DNA from: Oligoflexales bacterium
GTDB lineage: Bacteria; Bdellovibrionota_B; Oligoflexia; Oligoflexales; RGVZ01
Direction of reading: 5' to 3'
DNA: 56,845 nt
NCBI GenBank assembly: GCA_044236265.1
Contig: JBIIGV010000004.1
Location: forward strand, 1 to 56,845
Shown here: one piece after another, positions 1 to 56,845 of the stretch
Layout: each line of letters begins with the position of its first letter
Numbering within the stretch: the first letter of the stretch is position 1
Program-made: the position numbers and the translations under genes
Notes under the pieces: generated by a model
What the model saw: the letters and a program-made list of their open reading frames with translations, nothing else
Database searches by the model: none
What the model was told of the DNA's origin: nothing

Positions 1-1
1 T

Positions 2-37
2 CCTGAAGGATCCATCGTTGTCGTGGCTACTGAGTAA
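2..37 (+). CDS. 3' end of an upstream gene (partial, ...PEGSIVVVATE*)
   Basis: Open frame from the window edge to TAA at 35-37. It resembles the last repeat (PPEGAKIRAEW) of the vWA protein at 50321-51724. Only 11 codons are visible. Confidence 0.3.
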   Translation, partial: PEGSIVVVATE

Positions 38-102
38 TGAGGGACCGGTTTCATCTCCACGGATTCGCACTGAATTGTTATCATTTAAACGGCAGAGCGA
101 TC

Positions 103-1434
103 ATGGACAAAAATGGCTATAAGCAGATCGCACCTCATGAGGCGATTGAGCTCATCACAGATAACTCAACTGTTGCTGTATCGCACGCCTCAGGTGAAGC
201 TAGACATTTTTATCAGTTGATACACACCAGGGCCACGCAACTCCGAGGTGTCAACATTTACGGAGCCAATCCAACCCAGCTGTATCCATGCTTCCAGGAA
301 AAAGATCTCAGTGCTCACATTAACTTTGATTTAATGTTTTTGAATAAATCAGTTCGGCAGACAAAAAATATACCCCATGTTCAATACGTTCCAAGTCACA
401 TGTCTCGCTGGTCCCGACACATTTGCAGTTCAGCAGCGCGTAAAAAAAACCTTTCCCCGGATCAAAACGAGTCAGCACCGTTGGATATTTTTTGGGGAAG
501 TTGCTCGCCTCCGAACGAAGATGGATTCGTCAGCCTCGGACTTAACGCCGTTTATGAGGCAGAACTAATCCACAAGGCTCGTATCGTTATTCTTGAAATG
601 AACCCACTTATGCCGTTCACCTTTGGAGCAACATTATTTCCATCAAATAAGATTGACTTCGTTATTCCTCAAGATGCGCCGCCGCCGTCACACGACGCAG
701 CAACTCCGGAAGCTGAGGACCTAAAAATTGGTGAGTATGTGGCAGAACTCGTTAATAACGGCTCAACGATCCAGCTCGGAATCGGAGCCATACCAAACGC
801 GATTGGCCAGTCATTATCCAGTCACAAGCACCTCGGTGTTCACACGGAGATGATTAACGATGCCATTATGAATCTCACCAAACAAGGCGTCATCGATGGC
901 AGCGCTAAGACAATTTGGGGCGGGAAGATTATTGGAGCCTTTGCCTACGGTACGAGAGATCTGTATCAGTTCATGCATAAAAATCCCAAGATCGAGTTGC
1001 ACCCTGCCTCTCTGATCAACGACAGAGCCTCGATTGCAAAAAATTACAAAATGACATCGATCAATACGGCAATTGAAATCGATCTCACCGGTCAGGTTTG
1101 TTCAGAGTCCATCGGTCACGGCGAAATAAGTGGGACGGGCGGTGCAAGTGATACTCACGTGAGCGCACAGTTCTCGCCCGGCGGACGGGGCATTATTGCT
1201 CTTCGCTCAACCACTCGGGATCAACGGCGTTCAAAAATAGTTCCTTCGTTGGCAGATGGTGCCAAGGTTTCAATTCATCGCAACGACGTCGATACAATTG
1301 TGACTGAGTATGGAATTGCCGAGCTCTCCGGTAAAAACACAAGTGAGCGCGTGCGATCCCTGATCGCAATTGCACATCCAAAATTTCGCGACGAGCTTTT
1401 CTTTACAGCAAAAAAATTCGGCTACTGCTCCTGA
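103..1434 (+). CDS. Acetyl-CoA hydrolase/transferase family protein (4-hydroxybutyrate CoA-transferase-like)
   Basis: Motifs GSTIQLGIGAIPNA, LGVHTEM, SINTAIEIDLTGQVCSES, SGTGGASD, DTIVTEYGIAEL and AHPKFRDEL. ATG 103 is preferred over ATG 37. Confidence 0.9.
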   Translation: MDKNGYKQIAPHEAIELITDNSTVAVSHASGEARHFYQLIHTRATQLRGVNIYGANPTQLYPCFQEKDLSAHINFDLMFLNKSVRQTKNIPHVQYVPSHMSRWSRHICSSAARKKNLSPDQNESAPLDIFWGSCSPPNEDGFVSLGLNAVYEAELIHKARIVILEMNPLMPFTFGATLFPSNKIDFVIPQDAPPPSHDAATPEAEDLKIGEYVAELVNNGSTIQLGIGAIPNAIGQSLSSHKHLGVHTEMINDAIMNLTKQGVIDGSAKTIWGGKIIGAFAYGTRDLYQFMHKNPKIELHPASLINDRASIAKNYKMTSINTAIEIDLTGQVCSESIGHGEISGTGGASDTHVSAQFSPGGRGIIALRSTTRDQRRSKIVPSLADGAKVSIHRNDVDTIVTEYGIAELSGKNTSERVRSLIAIAHPKFRDELFFTAKKFGYCS

Positions 1435-1462
1435 CAAGGAGAGCAAGATCTCTAACTGAACC

Positions 1463-1873
1463 TCACTGACCGAAGACTTTGCAAGATCCGTCTAAGCAGA
1501 TAATTTTTGAACCATCTATGATGCTACCACTGACGGATTCACGAACTGCGGTTTCGGGCGCTCCTTGGCTCAAGAACTCATAAACGACCGTTGCGATTTT
1601 ACTACCGCCGCCGCTAGTACATCCTAAGAAGGCTACACTTATGACTCGAGACGATGCGCTCGGGATCGTATCCTTGACATGTCCCTTCTCACACTGACCA
1701 TTGGCCACAGCATCAAACCGAAGCTTGACCGGCTGAGAGGACTGATTGTCGATCGCAATGGTATAGGTTCTAGAGCGCGGAGCCTCTTGAGACGCGTTTC
1801 CACCACATCCTGACAATAATAGTAGAGAACCAATAGCTAACAGCAGCAGGGAAACCATGACTCGCCGTGCCAT
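1463..1873 (-). CDS. Small hypothetical lipoprotein
   Basis: MARR, then a hydrophobic stretch and lipobox LSGC. The mature part is beta-rich with 4 further Cys. The start may extend to 1921. Confidence 0.65.
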   Translation of the reverse strand: MARRVMVSLLLLAIGSLLLLSGCGGNASQEAPRSRTYTIAIDNQSSQPVKLRFDAVANGQCEKGHVKDTIPSASSRVISVAFLGCTSGGGSKIATVVYEFLSQGAPETAVRESVSGSIIDGSKIICLDGSCKVFGQ

Positions 1874-2129
1874 TAAAGTCATACATTCAGCAAAAAATAC
1901 GGTCGGTTGATTATGGCTCATGACCTCAAAGCTCCCTTAAACCAGTTCCAAGATCCTGACTTTCCAAACCCTTGCTGGGTAACATGCGCCTAAATTTGAG
2001 TCAAAAGGTTTAATAGATGACTGATCCCTGGAGGGCTTAACCCCCCCTGATTAGCCCCCAATCTGGGGGTCAGGTTTTTTACAGTCTGCTTAAAACCGTC
2101 GATTAATTAGACAGTCTTATGGGCCAAGC

Positions 2130-2142
2130 CAATCTGCTGATT
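2130..2142 (-). promoter_or_regulatory. Putative IHF binding site
   Basis: Minus strand AATCAGCAGATTG fits WATCARNNNNTTR. It has an adjacent AT tract and lies between the putative enhancer and the sigma54 promoter. Confidence 0.45.
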
Positions 2143-2200
2143 TTTATTAAATAACTGAAATTATTGTTATTTTTTAGATTCCATCACTTTTCCTAATACA

Positions 2201-2216
2201 TGGCACACCCCTTGCT
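2201..2216 (+). promoter_or_regulatory. Sigma54 (RpoN) -24/-12 promoter
   Basis: TGGCAC-ACCCC-TTGCT is an exact match to TGGCAC-N5-TTGCW, 35 nt upstream of ATG 2251. Confidence 0.8.
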
Positions 2217-2250
2217 TCGTAAAAGACACCACATTTTAGGAGGACTGATC

Positions 2251-2931
2251 ATGAAACCGGCACTACGCACTACATTAGGATTATTTATATCCATGACCCC
2301 AATATTGATGTCCACGGCAGCTGAGGCGCGCCGGGGCGACCGAGAAGGATTGAACTTCGGTTCTTCGGTTCGCATCATGGACAGCGACGATCGGGGCGAA
2401 TCAAGCACACTGAACAGCAATAACACCCGTACCAAAAGCGCGGGTCAGGCGTTCAGTCCGTATGTCGGTTACGCATTCGGTCCTATGAACCTCGGCCTTA
2501 TGATCAATATTGAAAGCAAATATGAAGAGTTCACCGAGACCAGCACGACCAGTAATCAGCAATTAAGTCGCGATGCGACAACTGCAAGCAAGGCTATCAG
2601 TCTGTTCTCGCGCTTCAATTTCGGTAAAATCATGTATTTGGAAGCAGGCGCAGGCATTTACAGCCAAACGACCTCGGTGCACACAGAGCTCCGCTCAGTT
2701 AATGGTGGAACGTTCTCGGGCTCAAGCGATGATTACAAGCTTCAGGGAATCGGCCCAGGATACCATACAGGTATCGGTATGGAGCTTCCTGCATCGAATG
2801 GGTTCTACTTCACGGGCTCCTATAAAGTTCACAACTATATGTTGCGTGATACTGTAAAGAGCAGCTACGGTAGTGTGATCGGCAGCCAGCAAAAGCGTGA
2901 GCTTTCGTTCGGAATCTCGTACTACAACTAA
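2251..2931 (+). CDS. Outer-membrane beta-barrel protein (small, probably 8-stranded)
   Basis: SD AGGAGG before ATG 2251, signal peptide ending AEA, amphipathic strands (YLEAGAGIY, FYFTGSYKV) and C-terminal beta-signal ELSFGISYYN. Confidence 0.75.
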   Translation: MKPALRTTLGLFISMTPILMSTAAEARRGDREGLNFGSSVRIMDSDDRGESSTLNSNNTRTKSAGQAFSPYVGYAFGPMNLGLMINIESKYEEFTETSTTSNQQLSRDATTASKAISLFSRFNFGKIMYLEAGAGIYSQTTSVHTELRSVNGGTFSGSSDDYKLQGIGPGYHTGIGMELPASNGFYFTGSYKVHNYMLRDTVKSSYGSVIGSQQKRELSFGISYYN

Positions 2932-2952
2932 GATGCTGCCTTACGGTAGAAC

Positions 2953-3330
2953 ATGGGCTCCTTAGAGGAATCAAAGAAATCAGGTTTATATGATCAGATA
3001 GGCCACGCCTTCATTGCGAAGGCCGTGGCCGAATTCTATAAGCGCGCCTTCGCCGACGTCATGATCGGTCACTTCTTTTTTAATTCAGATATCAATCACA
3101 TCACAGAACAACAAATTACATTTGTCACAGCCATGATGGGCGGACCATCTCGCTACACTGGCAAACCCCTGAAGCCTGCCCACAAACCATTTAAAATCCG
3201 ACTCGTTCACTTCAATCGCAGGCAGGTCCTGATGAGAGAGGTCCTGCAGGACTTAGGGTTGGCACCGGACCTCACCGATGCCTGGCTTGCCTTGGAAGAT
3301 CAATTCCGACAGGTTATTATAAATGCTTAG
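2953..3330 (+). CDS. Group I truncated hemoglobin (2/2 globin)
   Basis: LYDQIG, FY..AFAD..IGHFF, MMGGPSRYTGKPLKPAH (proximal His); 125 aa. Confidence 0.85.
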   Translation: MGSLEESKKSGLYDQIGHAFIAKAVAEFYKRAFADVMIGHFFFNSDINHITEQQITFVTAMMGGPSRYTGKPLKPAHKPFKIRLVHFNRRQVLMREVLQDLGLAPDLTDAWLALEDQFRQVIINA

Positions 3331-3346
3331 ATGAAAGGCCCTTATC

Positions 3347-4723
3347 ATGGACGATAGAGCCAAAACCATAGAAGCTCAGCTCCGCTCAGTTTTTCGCACA
3401 GGGGCCACTCTCAAGGTCGAGCACCGCGAGACGATGCTGATTAATCTCAAAAAAGAGATCCTCAAACTGGAGCCAGAAATCTTTGCTGCTCTACACCAAG
3501 ATTTGGGCAAATGTGAGTTTGAGGCAAGAGCCACCGAGACAGGCTTTACAGTCAGCGACATCAACCACACACTCGACCAACTTGAAGAATGGACGAGCAT
3601 CACTCAGTCTCTAGCCCCTATTGCATCCCAACCAGCAAGCACGAGAGTGATACCCAGCCCAAAAGGGACTGTCTTGATTATCGCCCCCTGGAACTACCCG
3701 TTCCAACTCTCCATTGCTCCATTAGTCTCTGCAATCGCAGCTGGGAATACGGTCGCCGTAAAACCAAGTGAGCTCACACCCAATGTTTCCAAGATCATCA
3801 AAAAACTGATTGATCACGCATTCCCTGCTGGAGAAGTACAGTGCGTACTCGGCGGTGTTGACGTTTCAACTGAGCTTCTACGCCAGCCGTTTAATCATTT
3901 CTTCTTCACGGGTGGTGCAAAAGTCGGAAAGATTGTTGCTCATGCGGCAGCCGAGCAATTAGCTGGAGTCACTTTAGAGCTTGGCGGGAAAAGTCCGTGT
4001 ATCGTCGACAAGTCAGCAGAAATTACGCAAACAGCGAGACGAATTGCATGGGGTAAAGCACTTAATGCTGGGCAGACATGCGTCGCACCAGATTATGTCA
4101 TTGTCCATGCAGACATCCATGATGCCCTCGTGGACGCGCTAAAAACTGAGTGGAAATCATTCTACGGCGATGATCCGGAAACAAGTCCGGACTATGGCCG
4201 AATCGTCAACGAGCAACACTTTGATCGACTGGACGCCATTCTTAAAGCGACCAAAGGCAATATTCACGGTGGACGACGTCACCGAGATCGCCGATTCATC
4301 GAGCCAACTCTATTAACCGGAGTGGACACTAAAGACGCTTCGATGTCAGAAGAAATTTTTGGTCCAATTCTTCCGATTTTTAAGTGGAATAAGTACGCCG
4401 ATATCGACTTTATTTTGGAGCAGCATCCGGATCCGCTTGCTCTTTATGTATTCACCGAGACCTCTTCGTTTGCTGACAGATTTCTTACGCAACACTCATT
4501 TGGAGGTGGATGCGTCAATCATATTGCGCATCATCTCGGAAGCCCTAACCTACCATTCGGAGGTGTTCGTACCAGCGGTGTGGGTCAATATCATGGTAAG
4601 TATGGGTTTGACACGTTCACCCATTACAAAGGTATTCTCGATGCCAGCACAAAGTTTGATGTAAAACTAAAGTACCCGCCCTATGGCCAACGCGCAGGAC
4701 TGCTGCGCTGGCTATACAGGTGA
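3347..4723 (+). CDS. Aldehyde dehydrogenase (ALDH3-like family)
   Basis: IAPWNYPFQL, KPSE, FFTGG, TLELGGKSP, NAGQTCVAPDY (catalytic Cys), EEIFGPILP and LPFGGV. Confidence 0.95.
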   Translation: MDDRAKTIEAQLRSVFRTGATLKVEHRETMLINLKKEILKLEPEIFAALHQDLGKCEFEARATETGFTVSDINHTLDQLEEWTSITQSLAPIASQPASTRVIPSPKGTVLIIAPWNYPFQLSIAPLVSAIAAGNTVAVKPSELTPNVSKIIKKLIDHAFPAGEVQCVLGGVDVSTELLRQPFNHFFFTGGAKVGKIVAHAAAEQLAGVTLELGGKSPCIVDKSAEITQTARRIAWGKALNAGQTCVAPDYVIVHADIHDALVDALKTEWKSFYGDDPETSPDYGRIVNEQHFDRLDAILKATKGNIHGGRRHRDRRFIEPTLLTGVDTKDASMSEEIFGPILPIFKWNKYADIDFILEQHPDPLALYVFTETSSFADRFLTQHSFGGGCVNHIAHHLGSPNLPFGGVRTSGVGQYHGKYGFDTFTHYKGILDASTKFDVKLKYPPYGQRAGLLRWLYR

Positions 4724-4751
4724 AAGTCGTCCACAAGTTTTTGACCATCGA

Positions 4752-5924
4752 TCACTTTATCAATTTGGCAAGATCATCTAGCTGACGCTTCGCGTAAGAC
4801 GGTAAACCTGCGCGACTCGCAGCTCCATAAGACTGTACCATACTACTCTCCAGTGCAGACAAACACTGGGCTGCCAGGGACTTGTCTTTTCCCTTGCGCA
4901 CACAACCTTCATAGTAGGTATCTTGAAGAGTCCATAGATTTAAATCTCTGAGGTACTCAGCCGACTGACCTGCGAACCAAAGCATCTGCTGCTCGTTATC
5001 GCCACCACGAGAGCGTCCAAGGAGATCATGCAGTATGGCAGATGCGCGCATATATTCGATCAATGCTCCGCCAGGCACTTTCTTGGCAATGGTCTCCCCA
5101 TCGCGAATTAACCTCTTGGCAAGCTCGAGGCGTTCTTTATCGCTCATACTAGGTGGACGTCTCTCTGCGCTCCAAGCCTTCGCCGACTCCCGCCACATCG
5201 CGATATCACCACGAAGGGATGGAGGAATGTTTTCAGGAGAATCTTGAATCCGACTGAGTAATTCCGTCGTTAAACTTGGATCTTTTTCAACCCTTACAGA
5301 AATAGCGAGCATCTTTCGCACAGCCATGTCCCATGCTTCGGGATCGGACTTTGCAAGAGGTTTATCGACGATTACGTGCTCATATTGTTTGAGTGCATCA
5401 GAGAATTGGCGAGTCGCTGCTAAATATTCAGCCTTAGTCAACGCCGGCAGGGATTTAAATCGCTGCGACTGGATCACATCCGATAGGTGCAGACCTTTAC
5501 TAGTGCGTGTATGACAACTGATACAGTAATCGGTCACATTGCGCATCAGCCGCCTCGGAACCACGCGGTCTCCTGAATTCCACATGTCGATGGACATTCG
5601 AATATCATGGTCAAATTTTTCAGCGATGAAGGGAATACTTGGGTCGTTGTCGGCAAACTTCTTGGTGCTGACAACCATCTTTCCTGACAGGTCCTGCATA
5701 CGGTTCATAAGGGACACGATCTCTCGTGCATTTTTTGGATCTTCAAACGAAGCCTTGTTTAAAACCAACGGCAAAAAATCGCTCAGCGCAACGAACAGAC
5801 CTCCCATCTCTTGACGAATGGGTGCTCCGCTATCCGCAGGATTGCCTTTTTTGGTGGCTGCTTGGAGGCCCATACTCGACAACATCGTAAACAGCACGGC
5901 ACCGAGTTTTATCGATCGCATCAT
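4752..5924 (-). CDS. Secreted monoheme c-type cytochrome with helical/TPR-like C-terminal region
   Basis: SD GGGGAGG 6 nt before ATG 5924, signal peptide, single CISCH at the end of a helical domain, then an all-alpha region. Confidence 0.65.
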   Translation of the reverse strand: MMRSIKLGAVLFTMLSSMGLQAATKKGNPADSGAPIRQEMGGLFVALSDFLPLVLNKASFEDPKNAREIVSLMNRMQDLSGKMVVSTKKFADNDPSIPFIAEKFDHDIRMSIDMWNSGDRVVPRRLMRNVTDYCISCHTRTSKGLHLSDVIQSQRFKSLPALTKAEYLAATRQFSDALKQYEHVIVDKPLAKSDPEAWDMAVRKMLAISVRVEKDPSLTTELLSRIQDSPENIPPSLRGDIAMWRESAKAWSAERRPPSMSDKERLELAKRLIRDGETIAKKVPGGALIEYMRASAILHDLLGRSRGGDNEQQMLWFAGQSAEYLRDLNLWTLQDTYYEGCVRKGKDKSLAAQCLSALESSMVQSYGAASRAGLPSYAKRQLDDLAKLIK

Positions 5925-6125
5925 TAAAAGCCTCCCCCATCGCAGTTCAATAGACCCTAAAACCATGATGCATGGGGCAGGCCAAATGAGCAAAACACTC
6001 AACATTTCAGCCGTTTATCATAATTATTAGAATTAAATATTTCTTTTAAAATCAAATAAAATCATTGACTCAAACAGCGTAAAATAATAGAACCATTCAT
6101 GATTTGGGACCTTTGGAGGTGCTTT

Positions 6126-6917
6126 GTGTCTACCCGCAAACAGCAAACTCATAGCCTGCTCAACGCTGCAGCAGCCATCCTGATCGCTCTCTCGACATTC
6201 TCTAGCTGCGGAGCACCGCAGCCAAGCAAATTGGACATTATTGGCGGCACCCCGGTTGAAGAGCAAGACCCTCTTGCAAAGCACGTTGCAGCAATTGTTA
6301 CAGCGAATCATACGGTTCACTGTTCAGCTGTTGCTATCGACACGTCAACCTTCCTGACAGCCGCACACTGTATCTACGGCAGAAATTTGCAAGGATGGAA
6401 AATTAAAAGTGGCCTTAAGGCCGGAGATGAAGAGTCGCTTGACGTCATCTCAGGAGATGCCCATCCCAAATATGATCCGTCCATGATGCGAACACTGACG
6501 CCAGATCTTCCTCCTTATGATTTAGCGGTGATTAAGACGGCAGAAGCTGCGCGCTCGATCATTCCAGTCCCCATTATTCGTAAACAACTGAATCTTTTCG
6601 CTCAATCAGAGCTAAACGTTACAGTCGCTGGTTACGGGCGTACCGACGGACAAGACCCAATGTCGACTGGCAGGCTGCAAAAAGCATCATTAAATATCAG
6701 CGGTTTCAATAAAGTTGCGCGAGAATTCACAACCCGCGACGACGACGGAAAAATGGGCTGTCATGTCGACTCTGGAGCTCCGGCATTCATGAATATTGGC
6801 AAACGTCTGACTCTTGTGGGGCTTGTGTCCCGTGGCGACCGCAAATGCTCGTCAGGCACAACCGTGTTTACCGATATTTCAGAACAGTCAGACTATGTGG
6901 CGATTATTCCCGATTAA
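6126..6917 (+). CDS. Trypsin-like (S1) serine protease lipoprotein
   Basis: SD GGAGG before GTG 6126, lipobox FSSC, IIGG, LTAAHC, DLAVI and CHVDSGAP. Confidence 0.85.
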   Translation: MSTRKQQTHSLLNAAAAILIALSTFSSCGAPQPSKLDIIGGTPVEEQDPLAKHVAAIVTANHTVHCSAVAIDTSTFLTAAHCIYGRNLQGWKIKSGLKAGDEESLDVISGDAHPKYDPSMMRTLTPDLPPYDLAVIKTAEAARSIIPVPIIRKQLNLFAQSELNVTVAGYGRTDGQDPMSTGRLQKASLNISGFNKVAREFTTRDDDGKMGCHVDSGAPAFMNIGKRLTLVGLVSRGDRKCSSGTTVFTDISEQSDYVAIIPD

Positions 6918-6996
6918 ATAAGTCTAGACTCGATTTAATCTTGGGTGCATAGGTTCTTCAACACACAACCCTTTGCCGGGTTCTGAAGGAGATACT

Positions 6997-8133
6997 ATGG
7001 CGACCTTGAAACAATCCTACTTTGTACTTTTTATCTTGTTCACAGTCTCGACCGGATGCGGCAATCGAGCGCAAATCTCCAAACTACGCGAGCAGTGGAA
7101 TCCAGCCAATGATCCACTCAGGATGTTACCTGATAACTTTGAAAGATCATTTTCCGAACTCGCGACAGACGCCCAATCGTCAAAAAATCCATGGTCTGAC
7201 AGTTACTGGCCCACGTCTGCCGGGGGCCTGGCTTATCGGTGGAATGACACTGATTCATCGATGAATGAAGCATTTATATATCAACCGTACTCACTAAACC
7301 AGCTGCGCCGCATGAGCTCTGCAGATTTGTCAAAACTATCTCCTGCAGAAAAATTTGATATCTTGAACGCGGCGTATCATTATCCCCTTCTGAATGCAGA
7401 GCGTCGTCGGACGAATCCTGACGCACCGGGTTGGGAAGGTTTGTGTCACGGTTGGGCATCGGCAGCACTAAATTTTAAAGAGCCGAAATCACTTATCGTC
7501 AAGAATCCAGATGGAATCGCAATTCCCTTCGGCGCTGCAGATGTTAAGGCCTTGTTAGCCCTTTACGTTGGAAACTACGGCAATGCACGAACGTACTTTG
7601 TCGCAGAACGCTGCGAGTATAATTTCGCTGAAAATCCCAGGGCAAAGCGGCGACCCGAGTGTCGCGATGCCAATGCCGGGATGTTCCACCTGGTTCTTGC
7701 CAACAAAATTGGGATTGATAAAAAGGGGTTTGTAGCGGATCTCAATCGGGAACAGCAGGTTTGGAATCAGCCCATCGTTTCATTTACCTCGGAAAGACTC
7801 TCCGAACGGGATGGGGCCAGTCGTGGCGCTGCACCTGGCACGGTCAAGGAAGTCACGCTGAAGACCGTGATCGGCTATGCCGTAGAAACCATGCCGGAAT
7901 GGGATGCAGGCATTGTCAACGAATCAAAACGAGAATATAAGTATCAGCTTGAACTTGATGCCGGCGGTGACGTCATAGGCGGTGCTTGGCTAGAAGAAAC
8001 GAGGCCAGACTTTTTATGGGTCCAGGAAAGGACAGCTTTCTATGATTTTGGGTCCATTAAGTTCAGTAGTCTCGAGAAGCTATATCGGGAGTCCACAAAC
8101 TCTAATGGAATCGCAAACCCCGTAAATCAATAA
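6997..8133 (+). CDS. Transglutaminase-elicitor (GP42-like) family lipoprotein
   Basis: SD AAGGAG, lipobox STGC, PWSDSYWP, LSPAEKFD, WEGLCHGWASAA (catalytic Cys motif), QVWNQP and PDFLW. Confidence 0.75.
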   Translation: MATLKQSYFVLFILFTVSTGCGNRAQISKLREQWNPANDPLRMLPDNFERSFSELATDAQSSKNPWSDSYWPTSAGGLAYRWNDTDSSMNEAFIYQPYSLNQLRRMSSADLSKLSPAEKFDILNAAYHYPLLNAERRRTNPDAPGWEGLCHGWASAALNFKEPKSLIVKNPDGIAIPFGAADVKALLALYVGNYGNARTYFVAERCEYNFAENPRAKRRPECRDANAGMFHLVLANKIGIDKKGFVADLNREQQVWNQPIVSFTSERLSERDGASRGAAPGTVKEVTLKTVIGYAVETMPEWDAGIVNESKREYKYQLELDAGGDVIGGAWLEETRPDFLWVQERTAFYDFGSIKFSSLEKLYRESTNSNGIANPVNQ

Positions 8134-8152
8134 GTCAATGGGAGTGTAGATC

Positions 8153-8335
8153 ATGACAGATACCAAAGAAAATCAAACAAAAGACCACGATGTGCCTCAC
8201 GTACATGGGCCAAACTGTAATCATGGACATCATCATGATCATAGCCCATACGTTAGAGTAACGCCAAAAGTTGGCGCTAATGATCCTTGCCACTGTGGCA
8301 GCGGTAAAAAATTCAAAAAGTGCTGTCGCAAATAA
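8153..8335 (+). CDS. SEC-C motif small protein with His-rich N-terminus
   Basis: [20 protein letters not shown] and [19 protein letters not shown]. Confidence 0.85.
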
Positions 8336-10237
8336 TCAGGACTTACTTGCAGGTATCTCGGTCAGCATCTGTTGAATTTCGGCCTGAAGTGTTTGATAGG
8401 TCGGCTGATCTGGGGCCATTTTGATCATGACATCGATTTGACGCCACTGAGGCTTGGGAATACCCTTCATGGCGCGGCCGCGCGCCCGCGAGAAAAAACT
8501 ACCCCACAGACCATTCAATGCCATCATATAGACAGGCACTGGATCCGTAGCAAGAATCTTGTCAATTCCCGGCTTGAATGGAAGAAGATTTCCATCTCGG
8601 GTGATTCCCCCTTCCGGAAAAATACAAATGATGTGCCCGTCGCGCAAAGACTGGGAGATCAATTCAAATGCCTTCTCTTTTAGGCTTGGGTCTTCCTTAG
8701 CAGGCGCGATGGGTATGGCTTTAGATGCTTCGGCAAAAATCTTGATTCCAGGCGCTTTAAAAAAATGATGGTCCATGACAAAACGGACCGGACGTCGACA
8801 AGCAGCCGTGACGATAAACCAATCTATGAACGACACGTGATTGGCAACAATGACAGCCGCGCCATCCTTTGGCAAAAGCTCTCGACCCCGATAACGGAGG
8901 CGGTAAATCGTACTAGCCATAAGCCATATGACAAACCGCATGAGAAACTCGGGAATCAGTGCAATGATCCATGAACAGACCACGAGGTTCATAATCGCCG
9001 TGACCAGAAGGATTTCCCCAGTGCTCAGTCCAGCTTTATAAAAACCCATGGTCGCCACTGCTGATGCCACCATGAAAATCGCGTTAAAGACGTTGTTTGC
9101 TGCGACCAGTCGCGACCGGGTTTTCTCTTCTGAGCGAAACTGCATGTACGCATAGAGCGGTACGATAAAAAAACTTCCCATGATTCCGATCAACGATAGA
9201 TCCCGCATAACGCGCCATGGGATCTGAATATTGTTGACACCAATCGACGGGAAATCAACGAGAGCCATAGAATCGACACTCAGGTCTACAAAGTAAAGGT
9301 CAGCACAGAAGATCGTCAACCCCAGCGCACCGATTGGTACCAACCCAAGCTCTATTTCACCTCGAGACAGTCGTTCAGAAAGTATCGATCCCACACCAAC
9401 ACTCACCGAAAAAACGGCCAATAGAACTGTTGTCGTCATTGGGTCGCTACTCTTGAGGAAATGCTGGCTGTACGACGGGATTAAAGCCAATATTGTGGCA
9501 CCAAAATACCAAAACCAGGAAATACCCATCACGGCATTCAAGATACCTTCGCGCTGTCGAGAAACGGCTACCAGTTCCTTCATGTCCCGCAGAAAGTTAA
9601 ACGAGATCTCAATACTTGGATCTGCTGCTTTAGCCTTTGGGATCATTAACGACAACAGCCACCCGCCCACTGCGAAAACCATCACATAAATCGAAATAGC
9701 ACCCAAGCTACCTTTTGCGCCCAGCACACCGCCCAACAAAGTCCCTGCAAGAATTGACAGGAAGGTACCCATCTCAACAAGAGCGTTACCAGCCATGAGT
9801 TCTTCATCGCGCAATGTTTGGGGAAGAATCGAGTATTTGACGGGCCCGAAAAACGTGGCTTGAGTTCCCAGCAGGAATAGTGTCGCAAAAAGAACTGCAT
9901 TCGAATTCAAATAAAGACCGATGCAACCCAAAACCATGATGACGATTTCGAGGATTTTAGTTGCACGAATAATCGAGTCTTTGTCGTATTTATCCGAAAG
10001 TCGGCCAGCAATGGGCGAGAAAAGGAAAAAAGGCAGAATGAATAAACCACCTGCGAGATTGACCAAAACTCCGCCTTCGGCCTCGGAGGCCGCCTTATAA
10101 GACAGGAGAATGACCATCGCGTTTTTGAATAAATTATCGTTCAGAGCCCCGGCGCATTGAGTCAAAAAATATGGCAGAAATCGACGTTCAGTCAGAAGTT
10201 TTACAATGGACACGGGTGATCTCCGGTTTTTCCCCAC
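8336..10237 (-). CDS. MFS (LplT-like) transporter fused to a PlsC-type acyltransferase
   Basis: GALNDNLFK, FFGPVKYSILP, multiple TM helices, then NHVSFID and IFPEG acyltransferase motifs. Confidence 0.9.
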   Translation of the reverse strand: MGKNRRSPVSIVKLLTERRFLPYFLTQCAGALNDNLFKNAMVILLSYKAASEAEGGVLVNLAGGLFILPFFLFSPIAGRLSDKYDKDSIIRATKILEIVIMVLGCIGLYLNSNAVLFATLFLLGTQATFFGPVKYSILPQTLRDEELMAGNALVEMGTFLSILAGTLLGGVLGAKGSLGAISIYVMVFAVGGWLLSLMIPKAKAADPSIEISFNFLRDMKELVAVSRQREGILNAVMGISWFWYFGATILALIPSYSQHFLKSSDPMTTTVLLAVFSVSVGVGSILSERLSRGEIELGLVPIGALGLTIFCADLYFVDLSVDSMALVDFPSIGVNNIQIPWRVMRDLSLIGIMGSFFIVPLYAYMQFRSEEKTRSRLVAANNVFNAIFMVASAVATMGFYKAGLSTGEILLVTAIMNLVVCSWIIALIPEFLMRFVIWLMASTIYRLRYRGRELLPKDGAAVIVANHVSFIDWFIVTAACRRPVRFVMDHHFFKAPGIKIFAEASKAIPIAPAKEDPSLKEKAFELISQSLRDGHIICIFPEGGITRDGNLLPFKPGIDKILATDPVPVYMMALNGLWGSFFSRARGRAMKGIPKPQWRQIDVMIKMAPDQPTYQTLQAEIQQMLTEIPASKS

Positions 10238-10396
10238 ACTGGCAGAAAAATCATCAGTAATTCAGGGAAGATGAAATTAAACATACCCTCTAGTTTAGCT
10301 TACAACGATACCAAACATCAAATGAGGACGATCCTTCGCCGATCGAGATAAATATCACAAACGCTGGTCCAGCCACTTCCTTCAGACAATTGCCAT

Positions 10397-10425
10397 TTGA
10401 CAGACCTGGCACCTTTGTCGACAAT
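10397..10425 (+). promoter_or_regulatory. Putative sigma70 promoter of uraH-puuD
   Basis: TTGACA-N17-GACAAT, about 55 nt upstream of the uraH start. Confidence 0.5.
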
Positions 10426-10479
10426 CCCTAAACAGCGATGTTATTGGGCGAAGCATACGATCATTGCGAGGAGATAAAC

Positions 10480-10830
10480 TTGGGTAGACTCACCACTCAT
10501 GTTCTGGATACGGCATCGGGAAAGCCTGCAAAACAAATGGCTCTCTCGCTATACACAATCGAGGGGAACCAGCGTCACCTAATCAAGGAAACAACGACTA
10601 ACGACGACGGCCGATGCTCACAGCCTCTTTTGGAAGGTTCAGACTTTAAAACCGGCACCTACGAGCTCGTATTTCAAGTCAGCGCCTACTTCTCAAAGTC
10701 GTCGGAAACCTCGAACCCTCCATTTTTGGGTGAAGTACCGATCAGATTTTCAATCGCCGATGCGTCGGCTCATTATCATGTGCCGCTTTTGGTCTCCCCT
10801 TGGTCCTACTCCACCTACCGCGGAAGCTGA
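10480..10830 (+). CDS. uraH: 5-hydroxyisourate hydrolase (transthyretin-like)
   Basis: [39 protein letters not shown] signature; TTG start after SD GAGGAG. Confidence 0.95.
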
Positions 10831-10836
10831 GGCAAG

Positions 10837-12021
10837 ATGACAGGCTACATCATAGACTGGTTACAAATACTTCTTCGTTTTTTTCACGTCATAACCGGGA
10901 TTGCGTGGATCGGTGCATCGTTTTACTTTGTCTGGCTCGACAACCACCTGCGAAAGCCAGAATCACCAGAATTGAAAGCCAAGGGCGTGGACGGCGAATT
11001 GTGGGCTGTCCATGGGGGTGGATTTTACAATCCCCAGAAATATCTCGTAGCGCCGAATGAACTACCAGCTGACTTACATTGGTTTTACTGGGAGTCCTAC
11101 TCCACCTGGTTAACTGGTATCGCACTATTTGTGGTCTCATATCTTGTGAATGCCAAAACAATGCTGATCGACATGCGCGTCATGGCATTATCTGAGCCTA
11201 CAGCCATTGCACTCGCTATCAGTTTCCTTGTCATTGGTTGGGTTATCTACGACTTAGTTTGTCGATGGTTTCAAAACAGGGACACGATTGTAGGCTGTAT
11301 CGTAGCGGTGATGATGATTGTCATCTCGTATTCCACTTGCCAAATCTTTTCTGCAAGAGCCGCATTTCTCCTGACCGGAGCCGTGATGGCGACAGCCATG
11401 ACCGCCAACGTGTTTTTTTGGATTATTCCGGGTCAACGCGCGGTGATCAAATCCATGCAAGCAGGTGAGCCTGTAGACCCTAAACATGGTCAGCGAGGTA
11501 AACAGCGTAGCGTTCACAATACTTACTTCACACTTCCCGTTCTTTTCGCGATGCTGTCCAATCACTTTCACATGCTTTATAGCCACCAATATCAATGGGT
11601 CCTGCTGGTTTTGATGATGCTCGCCTCAGCTTTAATCCGGCACTATTTTGTATTGCGCCACAAGGGTCTAAACTCCCTCGGTACGCTAGCGTTTGCGGGT
11701 GGGCTAATTGCGGTCGTTATGGTTTGGGCTGCCCCCTCTGCGCCGGTGGTCGCCGAAAATACGCCAACTGCCGCGAGCCTTGCTGAGGTTACAAGCATCA
11801 TTAATCAGAGGTGTGTGCCCTGTCATAGCGACCAACCAACACTCATGCCCATTACGCCCAAAAATCTTAACCTTAGGGCTCCGGGCGCCATAGAAGCAAA
11901 TGCAAGTGCCATTTACCTCCAGGTTGTGCAGCAAAAAATTATGCCCGTAGGCAATATTACTGAGATGACTGACGAGGAACGGGGCAAGATCGCATCATGG
12001 TTTGAGACACTACAAAATTGA
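10837..12021 (+). CDS. puuD: Membrane urate hydroxylase with C-terminal cytochrome c
   Basis: HVITGIAWIGASFYFVWLD, WAVHGGGFY, WESYSTW, NVFFWIIPGQ, RSVHNTYFTLPVLFAMLSNH and C-terminal CVPCH; 6 nt after uraH. Confidence 0.93.
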   Translation: MTGYIIDWLQILLRFFHVITGIAWIGASFYFVWLDNHLRKPESPELKAKGVDGELWAVHGGGFYNPQKYLVAPNELPADLHWFYWESYSTWLTGIALFVVSYLVNAKTMLIDMRVMALSEPTAIALAISFLVIGWVIYDLVCRWFQNRDTIVGCIVAVMMIVISYSTCQIFSARAAFLLTGAVMATAMTANVFFWIIPGQRAVIKSMQAGEPVDPKHGQRGKQRSVHNTYFTLPVLFAMLSNHFHMLYSHQYQWVLLVLMMLASALIRHYFVLRHKGLNSLGTLAFAGGLIAVVMVWAAPSAPVVAENTPTAASLAEVTSIINQRCVPCHSDQPTLMPITPKNLNLRAPGAIEANASAIYLQVVQQKIMPVGNITEMTDEERGKIASWFETLQN

Positions 12022-12030
12022 TCCAGCCCA

Positions 12031-12864
12031 TTAGCCTCGTCGCTCTAGCTCCCCAATGACGAGCAACAGGTCCCCGGGTGTCTGCTGAATCTTCAAAAGT
12101 TTTTTATACTCGATTGCAAGCTTCGCGCGGATACTGCGATCAAGCATCGTACCGATTGGGAAGATTATTTGCTCCTCCTTCCAGTCGGTCTCTTGTGCGA
12201 GAAATTTGTCAAGCAACCGGGGTTCTTCAACTCCTGCAAATGGATCATACCCAGAGTCACTCAGGATTTTTACACTCAAACGATCAGCCTCTTTTTCCTG
12301 CTCCCATCGGGCGCGATTGACTGCTTCATCCCTAAACGGCAGCGTCAGAGATCTTGTCTGCTCGTTACTTTCGTCATGAGACCTTGTGTAGCGAATGATT
12401 TCGCGAGCAAGAAGCGACGCCACATGATCCTCTGTTTTTAATCCGCGAATGACTTGTGGATAGAACCATACGATGCCAAATTTGGTTTCAGGAAGCTTGA
12501 CTGCATTATCTGAACAAACGACACGAAGTGTAAGCGCAGGACTCTGCCGAGTGGCTTTTTGCAATGACGCACCGTCAATCAGCCTGTTGAAGATCCGTTG
12601 TAAAAGATTAGATGTTTTTGGACAATCGCCTCCAGACTCCTTGGATAACAGATCTTGCTGCTGCCGATAATTTTCAATTACTTTTTCACGAACATCGCTG
12701 GGAAAGATTGACTTAGGTACGACAAGCTCACTGGCAACAACGCTAGTTTCATCGGAAGTTTCATCGCGAAGATGGGAGGATGCTGCATGCTTTCCCGGGA
12801 CTTTACAGCTCACCAAACTCCCTAGAACCACAATCGTTATCACTGCATGACAAGCTATCTGCAT
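12031..12864 (-). CDS. M48 peptidase-like lipoprotein with degenerate zinc motif
   Basis: Lipobox LVSC, EDHVASLLAREIIR at the HExxH position, and EKEADR....SGYDP. Confidence 0.65.
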   Translation of the reverse strand: MQIACHAVITIVVLGSLVSCKVPGKHAASSHLRDETSDETSVVASELVVPKSIFPSDVREKVIENYRQQQDLLSKESGGDCPKTSNLLQRIFNRLIDGASLQKATRQSPALTLRVVCSDNAVKLPETKFGIVWFYPQVIRGLKTEDHVASLLAREIIRYTRSHDESNEQTRSLTLPFRDEAVNRARWEQEKEADRLSVKILSDSGYDPFAGVEEPRLLDKFLAQETDWKEEQIIFPIGTMLDRSIRAKLAIEYKKLLKIQQTPGDLLLVIGELERRG

Positions 12865-13064
12865 TTAACCACCCTCGTTTTGTAGATCCTTAATTCTAGC
12901 ACAATAGAGCGACCAATAAGGCTAACGGGTAACAGGCCTCGGCGCCTTGCCCCACAACCCCCGGGCCATAATATCGATCTCCGAGGGGTGTCAGACATTG
13001 ATCAGTCCGTCTTATGGACTACAGGTGGCTTGCTCTAAGTACCCGTTTTCTCGATATTTTTTAT

Positions 13065-13080
13065 TGGCTCAGATATTGCT
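13065..13080 (+). promoter_or_regulatory. Sigma54 -24/-12 promoter
   Basis: TGGCTC-AGATA-TTGCT (GG-N10-GC), about 55 nt upstream of ATG 13135. Confidence 0.65.
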
Positions 13081-13134
13081 TTGAATCTGTGAACCCTCAG
13101 CCCATCAAGGGCTTAGGGTATATGAGGCAGATCA

Positions 13135-14847
13135 ATGATTCGCTCGTCTAACAAGAGATTTATATGCATCGTTGCTAGCTTAGTTACAGCTACGACACTC
13201 GTCTCTTGCGCCAATCGTGACAACGCCGATGAAACACCGCAGCAAACAGCTGCCCCGAGTATTTCAGAAATTGCGCCAATTCCATTTGCAACCTGGAATG
13301 GCGAGGGCATCGAAACAATAAATCCCATCTCGATGAAGGCTACACCAGATGCCGATACGATGATGAGTTTGTCGGCCTGCGAGTGCGCTCCAGGATTGAA
13401 TTCAAAGTTTTTTGCAATAAGCGCTTTAACGAGAGGCGTTCTCCCCCAGGTACTTGTTCCAACTGTTCGTCAAAAAATTGCAACCAATAGCACTCTTGAG
13501 TTATTACGTCGTTTGCCACCCGGTCTCGCCAGCCTGATGACGGGACTATTTGCTGATGACGATGCTATTTACACTCAAGTGCGAGATGGACTTCAGGCCA
13601 TGCTTGCCAAGTCGCTGGCAAGCACAGGCGGCACAAGCCTCCATCTTCGCATGCCTTACAGATTTGATCTATTTACATCTTCGGTGATTTCGCCGGCTGG
13701 TTACCCAGTGGCATTTGATGTGAAAAACCAGGCCGCACGTTGGAACCTGGTTATGGCCACAAACGCAATGTGGAAGAATGCCATTCCCGTTGATGGTGTC
13801 GATCATGGCCTGCAGTTACTGGAGACAACCCGGGTGGTTGCAGAGTGGGCTTACATGGCCGGAATTGGCAGTGACGGGGCCCCAGATGGATACGGTGGTC
13901 TTGCTGCGAGTATCGAGCAGCCAGCAGGAAATATGGCACAACCTGAAAATCCTGAAACGACATCTGACACATGGGGTATCTATACATCTGGAAGGTATAG
14001 CGTCGGATACCCAAATGCTTCCTCTCTCGACCTGGCAACCCGCGTAAAAGAGATGTGGACCGTTGAAGTAGACGGAGTCAGTCTTGAGGAGCAGGCGACC
14101 GCGTCGCGTGCAGCCGCTCTTGCCTTTGCAAAAATGCGCGCAGATCGCTTGGGCGAAGCCGAGAGATTATTCTCAAATCCAGACGGAGCGCTTTCGCCTA
14201 GTATGGCAAAACTACCTCTCGTCTGGCTACCCGCCATGGCGACCATGCTGAGTCAAAAGTATCTGGACAAGGAAACTTTGACCATCCAGGAATATGCTTT
14301 CCCAAAGGAAGGCCAACAACGCAAAGCGAGCCTACGCTCACTCCTTAGAGCTGCCCAAGCCCTCCAGGAATGGCGCCTGGCTACGACTGAAATCGAAGGA
14401 GCTAATCTGTCCGAGTCACTAAACAAACGCCTGGCTCCTTTAAACCAAGATCTCATCATGCCGCTACAGTTGATAACCCGCACCATACTGAATCGTTTCA
14501 CTGCAATAAATACGACTAACGGTGAAATCTGGGTCATGCCGACAAAGGATGACGGCACGGTGGAAACTGACCCAATGATCATCGCAGAACTTATCTCAAC
14601 ACTTGCAACCCTGGATCAGGCGCTATTTATCTCCCCAGAGTTGAAAGCTCGAGTGACATCAATGTATCACTGGTACGTAAAGTACGTGCTGATGCCCAAG
14701 ATGACCGGCTTTGATTATTTAACGGCACCTCAGGTCTTATGGAACGTGAAGGCCGCAGATGTCATGGGCAACTATCAAAACGCAGCACCATGGATTTCCT
14801 CACTTGAAACGCGCCTAAGATCGGTTGCCGTGGGGATACAGCTATGA
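13135..14847 (+). CDS. Large hypothetical lipoprotein
   Basis: Lipobox LVSC; 570 aa; no family recognised; ATGA overlap with the next gene. Confidence 0.7.
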   Translation: MIRSSNKRFICIVASLVTATTLVSCANRDNADETPQQTAAPSISEIAPIPFATWNGEGIETINPISMKATPDADTMMSLSACECAPGLNSKFFAISALTRGVLPQVLVPTVRQKIATNSTLELLRRLPPGLASLMTGLFADDDAIYTQVRDGLQAMLAKSLASTGGTSLHLRMPYRFDLFTSSVISPAGYPVAFDVKNQAARWNLVMATNAMWKNAIPVDGVDHGLQLLETTRVVAEWAYMAGIGSDGAPDGYGGLAASIEQPAGNMAQPENPETTSDTWGIYTSGRYSVGYPNASSLDLATRVKEMWTVEVDGVSLEEQATASRAAALAFAKMRADRLGEAERLFSNPDGALSPSMAKLPLVWLPAMATMLSQKYLDKETLTIQEYAFPKEGQQRKASLRSLLRAAQALQEWRLATTEIEGANLSESLNKRLAPLNQDLIMPLQLITRTILNRFTAINTTNGEIWVMPTKDDGTVETDPMIIAELISTLATLDQALFISPELKARVTSMYHWYVKYVLMPKMTGFDYLTAPQVLWNVKAADVMGNYQNAAPWISSLETRLRSVAVGIQL

Positions 14848-16220
14848 AAACATCTTATCGATTTACAAAATGTATCCTGCTGATGTCCGCATTTTCCTGG
14901 GCATCCATGAGCTTCTCGCAAATTCTTCCAGAGGGCACAGGTGCTGTTGCATTTGGGCAAAGACAATATAGCCCAACAAGCACCCAATATGATCAAGGCG
15001 GTCAGCTTCGCTCTCTTGGAAATCGTATTGACATGGACTTTGATTCACGACAAATGGCTTCTGGCGCCCTTGGTGAAGACCTTAAGCGTCTTTACGACGA
15101 AACGAAACTATATGACTCTGCAAATACCGGCAAAGCAAGCCTTGCGGATCAATTAAATTTTGGAAATCTACGCGGGGACATTCAAGCAAAAATTAATGCT
15201 AATTATCTTGGCGCTGCCTACGGACTCCGTAAAAATCTGACGATTTTCACCGGGCTTCCGTTCATTCGCTCGACCGTTACTGCGAATTTGACCATGGAGG
15301 GACAAAATACCGCCAATGCCGTCAAGGCAAGACTTGGGAACTTGGCCTTTAAAGATATTCAGGACGGATTAGATACGGCTAGCGGCATCAACATCTGGAC
15401 AGTGAAGAAAAAAATCAGTGAAGACTACGGCTACATTCCAGCAGACAAATGGGAATATGCCGGAATCGGAGACTTCCTTCTAGGAGCCCGTTCAAGCATG
15501 TACGATGCCGAGGGCTTTGGTGGAAAATATAACTTACAACTAAGCGGCCAGGTTGAGTTCCCGACCGGTCACGCAGATAACCCGGATATACTAACAGACG
15601 CAGCTTTAGGAAAGGGCTATGTAGCCCCCATGGTAAGCGCACAGCAGACCGCATCCTACGGCTATTTAGAAGTAGGTCTGGATACAGGTCTTGGTATTGG
15701 TATCCCAACCCAGACCACACGTCGTGTACCAGTGGATAACGAAGCACTGATCACCTTAGATAGGAAAACAAAAGTAAATTGGATACCAGGCCCGGAAACA
15801 AAAGTAGTCAGCTCTTTAAGCTTTGGTCCGTCTTTGGTCAAGGGTTCGTACCGCCTGGGCGTCAACCAACACTTCCGCGATCGCTATTCAGGAAAACTTC
15901 GTGGAAACTACAGCACTCTCGAGAAAGACTCCGAAACTCAGGAACAGTTCCATCAGTTTGGGATTACTATCAATACGGTAGATGCATATCTGTCTAACAA
16001 ATTTGCTCTACCAATGATCGCAAGCTTAACAGCTCATGAAAGCCTCGGTGGACGAAACACCGTCCGATCCCGCTATATTGAACTTTCTATTGCGACATTC
16101 TTTAAGGGACATACTCCCCGGGCGGAACTAGCCGACGAAAGTCCACGAGTTGAGCCTCAAATGACAAAAACCGTTTCCCAAACCGACGCGATCCCCGCTA
16201 TAACTGAAGACGGTGAGTAA
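14844..16220 (+). CDS. Secreted protein, probable outer-membrane beta-barrel
   Basis: Signal peptide, amphipathic strands (YLGAAYGL, GIGDFLLGAR, VEFPTG, YIELSIATFF) and a low-complexity C-terminal tail. Confidence 0.6.
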   Translation: MKTSYRFTKCILLMSAFSWASMSFSQILPEGTGAVAFGQRQYSPTSTQYDQGGQLRSLGNRIDMDFDSRQMASGALGEDLKRLYDETKLYDSANTGKASLADQLNFGNLRGDIQAKINANYLGAAYGLRKNLTIFTGLPFIRSTVTANLTMEGQNTANAVKARLGNLAFKDIQDGLDTASGINIWTVKKKISEDYGYIPADKWEYAGIGDFLLGARSSMYDAEGFGGKYNLQLSGQVEFPTGHADNPDILTDAALGKGYVAPMVSAQQTASYGYLEVGLDTGLGIGIPTQTTRRVPVDNEALITLDRKTKVNWIPGPETKVVSSLSFGPSLVKGSYRLGVNQHFRDRYSGKLRGNYSTLEKDSETQEQFHQFGITINTVDAYLSNKFALPMIASLTAHESLGGRNTVRSRYIELSIATFFKGHTPRAELADESPRVEPQMTKTVSQTDAIPAITEDGE

Positions 16221-16261
16221 TATCACCAAAACCTGTTTTAGTACGGAACTCGTGGCGGGTC

Positions 16262-17770
16262 ATGGAAAACGGTCATCAACCTAGAACAAATAAATCTATC
16301 ACCGAGAGTCATCATGAGGACTTGGGATTCCGCTTTGAGCATAGTTACTCAGAGCTACCGAGCCTGTTCTTTTCAAAGGCTGAGACGGAACTATTCCCAG
16401 CACCACGCCTGACAATCTTCAATGAAGCTTTGGCAAAAGATTTAAATCTAGATTTTTCTCAGCTGTCTCCAGATGAGATCGCCAAGATATTTACCGGCCA
16501 GAGTTTACCTGTCGGAGCCAAACCCCTTGCCCAGGCTTACGCCGGACATCAGTACGGCGGCTTTACGATATTAGGGGACGGACGTGCGCTACTACTCGGC
16601 GAGCATCGAACAAAAAATGGAGAACTCTTTGACATCCAATTCAAAGGCTCTGGGATAACTCCGTATTCGAGACGTGGTGATGGTCGAGCAGCTTTGGGTC
16701 CGATGCTTCGCGAATATATTATCAGTGAAGCCATGTGGCATTTGAATATACCGACCACAAGGAGTTTAGCGGTCGCGACGACAGGTGAGAACGTTTATCG
16801 TGAAAGACCTCTACCCGGAGCCGTTCTAACCAGAGTCGCCTCAAGTCATATTCGCGTGGGTACGTTTCAATTTGCCGCATATAGACGAGACCATCTTGCA
16901 TTGCAAAAATTAGCAGACTATACGATTTCAAGGCACTACCCCGAAATTTCAAATCATGAAGATAAATACTTAGAGCTATTTCGGCAGGTGTCAGAGCGTC
17001 AAGCTGTCTTGATCGCTAAATGGCTTGGAGTAGGATTCATCCACGGTGTTATGAATACCGATAATATGTCAATTGCCGGAGAAACGATCGATTACGGTCC
17101 ATGCGCTTTCATGAACCATTACCATCCAGATACTGTATTTAGTTCAATAGACCATTATGGTCGGTACTGTTTCGCCAATCAGACTGCAATCGCCCAATGG
17201 AATCTTGTTCGTTTTGCAGAAGCACTGTTGCCACTTATCGATAAGCAGCAGGAGAAAGCTGTAGATATTATGACCGCAGAGGTCAATCGTCTTCCCGGGA
17301 TCTTCGAAAAACGGCGACTCGACTTGATGCGAAGCAAGCTTGGACTCAAGTCATCAAAAACTACAGATGAAGATCTTATTAATGATCTTCTAAAAGTCAT
17401 GGAGACCTCTAAACTAGACTACACAAACACTTGGCGCGACCTGCCAACAACTCGGATAGACACCAATCCAAGCTACCAAGTTGCCGAGTTCAAACAATGG
17501 TATCAGCGATGGATCCAGCGCTTGTCACAGGATGGCGAGACTCTTGACTCTGCACGCCTTCGAATGAATCAGGCCAATCCCTATATCATTCCTCGCAACC
17601 ACCGGGTAGAAGAGGCCCTTCTGGCCGCAGACGTCAACGATGACTTGCGTCCCCTAAGGCGCTTAGTCACGGCACTCTCAGAGCCCACTAACGAAAATCA
17701 AGATTTTAACGATTTGAGAGAGCCTCCACCAGACGACCAAGCCTGCTACAAAACATTTTGTGGGACTTAG
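16262..17770 (+). CDS. selO: Protein adenylyltransferase SelO (YdiU)
   Basis: AQAYAGHQYG, LGDGRA, KGSGITPYSRRGDGRA, GFIHGVMNTDNMSI, IDYGP, IPRNH and C-terminal TFCGT. Confidence 0.95.
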   Translation: MENGHQPRTNKSITESHHEDLGFRFEHSYSELPSLFFSKAETELFPAPRLTIFNEALAKDLNLDFSQLSPDEIAKIFTGQSLPVGAKPLAQAYAGHQYGGFTILGDGRALLLGEHRTKNGELFDIQFKGSGITPYSRRGDGRAALGPMLREYIISEAMWHLNIPTTRSLAVATTGENVYRERPLPGAVLTRVASSHIRVGTFQFAAYRRDHLALQKLADYTISRHYPEISNHEDKYLELFRQVSERQAVLIAKWLGVGFIHGVMNTDNMSIAGETIDYGPCAFMNHYHPDTVFSSIDHYGRYCFANQTAIAQWNLVRFAEALLPLIDKQQEKAVDIMTAEVNRLPGIFEKRRLDLMRSKLGLKSSKTTDEDLINDLLKVMETSKLDYTNTWRDLPTTRIDTNPSYQVAEFKQWYQRWIQRLSQDGETLDSARLRMNQANPYIIPRNHRVEEALLAADVNDDLRPLRRLVTALSEPTNENQDFNDLREPPPDDQACYKTFCGT

Positions 17771-17798
17771 AAGACGAAAATTATTTTATATTCCGAAC

Positions 17799-20700
17799 TT
17801 AGTCCTTGGCGAATACCTGAATGCGATTAATGCCACCATCCGGATAAGTACGAATTTTCAATTCACCCGTTTTCATGGGCGTCGACACGCGAATTTCCTT
17901 GCGATCACCAGCAAACGCTTTTGCAGGAAGTTTGCCTGCTATATCAACCCATTCAGATCCACGTTTGGCAAAAACCTGAACATATAGGGGGTTATTGTTC
18001 ACAAAGTATTTGAAATCCAGAATGATTCGACCAACATCGATATCTCCGGACAGAGCTAATACGACCTCATCAAAGTGGTCAGGCGTGCGACTTCTAGATG
18101 ACTCCATGCCGTCAAACATATTAAGCGGTGGAAACGGTGAAATGACATTTTTCGCTGGGCTGTAATGTTCGTTCGTAGCACTAATAATCCGTGCTCCCAG
18201 AGCCGCAGAAGCAAAGTCAAAAGGACCACGCTTCGCTCGCCTCACGTTCAACTGAATCTCAGCGTCGGACGGATCGTAATCTAGCGTCATGGGCTTTATG
18301 CCCTTAGGCACAGGCTCACTATAACGCTGACAGAATGACTTCGCCAAAGGCACAAAATCCTTAGCTAGATCATTTGGCAGGGAACTATAAAGACCCACTC
18401 TGGTTAAGCCGCCATCCGGGTGCATCTCGATCCTAACCTGCGATATACGACTCGTCTCAGCAGGAAGCTTGATAAGTCTAAACCCATGACCATCCATAGG
18501 TGTCTTCGGCAGTAACTCTGACCAGGCACCCTCTTCTCCATCACGACCGAGAATTCGTACAGCCTGCGCCTGATTACCGTCATGGTACTTAGTCGACAGT
18601 TTCACAAACGATACCGTACCGGGCACCCTCAAATCGAGATCCAACATATCAAAAGGCAGAGGATTGTGTCGCGTTGACTCCCAACTATCCATAATCTTAC
18701 CCTGCCGTCCATAGAGGGCTGGATCGTATTCAGGCTCTCCGGGATTAAAAACGTTTTCGGCGCGAGCAAAAATATGATTCGTGACCCGACGAACGCTAGC
18801 ATCGGTCAATAAATTATATTTTGCCAGCGGATCGATCCGACCACTTCGCTGAATCACCTCGGGCAACATCGGCTTGAAGGCGTCAAATATCAGTTTTTTG
18901 TAACCCAGATTGACGATCTGCTCCTGACCCAACTTGGAATAATCAAATCCAGCCGCAAAGCGGGCGAAATCAATTCCAGATACATCGAGTCGCTTCAGCA
19001 ATAGCTGCGTCACCTCAGATATGTAAAGCACGCCGGAATTGTCGGCATTACAAAGCACGACAAAGCCTTTTCCGGAGTCTGGTCCTGCAAAGCAGTGAAC
19101 GTAAATCGCCCTAAAGCCTTCATTGGCACCTTGGTGCACCGCCAAGCGATTATCCCCGGCCTCTGCAACAAAAACACCAAGTCCCATGTCACAGCCCATA
19201 AAGTCTCGACAACCCAAGTCGCGCCCATGAAGCATGAGGCGTGCCGTGTCATGGGAGATGGGCCCAGATCCTTCCAAATTAACGTATGCACGTCCTAGAT
19301 GACGCAAGAATCCAAGCATGGCTTCAGCAGAACCCATAGCGCCCGCTGCAAAAGCGGGAAACAGAAGTCTTCCACCTGGTACAACTTTACCATCATCAAA
19401 ATAACCGTCCGCATAGGAACGACCCAGAATGTCGTGCTGCTCGAACGTCAATTCATTGGGCGAAATTTTTCCAAGGAAGTCTTTTGTGAGATCTTTAATT
19501 TTCTTTCCTGACATCACTTCCATTAAATGTTCAAGAACAAGAAAACCGGCACCTGAATACTTAAATACGGAGCCAGGCTCCGAAATAATATCAACCGGTT
19601 CGTAACCGTAGCCAGGTCCATCAATCAAAATATCGCCACTAGACGGCACTTCGCCAGTCTTGGGAAAGCCTTTAACGTAGTGCATGTTCAAGGCACTATG
19701 GCTCATGAGATGCTGAACGGAAACCGCGTCGGCCCAAGAACTATCACCCTTCAGACTTTTCAATCGAAATTTTGATTTCGCTTCCGCAAAAAGCTTGTTT
19801 ACAGACGCATCGCTGCGAATTCCCCGTTCTGCAAAAAACTCCATGGCAAAGGCTGACGCCAGGGTTTTACTCAAAGACGCCAATTCAAACAACGTGTGTT
19901 CATTGACAGGGCTCTGACCGCGAACAGCGTCTCCCCAGCAAATTGGTTGAATATCTCGACCGTCGGTGACTGCAACTTGTGACCCAGTGACTTTATATTT
20001 CTTGGCGATTTCTGATAAATCCGAAAAAACCGAATCAACCGGTGATTCATTCATTCGCTTTAAAGCAATGCTCCACAACGCGTCCTGAGCATTTTTAATT
20101 TCCGTCTCTTTGCTGTTTAGAATTCGTGTTTTGAGTGCGTCCAGCAAATCTTTACCAGAACGACCCTGAGCAAAAACTAGAAATTTAAACCCAAACTTGT
20201 CGCGGTATTTAAGGCCTATGTCACGAAGCTGCCCAAGAATTTCGTCACTACTTTCACTGGCTTTCTGTTGCTCAACTCGCGCACGACCATCGAGCGTCTT
20301 GGGCGACTCACCGATGTCTCCGTGAAAACTAGCTGCCTCAACAATGTCGCTGACTGAAAAATTGTTAACGACCGACTCGCCAAATGATCGGTCAAGAAAT
20401 GGTTTTGCCGCCATTTGCGACGCAAAGGATTCTGAACCACAGCACTCGAAATAGTAATTCCAACGTTCGATGTAAGAGTCCAACTTATATTTCAAAGGAT
20501 CAAGCTGTTGCACCTTGGCCCAAGGATTCAGGTCATTTCGAATCTCCGGCACAGTAAATGGAAGTAAAAGCTCAGAGGCAAATTCGACGGGAGTCTTGGC
20601 CGCCATCAGCTGGACCATCAATTTGAAAGCCACCGGATACCATTTTTCCGTGCGTTCATCCCATTTAACTTGAACAATCTTTTTTTCATCCGAGAGATCT

Positions 20701-22532
20701 TTGCGGATGAATCGCATTTCTTCCTGGGCAATACGGAGGAAATCCTCCAACTTAAATCGACCGTGATAAATCTCATGCCACACTTCCCAGCGAGAGCGCT
20801 CGGCTGTCGCAAGGTCATCCATAACTCTAACCGGTATTCCATCAATAATAGTCGGCAATGCCACACAACCATTTCCAGAAAGCCAATCAGTTATATATTG
20901 CAAAGATTGAAAAACGTTGTAGCGAATCTCATCTGGATGGTTGTTTGGGACGTAGTCGGACTCCTTGATGTCAGCCACCAGAAGTGAGCGCACGTAGTTC
21001 GGATCCTTTGGATCAAGACCTTTGATGTCTTCTCCACGAATAAAGGCGTCAACCTCTTTGCGATAACTTTCAGAAAATATTTCTTTTGTTAACTTGAAGA
21101 GTGGCGCGTGATCGCCTTTTTCGTAACGGCGCCAAGCCTCGATGATCGCAAGGCCCAAGCGAACAAAGTCCGGGTGTGCCACCCAGTACCCTGTCAAATC
21201 TCGCTTTAGCTGCGTGATGACATCCTTGAAAAAACCTTTCAAGGCGACCTGAAACGACGGGCTTGTGATGTCAGTTGATTGCGGAAGGATGCCGTACATC
21301 CCACCAACTTTAACTCCACCACGCGAACCCACCACATCAGCCAGCAAAGAGTGCGAAGCCTTGATGTACTTGATGACAATATTAGGATCGGCCTTGACCG
21401 GAATACGGTAATTCGAATCTTCCTTAAATAAACGCGCCGTCGACGCCAAATAGTCGTGCCAGCCTAACGATGCACCAACAAAATAAGGATGCAGCGCGTC
21501 CATGATTTCATGCGTGCGCAGGATGGCCCGCGGATTTTCCAAAACAATCATCAAACGAATCGTACCAAGCTTGTACTCGGGATGACGCGCCTTGATCATC
21601 TCTTCGGCAGTAGCAATCATCGTATGGATGTAGCGGGCCTCTTCCTCATTTTCAAGCTTGGGAACATAAAACGAAAGTGACTTCGGATTGTGCCAGTTTT
21701 TGAATAAATGCAGAGCGAAGTCGTACAAATGCAGAGGAATCGGGCTATCTTTGTAGAATAAAAATGTGCATGGAAGTGCCAACCCAGGAAAACGCTTCAT
21801 GGGTGCCGATAAATGCGTACTAGCAAGCTCGTAATTCTTATTTCCCTCTTTTAGAGTCAGGGTCCCATCAAAACAGCCAGTGAGATTGACGCCAGCGTCA
21901 ATTAAATCCTGCCTCAACGGCGTTTTAGAATCCTCATCATCTGCACCCCATTTAGGCGCAGCGTTCTGCGTCGCAAGCAACTCCTCAATAATTGCAGGCT
22001 CGCCCTTCAGCTTACGATGATAGGCATTCATTGCGTTGATGGCCATTTTCGCGGAGTCTGGGGGACCGAACAGAGTTACATGCGGTCCCTGCAAATAGTC
22101 GGGAATTGGAGCAACCGGATTGCCACCAGACGTGCAGTATGAATCTGATTTCGGACCGACAACAATACGGCCATCCGCATCCTCCAATCCGATGACTGTT
22201 TTGTAATCAGGATCTAGAAAATCTCGGTGCAGTTTTTCGTTGAATTCAAAACATGCACGAGCACGCTCGTCGATAAATTTGCGGTCTAAAATTCTCTGCG
22301 CCAGAACCTTAGCGAGTTTCGGCTTCACTCGCTGGTAGAGTGTGACAAGAAACGACAAAGACTCAGCAGTCTCAAGCCCACCCGTCGCTCCGATATGCCG
22401 AAGACCATCGACGCCTGGCATCGTTGCCGCCTGCGACAACAAATGCCGAGCCAAGGTCGGCGAAATAAAGTCGTGGTAGTAAGGAATCTCAAAAAAAGGT
22501 TCCACATTGCGCTGATTATTTTGTGTTTTCAT
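17799..22532 (-). CDS. Four-domain fusion: malate synthase + OHCU decarboxylase + beta-lactamase-family serine hydrolase + allantoicase
   Basis: Uninterrupted 1577-aa ORF. Malate synthase (aa ~40-665): ADDEDS, KR247FPG, YVPKLE, VLE332N, GWHD360Y, WVAHP, GNGCV, MDD573LATAERSR. UraD (~690-828): H737GDIG, E754Q, YRDKFGFKFLV, IALKRM. Serine hydrolase (~832-1183): FELAS886LSK, LMSHS, FKY992SG, H1133QG. Allantoicase (~1238-1577): two repeats, each ending in PDGG. Confidence 0.88.
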   Translation of the reverse strand: MKTQNNQRNVEPFFEIPYYHDFISPTLARHLLSQAATMPGVDGLRHIGATGGLETAESLSFLVTLYQRVKPKLAKVLAQRILDRKFIDERARACFEFNEKLHRDFLDPDYKTVIGLEDADGRIVVGPKSDSYCTSGGNPVAPIPDYLQGPHVTLFGPPDSAKMAINAMNAYHRKLKGEPAIIEELLATQNAAPKWGADDEDSKTPLRQDLIDAGVNLTGCFDGTLTLKEGNKNYELASTHLSAPMKRFPGLALPCTFLFYKDSPIPLHLYDFALHLFKNWHNPKSLSFYVPKLENEEEARYIHTMIATAEEMIKARHPEYKLGTIRLMIVLENPRAILRTHEIMDALHPYFVGASLGWHDYLASTARLFKEDSNYRIPVKADPNIVIKYIKASHSLLADVVGSRGGVKVGGMYGILPQSTDITSPSFQVALKGFFKDVITQLKRDLTGYWVAHPDFVRLGLAIIEAWRRYEKGDHAPLFKLTKEIFSESYRKEVDAFIRGEDIKGLDPKDPNYVRSLLVADIKESDYVPNNHPDEIRYNVFQSLQYITDWLSGNGCVALPTIIDGIPVRVMDDLATAERSRWEVWHEIYHGRFKLEDFLRIAQEEMRFIRKDLSDEKKIVQVKWDERTEKWYPVAFKLMVQLMAAKTPVEFASELLLPFTVPEIRNDLNPWAKVQQLDPLKYKLDSYIERWNYYFECCGSESFASQMAAKPFLDRSFGESVVNNFSVSDIVEAASFHGDIGESPKTLDGRARVEQQKASESSDEILGQLRDIGLKYRDKFGFKFLVFAQGRSGKDLLDALKTRILNSKETEIKNAQDALWSIALKRMNESPVDSVFSDLSEIAKKYKVTGSQVAVTDGRDIQPICWGDAVRGQSPVNEHTLFELASLSKTLASAFAMEFFAERGIRSDASVNKLFAEAKSKFRLKSLKGDSSWADAVSVQHLMSHSALNMHYVKGFPKTGEVPSSGDILIDGPGYGYEPVDIISEPGSVFKYSGAGFLVLEHLMEVMSGKKIKDLTKDFLGKISPNELTFEQHDILGRSYADGYFDDGKVVPGGRLLFPAFAAGAMGSAEAMLGFLRHLGRAYVNLEGSGPISHDTARLMLHGRDLGCRDFMGCDMGLGVFVAEAGDNRLAVHQGANEGFRAIYVHCFAGPDSGKGFVVLCNADNSGVLYISEVTQLLLKRLDVSGIDFARFAAGFDYSKLGQEQIVNLGYKKLIFDAFKPMLPEVIQRSGRIDPLAKYNLLTDASVRRVTNHIFARAENVFNPGEPEYDPALYGRQGKIMDSWESTRHNPLPFDMLDLDLRVPGTVSFVKLSTKYHDGNQAQAVRILGRDGEEGAWSELLPKTPMDGHGFRLIKLPAETSRISQVRIEMHPDGGLTRVGLYSSLPNDLAKDFVPLAKSFCQRYSEPVPKGIKPMTLDYDPSDAEIQLNVRRAKRGPFDFASAALGARIISATNEHYSPAKNVISPFPPLNMFDGMESSRSRTPDHFDEVVLALSGDIDVGRIILDFKYFVNNNPLYVQVFAKRGSEWVDIAGKLPAKAFAGDRKEIRVSTPMKTGELKIRTYPDGGINRIQVFAKD

Positions 22533-22574
22533 GAGGATAAGCCTAGCCGCCCGTGGCCCTTATGGCAACCATGA

Positions 22575-24413
22575 TTATTGGTCATTAGCCATGCGCAGGG
22601 CGGTTTCTATGGCAATTTTGGCAACCTGGGCTGAGAACTCGAGGTCAATATTGGCGGCGACATCGGTCGACTGGTGGTAGTTCGGATTGTTGCTCTCTGG
22701 TTGGGAGTAGTCCATATCCTCATTAAACAGAATGCCTGGATATCCTCGAAACTCGAATTCGAGCAAATCCGTCTGAAAGACACTGTTACGCAGACGATTC
22801 CGCGGTTGATAAACGGCTTCAATACGCCCACCAGCAAGATCTTTGGCGGCGTCAAGAGCCATAGCAGCAAATCTTTCTGACCCCGGAACGGCTGTTGGAC
22901 TGATCTGGAACCGCAGAGAATCGGGCTGATGCGAACCTATAAAATCGGTGATGATAACACCATAAATATCCTTTTTATCGCGCATCATTTCAGACAGGAA
23001 ATGGCGCGCGCCCAGATCGACAGCGGGAAATTCTTCGCCAGTCAGATGAACTAACCAAATTGGGCGTTTTGGTTTGACTCCGCGCAATACCTTAGCACTC
23101 TGTAATAATAGTGATGTGGCCGTACTGTTATCATTTGCCCCAGGCGTTGTGACACGTTGACCGGTGCTTTCAAACACGTCTTCAGCAATTGCTGAATCGA
23201 TATGATCAGCTAACACAATTGGTGGCAAAGTTGGGTCTTGCCCTTCAATGATAGCTATCAAATTTGACTGCGGAAGGCCTCGCCATTGAAAACGCTGCCG
23301 AGTCGTTGGAATTGACAACTCTTTGTAGCGCAACTCCAGATAATCTACCATGCGCTCGAGATCATGACCGACCTGATGGGATCCCTTCTTCCTGAAAGGC
23401 TTCAACGCTGAGCCATTTGGGAGTCGCGGTTCAAGCTCTCCATCGGCAATCTTGATGTCACGTTCATAGTCTTTTGTAAACGAAGCGGGCCAAGAGCGAA
23501 CAAGAACTGGCGATTGTATGGGATCGGGGAGTTCATTGGGAGCTTTAAGCCAATTGACAGACTCAGACCATTGCAAGCGGCTCTGATTGACCTTAAAAGA
23601 GAAAACCAAGTAGCGATCATTAAAGAAAGCGGGCGGATTTACACAGTAGGCATCATAGGCTCCACGTTTTGTTAATTCAGACCGCCATTTTGCTCGATCC
23701 ACCGAGTACGGATCAGACCACGCTTTTACTACCTTTTGAGTTTTGCGATCTACAAAGACGCAGTTTCCATATAGGGGCTGGTCATAAAGACCTGGACGCT
23801 CCAAAAAATCTGCAAATATTTCTATTTCATCATCAGCATGTGACGGGTGAAGCAAATAAGCAAACAACGGATCGCCACCCACCGCCGCTGCACCGCGTCC
23901 GTGATCATGCTTACTGCGATAGCGACGTGCATCTTCTGTTGTGAACCACCGCCATACGGCGTCTTTTCCACGCCAACGAGCGAACACCCATTCAAATTGA
24001 CCGTTCTCATCAAGGCTCGGCCAAGCCTGCACCTCAAAGGAAGCTTCTCCTGTCATCTTGGCGAGTAAACTTATCCGCGACTCGACCTTTGCTTTCAGAT
24101 CAGCGGGCAAACGAGGGATTGGTCGTGCGGAAGCGCCTAAGACGATCTCTCTGGACGATAAACCCACAAACAGAGGGAAATATCGCTCAGAAGAGTTTGG
24201 CGTGTTGAGCCATGGCTTTGACGGCAGTTCTCGAATCAAATCAGAATATTCTGCGGCGTCTGCGAATAGGTCACCTGCGCTCGCAGAAACCGCGCTCTGA
24301 TTCGCTGTCGCACGACAACTGAATAAACAAAATACAACTATACTTAGGACAAACGAATGTCGAAGACTCGAGCACGCGGATGTCGTCGATCCGCCATGAT
24401 CATGCGCGAACAT
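22575..24413 (-). CDS. M28 family metallopeptidase, probable lipoprotein
   Basis: LFSC lipobox-like motif, NLIAII, ADHIDS, PGANDNST, TGEEFP and NYHQSTD. Start uncertain. Confidence 0.8.
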   Translation of the reverse strand: MFAHDHGGSTTSACSSLRHSFVLSIVVFCLFSCRATANQSAVSASAGDLFADAAEYSDLIRELPSKPWLNTPNSSERYFPLFVGLSSREIVLGASARPIPRLPADLKAKVESRISLLAKMTGEASFEVQAWPSLDENGQFEWVFARWRGKDAVWRWFTTEDARRYRSKHDHGRGAAAVGGDPLFAYLLHPSHADDEIEIFADFLERPGLYDQPLYGNCVFVDRKTQKVVKAWSDPYSVDRAKWRSELTKRGAYDAYCVNPPAFFNDRYLVFSFKVNQSRLQWSESVNWLKAPNELPDPIQSPVLVRSWPASFTKDYERDIKIADGELEPRLPNGSALKPFRKKGSHQVGHDLERMVDYLELRYKELSIPTTRQRFQWRGLPQSNLIAIIEGQDPTLPPIVLADHIDSAIAEDVFESTGQRVTTPGANDNSTATSLLLQSAKVLRGVKPKRPIWLVHLTGEEFPAVDLGARHFLSEMMRDKKDIYGVIITDFIGSHQPDSLRFQISPTAVPGSERFAAMALDAAKDLAGGRIEAVYQPRNRLRNSVFQTDLLEFEFRGYPGILFNEDMDYSQPESNNPNYHQSTDVAANIDLEFSAQVAKIAIETALRMANDQ

Positions 24414-24419
24414 CTGCTG

Positions 24420-25115
24420 TCACTCCATCTTCATGATCAATTCGTGCTTATACCAGGGCTGACCTTTGGTTATGGTCATCCCGAAATTATAAACTTTCTG
24501 GTTCCCATCAACATCGTGCCAACGGTCCAAAAACTCGTACGTTGGTATGAATGTGTAGTGCCCAAAAGTACTAGGATCCATGAAATAGATGTTTTTTTCG
24601 TCATAGCCAATTGCCACCGAGAAGTGTCCATCCTCCCAATCTGACGGGTAATCGTGGCCAGGAACCTCCAAGTCTGCCCAGGCCTGCAGCAGCACCAAGA
24701 CCGGCACGCCCTGATCAATGGAAGACTTAAGACCCTCTAGTGTCCAATTGTAGTGGGCCTTGACCTCAAAACCTTCAGCTTCGGAGAACCGCACAATGTC
24801 TCTAACCAGCGTCCCATCGACATCGTTGGAACGAAGCTCTTTGGCAAGATCCGCCTCGAGATAAACCTTAGATTGATCGTAATAATAAAGAATAGAAGCT
24901 AGAGCGGACGGTCCACAAGTGTAGTTCATTCCCTGACGAGTTAGGGGTACACGAATTAGATTTTTTGGCTGAGATTGCATTGGATCACTTTCGGAAACGC
25001 GTTGGGTCAGCGATCGCCCTGCCTTCAGCAGGAGCGTCTGACCGATGGCTCCCGAAGCTGCGACGAACAACAATGTCTTTACGAGAATCGAAATCTTTCG
25101 CACAGCGACCTTCAT
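24420..25115 (-). CDS. Stand-alone C39-like cysteine peptidase, probably exported
   Basis: QGMNYTCGPSALASIL, GHFSVAIGYD and YFMDP; hydrophobic N-terminus. Confidence 0.8.
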   Translation of the reverse strand: MKVAVRKISILVKTLLFVAASGAIGQTLLLKAGRSLTQRVSESDPMQSQPKNLIRVPLTRQGMNYTCGPSALASILYYYDQSKVYLEADLAKELRSNDVDGTLVRDIVRFSEAEGFEVKAHYNWTLEGLKSSIDQGVPVLVLLQAWADLEVPGHDYPSDWEDGHFSVAIGYDEKNIYFMDPSTFGHYTFIPTYEFLDRWHDVDGNQKVYNFGMTITKGQPWYKHELIMKME

Positions 25116-25331
25116 GATTTAAATTGCTAGCCGGCAAGTCCTTCCCTATATTAGGCAGCCGCTTAACTCACGGCAACTGAGTTTTGCGGCCATGGAGAAA
25201 ACAAAATTTACTGAGACACGTATGTGGCAAACGAAGCTACAAACCTAGTGACAATGGGCTGCGTAGTAAACATGCAGCCAAATCATTGATGGTCTCAATA
25301 GTCGTTGTTAAGTCGCTGGTGGAGAATGATC

Positions 25332-26669
25332 ATGATGAATAATAAAAACGCACTTGAACCCATGATTAAAACTGAACTTCCTGGCCCCCTCGGACGAGCC
25401 ATCATTGCGCGCGATGCCGCGTTTGCATCACCATCTTTGATTAAAGAGTACGCACTTGTAGCCGATCGCGGCCAAGGTTGCTTTATTGATGATGTCGATG
25501 GCAATCGCTTCCTCGACATGATGGCAGGCATTGCCGTTAGCAGCACCGGCTATGCCCACCCCCATGTTATGGGCGCTGTTAAAGAAGCGATCGAGCGTGT
25601 TTGGCACATTTGCGGCACTGATTTTTACACTGAAGCTTATACTCGTCTCATGGAAAAGCTTGGCTCCTACGTGCCACAAATGGGACAAAAAAAGATATTT
25701 CTTGCCAACACTGGAACCGAGGCCATCGAAGGGGCCATGAAACTGGCTCGCTACCACACAAAGCGCAAAGGCTTTATGTCTTTTTATGGTGGATTTCACG
25801 GGCGGACCTTGGGCGCATTGAGTCTGACGGCATCAAAAGTTAAATATCGTGATCATTTTGGCCCTTTTATTCCAGGCGTCGTGCACGGAAGATTCCCAAA
25901 TCCGGCAGATTGCCCCAAAGGAATGAGCGAGGAAGAATTTGGTCTAAAAGCGATTGATGAGATTAAAACGACCCTTTTTGATCGCATTATGGCACCTACT
26001 GAGTTGGCCGCCATTTTTGTAGAACCTATTCAAGGTGAAGGCGGTTATGTGACGCCGCCGCGCTCCTTTTTGAAGGGACTCCGTCAACTCTGTGATCAGC
26101 ACGGAATTCTCCTAGTGTTTGATGAAATTCAATCCGGAGTGGGTCGAACGGGACATATGTTTGCTGCCGAATATTTTGATGTGGCGCCTGACATCATCAC
26201 ATCGGCCAAAGGCCTTGGATCAGGACTTCCCATTGGCGCCATTATTGCAAAAGACTCGGTCATGACCTGGGGACGAGGAACTCACGGCAGTACGTTTGGG
26301 GGAAATAATGTCAGTTGTGCCGCAGCTGTCGCCACGCTTGAAGTGGTTGAAACACTTCTGCCCGCGATTCGCGAAAACGGCACTTATCTGTCGAGACGCT
26401 TAAAAGATCTATCGGCTAAGCATCCGGTAATCGCCGATGTTAGAGGTCCTGGTTTTATGATTGGCATGGAACTGCGAGACCCCAACTCTGGACGACCCGT
26501 GCCTGAGATGATGGCCGAGCTTGAACAGATCGCCTTCCGCAAAGGCCTCTTACTTTTGGGTTGCGGCCAATCAACGATCAGATTCGCTCCGCCACTGGTT
26601 TGCGGCAAACACGAAATTGATATTGCGGTGCGTCTACTTGACGCCAGTCTTTCACAAATAAAGGCTTAA
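25332..26669 (+). CDS. Class III PLP aminotransferase (4-aminobutyrate/acetylornithine aminotransferase-like)
   Basis: DVDGNRFLD, NTGTEAIEGA, GFHGRT, EPIQGEGGY, DEIQSGVGRTG, SAKG (PLP Lys) and HGSTFGGN. Start chosen after GGAG. Confidence 0.9.
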   Translation: MMNNKNALEPMIKTELPGPLGRAIIARDAAFASPSLIKEYALVADRGQGCFIDDVDGNRFLDMMAGIAVSSTGYAHPHVMGAVKEAIERVWHICGTDFYTEAYTRLMEKLGSYVPQMGQKKIFLANTGTEAIEGAMKLARYHTKRKGFMSFYGGFHGRTLGALSLTASKVKYRDHFGPFIPGVVHGRFPNPADCPKGMSEEEFGLKAIDEIKTTLFDRIMAPTELAAIFVEPIQGEGGYVTPPRSFLKGLRQLCDQHGILLVFDEIQSGVGRTGHMFAAEYFDVAPDIITSAKGLGSGLPIGAIIAKDSVMTWGRGTHGSTFGGNNVSCAAAVATLEVVETLLPAIRENGTYLSRRLKDLSAKHPVIADVRGPGFMIGMELRDPNSGRPVPEMMAELEQIAFRKGLLLLGCGQSTIRFAPPLVCGKHEIDIAVRLLDASLSQIKA

Positions 26670-26710
26670 AATCTTTTTATTCAGTCACTTGTCGAAGCCC
26701 TTGAAGGAGC

Positions 26711-27346
26711 TCACTGGACTATTGGAATGATCAACTCATGTCGCCGCATAAACCATGGCGTCCAGGGCGGATTATAACGAGCATACATAGGTGCGCTCGC
26801 GGGTTTTAAATTTCGCTCACGCATGAAGACCTGTAAACGTTCGGTATTTTTCTTGACCTTATCGTCACTGTTAAATCCACTGAATTTTAAAACAGCTGCT
26901 TTGTAGCCCGATACCTGCTTCAAACGCACACGCGAATCTTCAGGGGTGGGCAGGCTCTCCATGGTGTACGAGCTCGGCATGGTGAACGTAATAAGCCATT
27001 GATTGGCGCCACTTTCAGTGGGGGATGAAACCTGAGACACCGGTGCTGTCATGGCAATTTTTTGCGATGCACTGTCAGTCATGGATACGGGAGCGGTCAT
27101 GGCAATCTTATCTTTAGATTTATTTTTTCCAAATATATATCCCGCCAGTCGCCTGAACCCCTCATTAGGCGCATCGTAAAAATCTCCATCTACCGTCGTT
27201 TCGGCCACAATGGTTGGAGCGTATTGACGTATCTCGAAATCACCAGAACGCTCAATCAAATCAAATTTTGGCTCTTCAATCCGGCCCACCGCACACCCCA
27301 TCAACGAAAAAACAATAACCAAGCAAACGGAAAAAAACGGCTTCAT
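26711..27346 (-). CDS. SOUL heme-binding family lipoprotein
   Basis: LMGC lipobox, FEIRQY, GFRRLAGYIFG, KIAMTAPV (twice) and YNPPWTPWFMRRHE. Confidence 0.9.
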   Translation of the reverse strand: MKPFFSVCLVIVFSLMGCAVGRIEEPKFDLIERSGDFEIRQYAPTIVAETTVDGDFYDAPNEGFRRLAGYIFGKNKSKDKIAMTAPVSMTDSASQKIAMTAPVSQVSSPTESGANQWLITFTMPSSYTMESLPTPEDSRVRLKQVSGYKAAVLKFSGFNSDDKVKKNTERLQVFMRERNLKPASAPMYARYNPPWTPWFMRRHELIIPIVQ

Positions 27347-27394
27347 GATGAAAAACCCTCCATCAGCCACAGATCTTCGAGATTATTTTAATTC

Positions 27395-28930
27395 TTATTC
27401 TTCGAATGCGCCATCGACTTCGAATTCGTATCCCGATGCTTCCTTCACATCAAATTCTGGTAGTTGATCCGAAGTCCAGCTGAGTGGCTTATTTGATGCC
27501 GCATTAGGCTTACGGTTGCCCGGATCATACTGACGGGACATGCGTGCAATCTCTTCCTGCTTGCGCTTCTTTTGATCTTCCTTACTTCGGAAAATCATTC
27601 GAAGTGGCACATCCGTAAAGCCGAGATCTTCACGGAAACGATTGATCATATATCGTTTGTAGCCTTCCTGAATTTCGCGAGCCACATTTGAGAAGATGAG
27701 CAAAGTCGGTGGCGCTGTCCGCACCTGAGTGCCGTAGTAGAACTTGACGCGCTTACTGGTTTTGCGAATCAGGGCTGGAGTATGCTCATGAGCCATCTTA
27801 TGCAGAGACTGATTGACTGACCGGGTGTCGACACGGTGCTCATACTGAGCCACGACATTTTCGACTAGCTGCATGATCTGATGGATGCGCTGATTCTCAA
27901 GACATGACACATATAAAACTGGAACCCAAGATAAAAGCTTGAGCTTGTAGCGCAGAAACTCTGTGTATTCCTTCGCTGTATTAGAGGACTTATTTTCAAC
28001 CAAGTCCCACTTATTAACGATAATTGCCATCGCCTTATACTGCTCAGCCGCCATGGAGGCGATTCTTGCATCCTGATCGGTTAGCATTTGCGTCGCATCA
28101 AGAACCAACAAGACAACGTCAGCTCTTTCAATCGCCTGCATGCTGCGCATGACACTTAGGGACTCGACCTTATCGTTAATCCGACTTCTCCGGCGAATAC
28201 CCGCTGTATCGACCAAAACGTAGTTTTTATTGTTATAAACCAGAGGTGTGTCAATCGAGTCGCGAGTTGTGCCCGCCACCTCACTGACAAGACTTCGTTC
28301 TTCGCCAATGAGACGGTTCAAAATCGATGACTTACCGGCGTTTGGCCTTCCAACAAGCGCGATTCTCGTACCACGCATGTTCTGATACCGGCGATCCGCT
28401 CGCAAATCATCCATGGCGTTAAACTTCTGTTCGACCGCCTCTAGAAGTTCATCCATGCCGCGCATGTGTGCTGCCGATGTAACGATGAACTGATCCACGC
28501 CCAGGCTATAAAAATCGTAAACGCGATCTTCATGTTCTCGAATATCAACTTTGTTGACGACATAAAGAACGGGCTTCTCTTTTTTGGCAAGATGCCTCAC
28601 GAGCTCTTCGTCGTGAGGATGTACGCCGGATTTTCCATCTAGGACAAGAACGACTAGATCCGCCTCATCAATCGCGGTTTCTGTCTGCTGCCAAACGATA
28701 TTTTCTGTGAATGGCTGGTAGTAAAGATCTTCCGTTTCAAAACCGCCTGTATCGATCACCATGCAGCCATGCTCTTCCATGTCATCGAAATATACGGTCC
28801 CGTAAAGACGATCCCTTGTGACACCCGGGCGGTCATCGACAAGTGCGTTACGCGTTCTGGTTAGCGCATTAAACAGCGTCGACTTACCAACGTTTGGGCG
28901 TCCAACAATAGCGATCGTGCCTTTGATCAT
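27395..28930 (-). CDS. der: Ribosome biogenesis GTPase Der (EngA)
   Basis: Two G domains (GRPNVGKS/DTGG/NKVD and GRPNAGKS/DTAG/NKWD) plus KH-like domain. The start overlaps the rnc stop (ATGA). Confidence 0.96.
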   Translation of the reverse strand: MIKGTIAIVGRPNVGKSTLFNALTRTRNALVDDRPGVTRDRLYGTVYFDDMEEHGCMVIDTGGFETEDLYYQPFTENIVWQQTETAIDEADLVVLVLDGKSGVHPHDEELVRHLAKKEKPVLYVVNKVDIREHEDRVYDFYSLGVDQFIVTSAAHMRGMDELLEAVEQKFNAMDDLRADRRYQNMRGTRIALVGRPNAGKSSILNRLIGEERSLVSEVAGTTRDSIDTPLVYNNKNYVLVDTAGIRRRSRINDKVESLSVMRSMQAIERADVVLLVLDATQMLTDQDARIASMAAEQYKAMAIIVNKWDLVENKSSNTAKEYTEFLRYKLKLLSWVPVLYVSCLENQRIHQIMQLVENVVAQYEHRVDTRSVNQSLHKMAHEHTPALIRKTSKRVKFYYGTQVRTAPPTLLIFSNVAREIQEGYKRYMINRFREDLGFTDVPLRMIFRSKEDQKKRKQEEIARMSRQYDPGNRKPNAASNKPLSWTSDQLPEFDVKEASGYEFEVDGAFEE

Positions 28931-29673
28931 GGCGATAACTCCTTCATGCGACTCAAAGCTGACCTGGCTGCAAGTTGGGCGGCTTCCTTCTTGCTTGCCC
29001 CCCAGGCGCGCCCCCACTCTTCATCTCCAAGACGGGCAATCACCTCAAATGCTTTTTGATGAGCAGGACCTTTTTCCGATATGACTGCGTAGGTCGGGGT
29101 AACGCGGAGCTTTTCTTGAGCCAACTCCTGAAACGCTGTTTTTGCGTCCCCATCTAGAAATCGACGAGGATTGCCTGTCAGCTCATCACTCAAAAGAGAC
29201 TGGACGACCCGACGGGCAGCCTCCCAACCACCATCAGTAAACACAGCACCAAGAACAGCTTCGAGAGCGTCGGCTAATAAACTAGTCTTCTCACGTCCAC
29301 CCGATGCAAGTTCACTTGGACCTAAAACTAGAGCCGAAGATATATCCAATTTTTCACGCGCAATACGCGCTAAGTTTGCTTCACAGACTACCGCTGCGCG
29401 AATGCGAGACATTTCGCCTTCGCTCAAAGCACCATCTGCAGCTAACAAGCATTCGCTCACCACCAAGCTGATGACAGAGTCTCCAAGAAACTCCAATCGC
29501 TCGTTCCAAGGGCGATGCTGAAGAGCATTTGTGGTTAGCTCATCAAGTCCGACGAACGCAGAGCGGTGGGTCAACGATTCGTACAACGCATCACGCTTGG
29601 CAAATTTGTAGCCAAGTCTGGCCTCCACATCTGCAGCGCCACTGTAACGAGACGGTTGAATCTTCCAAAGCAC
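28927..29673 (-). CDS. rnc: Ribonuclease III
   Basis: LTHRS, NERLEFLGDSV, LADALEAVLGAVFTDGG and dsRBD (GPAH...GASKKEAAQ). Confidence 0.96.
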   Translation of the reverse strand: MLWKIQPSRYSGAADVEARLGYKFAKRDALYESLTHRSAFVGLDELTTNALQHRPWNERLEFLGDSVISLVVSECLLAADGALSEGEMSRIRAAVVCEANLARIAREKLDISSALVLGPSELASGGREKTSLLADALEAVLGAVFTDGGWEAARRVVQSLLSDELTGNPRRFLDGDAKTAFQELAQEKLRVTPTYAVISEKGPAHQKAFEVIARLGDEEWGRAWGASKKEAAQLAARSALSRMKELSP

Positions 29674-29936
29674 GAACCACGCCCTTTCAAAATCCCGGCG
29701 ATGCCACAGGGAGCGTCGCCAAGCCTACTTATTGAACACATTCCAACCGCCTTCCTATATAATCTTTATAAATTAAAATCAATGTTAATATTTTTAAAGA
29801 ATATTAAATAATTTCAGTAAATTAGCCTCATGTTAGAACCGACTCCTGGATCCCCAGCTGCGACCCATTCCAAGCCGCAACTCTTGCCGTGGTATATTAG
29901 ACAGTTAGACCCCCACAGAGATTGCGGAGGAGCAGC

Positions 29937-30992
29937 ATGAAAGCCTTTTTTAAGTTCCTGCTCATAGTAGCGCTTTTCGGATTTGGCGCCGTCGTTGCCG
30001 GTTTTCAGTACCTGAGTTCGTGGCAGTCTGAGCCTGTAAAACTAGGCGGTGATGTCGTCGTTGAACTTAAGCCCGGCATGCCGCTCAGACTACTCTCGCA
30101 ACAACTCGAAGATAAGAATGCCATCACGAGCTCAGACCTCTTTGTCGTGTGGATGAAATTGAACCGCGATTATCCCAAGCTTCAGGCTGGGACGTATCAA
30201 TTCAAGGGAGAGATTTCGCCTGAGGCCATTGTCGATAAAATGAAACGCGGTGACATTTATGTACCGTTGGTTCTGCAAGTGATCATTCCCGAAGGCTTCA
30301 CCTTACAGATGTTAAATAATCGCTTAACGACCAAAGGTGTGGGCAAACTTAAAGATCTACAGCGGCTGGTTCGAGACAAAACTTTCATTCGTAGTCTCGG
30401 TATCAAATCGACAAGTCTCGAGGGCTACACTTACCCAGCGACCTATTCATTCGAAAAGCTTCCTTCGGCAGAGGAATTTTACCGGAAAACTGTGAAAACG
30501 TTTTTTGAGAAAATACCACCGGACTACGAGACTCAGTTGACAAAGGTCGGACTTACTTTGAATCAAGCCGTGACATTCGCCTCGCTGATTGAACTAGAAA
30601 CTATGCGCGACGAGGAAAAACCCATCATTGCAGAGGTCATTTGGTCACGATTGAAAAAAGGCGACGTTCTTGGAATAGATGCGGCTGTCATCTATGGTAT
30701 TGACAATTATGACGGCGACATCAGGTGGAAGGATCTCAAAAATAAAAATAATCCATACAACACCCGTATTCATCGCGGGTTACCGCCCACCGCCATTGGC
30801 GCCGTTTCTCGCTCGAGTCTCGAGGCAGTTCTGAACCCCACAAATCTGGGTTATTATTATTATGTGTTGGATAGCGCTGACCAGACGCGCCATGCGTTCT
30901 CCAAATCTTTGGGCGAACACAATGCGCTGGTCAAAAAGCTGTTACAGGCGGGCGGGGTTAATCGCTTAAAACGCCCGCAGGCATCAGAGTAA
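29937..30992 (+). CDS. mltG: Endolytic transglycosylase MltG
   Basis: N-terminal TM helix, LQAGTY, IPEGF, LEGYTYPATY, ASLIELE and YNTRIHRGLPPTAI; SD GGAGGAG. Confidence 0.92.
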   Translation: MKAFFKFLLIVALFGFGAVVAGFQYLSSWQSEPVKLGGDVVVELKPGMPLRLLSQQLEDKNAITSSDLFVVWMKLNRDYPKLQAGTYQFKGEISPEAIVDKMKRGDIYVPLVLQVIIPEGFTLQMLNNRLTTKGVGKLKDLQRLVRDKTFIRSLGIKSTSLEGYTYPATYSFEKLPSAEEFYRKTVKTFFEKIPPDYETQLTKVGLTLNQAVTFASLIELETMRDEEKPIIAEVIWSRLKKGDVLGIDAAVIYGIDNYDGDIRWKDLKNKNNPYNTRIHRGLPPTAIGAVSRSSLEAVLNPTNLGYYYYVLDSADQTRHAFSKSLGEHNALVKKLLQAGGVNRLKRPQASE

Positions 30993-31026
30993 GATTTTAT
31001 CAAGCCCATAGTAGTCAGGAGAAATC

Positions 31027-31476
31027 ATGAGCAAGAAATCATCGAAGGCCCGTTCAAAAAATAATGAAACGGCTCCTGAAAACGAAAATAAAAACTCTTC
31101 AAGCTCCGCCTCAGATCGCAACGACCACAGGGTCCCCATTCAACTTTTGGTGGACTATAAGGCCGAAGGCCATTACCTGTTCGACTTCTGCCGAGACCTC
31201 GGCACGGGTGGCGTTTTTATTGAGACGAAAAGCCCACTAAGCTCTGGATCAGAGATTGAATTGACCTTCACAATTCCTGACAGCAAGGAAACGCTACGAA
31301 CCAAGGGACGAGTCATCTGGAGTCAGGCTCCGATTGCGAATCGCTCGGATGTTAACGTTGGTATGGGGATTCAATTCACCCAGTTTAGTGATAGTCAGCG
31401 TAAAATTTTGGATGACTTTATTCGGCGCTATGGCGGCAAGAATAGTGGCGCTGCGTCTCAAAGACGTGCCGGCTAA
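31027..31476 (+). CDS. PilZ-domain protein (TIGR02266-like)
   Basis: RNDHR (RxxxR), DLGTGGVFI (D/NxSxxG variant) and GMGIQF. Confidence 0.85.
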   Translation: MSKKSSKARSKNNETAPENENKNSSSSASDRNDHRVPIQLLVDYKAEGHYLFDFCRDLGTGGVFIETKSPLSSGSEIELTFTIPDSKETLRTKGRVIWSQAPIANRSDVNVGMGIQFTQFSDSQRKILDDFIRRYGGKNSGAASQRRAG

Positions 31477-32862
31477 TCAGGCAACCGCAGAATCGGCTTT
31501 TTTTGATTTCGATGATTTATCTGACGAGCGCGCACTTTGCGCGCTTTCTTTTTTGGATAGAAGAACGAGCATCATATCCTGCTTACTCAAGAAATGTGCT
31601 GACGCTGAAAACTGATGGCTCTCACCGAGTCCCTGTACCGAATGACTGACATTGCGCACCGGCGGCCAGTGCCCCCTATCTCGAAGATCGGCAAATGCCT
31701 TACCAAGCAATCCATCATCAGTCTCACTACACACATCGCCATAACTTCGCCCGACAAACTCTGATGGTTCCTGGCCTGTAACACCTGCCAGCACTCGACT
31801 TGCAGCGAAGTATTTCATGTCAGGCGTGATAACAAACGCAAAACCAGGAAACGATTCAACGAGAATCCTGATGTTTTCCTTAGAAAGACCCGCTAATCCA
31901 TCGAAACGTCTGGTCTTGCTTCGACTTTTCAAGTCGCTGCGACGAAGCAACCACCATCCAATCAAACCTGCGAACAGGGATGTGCCAAAAAAGTTTCTAT
32001 AGTAGTCACTTGAGGTCAAATAACCAGGGAGAGAACAAGGTGTCTGCACCATCAGGGCTGGGCGCTTTAAAAGATCATCGATGACGGAAAACACAAAGCC
32101 GTGGTTTCCCTTGAGAGAAAATGACCAGCCTCTGTTTTGAATTGCAGCCACCATACTCTGCTTGGCAAGATCACCGAGGGAGACATCGTCACCAAGCCTG
32201 AAGGTTCGGAAGTCTTCGGCATTGGGAATATCTCCCAAATAAGAATCACGAAGTTTTGCCTCGTCAACTTTTAGGCGCCCAAAATCATAGGGACGAGCTA
32301 TGAGAAGAAACTTCGTCCCCTTCTCTGTTTTTATCTCGCGAATAGCCGTCACAAAAGATCGGCTACCGAAGTCGATGACACCAGATATCACCTTGTCATC
32401 TCTAACCGCATCAAAAAATCCAGAATCAACCGGGACCAGATCCGCTGCCTCACTTTGATTGATCGAAGAATATCCGCCAGATCCGGGTAGCCGCCTGATG
32501 GCATCGACTACTTTCCGATCCTGGTCGAAAAGCATAATCACATCCAGAGAACTGGCACTGAAGAAATCGCGATTAATAGTTATAGATCCCGCGCGGCCTG
32601 CTTTCGACCATGCACCAGTCATAAAAAAATTGATCTCTTGATTCAAATTTTCGAGAACGGCCTCGTGCCGCGCCCTCACTGCAACGTCAATTGAGGCGGC
32701 AGTCGACTCGGATGCTCCACCAACAAGGGATTTGTAGAAGAAAAGACCCGGAACCAGCACCACCAAAAACACGCAAACGCCAAAAGCCACAAACTTGGCT
32801 TCCCTTAGCGCATCCAGATGAATTGTTCCCTCGGATATTCGCACTCCGCTCCCCCTCCACAA
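31477..32862 (-). CDS. Membrane sensor: TM, periplasmic CHASE4-like domain, TM, PAS; no output domain
   Basis: Two TM segments, LDVIMLFDQDRKVV, and PAS-like LVESFPGFAFVITPD...VTGQEPSEFVGRS ending near the stop. Confidence 0.55.
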   Translation of the reverse strand: MWRGSGVRISEGTIHLDALREAKFVAFGVCVFLVVLVPGLFFYKSLVGGASESTAASIDVAVRARHEAVLENLNQEINFFMTGAWSKAGRAGSITINRDFFSASSLDVIMLFDQDRKVVDAIRRLPGSGGYSSINQSEAADLVPVDSGFFDAVRDDKVISGVIDFGSRSFVTAIREIKTEKGTKFLLIARPYDFGRLKVDEAKLRDSYLGDIPNAEDFRTFRLGDDVSLGDLAKQSMVAAIQNRGWSFSLKGNHGFVFSVIDDLLKRPALMVQTPCSLPGYLTSSDYYRNFFGTSLFAGLIGWWLLRRSDLKSRSKTRRFDGLAGLSKENIRILVESFPGFAFVITPDMKYFAASRVLAGVTGQEPSEFVGRSYGDVCSETDDGLLGKAFADLRDRGHWPPVRNVSHSVQGLGESHQFSASAHFLSKQDMMLVLLSKKESAQSARSSDKSSKSKKADSAVA

Positions 32863-33010
32863 GGCTTAGATCGGCCCGTGCATAAATAATCTGAGACGCC
32901 GAATTTGGTGTTTTGACAAATTGGGGTGTCACGCCTAGGAAAAGGCGACTGTTAATGGCACAATAGTAGTGTTTTCGACGGGAAATCATACGAGAGAAAG
33001 GATCTTGGTC

Positions 33011-34759
33011 ATGAGCGAGTCTTTGGAAAACACCAGTTTTATGCGTTCTTTATGTATGGGACGTATCGAAGAGTCACTTTTGTTTCCATTTCCAAAAATG
33101 AAGAAAGAGGAACAGGAAACACTACGAACCCTAGTTCAATCATTTCAGCAATGGCTTGGATCCCGAGACAAGGAATTTCGTAAATGGGATCACGAGGGAG
33201 AACTTCCAAAGAGCTTCGTTGAAGAAATGAAAGAGTTTGGCCTCTTCAGCCTGATCATTCCGGAGGAATTCGGTGGCTTAGGCTTAAGTGCCACCGGTTA
33301 CTCGCGTGTTCTTCAAGAACTGACAAAGTACGACGGCAGCGTTGTTCTCACTGCCGGTGCCCACAGCTCAATTGGCATGAGAGGCTTGGTGTTGTATGGC
33401 AATGATGCTCAAAAGAAAAAATATCTCCCAAAATTAGCAACTGGTGAAATGATCGCGGCATTCTGTTTGACTGAAGCAAATGCTGGATCAGACGCAGCCA
33501 GCTTGAAAACAAAAGCAGTCAAAGATGGGGACAATTGGATTTTGAACGGTGAGAAAATCTGGATCACCAACGGCGGTATCGCAGACTTTTTCACCGTCTT
33601 TGCACGCACTGAAAGTAACGAAACAGGCGGCAAGGCAAAAATCACAGCCTTTATCGTCACAAAAGATATGGCAGGAGTCAGCAGTGGGCCCCATGAAGAC
33701 AAAATGGGAATACGCGCCAGCAGTACGACGACCATCAGTTTTGTTAACGTAAAAGTTCCCAATGAAAATGTACTTGGCGAGGTTGGCAACGGCTTCAAGG
33801 TTGCCATGAACATTCTCAATAGTGGCCGAACAGGCTTGGGCGGCGGCTGCGTCGGGGCCATGAAGTTTTTAATCGAGCAATCCACCAAACAGGCAAAGCA
33901 ACGAAAGCAATTCGAGCAACCAATCGCCAACTTTGGATTGATCAAGCAGAAAATTGGCAAAATGGTCGTTAACGCCTATGCAACTGAGTCTTGCGTAAAC
34001 ATGGTTGCTGGGCTTGTGGACCGTGGACACAAGGACTACGCCGTTGAGGCAGCTATCTCCAAAATATTTGCATCTGAGGCACTTTGGGATAGCGTTGATG
34101 AGGCCCTTCAGATCGCTGGTGGTAACGGCTACATGCGTGAGTTCCCTTACGAGCGCATGATGCGCAATGCGCGCATTAACCGGATCTTTGAGGGTACAAA
34201 CGAAATTCTTCGTCTGTTTGTCGCACTCACAGCCATGAATGACGTTGGTGCAAGTTTAAAAGAGCTCGCCTCTGCCCTAGGTAATGCACTGCATGACCCG
34301 ATTAAGGGATTCGGCATTATGAGCGATTATGCAAAGCGACGCGTGACTCAGGTTACCGGTATCGGAACCGTGGAGATGACTAAGTGCCACCCGGCCATCG
34401 CGGAGCAGGCGCGGCTCTTTGAGGAACTAACAAGAAAACTCGCATCTGCAACAGATACAATCCTGCGCAAACACGGCAAGAACATCATGAACAAGCAGTT
34501 CGCCACCAGGCGTCTGGCCGACATCATGATTGACCTCTACGTGATGGCCTGTGTCATGAGTCGCGTGTCGATGTCGATAGAGGAAAATGGGGTTGCAAAA
34601 TGCACCCAAGAAATTGAAATTCTTGAGATTTTCTCGAAAGACGCCAAACGTCGGATTCAGCAGAATCTAGACCAAATCGACAATAACAGCGATGAACTGA
34701 TTAAATCACTAGCTGATCATGCATTTGACCAGGAAAAGTACAGCTGGGATAACATTTAA
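33011..34759 (+). CDS. Acyl-CoA dehydrogenase (ACAD9/VLCAD-like)
   Basis: IPEEFGGLG, AFCLTEANAGSD, LNGEKIWITNG, KMGIRAS, QIAGGNGYM and RIFEGTNEI. Confidence 0.95.
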   Translation: MSESLENTSFMRSLCMGRIEESLLFPFPKMKKEEQETLRTLVQSFQQWLGSRDKEFRKWDHEGELPKSFVEEMKEFGLFSLIIPEEFGGLGLSATGYSRVLQELTKYDGSVVLTAGAHSSIGMRGLVLYGNDAQKKKYLPKLATGEMIAAFCLTEANAGSDAASLKTKAVKDGDNWILNGEKIWITNGGIADFFTVFARTESNETGGKAKITAFIVTKDMAGVSSGPHEDKMGIRASSTTTISFVNVKVPNENVLGEVGNGFKVAMNILNSGRTGLGGGCVGAMKFLIEQSTKQAKQRKQFEQPIANFGLIKQKIGKMVVNAYATESCVNMVAGLVDRGHKDYAVEAAISKIFASEALWDSVDEALQIAGGNGYMREFPYERMMRNARINRIFEGTNEILRLFVALTAMNDVGASLKELASALGNALHDPIKGFGIMSDYAKRRVTQVTGIGTVEMTKCHPAIAEQARLFEELTRKLASATDTILRKHGKNIMNKQFATRRLADIMIDLYVMACVMSRVSMSIEENGVAKCTQEIEILEIFSKDAKRRIQQNLDQIDNNSDELIKSLADHAFDQEKYSWDNI

Positions 34760-34836
34760 TCGTGTTGCCGCTGACAGGCCATCTACGGTAAAACTATGAA
34801 AGCAAAAACCGGTAGTTGACTAAAGAGGCGCAATAA

Positions 34837-35253
34837 ATGTTTGTCGTATGGAAACGTCCAGATGGATTTCTAGGCGCTGACCCCGCTGATTATAAAGTTG
34901 TAGATATTGGTGGCCATGCTCGCATCTGGCTGCACAAGAAAGACGTAGACTGGTTCCCTTTCCGCATCTCTGGTGGCTGGCAAGAACAAGAGGCCACTCA
35001 GCGACTTAATAGGCTCGTGAACCTGATCGGTAAACCCAGCGCCAGTTGGGTCAAACATCTCGTTAACGAATTTCACCATTCAATGTCTGATGACGGCAAA
35101 AAGTTTTTTTCAGAGACAGTCACCTGGCTTGAATCTCTTCTGTCGAATCTGAAGGGTGACACCTGGGAAGTTGAAATCATGTCCCACGCAATCAATGAAG
35201 TTTGTAACCGCGTTAAGGACACTCAAGTTCCTTTCATGACGCAGGCTAAATAG
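34837..35253 (+). CDS. Hypothetical protein
   Basis: 138-aa ORF with SD-like GAGG that fits the gene spacing; Trp-rich. Confidence 0.7.
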   Translation: MFVVWKRPDGFLGADPADYKVVDIGGHARIWLHKKDVDWFPFRISGGWQEQEATQRLNRLVNLIGKPSASWVKHLVNEFHHSMSDDGKKFFSETVTWLESLLSNLKGDTWEVEIMSHAINEVCNRVKDTQVPFMTQAK

Positions 35254-35275
35254 CATCCTAATTGCCGGTGAAATA

Positions 35276-36025
35276 ATGAACAGTACTTGCAAAAACCTTG
35301 TTTGGCCTCTTTTTATTATCATTGCAGCATGTGGTTCGCGGCACGAGCAATCATCGCTGATGAACAAAGTTGATAAAACTACCAGACCTTTGGTCATCAG
35401 CATGAGCGGCTTTGCGTCTTGCAAGGCATCTCAGGCCCACGACGGCAAAGTGGGACCACTCGGCGGCAGAATGATGGCTCACGTTTTTGACCTTCAAAAA
35501 TTCATTGAAGAAAAAACCGGAGAAAAAACTGACATTATGGCCAGCTGTTTCACATCCGAACGACAGCTCATCACCAGCTCGTCGCTCAACAGCTGGGGTT
35601 TGGAAAATCCAACCGATGAGGAATACCTAGGACAGCTTCGACGAACAATGCCCGACTACTCGGACATTTACATTATCGGACACTCTTATGGCGGCTGGTT
35701 ATCCATGAAGCTCATGGCAGACTGGCACGGACCATCTGACCTGATCAAATCTCTATACACGATCGATCCGATCAGTAAGAAACTGTGCTTTTTTGACAAT
35801 CCAACGGACTGCGTGGCTGCTCCAAAAGACATCACCGCTCTTGAGCGTCAGCACATTAAAGACAGCACAAATCTATGGGTCAACCCATGGCAACAGAAAA
35901 CGATGTTTTTGCATTCATCTATTATCCCGCAGGCAGACGAGAATCCTCGCTTTGACATAAGCCACTGGGAAATTGACAACCTCAGCTCCATTTGGAGCGG
36001 GATGAAATCACGATTAACGTTTTAG
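35276..36025 (+). CDS. Alpha/beta-hydrolase lipoprotein
   Basis: IAAC lipobox, nucleophile elbow GHSYGG, LYTIDP and C-terminal SHWEID. Confidence 0.75.
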   Translation: MNSTCKNLVWPLFIIIAACGSRHEQSSLMNKVDKTTRPLVISMSGFASCKASQAHDGKVGPLGGRMMAHVFDLQKFIEEKTGEKTDIMASCFTSERQLITSSSLNSWGLENPTDEEYLGQLRRTMPDYSDIYIIGHSYGGWLSMKLMADWHGPSDLIKSLYTIDPISKKLCFFDNPTDCVAAPKDITALERQHIKDSTNLWVNPWQQKTMFLHSSIIPQADENPRFDISHWEIDNLSSIWSGMKSRLTF

Positions 36026-36043
36026 AATTGGGTCTTGATTAAA

Positions 36044-37411
36044 TTACTGTCCAAATGCCGCAGCCGTTTCGTCACCGTCCAGACGGTATTGTGCCAGCTT
36101 TTGATAAACTGATTTTGTCATGCGAACCTCGAATACTGCCAGGTCCTGGCGCTCGTAGCTGACATCCAAAATCATGCAAGTTCTGTAAACTAGAGAAACG
36201 CCATCACGATCAGATGCGGGTATAGCCAATTTACAACGAATAAAATTGGCAGCAAAAAATTGATACACATGTTCGCGTAGACGAATCATATCGTCCTGCT
36301 TGTAAGCCGATACGGCAATACTTCCTGGATACGCCTGCTTGAGAATTCGGCCCAGAAAGGGATCGTCGACGCGGTCCATTTTGTTGAACACATGAATCAC
36401 AGGTATATGAGCCGCACCAATTTCGGCCAACACAGTCTTGGTTGTCTCAAGCTGAGCGCGGTAGTTTTCGTGAGAAATATCGACGGCCACAAGCAGGAGA
36501 TCAGCCTCCAAAACTTCATCAAGAGTGGATTTAAACGATTCAATCAAAGTATGTGGAAGATTGCGAATAAATCCGACTGTGTCGCTCAGGAGAAGCTTTG
36601 GACGTGTATTGGGATCCAGCGTGCGAATATTTGAGTCTAAAGTTGCAAAGAGGGCATCTTTGGCAACAAAGTCTCCATTCGTCATAGAGTTCATGATCGT
36701 CGTCTTACCGCTATTGGTATAACCAACCAGTGCAACCTTCAGCTCGTTTCGGCGAGCCTTACGCTGAGTCTCGCGCTCTTTAGCAATCTGAACTAGCTGC
36801 TCTTTCAGCTTTGCAATCCGCTCGCGGGCACGACGGCGATCGACTTCAATTTGCTTTTCCCCGTCACTGCGACCCACAGCTCCGCCCCCGCCCTGACGGT
36901 GCAAGTGTGTCCACTGCCCGACCATTCGCGGCAACATCATCTCAAGACGAGCAATTTCAACTTGAGTCTTTGCAGCGTTGGTCTTTGCATTTTGTGAGAA
37001 TATTTCGAGAATGACGCCACTGCGGTCCATGACCTTGCACTTTGTCATCTCTTCAAGATTACGAACCTGTGGCGGTGACAACGGCCTATCAACAATGACA
37101 TAGGTCGCACCACGATCTCGGGCTAACTCCCGGATGGCTTCAACTTTTCCGGTGCCAATCAAACAGCTTGGAGTCAACTTGGGGCGCTTCTGAATGATGT
37201 GTCCGACCGTTACAATCCCTAGTGTCGTAAGCAAAGCTTCAAGTTCAGCTAGGTCATCTGAGAGAATTTTCGAATCTTCGTGGGGAAGCAATACACCCAC
37301 GATAACGGCCGACTTTACTGCGGTGAGCTTGACGTCTTGCTCTAATTTTGGGGCTGTTTGTCGGTACGTTTTAACTCGAGGTCTTATGGCATGCTCCCCT
37401 GGATAGTCCAT
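36044..37411 (-). CDS. hflX: GTPase HflX
   Basis: IGTGK, LSPPQVRNLE, ALVGYTNSGKTT, LFATLD, SDTVGFI and NKMD. Confidence 0.96.
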   Translation of the reverse strand: MDYPGEHAIRPRVKTYRQTAPKLEQDVKLTAVKSAVIVGVLLPHEDSKILSDDLAELEALLTTLGIVTVGHIIQKRPKLTPSCLIGTGKVEAIRELARDRGATYVIVDRPLSPPQVRNLEEMTKCKVMDRSGVILEIFSQNAKTNAAKTQVEIARLEMMLPRMVGQWTHLHRQGGGGAVGRSDGEKQIEVDRRRARERIAKLKEQLVQIAKERETQRKARRNELKVALVGYTNSGKTTIMNSMTNGDFVAKDALFATLDSNIRTLDPNTRPKLLLSDTVGFIRNLPHTLIESFKSTLDEVLEADLLLVAVDISHENYRAQLETTKTVLAEIGAAHIPVIHVFNKMDRVDDPFLGRILKQAYPGSIAVSAYKQDDMIRLREHVYQFFAANFIRCKLAIPASDRDGVSLVYRTCMILDVSYERQDLAVFEVRMTKSVYQKLAQYRLDGDETAAAFGQ

Positions 37412-37464
37412 TTACAGGTCATAACCATAAGTTTAACCAAAAAAGAGAATTGGTTATAGAAGAA

Positions 37465-37761
37465 TCAAGGGCCATCGTCGGATCGTCCACGTTGAGCTGC
37501 CAAAAATGCAGCCTGACGAGCCTTGTTGATCATTTCAAGTATGACTGACGAATTCTGCAGGTAAAACAGAATCTCATCGCGAACGATCTTTTCATGTTCG
37601 CCAGGGGTGACCTGGAAGATATGTAAACCCTTCAGATGCTTGATAGTAATCTCAACCAGTTGCTCTGGCTTAATGGGCCAGTCATCGAATATACGGCGAG
37701 CCGATTTCGTCGCCATCACCTGCATGACAAAAACTTCGATTGGTATTTTCTCAGTATTCAT
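37465..37761 (-). CDS. Hypothetical protein
   Basis: 98-aa ORF co-oriented with its neighbours and preceded by an SD-like AAGG/GGTGG. Confidence 0.6.
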   Translation of the reverse strand: MNTEKIPIEVFVMQVMATKSARRIFDDWPIKPEQLVEITIKHLKGLHIFQVTPGEHEKIVRDEILFYLQNSSVILEMINKARQAAFLAAQRGRSDDGP

Positions 37762-37779
37762 GAATCCACCGGCCTTCGA

Positions 37780-38019
37780 TCAGCGCGGCAGACGGCTGGA
37801 AACAGGTCTCGCAGGCGCAGGCGACTGAATTCCGTGCTGAATCATCCGATCACCTGCAGCTTTAAGTGTTCGACTCGTCTCAAAAAACTCATAAAGAGTA
37901 TCCACCAGTCCTCGCATAGATTCCGGACTTAAGACAAACCCAAATTTGGACTGACTGGCATGGCTAGTAATCATTTCCTCAAGCGCCATCCTAGTGGCCG
38001 ATTCCATCGCTCCGCGCAT
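37780..38019 (-). CDS. Hypothetical protein
   Basis: About 80-aa helical ORF; AGGGGA precedes ATG 38019. Confidence 0.6.
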   Translation of the reverse strand: MRGAMESATRMALEEMITSHASQSKFGFVLSPESMRGLVDTLYEFFETSRTLKAAGDRMIQHGIQSPAPARPVSSRLPR

Positions 38020-38309
38020 TGTTGTCCCCCTATTCAAGTAGACCTACTTAATTGTCACACAAGGGGGCTTCGAATGCGACTATGGTGGCTCTCCCTTATT
38101 ACGCTAACCTTATGAAAATACTGATTTTTTAACCATTTCTTGCTGTTTATTAAAATAAATCCTTTAGGCTTTCCCAAAAAAACCGAAAACCCCCTAAGGA
38201 TCAGGATTGTTACCTGGTCACTCCTTAAGGAGTTGTCGCGTGGAGTGGATGATCAAAACCATCATTCTATTTTGCATCTGGCTTTGGGTGCACGGACCCC
38301 TTATCGGCT

Positions 38310-38349
38310 AAAAGAAAAAGGCGGGATTACATCCCGCCCTTTTTCTTTT
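38310..38349. terminator. Rho-independent terminator of the act operon (potentially bidirectional)
   Basis: AAAAGAAAAAG-GCGGGAT-TAC-ATCCCGC-CCTTTTTCTTTT, about 20 nt after the actF stop. Confidence 0.85.
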
Positions 38350-38370
38350 CATCTGATACCAATCAAAACA

Positions 38371-39627
38371 TCAGTGATGAGCTTCTGCAAGCGAGGCGTG
38401 CAAAAGAGGATCAGCAACAGCGACCATCGGATTGCGACGACCAAAAGCAAAAACACTTGCTAAGAAGAGGCCGAAGACCCCAAAGAAGACGCCGAGCTCT
38501 ATGTAAGGAAGTCCCATTCCCTTCTCGCCGACAACCTCAGGCATCACCACGAGCATGTAAGTGAACCATTGAGCAACCAAAATCCCAGTAGCAATCGGAA
38601 CTGCAATCATCTTCGTCCACTTACTTGCCTTTGGAATCAGGCCGTAAAGCGGAATTATAAAGCTAACCAGAGGTGCAATCACCACAATGTAGCTCCACGG
38701 AGCATGCAAACGATGAATAAAGTACTCTGTCTCCTCTGGCATGTTGCCATACCAGTATGTCAGCACATGCGCGTAGGTCAGGTACGCAAAGAATATCGTA
38801 AAACCATGCATCAACTTACCAACATCATGAAACTGCTGACGCTGAATATACTGACCAATCGCGGTGCTTTTTAGTGACCACATAGTGATCATCAGAGACG
38901 CCATCAGAGTCTGCATCATCACTGCAAATAACCAGCCGCCCCACAAAGTTGAGAACCAGGTTGGTGCCAAAGCCATAAGCAAATCGAAGGCCAGCAATGA
39001 AAACATTAATGAATAAACCACGAGAATAGGAGCGCTCCAATAACGAAGCGTATCACGCACCTTCTCACCCATTTTGTGCGCTTCGTCTTTGTTTCCGGCA
39101 ACAAACACTCGATCGCGCGCAGTCTTCATCCCGATTTGCCAGTAAACCAAACCAACAATTACAGCGACTGCTGCAATGTCACGAATAACCCAAAAATTCT
39201 CGACCAGCCAGGTGCGTTTGCCCCAGAAGTGATGAATAGAGTCGGGTTCCTGAATCCATGAATACAATCCCTGAGCACCGCCAACATTAAACTTCACGCA
39301 TAGAATAATGGCGATGAAAAGCGCTCCAGCAATCGGGACAAAACTAGTAAACGACTCATGAATTCTCATGATGGGGCGTCCCCATTTCGCTCCGATCACA
39401 TCCTGCATCGCTGCAAACGCTGATCCACCGAGAGCCAACGCAAAAAAGAAAAACGTGTTGAAGAGCAGTGCCCCCCAAGTGCGCGTTTGCTCTCCAGTCG
39501 ATAATCCAAGTGCAAATACAGCAACTCCAATTATCAAAAATAAGGAAACCGCACCCCGCGTCATGGAGTTTGAAGGCAGGTAAAAGCTTTGACGCTGATC
39601 ATATAATTCGTGGTGACCGTGGCTCAT
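38371..39627 (-). CDS. actF: Alternative complex III subunit F
   Basis: About 10 TM helices, WFSTLWG, HDVGKLMHGF and YWYGNMPEET; last gene of the act cluster. Confidence 0.88.
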   Translation of the reverse strand: MSHGHHELYDQRQSFYLPSNSMTRGAVSLFLIIGVAVFALGLSTGEQTRTWGALLFNTFFFFALALGGSAFAAMQDVIGAKWGRPIMRIHESFTSFVPIAGALFIAIILCVKFNVGGAQGLYSWIQEPDSIHHFWGKRTWLVENFWVIRDIAAVAVIVGLVYWQIGMKTARDRVFVAGNKDEAHKMGEKVRDTLRYWSAPILVVYSLMFSLLAFDLLMALAPTWFSTLWGGWLFAVMMQTLMASLMITMWSLKSTAIGQYIQRQQFHDVGKLMHGFTIFFAYLTYAHVLTYWYGNMPEETEYFIHRLHAPWSYIVVIAPLVSFIIPLYGLIPKASKWTKMIAVPIATGILVAQWFTYMLVVMPEVVGEKGMGLPYIELGVFFGVFGLFLASVFAFGRRNPMVAVADPLLHASLAEAHH

Positions 39628-40205
39628 TTAGATTCCCCCTGCAATTTCCTCAGATAATGCACGATGGCCCAACGTTCGTGAGATGCGATCGCATGTCCAT
39701 AACCGGGCATGATATTCGCACCAAAGGTTATGCGGTAGTAGAAGAAACCATCGGCGCGCTTCTTATAAATGTCTGCTGTGATATCGGGTGGCCTCGGGTA
39801 CAGATCCGTAATTGATCCATCACCTTTAGCTGCGGCACCATGACACGGGATACAGTAGGTGTTGTACATCTTCTCACCAAGAGCCATCACGTCAGGATCA
39901 CTCTGAAGTGGGTTTTTCAGATTAGCCTCTGCTTCTTCAACCGTCTTCGGGTAAAGAATGCTGTTTGTCGCTACAGAGCCCTCGGGTGGTTCAAGGTAAT
40001 TTTCTTGGGGCTTCATCGTCGGCGCATCGGCCATATCAGGAACATACTGGATTTTTGGGATGCTTTTGTCACCCCCGAGAAGCTTCGCAATAGCTCCAGG
40101 AAGGCCGGTATGTTCCACCGGGTTCCCCGACTTCATGCACGAAACGACTGACAAGACCAGAGTCGTTGCTGTCAGTGCACCAATCATTGATTTCGAAATT
40201 TTCAT
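39624..40205 (-). CDS. actE: Alternative complex III monoheme cytochrome c lipoprotein
   Basis: VVSC lipobox, YVPDM, PPEGSV, CIPCH, MPGY and ERWAIVHY. Confidence 0.88.
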   Translation of the reverse strand: MKISKSMIGALTATTLVLSVVSCMKSGNPVEHTGLPGAIAKLLGGDKSIPKIQYVPDMADAPTMKPQENYLEPPEGSVATNSILYPKTVEEAEANLKNPLQSDPDVMALGEKMYNTYCIPCHGAAAKGDGSITDLYPRPPDITADIYKKRADGFFYYRITFGANIMPGYGHAIASHERWAIVHYLRKLQGESK

Positions 40206-40236
40206 TAGGTGTGATCTCCTAAATTCATCAGCTCAA

Positions 40237-40749
40237 TTAGCGAGTGGCCTTGATTTCAACTGCGCCAGCTTCTTTAAGAAGCTTAGCCTGTGGACCATCC
40301 ACAACAGCGCCAGGAACCCAAATTCCAAACATGTCATCTGTGAGTCGGCTATCAAGGATTTTCACTTTTGGATTCGGCATGCGGCACATAACGAGGACAC
40401 CCGCAACAGTAGCGATCGCACCAAACAAAATTGTGAATTCAAAGCCAAGTACCACATAAGCCGGAAGCGAGAAAATACCAGGCATTTTGCCGCCAACAAC
40501 TACTGGCCAATCCCAATCACACAACAATGCCAAAGCGAATCCGGTCACGGTTCCTGTCATCGCGCCGACAAATGTAAACCAGCGCACAGGACTAGGAGAA
40601 AACGCGCAAGCATGCTCAATTTCGTGGTACGAGGTGGGACTATAGACCTCGTGATCTTTAAAATCCGTGCGTCCTTTGACCTTTTCGACGGCGTGACACA
40701 CGGTGTCCAAATGTTTAAAAATCGCAAGAATACCGTTTTGCTGACTCAT
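40237..40749 (-). CDS. actD: Alternative complex III subunit D (DUF3341)
   Basis: YSP, two TM helices, DWPVVVGGK, FEFTILF and RLTDDMFG. Confidence 0.88.
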   Translation of the reverse strand: MSQQNGILAIFKHLDTVCHAVEKVKGRTDFKDHEVYSPTSYHEIEHACAFSPSPVRWFTFVGAMTGTVTGFALALLCDWDWPVVVGGKMPGIFSLPAYVVLGFEFTILFGAIATVAGVLVMCRMPNPKVKILDSRLTDDMFGIWVPGAVVDGPQAKLLKEAGAVEIKATR

Positions 40750-40752
40750 AAC

Positions 40753-42099
40753 TCAGTGTCCTCCCTTGCCGTGACCGCTAAGTGGTTTAGGCATAATGAG
40801 TTTGATCTCCGACAACGAAACGATCGGGAAAAACTTACAGAAGAGAAGGAAGAACATATTGAATAGACCAAAGCTTCCGATCGTTAGTCCAATTTCCCAC
40901 AAACCTGGTTCAGCATGTCCCCATGAACCTGGCAGGAAGTCTTCAATCAAAGAGGAAATGATAATGTTGTAGCGCTCGAACCACATGCCAACGTTAATGA
41001 GTACGCAAACGACATAAGAGACAACCATGTTGTAACGCATTTTCTTAGACCACCAGATCAGCGGGAAAATACAGTTACAAGCAACCATCGTCCAGAAGTA
41101 GAACGCGTAAGGACCAGCAGCACGTTTTTGGAAAATAGCCCACTCATATGGGTTACCGGAATACCATGCGACGAAGAACTCGATGCCGTATGCGTAGAAT
41201 ACGATCGTGGACGTCAGAAGCGTTAGCTTGATACACGCCTCCAAGTGATCTGCACGAATGAATTTCTCAAGTCCGAACATCCAACGAATGGGAACGAGAA
41301 GCGTATAAACCATCGCACAACCAGACAAGATCGCTCCCGCAACGAAGTAAGGGGGAAAGATCGTGGTATGCCAGCCTGGCTGAATCGACATCGCAAAGTC
41401 CCAGGATACGATGGAGTGTACGGAAAGTACGAGTGGCGTTGCCAAAGCAGCAAGGAAGCCGTAACCCGTCTCATAGTGATGCCATTGACGGGCTGTTCCA
41501 CGCCAACCAAATGACAGCAATCCGTAAACAACTTTCTTGAAGCCAGAAACTCGGTCACGAATGGATGCCAGGTCAGGAACAAGTCCGATGTACCAGAACA
41601 ATAAGGATGTGGTGAAATAAGTTGAAATCGCACAAACGTCCCAGAAAAGCGGGGACCGGAAGTTCACCCAAAGGTTGTTTGTGTTCGGAAGCGGAAGGGC
41701 CCAGTAGGCACCCAAGTACATGCGCCCCATGTGAATCAAGGGGAATACCGCCGCACAAATAACAGCGAAAATTGTCATCGCCTCGGCAGATCTGTTAACC
41801 GTATTACGCCACTGCGCGCGGAACAAGAATAAGATCGCAGAAATCAGGGTCCCGGCGTGACCAATACCAACCCAAAATACGAAGTTGGTGATATCTACCA
41901 GCCAATATGTCGGAGGAGCAAAACCCGTCCAAACACCAAGACCTACGACTGTATGGTAGCCAACCATGGTCAGGAACATCAAAACGCAGGCGACCGAAAC
42001 CGCTAGCGCTACATAATACATCTTATGTGGCCGTTCCAAGTTGACGAGAATCTCGTTATTCACGTCCGATATTGTTTTTTCCCACTTGATTTCACTCAT
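40753..42099 (-). CDS. actC: Alternative complex III NrfD-like quinol-binding subunit C
   Basis: ITNFVFWVGIGHAGTLISA, RSAEAMT, NFRSPLFWD, SVHSIVSWDF and WHTTIFPPYFVAGA. Confidence 0.94.
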   Translation of the reverse strand: MSEIKWEKTISDVNNEILVNLERPHKMYYVALAVSVACVLMFLTMVGYHTVVGLGVWTGFAPPTYWLVDITNFVFWVGIGHAGTLISAILFLFRAQWRNTVNRSAEAMTIFAVICAAVFPLIHMGRMYLGAYWALPLPNTNNLWVNFRSPLFWDVCAISTYFTTSLLFWYIGLVPDLASIRDRVSGFKKVVYGLLSFGWRGTARQWHHYETGYGFLAALATPLVLSVHSIVSWDFAMSIQPGWHTTIFPPYFVAGAILSGCAMVYTLLVPIRWMFGLEKFIRADHLEACIKLTLLTSTIVFYAYGIEFFVAWYSGNPYEWAIFQKRAAGPYAFYFWTMVACNCIFPLIWWSKKMRYNMVVSYVVCVLINVGMWFERYNIIISSLIEDFLPGSWGHAEPGLWEIGLTIGSFGLFNMFFLLFCKFFPIVSLSEIKLIMPKPLSGHGKGGH

Positions 42100-42155
42100 G
42101 AACCTATTCTCCAGGAAAACTACTGTTAAGAAGCACTCAGGTTTCCAAATTCAGA

Positions 42156-45100
42156 TCACTGCGGACTGGCCTCTTGAGCCGGCGCCCCTTGAGGCGCAGG
42201 TTGCGACGCCGCGGGAGCACTATCATGGGCGGCTGGTGCGTCATGACTTGAGGTTGGTGCCTCGCCATGCTTTCCAGCTGACGCATGATCCTTACCATGC
42301 CCTGACCCATGACCCTCTTCACCGGTTCCAAGCGGTTCACGATGAGCGACGACAGCCATGTAACTGACGTTTGGTAGCGTCTTGATACCAAATTCTCTCT
42401 TATTGGGATCACCACCAAGAGCCAGGTACGAACGTGCTTCGTTACGCTCAAGACTGACGCGACTGCCTTGGTCTTTCAGGTTACCAAAGGTGATAGCATC
42501 ACTTGGACAAACCTGAGCACACGCCGTCATGACCTCCAAGTCACGAACACTTCTGTTTTGCTCTTTGGCTGAGTACTTCGCCTGACGAAGACGCTGCACA
42601 CAGAAGTTACATTTTTCCATAACCCCACGCGTACGAACGGTGACTTCCGGGTTCAGCGCACGGGGCATACGGTCCTGAGGACGATCACCCATTACGCCCC
42701 ATTTGTGTGTCCACCAGTTGAAACGACGAACTTTGTACGGACAGGCGTTAGCGCAGTAACGGGTTCCGATGCAACGGTTGTACGTCATCGAGTTAATGCC
42801 CTCTGGGTCGTGGCTGGTCGCAATAACCGGGCAAACTGCCTCGCAAGGAGCATGAGTACACTGCTGACACATCATTGGCTGATAAGTCACCTGCGGGTTG
42901 TCGACATCACCGGCAAAGTATCGATCAAGTCGAATCCAGTGCATTTCACGACCCAACAGAATCTGCTCACGACCTACTTGCGGAACGTTGTTCTCGATAG
43001 CACACGCCGCCATACAGGCACCGCAACCAGAGCACTTTGTCAGGTCGATCGACATACCCCAGCGGTACTGAGCGTTCTGATCCTCAACGAGCGCTGGATA
43101 GAGATCAGGAACATCATCAAGACTGAGTTTACGCTTGTAGGTTTGAACTTCATCGATGGAATACTTTTTGATGATGCCTGTGCGATTACCAATATCATGG
43201 CTCTTCTGCATGGCAGCCAAACGATAGATCTCTCCGGTTTTAGTGATCTTAACCGGCTGTCCTGAGGTCACGGGAGCTTTAATGGCGCCATCACTCAGCT
43301 TAGATGCAAGTGTCAAAGGATCAACACCCACATCACCTTGGATCACACCGGAAGACTTTTTGTGACCATTTCCGCGGTTGACAATAACCGCATCGGCATG
43401 AATTCCCGGCAACGGATAGAGAGCCACTTTCAATGAGCCCGCGTCGGTCTCGATTAAAAGTAGATCATTTCGCTTAAAGCCCATTTTAGCCGCTGTGTTT
43501 GGATTCATCGCGACCCAGCTATCCCAAGCGATTGTCGTCATAGAGTCGCCAATCTCTTGAAGAATCGGCTTGTCAGCACCCCGACCATCTCCCAAACGAG
43601 GGTCCAGAGGAGCAAGCAGTCGCGGACCTTTTGCTGTTGCCACCTCGGCAACTTTGAAACCTGAAGCTACAGGTTTTACTGAGGGCGCTGGACGAGTTTC
43701 AAGTTTGCCGCCAAAGCCTTTGCGCAAGATCGCTTTAACAAAGGTTTCATAGTCGACACCCTTGGCATCGACCAAGTTCATGAGAACTTTCCACTTATCA
43801 TTCAGATAAGCACGATAGTCTTGATAGCCTAAACTTTTCTTCTGAGCCGCTAACAACCACAAGAAGATGTCTTCGGCTTGTCGCGTGTCTTTTACAGGAC
43901 GTACAACCGGCTGACGCACAGACCAGAAACCAGCAACTGGATGCTCGTCGCCCCAACTTTCGAGAGTGTGATTAATTGGCAAAATCACATGAGCATAGTC
44001 ATCCATTTCGACCGGAGATGACTGCATGCTAATGAGCATCGGAATTTTCTTCACCACGTCTGCAAAACCAAACGAGGCAGGGACAGTAAACACGGGATTG
44101 GTGTCAATGAAGAATACCGCATCGTACTTGCCAGCATTTTCCATAAAGCGGGCCAAGTCACCGGTACGCACTGGAGAACGCATCCAACCACGATCAATGA
44201 ACAACGTTTTGCCGTAGGCTCCGATCATATCGTTGATCAGGGCTGCAGCAACTTGAAGCATTGTAGCGTTTTGATCAAATGCGGTGTTACCTGCGAAAAC
44301 AATCGACGGCGCTTTAAGCAGCTCTTCAGCGACATGGTCAAACACGTCCTTAGACACGCCCACCAATTCGTATCCACCACTGACTAATGATGCGTTATCA
44401 GCGAGAATACGGTTAGCCTGTTCTTTGCTTGCGCCTGAAACATTCTTCTCAATGAGAGATTTCATCAAAAGTAGAGCAACGACAATTTCGCTCGATGGCG
44501 GAACAACGTGACGCTCATCGGCTTTCGCTCCAGTCTGAGTCATCATGCTCTCAAACTGAATGAATTTTCCGAAGTCCGCTCCTGCACGGTAGGTGTGAAA
44601 GCCACCAAAGTTTTTCGCGTAGAATACTGGCGAGACACCAACATCCAAGAAGTCAGTTCCTAGGCCAACAATAACCTTGGCAAGGCGCATATCAGGGCGA
44701 GGCATACACTCGTAGCCGAATACCATTTGGTGGGCTTCTGAGATTGCTTCGTAGAGCGAGTTGGACTCATAGGTGTAAAGATCATTTTCCGATCCACCCA
44801 TTTTCTTCAGTACGTCTTCGTAGAATGAATTACGCGAACCAGTAGACCCACCCGTGAATACCGCTACTTTCTTGCCCTCAAGGCGCTTGGCAAGAGTTTC
44901 ATACATGTCATTCCACGCGTAGGTCGAAAGCCTTCCACCTTCGACAAAGCCCGGGGCTGTGCGACGCTCTGGATGGAATAGGCCCTGCAAGCTTGCCTGA
45001 CCTGTTGCACATGTCGAGCCTTGGCTGAGCGGATGCTCAGGATTGCCCTCGATCTTAACGGGAAGTCCAGACGATGTTTTAACGGTGATACCGCAACCGG

Positions 45101-45521
45101 ACGCGCACTCACCACATGTCGTAGCGAAGTAGGTCGGAAGACCGACCGTGTAATCGACAGGCTGATTGACGTATGGAACAGCTTTTTCAAGCGGACGGCG
45201 GATACAAGCAGCAGAACTGGCAACAGCCGCAGCGGAGAAGAGCTTCAGAAAGTCGCGACGATCAACGCCTGTCTTTGCCAGAGCCTCATCCCCTGAACTC
45301 ATCGGAGCATCAGTTGAGTCCACTTCAGGCATCACCTCTTCCACTCCCATGTAGAGTGGGCCCTTTTCGATCACTTTGGCTGGCGCTTCGAGAGGACCAT
45401 CAGCGGGGGCATAAACCTCAGGCCCGCGTTCAGTCATCGTGTAGCCAGGAATCGAAGCAATAGCCGTTTGGCGTTTCGGCGTGTTGCTGTGGGAATCTGT
45501 GTCCATTTGATCTTTGTTCAT
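42156..45521 (-). CDS. actB: Alternative complex III subunit B (molybdopterin-oxidoreductase-like + Fe-S)
   Basis: Internal Tat motif RRDFLK then Cys, KIEGNPEHP, and Fe-S motifs CSGCGAC, CQQC..APCEAVCP, CIGTRYCANACP and CNFC. Confidence 0.93.
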   Translation of the reverse strand: MNKDQMDTDSHSNTPKRQTAIASIPGYTMTERGPEVYAPADGPLEAPAKVIEKGPLYMGVEEVMPEVDSTDAPMSSGDEALAKTGVDRRDFLKLFSAAAVASSAACIRRPLEKAVPYVNQPVDYTVGLPTYFATTCGECASGCGITVKTSSGLPVKIEGNPEHPLSQGSTCATGQASLQGLFHPERRTAPGFVEGGRLSTYAWNDMYETLAKRLEGKKVAVFTGGSTGSRNSFYEDVLKKMGGSENDLYTYESNSLYEAISEAHQMVFGYECMPRPDMRLAKVIVGLGTDFLDVGVSPVFYAKNFGGFHTYRAGADFGKFIQFESMMTQTGAKADERHVVPPSSEIVVALLLMKSLIEKNVSGASKEQANRILADNASLVSGGYELVGVSKDVFDHVAEELLKAPSIVFAGNTAFDQNATMLQVAAALINDMIGAYGKTLFIDRGWMRSPVRTGDLARFMENAGKYDAVFFIDTNPVFTVPASFGFADVVKKIPMLISMQSSPVEMDDYAHVILPINHTLESWGDEHPVAGFWSVRQPVVRPVKDTRQAEDIFLWLLAAQKKSLGYQDYRAYLNDKWKVLMNLVDAKGVDYETFVKAILRKGFGGKLETRPAPSVKPVASGFKVAEVATAKGPRLLAPLDPRLGDGRGADKPILQEIGDSMTTIAWDSWVAMNPNTAAKMGFKRNDLLLIETDAGSLKVALYPLPGIHADAVIVNRGNGHKKSSGVIQGDVGVDPLTLASKLSDGAIKAPVTSGQPVKITKTGEIYRLAAMQKSHDIGNRTGIIKKYSIDEVQTYKRKLSLDDVPDLYPALVEDQNAQYRWGMSIDLTKCSGCGACMAACAIENNVPQVGREQILLGREMHWIRLDRYFAGDVDNPQVTYQPMMCQQCTHAPCEAVCPVIATSHDPEGINSMTYNRCIGTRYCANACPYKVRRFNWWTHKWGVMGDRPQDRMPRALNPEVTVRTRGVMEKCNFCVQRLRQAKYSAKEQNRSVRDLEVMTACAQVCPSDAITFGNLKDQGSRVSLERNEARSYLALGGDPNKREFGIKTLPNVSYMAVVAHREPLGTGEEGHGSGHGKDHASAGKHGEAPTSSHDAPAAHDSAPAASQPAPQGAPAQEASPQ

Positions 45522-45564
45522 TTTGTCTCGACCCTCGTTTTATTCGATGTCAAAAATCATTTAA

Positions 45565-46134
45565 TCAGTAGTGACAAGCGATGCAGTCCAAAGGTGCATT
45601 ACGCTCTTTGTGACAGCCAATACACCACCCCATTTGAAGTGGTGCGCCCTGCTCAAGAACTTCCATTTCTTCAACCTTGCCGTGGCACTCCTGACAAGCA
45701 AGTCCCGCACCGCCTTGATCTTTGCTCTGAACGTGACGCTTGTGAGGGAATCTTACGAAATCAGGAAGGTCGTGAACCTTGACCCACTCAATGGGTTGGT
45801 TCTTGTTGTAAGCTTCTGTGATCTTTTTGATCGGTTCCTTATCGGTACGAACAACTTTGTGACAACCCATGCAGGTGTTTGTTGATGGTATACCGGAGGA
45901 GAAGGAGCGACGAGCGCTAGAGTGGCAGTATTCGCAAGGGATTTTGCGGTCGCCGGCATGGAGTTTGTGACTAAAAGGAATCGGTTGTTCTGGTTTGTAA
46001 CCAACGTTATCAACCGTATCTCCTGGGGTCCAAAACCACCATGCATAGGTCACGTCTGCATGACCTGCAAATGCCAAAATGGCCGCAAACATGAACGCTT
46101 TAAGACAATAAATCTTTGAAATGGATTTCAACAC
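45565..46134 (-). CDS. actA: Alternative complex III pentaheme cytochrome c
   Basis: PEQPIPFSHKLH and five CxxCH (CEYCH, CMGCH, CQECH, CIGCH, CIACH); GTG start after GAGG/AGGAGG. Confidence 0.92.
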   Translation of the reverse strand: MLKSISKIYCLKAFMFAAILAFAGHADVTYAWWFWTPGDTVDNVGYKPEQPIPFSHKLHAGDRKIPCEYCHSSARRSFSSGIPSTNTCMGCHKVVRTDKEPIKKITEAYNKNQPIEWVKVHDLPDFVRFPHKRHVQSKDQGGAGLACQECHGKVEEMEVLEQGAPLQMGWCIGCHKERNAPLDCIACHY

Positions 46135-46198
46135 GTTTCCTCGCCTCCTGAATCGTCGGGGAGATATTCAGACAATTGCCAACCCACTAAAGGGATGA

Positions 46199-46218
46199 TG
46201 AACTTACAAAAAAGTTCA
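46199..46218. promoter_or_regulatory. Inverted repeat, putative operator upstream of actA
   Basis: TGAACTT-N6-AAGTTCA with perfect 7-bp arms. Confidence 0.35.
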
Positions 46219-46392
46219 CAAACACAATCACACAACGAAAACTTGGAGCTAACATGATAAAGTGTTTAGGAGGCCTTCACAATACAAAAAGTCGTGTGAA
46301 GTTAGCCTGTTTTGTTGGCAAGCGAACGGGCTTGTGACTAGTTTTTAGACACGTTAAAGAATCATTGATTGCAGAATATGAGTAGGACTCGA

Positions 46393-48443
<2,051 letters not shown>

Positions 48444-48447
<4 letters not shown>

Positions 48448-50306
48448 ATTCTACGGTGCGCACAAAACTAACGTCGTTACCGAGAAGCCCCGGTGTCTAC
48501 TTCATGAAAGGATCGAAGGGGCAGGTTCTTTATGTTGGCAAGGCCAAGGATTTAAAATCACGTGTTAGCAGTTACTTCACCGATAGCAAGGATCACTCCC
48601 CGAAGACTCGGTCTCTCGTGCGGGAAATACAAGATTTTGAAGTAATGCTGGTAAAGACTGAAGTCGATGCGCTCCTTCTTGAACGCACGCTTATCAAACA
48701 CCATCAGCCGCCATTCAACATCCTGCTGCGCGATGACAAGGAGTATCCTTATATTCGAATCGACTTTTCCGTGGACTGGCCGCGCCTCGAAATCGTGCGA
48801 CGACGCCAAGATGATAAATCAGAGTACTTTGGCCCATTCAGCGCGGCTGGAAGCTTACGTACAAGCCTTGAAGCGATTAAACGCGTGTTCCCATTGATTC
48901 GCTGTAACCAATGGGAGTTTGAACACGCCAAGCGCGTCTGTAACTATTATCACATGAAAATGTGCCTCGGACCATGCGTTCTACCGGTTGAAAAAGAAAC
49001 CTACAAATCCATGCTACGCGACGCGATGGCGCTCCTCCATGGCAAAAACGACGAGGTCGCAAAAACACTACAAAGTAAAATGATCACTGCATCTGAACGC
49101 GAGCAGTATGAGCTAGCGGCATCATACCGCGACCAGATCAAGGCAATTGAGATTTTGTCGGAAAAGCAAACGGTCATTTTGGATCCCGACATCGAAGGAG
49201 ACGTAATCAGTCTGAAAGAAAGCGCCGACATGATCGCTATTCATGTGGCGATGATTCGATCGGGTCGCCTCATTGGAGGCGATTCATTCACATTCCCGGT
49301 GAATGGCTTGGAAGATCCGTCAGAGGCGCTGCCTCAGTTCATGCTTCAATACTACGACGGACGATACCTACCGGCACGTATCATCATTTCGTCAGTCGTT
49401 GACCAAATGGATGATATCGCTAAAGCCATAACCCCTGAAGGCAGTCATCAACCTGAAATCAGGTCGTTGAAGAATCTACGCGCCCCGTGGCCTGATCTTG
49501 CCACAATTGCAGAGAAAAACGCTCAATACGCGCATGATGAGGCTGTACGAAATCTGGATCGACGACGATCCTCCCTTGAAGCTCTGCAGACCACCCTGGG
49601 TTTAGAGCGAACTCCTAGACGCATGGAATGTATCGATATCAGCAACCTTCAGGGTACAGCCATCGTGGCCTCGAATGTTTGCTTCATGGATGGACACCCT
49701 GACAAAAGCCTTTACCGCATTTACAACATAGAGTCCGTCCAAGGCGCACCCGATGACTTTGCATCCATTCGCGAGGTCGTGCGACGCCGTGTTGAGCGCG
49801 GATTACGCGAGGGAGATTTGCCAGATTTGTTAGTCATAGACGGAGGACGTGGACAACTCGAGAGCGCCATGACATCCATTGCCGAGTTTCCTGGACTGCA
49901 GCTGCAAGTGGTCTCGCTTGCTAAATCACGCCTGGAGAATAAGCGTGGAAAGAGCGGCGCTGTATCAACATCCGCACCAAGACATTCTTTGGAACGAGTC
50001 TTCAAACCTGGCCATGACACACCGATACCCTTGGTTCCAGGTTCACCGGCCTTCCGTCTTATGACACAAATCAGGGATGAAGCTCACCGATTTGCCATCA
50101 CCAAACATCGTCGAAAACGCGGAAACCTGGCAAAAAAATCTCTTCTCGAGGAGATCGAAGGTGTAGGTCCCAAAACTCGTGAAGCCCTGCTAAAGCAATT
50201 CGGAAGTATTGATGCTATCGCCTCTGCTAGCGTTGAAGCGCTTATGCAAATTAAAGGTATAAACGACGACTTGGCGAGAAAGGTTCTCGCCAAGTTATCA
50301 AAATAA
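48444..50306 (+). CDS. uvrC: Excinuclease ABC subunit C
   Basis: GIY-YIG (PGVY...YVGKAK), UVR domain, ECIDISN, IDGGRGQL, RDEAHRFA and HhH; TTG start overlaps the uvrB stop. Confidence 0.96.
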
Positions 50307-50320
50307 TCTAAATTTTTATT

Positions 50321-51724
50321 TCAAGATGTTTTCTTATTTCCGCGCCACTCGGCTCTGATCTTGGCACCCTCGGGCGGAGCGGCCGTAAATGTCAGTGATC
50401 CCGTACTTACATCGTACTTGTAGTTCGAAGGACTAACCAAGGCACCGTTGACATAGACTTTCAAGTAACGAGTGTCGGCGTTGGGGGCGATATTAAAAAC
50501 CGTCTTAAGAGGCGTATTTGCCTTGTAGCTGACAACAACCGTACTGTTATCTGCTGGGCGCGTTGAGAAAACTGCTTTTCTGTTATTTGGATCATATGTC
50601 ACGCCGCTGGCGGCCTGACCGTTAACTGTCGCAGCAAGCTGACCATCCGCGGGCTCCTCAGGCATATCAAAAGAGCTAGCGACAACGCCAGACGCGCCAC
50701 TGACATAAGTCACAGCGATCGCAGCCCCAACTGGGGGATTGGTTGTGAAGTGAACGTTGCGACCCGTGAGAACGTAAGCACTCCATGGCTGACCGTTGAC
50801 AGTCATACGGAAAGTCCCAGCATCAGGAGTCGATTTGAGTACAAAATCTGCTTTGAGAATTTGTGCGACATCCCGAGAAATTCTGGTCAGAGTTGTCGAG
50901 TAGTCGTTGTCACAGATCGATCCCCATGTGCCACCAGCTCTTTGGACAACATCAGCAATTTTACTTGCCTGTTTTAACGCTGTCGAACACTGACCTTGGG
51001 ATTGTGATGGATGCCAGAAAATACCGTAGACCTTGGCATCGGTCCCTACTTTGCGAATCGACGATAAATAGTTTGTCAGATAGGAGCCATCAAGATCTGG
51101 AGAGCCCGCACAACCGTAACCGCGCTCTACGTCGATGTGACAGTTATCTTCATCTGTAAGAATTAGAACTGCAACGGTCGAGTCTGGACGAATCCATGTA
51201 GTTCCACCGTATTTACATTTGAGGGCATCCACTGCTGCTAAGATTGGGCGCTCAGTACCGGTACCACTCGTGCCAGCTGCACGCACTAGACGTTGGAAAC
51301 GGTCTTCAGGATTGAGATCCGTCTTCATAATGGGCGTATTTACGCAGCGACCTAAAAATCCAAGATTGTCTTCAGGATCTGTTGTAGTCACCAAAACTCG
51401 CCAATCAGAATCCCGGATCGCAGAGAGAAGAGGAGCCATGCGGCTGGAGAGGTTCGCTTGCTCTTCAGCCATCGAACCACTGTTGTCGACTACAACTACG
51501 ATATCAACGATACCTTTTTGTGTGACGCTATAATTTTCGTTACCATTTGATCCAGAAGATCCTTGTTTAAATTGAGTTTGGCGAACCTCGCGCACCACTT
51601 GGCTTAAATCAAGAGTTTGCAGAGGCGGCAGTGCTGCAGCTCGAGTGGACTCTCCGGAGAAGTCACTCGTCTTACATGCCGAGGCAATAAGGCCAATTAA
51701 CGCAAGATGGCTAACAAGTTTCAT
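50321..51724 (-). CDS. vWA (MIDAS) domain lipoprotein with three C-terminal beta-sandwich repeats
   Basis: ASAC lipobox, DIVVVVDNSGSM (DxSxS), LTDEDNC, GSICDNDY and three VNG-containing repeats. Confidence 0.8.
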   Translation of the reverse strand: MKLVSHLALIGLIASACKTSDFSGESTRAAALPPLQTLDLSQVVREVRQTQFKQGSSGSNGNENYSVTQKGIVDIVVVVDNSGSMAEEQANLSSRMAPLLSAIRDSDWRVLVTTTDPEDNLGFLGRCVNTPIMKTDLNPEDRFQRLVRAAGTSGTGTERPILAAVDALKCKYGGTTWIRPDSTVAVLILTDEDNCHIDVERGYGCAGSPDLDGSYLTNYLSSIRKVGTDAKVYGIFWHPSQSQGQCSTALKQASKIADVVQRAGGTWGSICDNDYSTTLTRISRDVAQILKADFVLKSTPDAGTFRMTVNGQPWSAYVLTGRNVHFTTNPPVGAAIAVTYVSGASGVVASSFDMPEEPADGQLAATVNGQAASGVTYDPNNRKAVFSTRPADNSTVVVSYKANTPLKTVFNIAPNADTRYLKVYVNGALVSPSNYKYDVSTGSLTFTAAPPEGAKIRAEWRGNKKTS

Positions 51725-51781
51725 AGGCGCATTCCTCTAAATCAAGATCTACTTGCAAAACTGCACTCTTAAGTGGGCGTA

Positions 51782-51809
51782 GTATCGGCATTTTTACTCT
51801 TAAACTTTA
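51782..51809 (-). promoter_or_regulatory. Sigma28 (FliA)-type promoter
   Basis: Minus strand TAAAGTTT-N12-GCCGATAC (consensus TAAAGTTT-N11-GCCGATAA), about 58 nt upstream of the vWA gene. Confidence 0.65.
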
Positions 51810-51907
51810 GTGTCTTAGAACAGGGGTAAATTAATCTTGACAATTCAGGTAGTTGCAACTAGCTAAGACCTCTCAATAACCCTAGTCTCTTACGCTTGAG
51901 GTATTTC

Positions 51908-53110
51908 ATGGCCGACTGGACCAAATCATTTTGGATGGTGGTTCCACCGATTACAGGAAAAGTGGAGGCTCCCAAAGATGGCGGCATTGCTGTTATTGGA
52001 TCAGGTCTTTCTGGCGCAAGCGTAGCGTACTGGCTCTTGGAAAGTGGTCTTGATGACGTGACCATTTTAGATTTCGAACAAGAAAAGGCGGCCACGTATC
52101 GTAATTGCGGTCACATTCTTTATGGCACCGTGGAAAGCATGATGGCACTCACCGCGCTCCATGGTGAGCAGGTCGCTCGCGAAATTTGGGGTTACTCAAT
52201 AGATATCTGCCATGAAGTAAGGGACACGATTAAGCGTCTCAATATGGATGCGGACTACCGACAAGATGGTTACATGGTGATTGCCATTGACGACGTCGAA
52301 GACAGAGAGATTAAAGAGTCCATCGAATTACTGCATCGCAATGGTTTTGATAGCCGTTACGTTCCACAAGCAGAAGTCGAGGCCATGGGGTTTAAGAATG
52401 TCCGTGGTGCCCGCTATGAACCAGGAAGTGCGCAGGCCCACCCTGTTAAATTCAGAAATGGGCTGATTCAAAACGCTCTTGATCGCGGTGCGCGGTATTT
52501 CTCGGGCGTCGCAGTTTCAAGTGTCGAGGAAGTTGGAGATTTCGTTGAGGTAAAAAGTCAGTTTGGTACGCACAAATACGATGCTGTGGTCATTGCAGCG
52601 AATGCCTATTCGCCGCTCTTGTCACGATTTTTTGCCGAGCGCAAATTGGTGGATCCTTTCAAAGGACAGATCATCACCTCAAAGCCACTCAAGCATCAGT
52701 TTAAGGTCAAGTATCCTCATAGTTTTGACCACGGCTACGAGTACGCATTAATTTCGGAGGACAATCGTTTAATCATCGGCGGCTGGCGCAACAACACCCC
52801 AGGCGGCGAGATTGGTACATACGACGTCCTGCCAAATCCAACTGTTGAAAAGGGTCTTCAGGATTTTGTTCAACATCATTATGACATCAAAGAAAAAATC
52901 GAATGGGAGTTCAGTTGGGCTGGCATCATGGCGGCCTCAAAAACTGGATTTCCATTTATCGGACCTACAACTAGCCCACGCGTTTACACCTGTGCAGGTT
53001 ACACAGGACACGGGTTCAGTTGGGCACATGGCAGCGCCAAGCTGCTTGCTGACATCATGATGGGCAACCCCATCCCTGCGGTCGCGAAGTATTTCAATCC
53101 GAAAACTTGA
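51908..53110 (+). CDS. FAD-dependent oxidoreductase (DAO/PuuB-like)
   Basis: VIGSGLSGASVA, ATYRNCG, HPVKF, VIAANAY, WAGIM and GYTGHG. Confidence 0.85.
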   Translation: MADWTKSFWMVVPPITGKVEAPKDGGIAVIGSGLSGASVAYWLLESGLDDVTILDFEQEKAATYRNCGHILYGTVESMMALTALHGEQVAREIWGYSIDICHEVRDTIKRLNMDADYRQDGYMVIAIDDVEDREIKESIELLHRNGFDSRYVPQAEVEAMGFKNVRGARYEPGSAQAHPVKFRNGLIQNALDRGARYFSGVAVSSVEEVGDFVEVKSQFGTHKYDAVVIAANAYSPLLSRFFAERKLVDPFKGQIITSKPLKHQFKVKYPHSFDHGYEYALISEDNRLIIGGWRNNTPGGEIGTYDVLPNPTVEKGLQDFVQHHYDIKEKIEWEFSWAGIMAASKTGFPFIGPTTSPRVYTCAGYTGHGFSWAHGSAKLLADIMMGNPIPAVAKYFNPKT

Positions 53111-53112
53111 GA

Positions 53113-54990
53113 CTAACCGTTCATTTGAGCGGCCATGTTCATTAGAGGAACTTCAGATAGTCGGTGTGCAAGCACCGGCTCCTGCTGCTCTACCTCTGCA
53201 CGTAGCATCATAAATCGTGGTATTGCTTTATTCATCCAGCGTTCTGCAATCCAGGTGCGCGTAGAATCGATCGCTGCATCGGCTATCAGACTCTCGGCTA
53301 TACAAATTGCAGACTTCATCTCAGTGACTCGTTCTGCGTGAAGAAGAGCCGGTCGAAGGTTCTCAAATTTCACCAGGTCCTTGGTGATGACTTGAATCAT
53401 CTTGCGGATGTTCATCGGGTTCACATCACCCATGGATGCTTTCATGTTAGCCTTTACCAGCTGGAACATGATGTTCACCATCGTCCCGTTGAACTCTTTT
53501 TTGAGGTTTGCAAGTTTTCTGCGGAGTGGGTCGCGCTGAGAAATTTGTGCAAGCTGGGAGCCAAGCGCACTTTCAATAAAGTTAGTCGGTCGGCGGATGA
53601 TGTCTTTCATCGTGTCTTTGATACACATCAGTGCCTGAATCTGACTGGTGCCTTCATAAACAGGGATAATCAAGCTCTCACGCAACCACCATTCAGGCTG
53701 GTATTCTTTTGTGAACCCATAGCCGCCGTGCATCTGTAAACACTGCCGCGCATTGTAAAACGCCTGCTCTGCGGCGTAGTACTTGACCAGTGGAGTCCAG
53801 CGCCGAAGCCGACGCTCATACTTCTTCTTGATGTCCTTGATACGGTCCTTCGCCTCCTGCGTCAGGGACGCGTCATCCAGAAGCTTGCGACTTGCGGTTT
53901 GATAGATGGCTAGAGCATTCGCAGCCTGATAGCACAACGAACGAGCTGCATGGGTGGAAACTTCCAGGTCTAGAAGTTTTTCTGCAAGCAATTCATGTTG
54001 AGCAATCGGTCGGCCCCAAGCCTGACGCTGAGATGTATACTCTTTGGCAAGTCTTAATACAGACTCCATCACTCCGACGCCCTGAATTGCCACTCCGACA
54101 CGAGCCTCGTTCATCAGATGAAGCATATACTGAAAGCCAGCACCTTCCTCGCCGATAAGTTCTGCCTTGGAGCCGTCATATTTCAACTCACAGGTTGGCG
54201 AGCCATGAAGACCCACCTTTTCCTCAATCTTGGTCACTTCATAGTTGTTGGATCCATCGTCATTTTTGCGAAGACACACGTATAGATTAAGGTTTTGAAG
54301 TCCCTTAGCACCCTTCTCGCCTTTCGCAAGGACAAGCGAAACCTGACCACAGCCGTTCGAGATAAATCTCTTGGACCCATAGAGCCGCCAAGATCCGTCA
54401 GCCTGTTTCTCCCCGTAAGTTCTAATAGCGGCCAAGTCCGAGCCGGCATCCGGCTCAGTGAGCGCCATGTTACCGCTCCACTCACCTGAGGCAATGCGCG
54501 GGATGATAGCCAGTTTTTGTTCTTCGGATCCGAACTCATCAATGACCCGGGCCACTGGGGCGTACCAAGTAATATTGATATAGGTGGAAGGACAGGCACG
54601 GTAGAGCATTTCCACGGCAGGGAGCTCTGCGGCGATCGGCCCCGGGAGCCCGCCAAAACGGCTTGCTATGCCCATTCCAGCGATACCCATGTCCTTCAAA
54701 ACCTGGATATTCTCACTGATAGCCTGGGGGAAATGGACCTCTCCGTTTTTAAGAGTCAGATCCTGGGTCGCTACCTTATGCTGGTTCGCGGCGATCGTCG
54801 TTCCGACAACCTCACCTAATTGGGTGAGCAGATCTTTAAAGGATTTTTTGTACTCGTCTTTGCTTGCAACGCCTAGAGCCTCACGGTCTTCAGGTAGAGT
54901 CATATCAAACAGGACGTCCCACTCGATCTTATTCTCAAAGTGAAAATCCAGATCCTGGTTATCGGTAAAGAAATTGTCCTTCTTTTGCAT
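53113..54990 (-). CDS. Acyl-CoA dehydrogenase family protein
   Basis: MALTEPDAGSDL, GSKRFISNG, KVGLHGSPTC, MNEAR, QMHGGYGF and YEGTSQIQ. Confidence 0.92.
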   Translation of the reverse strand: MQKKDNFFTDNQDLDFHFENKIEWDVLFDMTLPEDREALGVASKDEYKKSFKDLLTQLGEVVGTTIAANQHKVATQDLTLKNGEVHFPQAISENIQVLKDMGIAGMGIASRFGGLPGPIAAELPAVEMLYRACPSTYINITWYAPVARVIDEFGSEEQKLAIIPRIASGEWSGNMALTEPDAGSDLAAIRTYGEKQADGSWRLYGSKRFISNGCGQVSLVLAKGEKGAKGLQNLNLYVCLRKNDDGSNNYEVTKIEEKVGLHGSPTCELKYDGSKAELIGEEGAGFQYMLHLMNEARVGVAIQGVGVMESVLRLAKEYTSQRQAWGRPIAQHELLAEKLLDLEVSTHAARSLCYQAANALAIYQTASRKLLDDASLTQEAKDRIKDIKKKYERRLRRWTPLVKYYAAEQAFYNARQCLQMHGGYGFTKEYQPEWWLRESLIIPVYEGTSQIQALMCIKDTMKDIIRRPTNFIESALGSQLAQISQRDPLRRKLANLKKEFNGTMVNIMFQLVKANMKASMGDVNPMNIRKMIQVITKDLVKFENLRPALLHAERVTEMKSAICIAESLIADAAIDSTRTWIAERWMNKAIPRFMMLRAEVEQQEPVLAHRLSEVPLMNMAAQMNG

Positions 54991-55101
54991 GGGAGCTCCT
55001 GCCCACGGCGGGGCTAAATGTGCTAAAAACCAGATATTTTATTCTCGAAACGAACCCTAAAATTTAATAGACTCTTAACACTGTTCCAAGGAGAAAACGT
55101 T

Positions 55102-55722
55102 GTGCGCGCTTATGTATTGCGAATCATGCCCATTTTTTTTGCGCTAGGTTGCCAGCCAGCCGTAGCTCAGGACGACCCTACCCTAAATTATAGGGAGAAA
55201 TGCAGGCGCATCGCAAGTGGAGCCTATGCAGACGCCGTTGGCGACAAGTATCAGGCAGAGGATGTGATTATTCTCGCAGAAAATGCCAGAAAAAAGTCCA
55301 AGGCCATCATTGAGAACCATGAAGCTAAACTGCGACTTGTCAATAAACAGCTACAATCAAACGACTACGACGCAAAACTCCTCGAAGAACGGGACACTAT
55401 TTCGTCGCAAATCAAACTCTTTCACGAGCAACTGCTTACAAGTGAAGGCCAGCTCGAGTCAGCCCGCAAAAAGCTGGGATCTGTTAAAAAACATCATGAT
55501 TCACTGAAACTAAAAGTTGAGAAGATTTTTACAGTGACATTCTCGGAGGATCCCGACGGCGGACCTCGAAAAATTTTCAGTACCATTGATTGGAAAAGTC
55601 CATGTCCCAAATATCGAAGCCTTTGCCCGTTACCACCGGCGGACGCAAAGGTCTTGGCATCTCTACTCGATGACATTAATGACCAAGACTTATCATGCTT
55701 CAAATATTCAAAGCTTAAGTGA
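55102..55722 (+). CDS. Hypothetical exported coiled-coil protein
   Basis: SD AAGGAG, signal peptide, long heptad region and Cys-containing C-terminus (CPKYRSLCP). Confidence 0.65.
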   Translation: MRAYVLRIMPIFFALGCQPAVAQDDPTLNYREKCRRIASGAYADAVGDKYQAEDVIILAENARKKSKAIIENHEAKLRLVNKQLQSNDYDAKLLEERDTISSQIKLFHEQLLTSEGQLESARKKLGSVKKHHDSLKLKVEKIFTVTFSEDPDGGPRKIFSTIDWKSPCPKYRSLCPLPPADAKVLASLLDDINDQDLSCFKYSKLK

Positions 55723-55748
55723 AAAGACTCATTTGAAAGGAGTTGTTT

Positions 55749-56845
55749 ATGAAATTTTCGATCTTAAAATTGATGATGAGCGCTACTATTTTGGCGGCAT
55801 CATTAACCGCATCAGCTGGGGTACCAGTATGGCAGTCAAAAGTTTCTCCGTGGCTACTGAATCAGTACAAGCAAAAAAGCCTTAACGAAACTTCGCAAAC
55901 AGTCTTGATCTACTTGAAAGACGAAGCGAGTTTCGCTGCTGTGAACCAATCGGCAGAGCGCGCAGAGCGCATTAAGGCCGTTTTCAGCGCTCTGGTAGAT
56001 ACGTCAACAACATCTCAAGCAGATCTCCTCAAGTGGCTATCTTCCGAAAAAATACCCGCGCGATCCTATTATGTCAGCAACATGATCGCTGCAGACGGAA
56101 TCACCCAGGCTCAACTTGAAGTCTTGGCTAAACGCGAGGACGTTCTTAGAATCGTTGGAAATCCAGAAATTAAGAACATCATGCCGTCAACAACGTTCAA
56201 GTCATTTGATGAACCAAAAGGCCCTGGAGCAAATGTCACCCGCTTTGGCGCCACAAGAGTTTGGGACGAGTTCAAAATTCGCGGCGAGAACATCGTCATT
56301 GCTGGTCAAGACACTGGCGTGCGTTGGGACCATAAAGCACTGCAACCTCACTACCGCGGTTGGAACGGAACAACAGCGGATCACACCTACTCTTGGCATG
56401 ATGCCGTTCATCGCAGCATCGGTGGAAGTTCATCGTGTGGTTACAATGTGACCGCTCCTTGTGACGATCATGATCACGGAACACACACCATTGGCACGGT
56501 GGTCGGCGACGACAATCAAGGCAACCAAATCGGCGTGGCCCCTGGGGCAAAATGGGTCGCATGCCGGAACATGGACGCGGGCATGGGTAACCCGGAAATG
56601 TACACTGAATGTTTTCAATGGTTCCTTGCGCCATGGCCCCAAAATGGCGACCCTGTGAGAGATGCACGCCCTGACATGGCTCCTCACGTGATCAACAACA
56701 GCTGGGGCTGCCCACGCAGTGAGGGCTGCGAAGGTGGCGAGTTCGAGCGAATCTTGACGGCTTTGCGCGCAGCAGGAATCTTTGTTGTCGTGTCTGCAGG
56801 CAATGAAGGCAGCGGATGCTCAACAATTAAGGATGGTCCGGCATT
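55749..56845 (+). CDS. S8 subtilase, bacillopeptidase F-like (partial, runs off the window)
   Basis: Not in the ORF track because it has no stop. Hand translation from ATG 55749 (SD AAGGAG) gives a signal peptide, a propeptide, VIAGQDTGV (Asp), HGTHTIGTVVG (His), GVAPGAKW, NNSWG and SAGN. Confidence 0.9.
   Translation, partial: MKFSILKLMMSATILAASLTASAGVPVWQSKVSPWLLNQYKQKSLNETSQTVLIYLKDEASFAAVNQSAERAERIKAVFSALVDTSTTSQADLLKWLSSEKIPARSYYVSNMIAADGITQAQLEVLAKREDVLRIVGNPEIKNIMPSTTFKSFDEPKGPGANVTRFGATRVWDEFKIRGENIVIAGQDTGVRWDHKALQPHYRGWNGTTADHTYSWHDAVHRSIGGSSSCGYNVTAPCDDHDHGTHTIGTVVGDDNQGNQIGVAPGAKWVACRNMDAGMGNPEMYTECFQWFLAPWPQNGDPVRDARPDMAPHVINNSWGCPRSEGCEGGEFERILTALRAAGIFVVVSAGNEGSGCSTIKDGPA

Follow-up and report, generated by a model that had tools for sequence, protein, structure and literature searches.

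A four-domain fusion protein of Oligoflexales bacteria as a putative urate-catabolic enzyme with candidate allantoinase and ureidoglycolate lyase modules

Which reactions does a single protein carry out when it joins a malate synthase-like (MS-like) domain, an OHCU decarboxylase (UraD), a beta-lactamase-type serine hydrolase (BL) and an allantoicase in one chain? Such a protein is encoded in the stretch of Oligoflexales DNA analysed here (the window; 56,845 nucleotides, contig JBIIGV010000004.1 of assembly GCA_044236265.1). According to the open reading frame list, the gene lies at 17799..22532 on the minus strand, begins with ATG and ends with a stop codon at 17799–17801. Its translation yields 1577 amino acids with no internal stop, in agreement with the single uninterrupted frame described in an earlier, sequence-only reading of this DNA. 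The four domains recognised in that reading follow one another in the order it gave, and each of them exceeds its Pfam gathering cut-off. All four are nonetheless divergent, with NCBIfam scores far below the equivalog cut-offs.

A frame of this length could be an artefact of assembly or gene calling, or a decaying pseudogene derived from four adjacent genes. The source assembly is indeed fragmented (234 contigs, 88.7% completeness), and the sequence-only reading had itself proposed a search for the same architecture elsewhere and a check of the domain junctions. Relatives of the fusion are encoded in 429 of the 185,579 species genomes scanned. Among the 80 related loci that were kept, 57 carry the four domains in the same order within one ORF, 19 run off a contig end and four have an interrupted frame. 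Contigs from separate studies also cross the junctions: every one is bridged by contigs of X2 and X3, and in a run of an independent study (X4) a single contig of 38,399 bases spans 17700–22650 with 48 substitutions and no gaps. No joints, indels or loose ends at the junctions were reported for the contigs of these three sets. The linkers are nearly constant in length across the 58 sequences compared, and all catalytic motifs are invariant. Since the single frame recurs in 57 independent assemblies and is covered, free of indels, by a metagenome contig of separate origin, the ORF is not an assembly artefact, and we regard misassembly and pseudogene decay as excluded for practical purposes.

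The best 120 listed proteins are 1504–1657 amino acids long and share an identical Pfam domain set; the window's own protein excepted, they are 55–78% identical. The closest relatives are recorded as Bdellovibrio, Bacteriovorax or Oligoflexales, and standalone MS-like forms are present also in Desulfobulbales and Myxococcota. Sequence databases already contain many members of the family, labelled for example 'serine hydrolase' or, at JGI, 'allantoicase/malate synthase/CubicO group peptidase'. In line with the earlier remark that no fusion of this architecture was known, no published description of it was found in the CC-licensed PMC literature or in bioRxiv. Two shorter proteins, one with BL and allantoicase (P0411, MMETSP) and one with UraD and BL (P0440, TARA), were considered as independent fusions and then set aside; both end at places that lie inside the four-domain protein, and therefore they may be fragments or contaminants.

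The genes around the fusion point to its metabolic context. Two likely functional partners lie about 6–7 kb away in the window, where the sequence-only reading had placed them: uraH, for 5-hydroxyisourate hydrolase (10438..10830, plus strand; TIGR02962, 140 bits against a cut-off of 87.45), and a gene for a PuuD-type membrane urate oxidase (10837..12021, plus strand; Urate_ox_N, 431.9 bits), whose CxxCH haem motif, CVPCH, is found at residue 326. Only PuuD and UraH are widely conserved next to the fusion, each occurring in 45 of the 57 complete loci; in 42 of these 57 uraH precedes the fusion in the same orientation at a distance of less than 200 bp. Genes for xanthine dehydrogenase components are linked less often (xdhC in 13, xdhB and xdhA in 10 each). 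The fusion almost certainly serves urate catabolism.

Two of the four domains fit this context directly. The UraD domain (residues 691–830; 20043..20462, minus strand) matches OHCU_decarbox (PF09349) at residues 719–827 with 69.5 bits (cut-off 24) and has the PDB matches 2Q37, 5UOU and 3O7H; it scores 68.2 bits with NCBIfam UraD_2 (TIGR03180 test), below the required 139.4. Residues H737, E754, Q755 and R826, which we take to be catalytic, are invariant in 58 of 58 sequences. The allantoicase domain (residues 1245–1577; 17802..18800, minus strand) is preceded by a linker (1237–1244) and consists of two jelly-roll repeats. It matches Pfam Allantoicase (PF03561) in two stretches, the better at residues 1245–1383 with 123.5 bits, and reaches 142.6 of the 277.9 bits set for NCBIfam allantoicase (TIGR02961). 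Yeast allantoicase (1SG3/1O59) aligns over both repeats. The motifs followed here were chosen from the 1SG3 alignment and not from a published active site; in repeat 1, D-x-W-E-x-x-R and PDGG-x-x-R are invariant among the 58 sequences, while in repeat 2 L, M, F or I stands in place of the motif tryptophan, and 20 of 58 sequences have a cysteine for the aspartate of PDGG.

Joining consecutive or nearby uricolytic steps has precedents. UraD is fused to UraH in plant allantoin synthase and to uricase in PucL of Bacillus subtilis. Allantoicase-UraD proteins (NCBIfam NF010371) are a further case, and the unfused operons among our loci encode just such a two-domain protein (in L153, allantoicase, 432 bits; UraD_2, 162 bits). 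Unlike these, the window's protein reverses the order of the two domains, has BL inserted between them and has gained the MS-like domain.

What BL contributes is a less obvious matter. The sequence-only reading listed the allantoinase and ureidoglycolate lyase steps of the pathway with no enzyme and left BL as a generic serine hydrolase; the fold stood up, and the generic role can be narrowed. The domain (residues 831–1236; 18825..20042, minus strand) matches Pfam Beta-lactamase (PF00144) at residues 841–1166 with 78.3 bits (cut-off 27) and shares with S12/class C beta-lactamases, DD-peptidases and family VIII esterases both the fold and the Ser-x-x-Lys, Tyr and His-x-Gly motifs, here S886-L-S-K889, Y992-S-G and H1133-Q-G. 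All 30 sequences of one set and all 58 of another retain SxxK, YSG and HQG unchanged, and further polar residues are invariant too. The domain falls outside the class C beta-lactamases in the strict sense (26.3 bits against 415 in NCBIfam), and nothing suggests a role in antibiotic resistance. With an AlphaFold2 model (pLDDT 92.5), Foldseek returned many S12/class C members at probability 1.00 and TM scores of 0.6–0.7, including esterase IS11, R61 DD-peptidase, LACTB, a D-amino-acid amidase and class C beta-lactamases. Unlike the solved members of this superfamily, to which it is 16–24% identical and none of which among the nearest acts on ureides, BL is embedded in a purine-catabolic polypeptide.

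The distribution of allantoinases suggests a role for it. Across 84 allantoicase loci, BL occurs without AllB in 69 and an adjacent AllB without BL in 12; the two are never found together, and three loci lack both. Unfused operons read puuD / allB / alc(-uraD) / uraH / MS-like, and canonical AllB was recovered in all five that were tested (494–517 bits; cut-off 357.85). Fused and unfused operons differ in no component other than BL. AllB (TIGR03178) exceeded the cut-off in four of 40 related genomes, in three of them beside an unfused allantoicase (G017, G025, G033; the fourth is G026), and in none of the 13 fusion carriers among these relatives or of five further fusion genomes. PuuE (TIGR03212) did so in none of the 40 relatives and five further genomes, so that neither allantoinase was found above cut-off in any of the 18 fusion genomes tested. 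Three AllB-like candidates that were followed up turned out to be other enzymes: one is a PyrC-type dihydroorotase (G000:C183; 305 against 279 bits), a 280-bit match is likewise a dihydroorotase (G040; 702 against 482), and a 252-bit match adjoining a PreA gene is a dihydropyrimidinase (G044; 585 against 393).

Because BL and AllB are mutually exclusive over the 84 loci, because AllB stands beside the unfused allantoicase, and because AllB and PuuE are missing from all 18 fusion genomes, BL probably replaces allantoinase. The argument is one of displacement logic only. BL might instead be another amidase, for example one acting on ureidoglycolate or on a side product related to allantoin, or a peptidase or esterase unrelated to the pathway; its role might also be structural or regulatory. 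The allantoin ring would then be opened by an unrecognised enzyme or non-enzymatically. An allantoinase of the beta-lactamase fold has no biochemical precedent, the closest structures are distant esterases, DD-peptidases and D-amino-acid amidases, and standalone BL relatives occur in eukaryotes. We nevertheless consider this alternative unlikely in view of the strict exclusivity over the 84 loci and 40 relatives, the invariance of the catalytic motifs and other polar residues, and the location of BL between UraD and allantoicase, which follows the order of the pathway. The candidate allantoinase would carry out the same reaction as the amidohydrolase AllB and the polysaccharide-deacetylase-type PuuE, from allantoin to allantoate. 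Unlike them, it would use a serine acyl-enzyme and not metal-activated water; BL is homologous to neither, membership in either family is excluded, and our claim is only that it works like them. PuuE itself shows that genomic logic has already led to an allantoinase of unrelated ancestry.

There remains the MS-like domain (residues 1–690; 20463..22532, minus strand), a candidate ureidoglycolate lyase and/or malate synthase. It matches Pfam MS_TIM-barrel (PF01274/PF20659 test) at residues 250–461 (71.1 bits; cut-off 26.4) and MS_C at residues 534–651 (42.2 bits; cut-off 23.1). Alignment to E. coli malate synthase A (MSA; 3CUZ) gave R247, E332, W358-H359-D360 (nt 21453–21461) and D573 as the key residues. 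Like malate synthases A and G, the domain has a TIM barrel, a C-terminal cap and R166, E250, D278 and D447 (E. coli MSA numbering, used from here on). Unlike MSA, it is about 150 amino acids longer through insertions and carries W-H-D in place of R-W-D. In a sample of 25 fused and 30 standalone members the four residues are invariant; the first three we take to be catalytic positions of E. coli MSA. D447 is the catalytic base of malate synthase (PMC3112382). For the acetyl-CoA site the comparison covered six positions only (I94, T95, G96, M102, M330, P369; PMC3112382): G96, M330 and P369 are identical in the 55 members, position 102 is M or L (one C), I94 is replaced by L, and T95, the sole one not kept, by F. 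Sister W-H-D lineages are variable at positions 102, 369 and 438.

W276-H277-D278 occurs throughout the MS-like family in place of the R276-W277-D278 motif; conversely, 23 of 23 canonical MSA-type outgroups examined have R-W-D and none W-H-D. The genomic partners differ as well. The partners of W-H-D proteins are allantoicase, UraD and uraH, not isocitrate lyase (ICL); in two proteins (P0299, P0315) the W-H-D domain is fused directly to allantoicase, whereas a canonical malate synthase (P0341) is fused to ICL. The association is not universal, as no urate gene was present on the sequence piece in 53 of 77 standalone metagenome loci, several of which have about 10 kb on both sides. Examples of such standalone genes with no nearby urate genes are L094, L096, L117, L139, L159 and L160.

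An MS-like protein with lyase activity is known from vertebrates. In one study, the zebrafish protein (DrMSL) is experimentally proven to be a ureidoglycolate lyase, and a malate synthase gene in a purine operon is accepted as such only if a dedicated AllA/DAL3 lyase is also present (PMC10120013). The fusion resembles DrMSL in that its MS fold is tied to allantoicase and urate oxidase and not to the glyoxylate cycle, in that it retains the glyoxylate and metal site while R276 is substituted, and in that it occurs where an AllA/DAL3-type lyase is missing: AllA (PF04115) was found in none of the 45 genomes searched, namely 40 relatives and five further genomes, two of the latter complete. Two relatives (G017, G033) have neither an AllA nor an MS-like match, and a missing canonical lyase is therefore common in this order, which counts against the lyase reading. 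The zebrafish enzyme is described in that study as having lost CoA-site conservation, with R276I and W365M (PMC10120013). Unlike it, the fusion has W and not I at position 276, H in place of W277, W and not M at 365, and largely kept CoA contacts. The I276/M365 signature was absent from all 62 profile-search matches of at least 470 amino acids that were examined among the 150 matches listed.

The lack of AllA, the sister fusions of MS-like domain and allantoicase and the lyase activity of vertebrate MS-like proteins mean that the domain may make glyoxylate, malate or both. Activity as a lyase only is our tentative first choice; malate synthase only comes close behind, both activities together are less likely, and neither is the least likely. 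The sequence-only reading proposed that the protein could carry OHCU all the way to malate. Its urate-catabolic context was borne out; the N-terminal domain stays a putative malate synthase, given the separate W-H-D clade, the missing AllA and the vertebrate lyases. Two further proposals of that reading, channelling of the intermediates and a fit to a predator that breaks down the nucleic acids of its prey, are speculative.

If the N-terminal domain were a genuine dedicated malate synthase, clearing toxic glyoxylate as malate in the manner of yeast DAL7, ureidoglycolate would be cleaved either spontaneously or enzymatically, in the latter case by the allantoicase module or, in genomes that have it, by DUF6986; BL might still be the allantoinase. 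The invariant catalytic residues and mostly kept acetyl-CoA contacts favour this, as does the conservation of the domain, the highest of the four (median identity 67%). Besides the MS-like domain, 7 of 10 fusion genomes have no MS-family sequence, and they also lack ICL, while urease was absent from all five fusion genomes tested; malate would for these reasons be the obvious pay-off. A malate synthase is compatible with the loss of R276, since E. coli malate synthase G (MSG) has F-L-D at positions 276–278. A gene for malate:quinone oxidoreductase is found near one unfused locus (L097), and the zebrafish study names DAL7 and Paraglaciecola glcB as malate synthases inside allantoin-degradation clusters (PMC10120013). 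Unlike these two, as described there, the fusion is accompanied by no dedicated AllA/DAL3. The W-H-D signature, foreign to the canonical outgroups, and the fusion of W-H-D proteins to allantoicase and not ICL also speak against a dedicated malate synthase. So do a canonical aceB adjoining ICL (aceB-aceA) in 3 of the 10 fusion genomes and the NCBIfam malate_syn_A score (TIGR01344), 136.8 bits against an equivalog cut-off of 594.5.

DUF6986, a second family of the MS superfamily, bears on both sides of this question. It occupies the same operon slot in relatives and occurs alongside the fusion in G014 and, within the window's genus, in 12 of 12 genomes that carry the fusion; it could be the lyase there, in which case the MS-like domain would be a real malate synthase. 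It is missing from the five further fusion genomes, which also lack AllA and two of which are complete. Its co-occurrence with the fusion led us to reject it as a strict alternative to the MS-like gene. Homology of DUF6986 to the superfamily was accepted on motif order and fold and not on hhalign, which gave 2% probability against the MS-like profile. A lyase activity of the MS-like domain is the choice we carry forward.

The best overall explanation, in which we place about even confidence, is a four-module urate-catabolic enzyme with a BL allantoinase and an MS-like lyase that possibly goes on to malate. The fusion would be cytoplasmic and take over after PuuD has converted urate to 5-hydroxyisourate and UraH this to OHCU. 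The UraD module would decarboxylate OHCU to (S)-allantoin. BL, substituting for the metal-dependent AllB missing from fusion genomes, would open the hydantoin ring to allantoate through an acyl-enzyme formed with Ser886, Lys889 and Tyr992. The allantoicase module would release urea and (S)-ureidoglycolate, from which the MS-like module would eliminate the second urea to give glyoxylate; condensation of glyoxylate with acetyl-CoA to malate might then follow at the same site. The architecture, its conservation, the intact catalytic motifs, the linkage to uraH, puuD and xdh, the absence of AllB, PuuE and AllA and the mutual exclusion of BL and AllB are the direct basis of this scheme; from it we infer both new activities, the end product and any channelling. 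A bolder version, in which one polypeptide leads from OHCU to malate by way of a serine-nucleophile allantoinase and a bifunctional W-H-D domain that splits urea from (S)-ureidoglycolate and joins the still-bound glyoxylate to acetyl-CoA, with DUF6986 as a third independent solution within the MS superfamily for that step in related operons, seems to us improbable.

In urate catabolism, a textbook pathway, genomic logic has time and again revealed missing enzymes, among them PuuE, PuuD and the vertebrate ureidoglycolate lyase. The fusion and its unfused counterparts yield three concrete candidates: a BL allantoinase, the W-H-D MS-like clade and DUF6986, whose name marks it as functionally uncharacterised and which thereby gains a pathway context. 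A BL allantoinase, if true, would add to AllB and PuuE a third class without homology to either and would widen the chemistry of the S12/class C fold; it would also caution against the labels 'serine hydrolase' or 'beta-lactamase' for such genes. The bacterial W-H-D clade, currently labelled 'malate synthase' or 'aldolase/citrate lyase', would be given to purine breakdown. If its domain were bifunctional, free glyoxylate would never be released. The four-step fusion offers a natural system in which to study substrate channelling of labile ureides. It is relevant to the way in which Bdellovibrionota-type bacteria, without urease, get rid of purines, and the real activity of the W-H-D domain decides whether its carriers gain carbon, as malate, from them.

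The fusion gene (17799–22532, reverse strand) comprises 1577 codons with an ATG start and no internal stop. The sequence-only reading had proposed one stop-free frame with four domains, and translation together with Pfam matches above the gathering cut-offs bore out both the frame and the order: MS_TIM-barrel (residues 250–461), MS_C (534–651), OHCU_decarbox (719–827), Beta-lactamase (841–1166) and a two-repeat allantoicase (best stretch 1245–1383). All of these domains are divergent, with NCBIfam scores far under the equivalog cut-offs. The best reading of the protein is a fusion enzyme for four steps of urate catabolism (from OHCU through allantoin, allantoate and ureidoglycolate to glyoxylate), in which two modules are candidates for non-canonical enzymes. 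The earlier proposal, which ran from OHCU to malate, is partly upheld: its urate-catabolic part stands, and the final product would be glyoxylate, possibly converted further to malate. No publication describing this fusion was found in the CC-licensed PMC and bioRxiv literature.

Of 8000 candidates scored in a length-matched protein search, 634 matched at E ≤ 1e-3. The best 120 of the 634 are 1504–1657 aa long, have the same Pfam domains as the fusion protein and, the window's own protein excepted, share 55–78% identity with it. Homologues are named "serine hydrolase" in Bdellovibrio sp. HCB337, Bacteriovorax, Oligoflexus and Bdellovibrionota MAGs, and bear the composite JGI name "allantoicase/malate synthase/CubicO group peptidase". 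Scanning one genome per prokaryotic species identified 429 genomes with a relative. The architecture recurs as a single frame with all four domains, closed by a stop, in 57 of the 80 best loci; 19 leave the contig end with the expected domains up to that point, and in four (L049, L064, L079 and L086) the frame is broken. Among 40 relatives of the source genome, the carriers are 12 of the 13 genomes of the window's genus (the source genome, G000, counted) and genome G014; some copies in the genus are split at contig ends. A 38.4-kb contig from an independent study covers 17700–22650 with 48 substitutions and no gaps, and contigs from two other studies cross every domain junction without joints or indels. 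Linker lengths are almost constant across 58 homologues, and the motif residues checked are invariant in all 58, variation in allantoicase repeat 2 apart. The fusion ORF is real.

The uraH and puuD genes had also been placed nearby, and HMM matches confirmed UraH (10438–10830, forward) and a PuuD-type urate oxidase (10837–12021, forward), which has a CVPCH haem motif, 6–7 kb from the fusion gene. UraH and PuuD are the sole widely conserved neighbours of the fusion (45 of the 57 complete loci each); in 42, UraH precedes the fusion by under 200 bp in the same orientation, and XdhC, XdhB and XdhA are neighbours in 13, 10 and 10. These counts make puuD-uraH-fusion a unit in most lineages, sometimes beside xanthine dehydrogenase. 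The unit is separated in the window's genus, and here the fusion gene is flanked by SelO (16262–17770, forward) and an M28 peptidase (22575–24413, reverse). Three ORFs between puuD and the fusion gene (12031–12864, reverse, 277 aa; 13135–14847 and 14844–16220, forward, 570 and 458 aa) have no Pfam or NCBIfam match. Genes at 6099–8133 (forward) and 22575–25115 (reverse) encode a trypsin-like protease, a transglutaminase-elicitor-like protein, the M28 peptidase and a C39-like peptidase; the last two immediately precede the fusion gene in the same orientation, across a 42-bp gap. The window's PuuD has 394 aa and a C-terminal CVPCH, whereas PuuD beside most other fusions has about 540 aa; the one example checked (L042:8036–9664) is without CxxCH, and its C-terminal CarboxypepD_reg-like match is weak, under the Pfam cut-off. 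This contrast in length and haem motif suggests two PuuD subtypes.

In the UraD module H737, E754, Q755 and R826, which we take to be the catalytic residues, are kept in 58/58 sequences. The allantoicase module aligns with yeast 1SG3 along both repeats. Its repeat-1 motifs are kept; repeat 2 has L, M, F or I where the Trp would stand, and Cys instead of the PDGG Asp in 20/58.

The beta-lactamase-fold (BL) domain lies between UraD and allantoicase, matching pathway order. Its motifs S886-L-S-K889, Y992-S-G and H1133-Q-G are unchanged in 30/30 and 58/58 sequences, and additional polar residues are invariant as well. The AlphaFold model is confident (pLDDT 92.5) and has a beta-lactamase-type fold, matching esterase IS11, R61 DD-peptidase, SurE, LACTB, D-amino-acid amidase and class C beta-lactamases (TM 0.6–0.7, identity only 16–24%). 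By motifs and model, the domain looks like an active serine amidase or esterase of the S12 type. Standalone malate-synthase-like (MS-like) proteins, used as seeds for a metagenome scan, led to unfused operons with the order puuD, a gene of about 450 aa, allantoicase(-UraD), uraH, MS-like. The ~450-aa gene is canonical AllB in 5/5 tested (494–517 bits against a cut-off of 357.85), and AllB versus BL is the sole component that distinguishes unfused from fused operons. Among 84 loci with allantoicase, 69 have BL without AllB, 12 an adjacent AllB without BL, none both and three neither, at least two of these three having allantoicase at a contig edge. Within the 40 relatives AllB exceeds the cut-off in G017, G025 and G033, each time adjoining an unfused allantoicase, and in G026, and in none of the 13 fusion carriers; G019 has a 319-bit AllB fragment at a contig end. 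PuuE-type allantoinase was found neither in the 40 relatives nor in five additional fusion genomes, including two complete ones. AllB-like matches followed up in G000, G040 and G044 proved to be dihydroorotase or dihydropyrimidinase. The swap between operons and the position of BL in pathway order lead us to regard the domain as probably a serine-hydrolase allantoinase, for which we found no earlier proposal in CC-licensed PMC and bioRxiv papers. Microbial eukaryotes (Sphaeroforma arctica, EukProt transcripts, Effrenium voratum) also have free-standing relatives of this BL subfamily; the eukaryote-named proteins P0446, P0416, P0418, P0451 and P0454 have about 370–480 aa and 37–47% identity.

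The MS-like domain was aligned with E. coli MSA (3CUZ), whose numbering we use. R166, E250, D278, D447, W365 and C438 are invariant in 55 sampled members (25 fused, 30 standalone), as are two replacements, R276 by W and W277 by H. Of the MSA acetyl-CoA contacts named in PMC3112382 (I94, T95, G96, M102, M330, P369), G96, M330 and P369 are unchanged, M102 is either kept or replaced by L (by C in one member), and I94 and T95 have become L and F. In an exhaustive profile search 1345 matches reached E ≤ 1e-3, 142 of them E ≤ 1e-30. Among the 62 matches of at least 470 aa in the 150 listed, the fusion family has W-H-D at 276–278, as does a group of intermediate matches, and R-W-D is present in 23/23 canonical MSA-type matches. 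E. coli MSG has F-L-D there, so positions 276 and 277 are not essential for malate synthase.

That the domain is solely a malate synthase is possible, in our estimate slightly less likely than a role solely as lyase. In favour of synthase, the Claisen residues are intact and the CoA site, at the six contacts compared, is largely retained, and the domain is the sole MS-family sequence in G040, in G044 and throughout the window's genus, where canonical isocitrate lyase (ICL) is absent; urease is absent in 5/5 tested genomes. With no ICL or urease, and no other MS-family sequence, malate would be the only evident gain from the pathway. At one unfused urate cluster, L097, a malate:quinone oxidoreductase gene (10370–12001, reverse; 761 bits) lies about 1 kb past uraH at the far end, some 6.7 kb from the MS-like gene, and may hint at malate as product. 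A role solely as ureidoglycolate lyase is by a small margin the likeliest of the readings, though we hold it only tentatively. The zebrafish MS-like protein is a stereospecific, metal-independent ureidoglycolate lyase without malate synthase activity, and MS genes in purine clusters are argued to be genuine if a dedicated AllA/DAL3 lyase accompanies them (PMC10120013); the I276/M365 signature of the zebrafish lyase is absent from the 62 listed matches of at least 470 aa. Favouring the lyase, AllA is missing from all 40 relatives and all five further genomes, 20 other ORFs in five unfused operons gave no AllA match, canonical aceB adjoining ICL is also present in G041–G043, and proteins P0299 and P0315 fuse the W-H-D domain straight to allantoicase. 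That one domain performs both reactions seems improbable, and that it performs neither, slightly more so.

A second MS-superfamily protein, DUF6986 (PF22484), directly follows uraH in G033 (C1:215573–216823; L176:6544–7887) and G017 (C2:18111–19400; L177:6088–7470), both on the reverse strand, within the operon puuD-allB-alc-uraD-uraH-DUF6986, which in G033 continues with a class-V aminotransferase and xdhABC. MS-like genes also occupy the position after uraH; therefore two different MS-superfamily enzymes fill that slot. DUF6986 has about 450 aa and retains equivalents of every MS motif in order (IDFEDG, invariant Arg, TLPK, IE.P, G.YDYTAS, WDLHP, FDDAATG). The top structural match of its model (pLDDT 80) is E. 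coli MSA, followed by CitE-like lyases, malyl-CoA lyases, CLYBL, MSH and MSG, a likeness at superfamily level since TM is only 0.35–0.47. It occurs in 21 of the 40 relatives, namely all 17 that carry an allantoicase, whether in a fusion or not, together with G011, G013, G020 and G032, and is absent from the five further fusion genomes and all 161 compared loci. In G014 puuD-uraH-DUF6986 lies about 30 kb from the fusion gene; the G000 copy (C13:6156–7349, reverse; L190:6150–7457) belongs to a divergent subtype, shares 42% identity with that of G033 and has no purine context. DUF6986, unmentioned in the CC-licensed PMC and bioRxiv literature, is a candidate ureidoglycolate lyase or glyoxylate-handling enzyme. 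Where it co-occurs with the W-H-D domain the two may split the lyase and synthase roles; where both AllA and DUF6986 are missing, no candidate other than the W-H-D domain is left for the ureidoglycolate step.

The W-H-D clade differs from canonical MS in its partner proteins; the canonical P0341, for example, is an MS-ICL fusion. Desulfobulbales, Myxococcota and Bradymonadaceae have free-standing W-H-D proteins with a length of about 680 aa. Standalone MS-like genes adjoin urate genes in 24 of 77 metagenome loci, often directly after uraH, and the other 53 have no urate gene on the available sequence. Many, among them L094, L096, L117, L139, L159 and L160, have none within about 10 kb, and the clade may therefore have a second, non-purine context. 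P0299 (1038 aa) and P0315 (1027 aa), which are without UraD and BL, constitute a second, simpler fusion that ties the W-H-D clade to allantoate breakdown.
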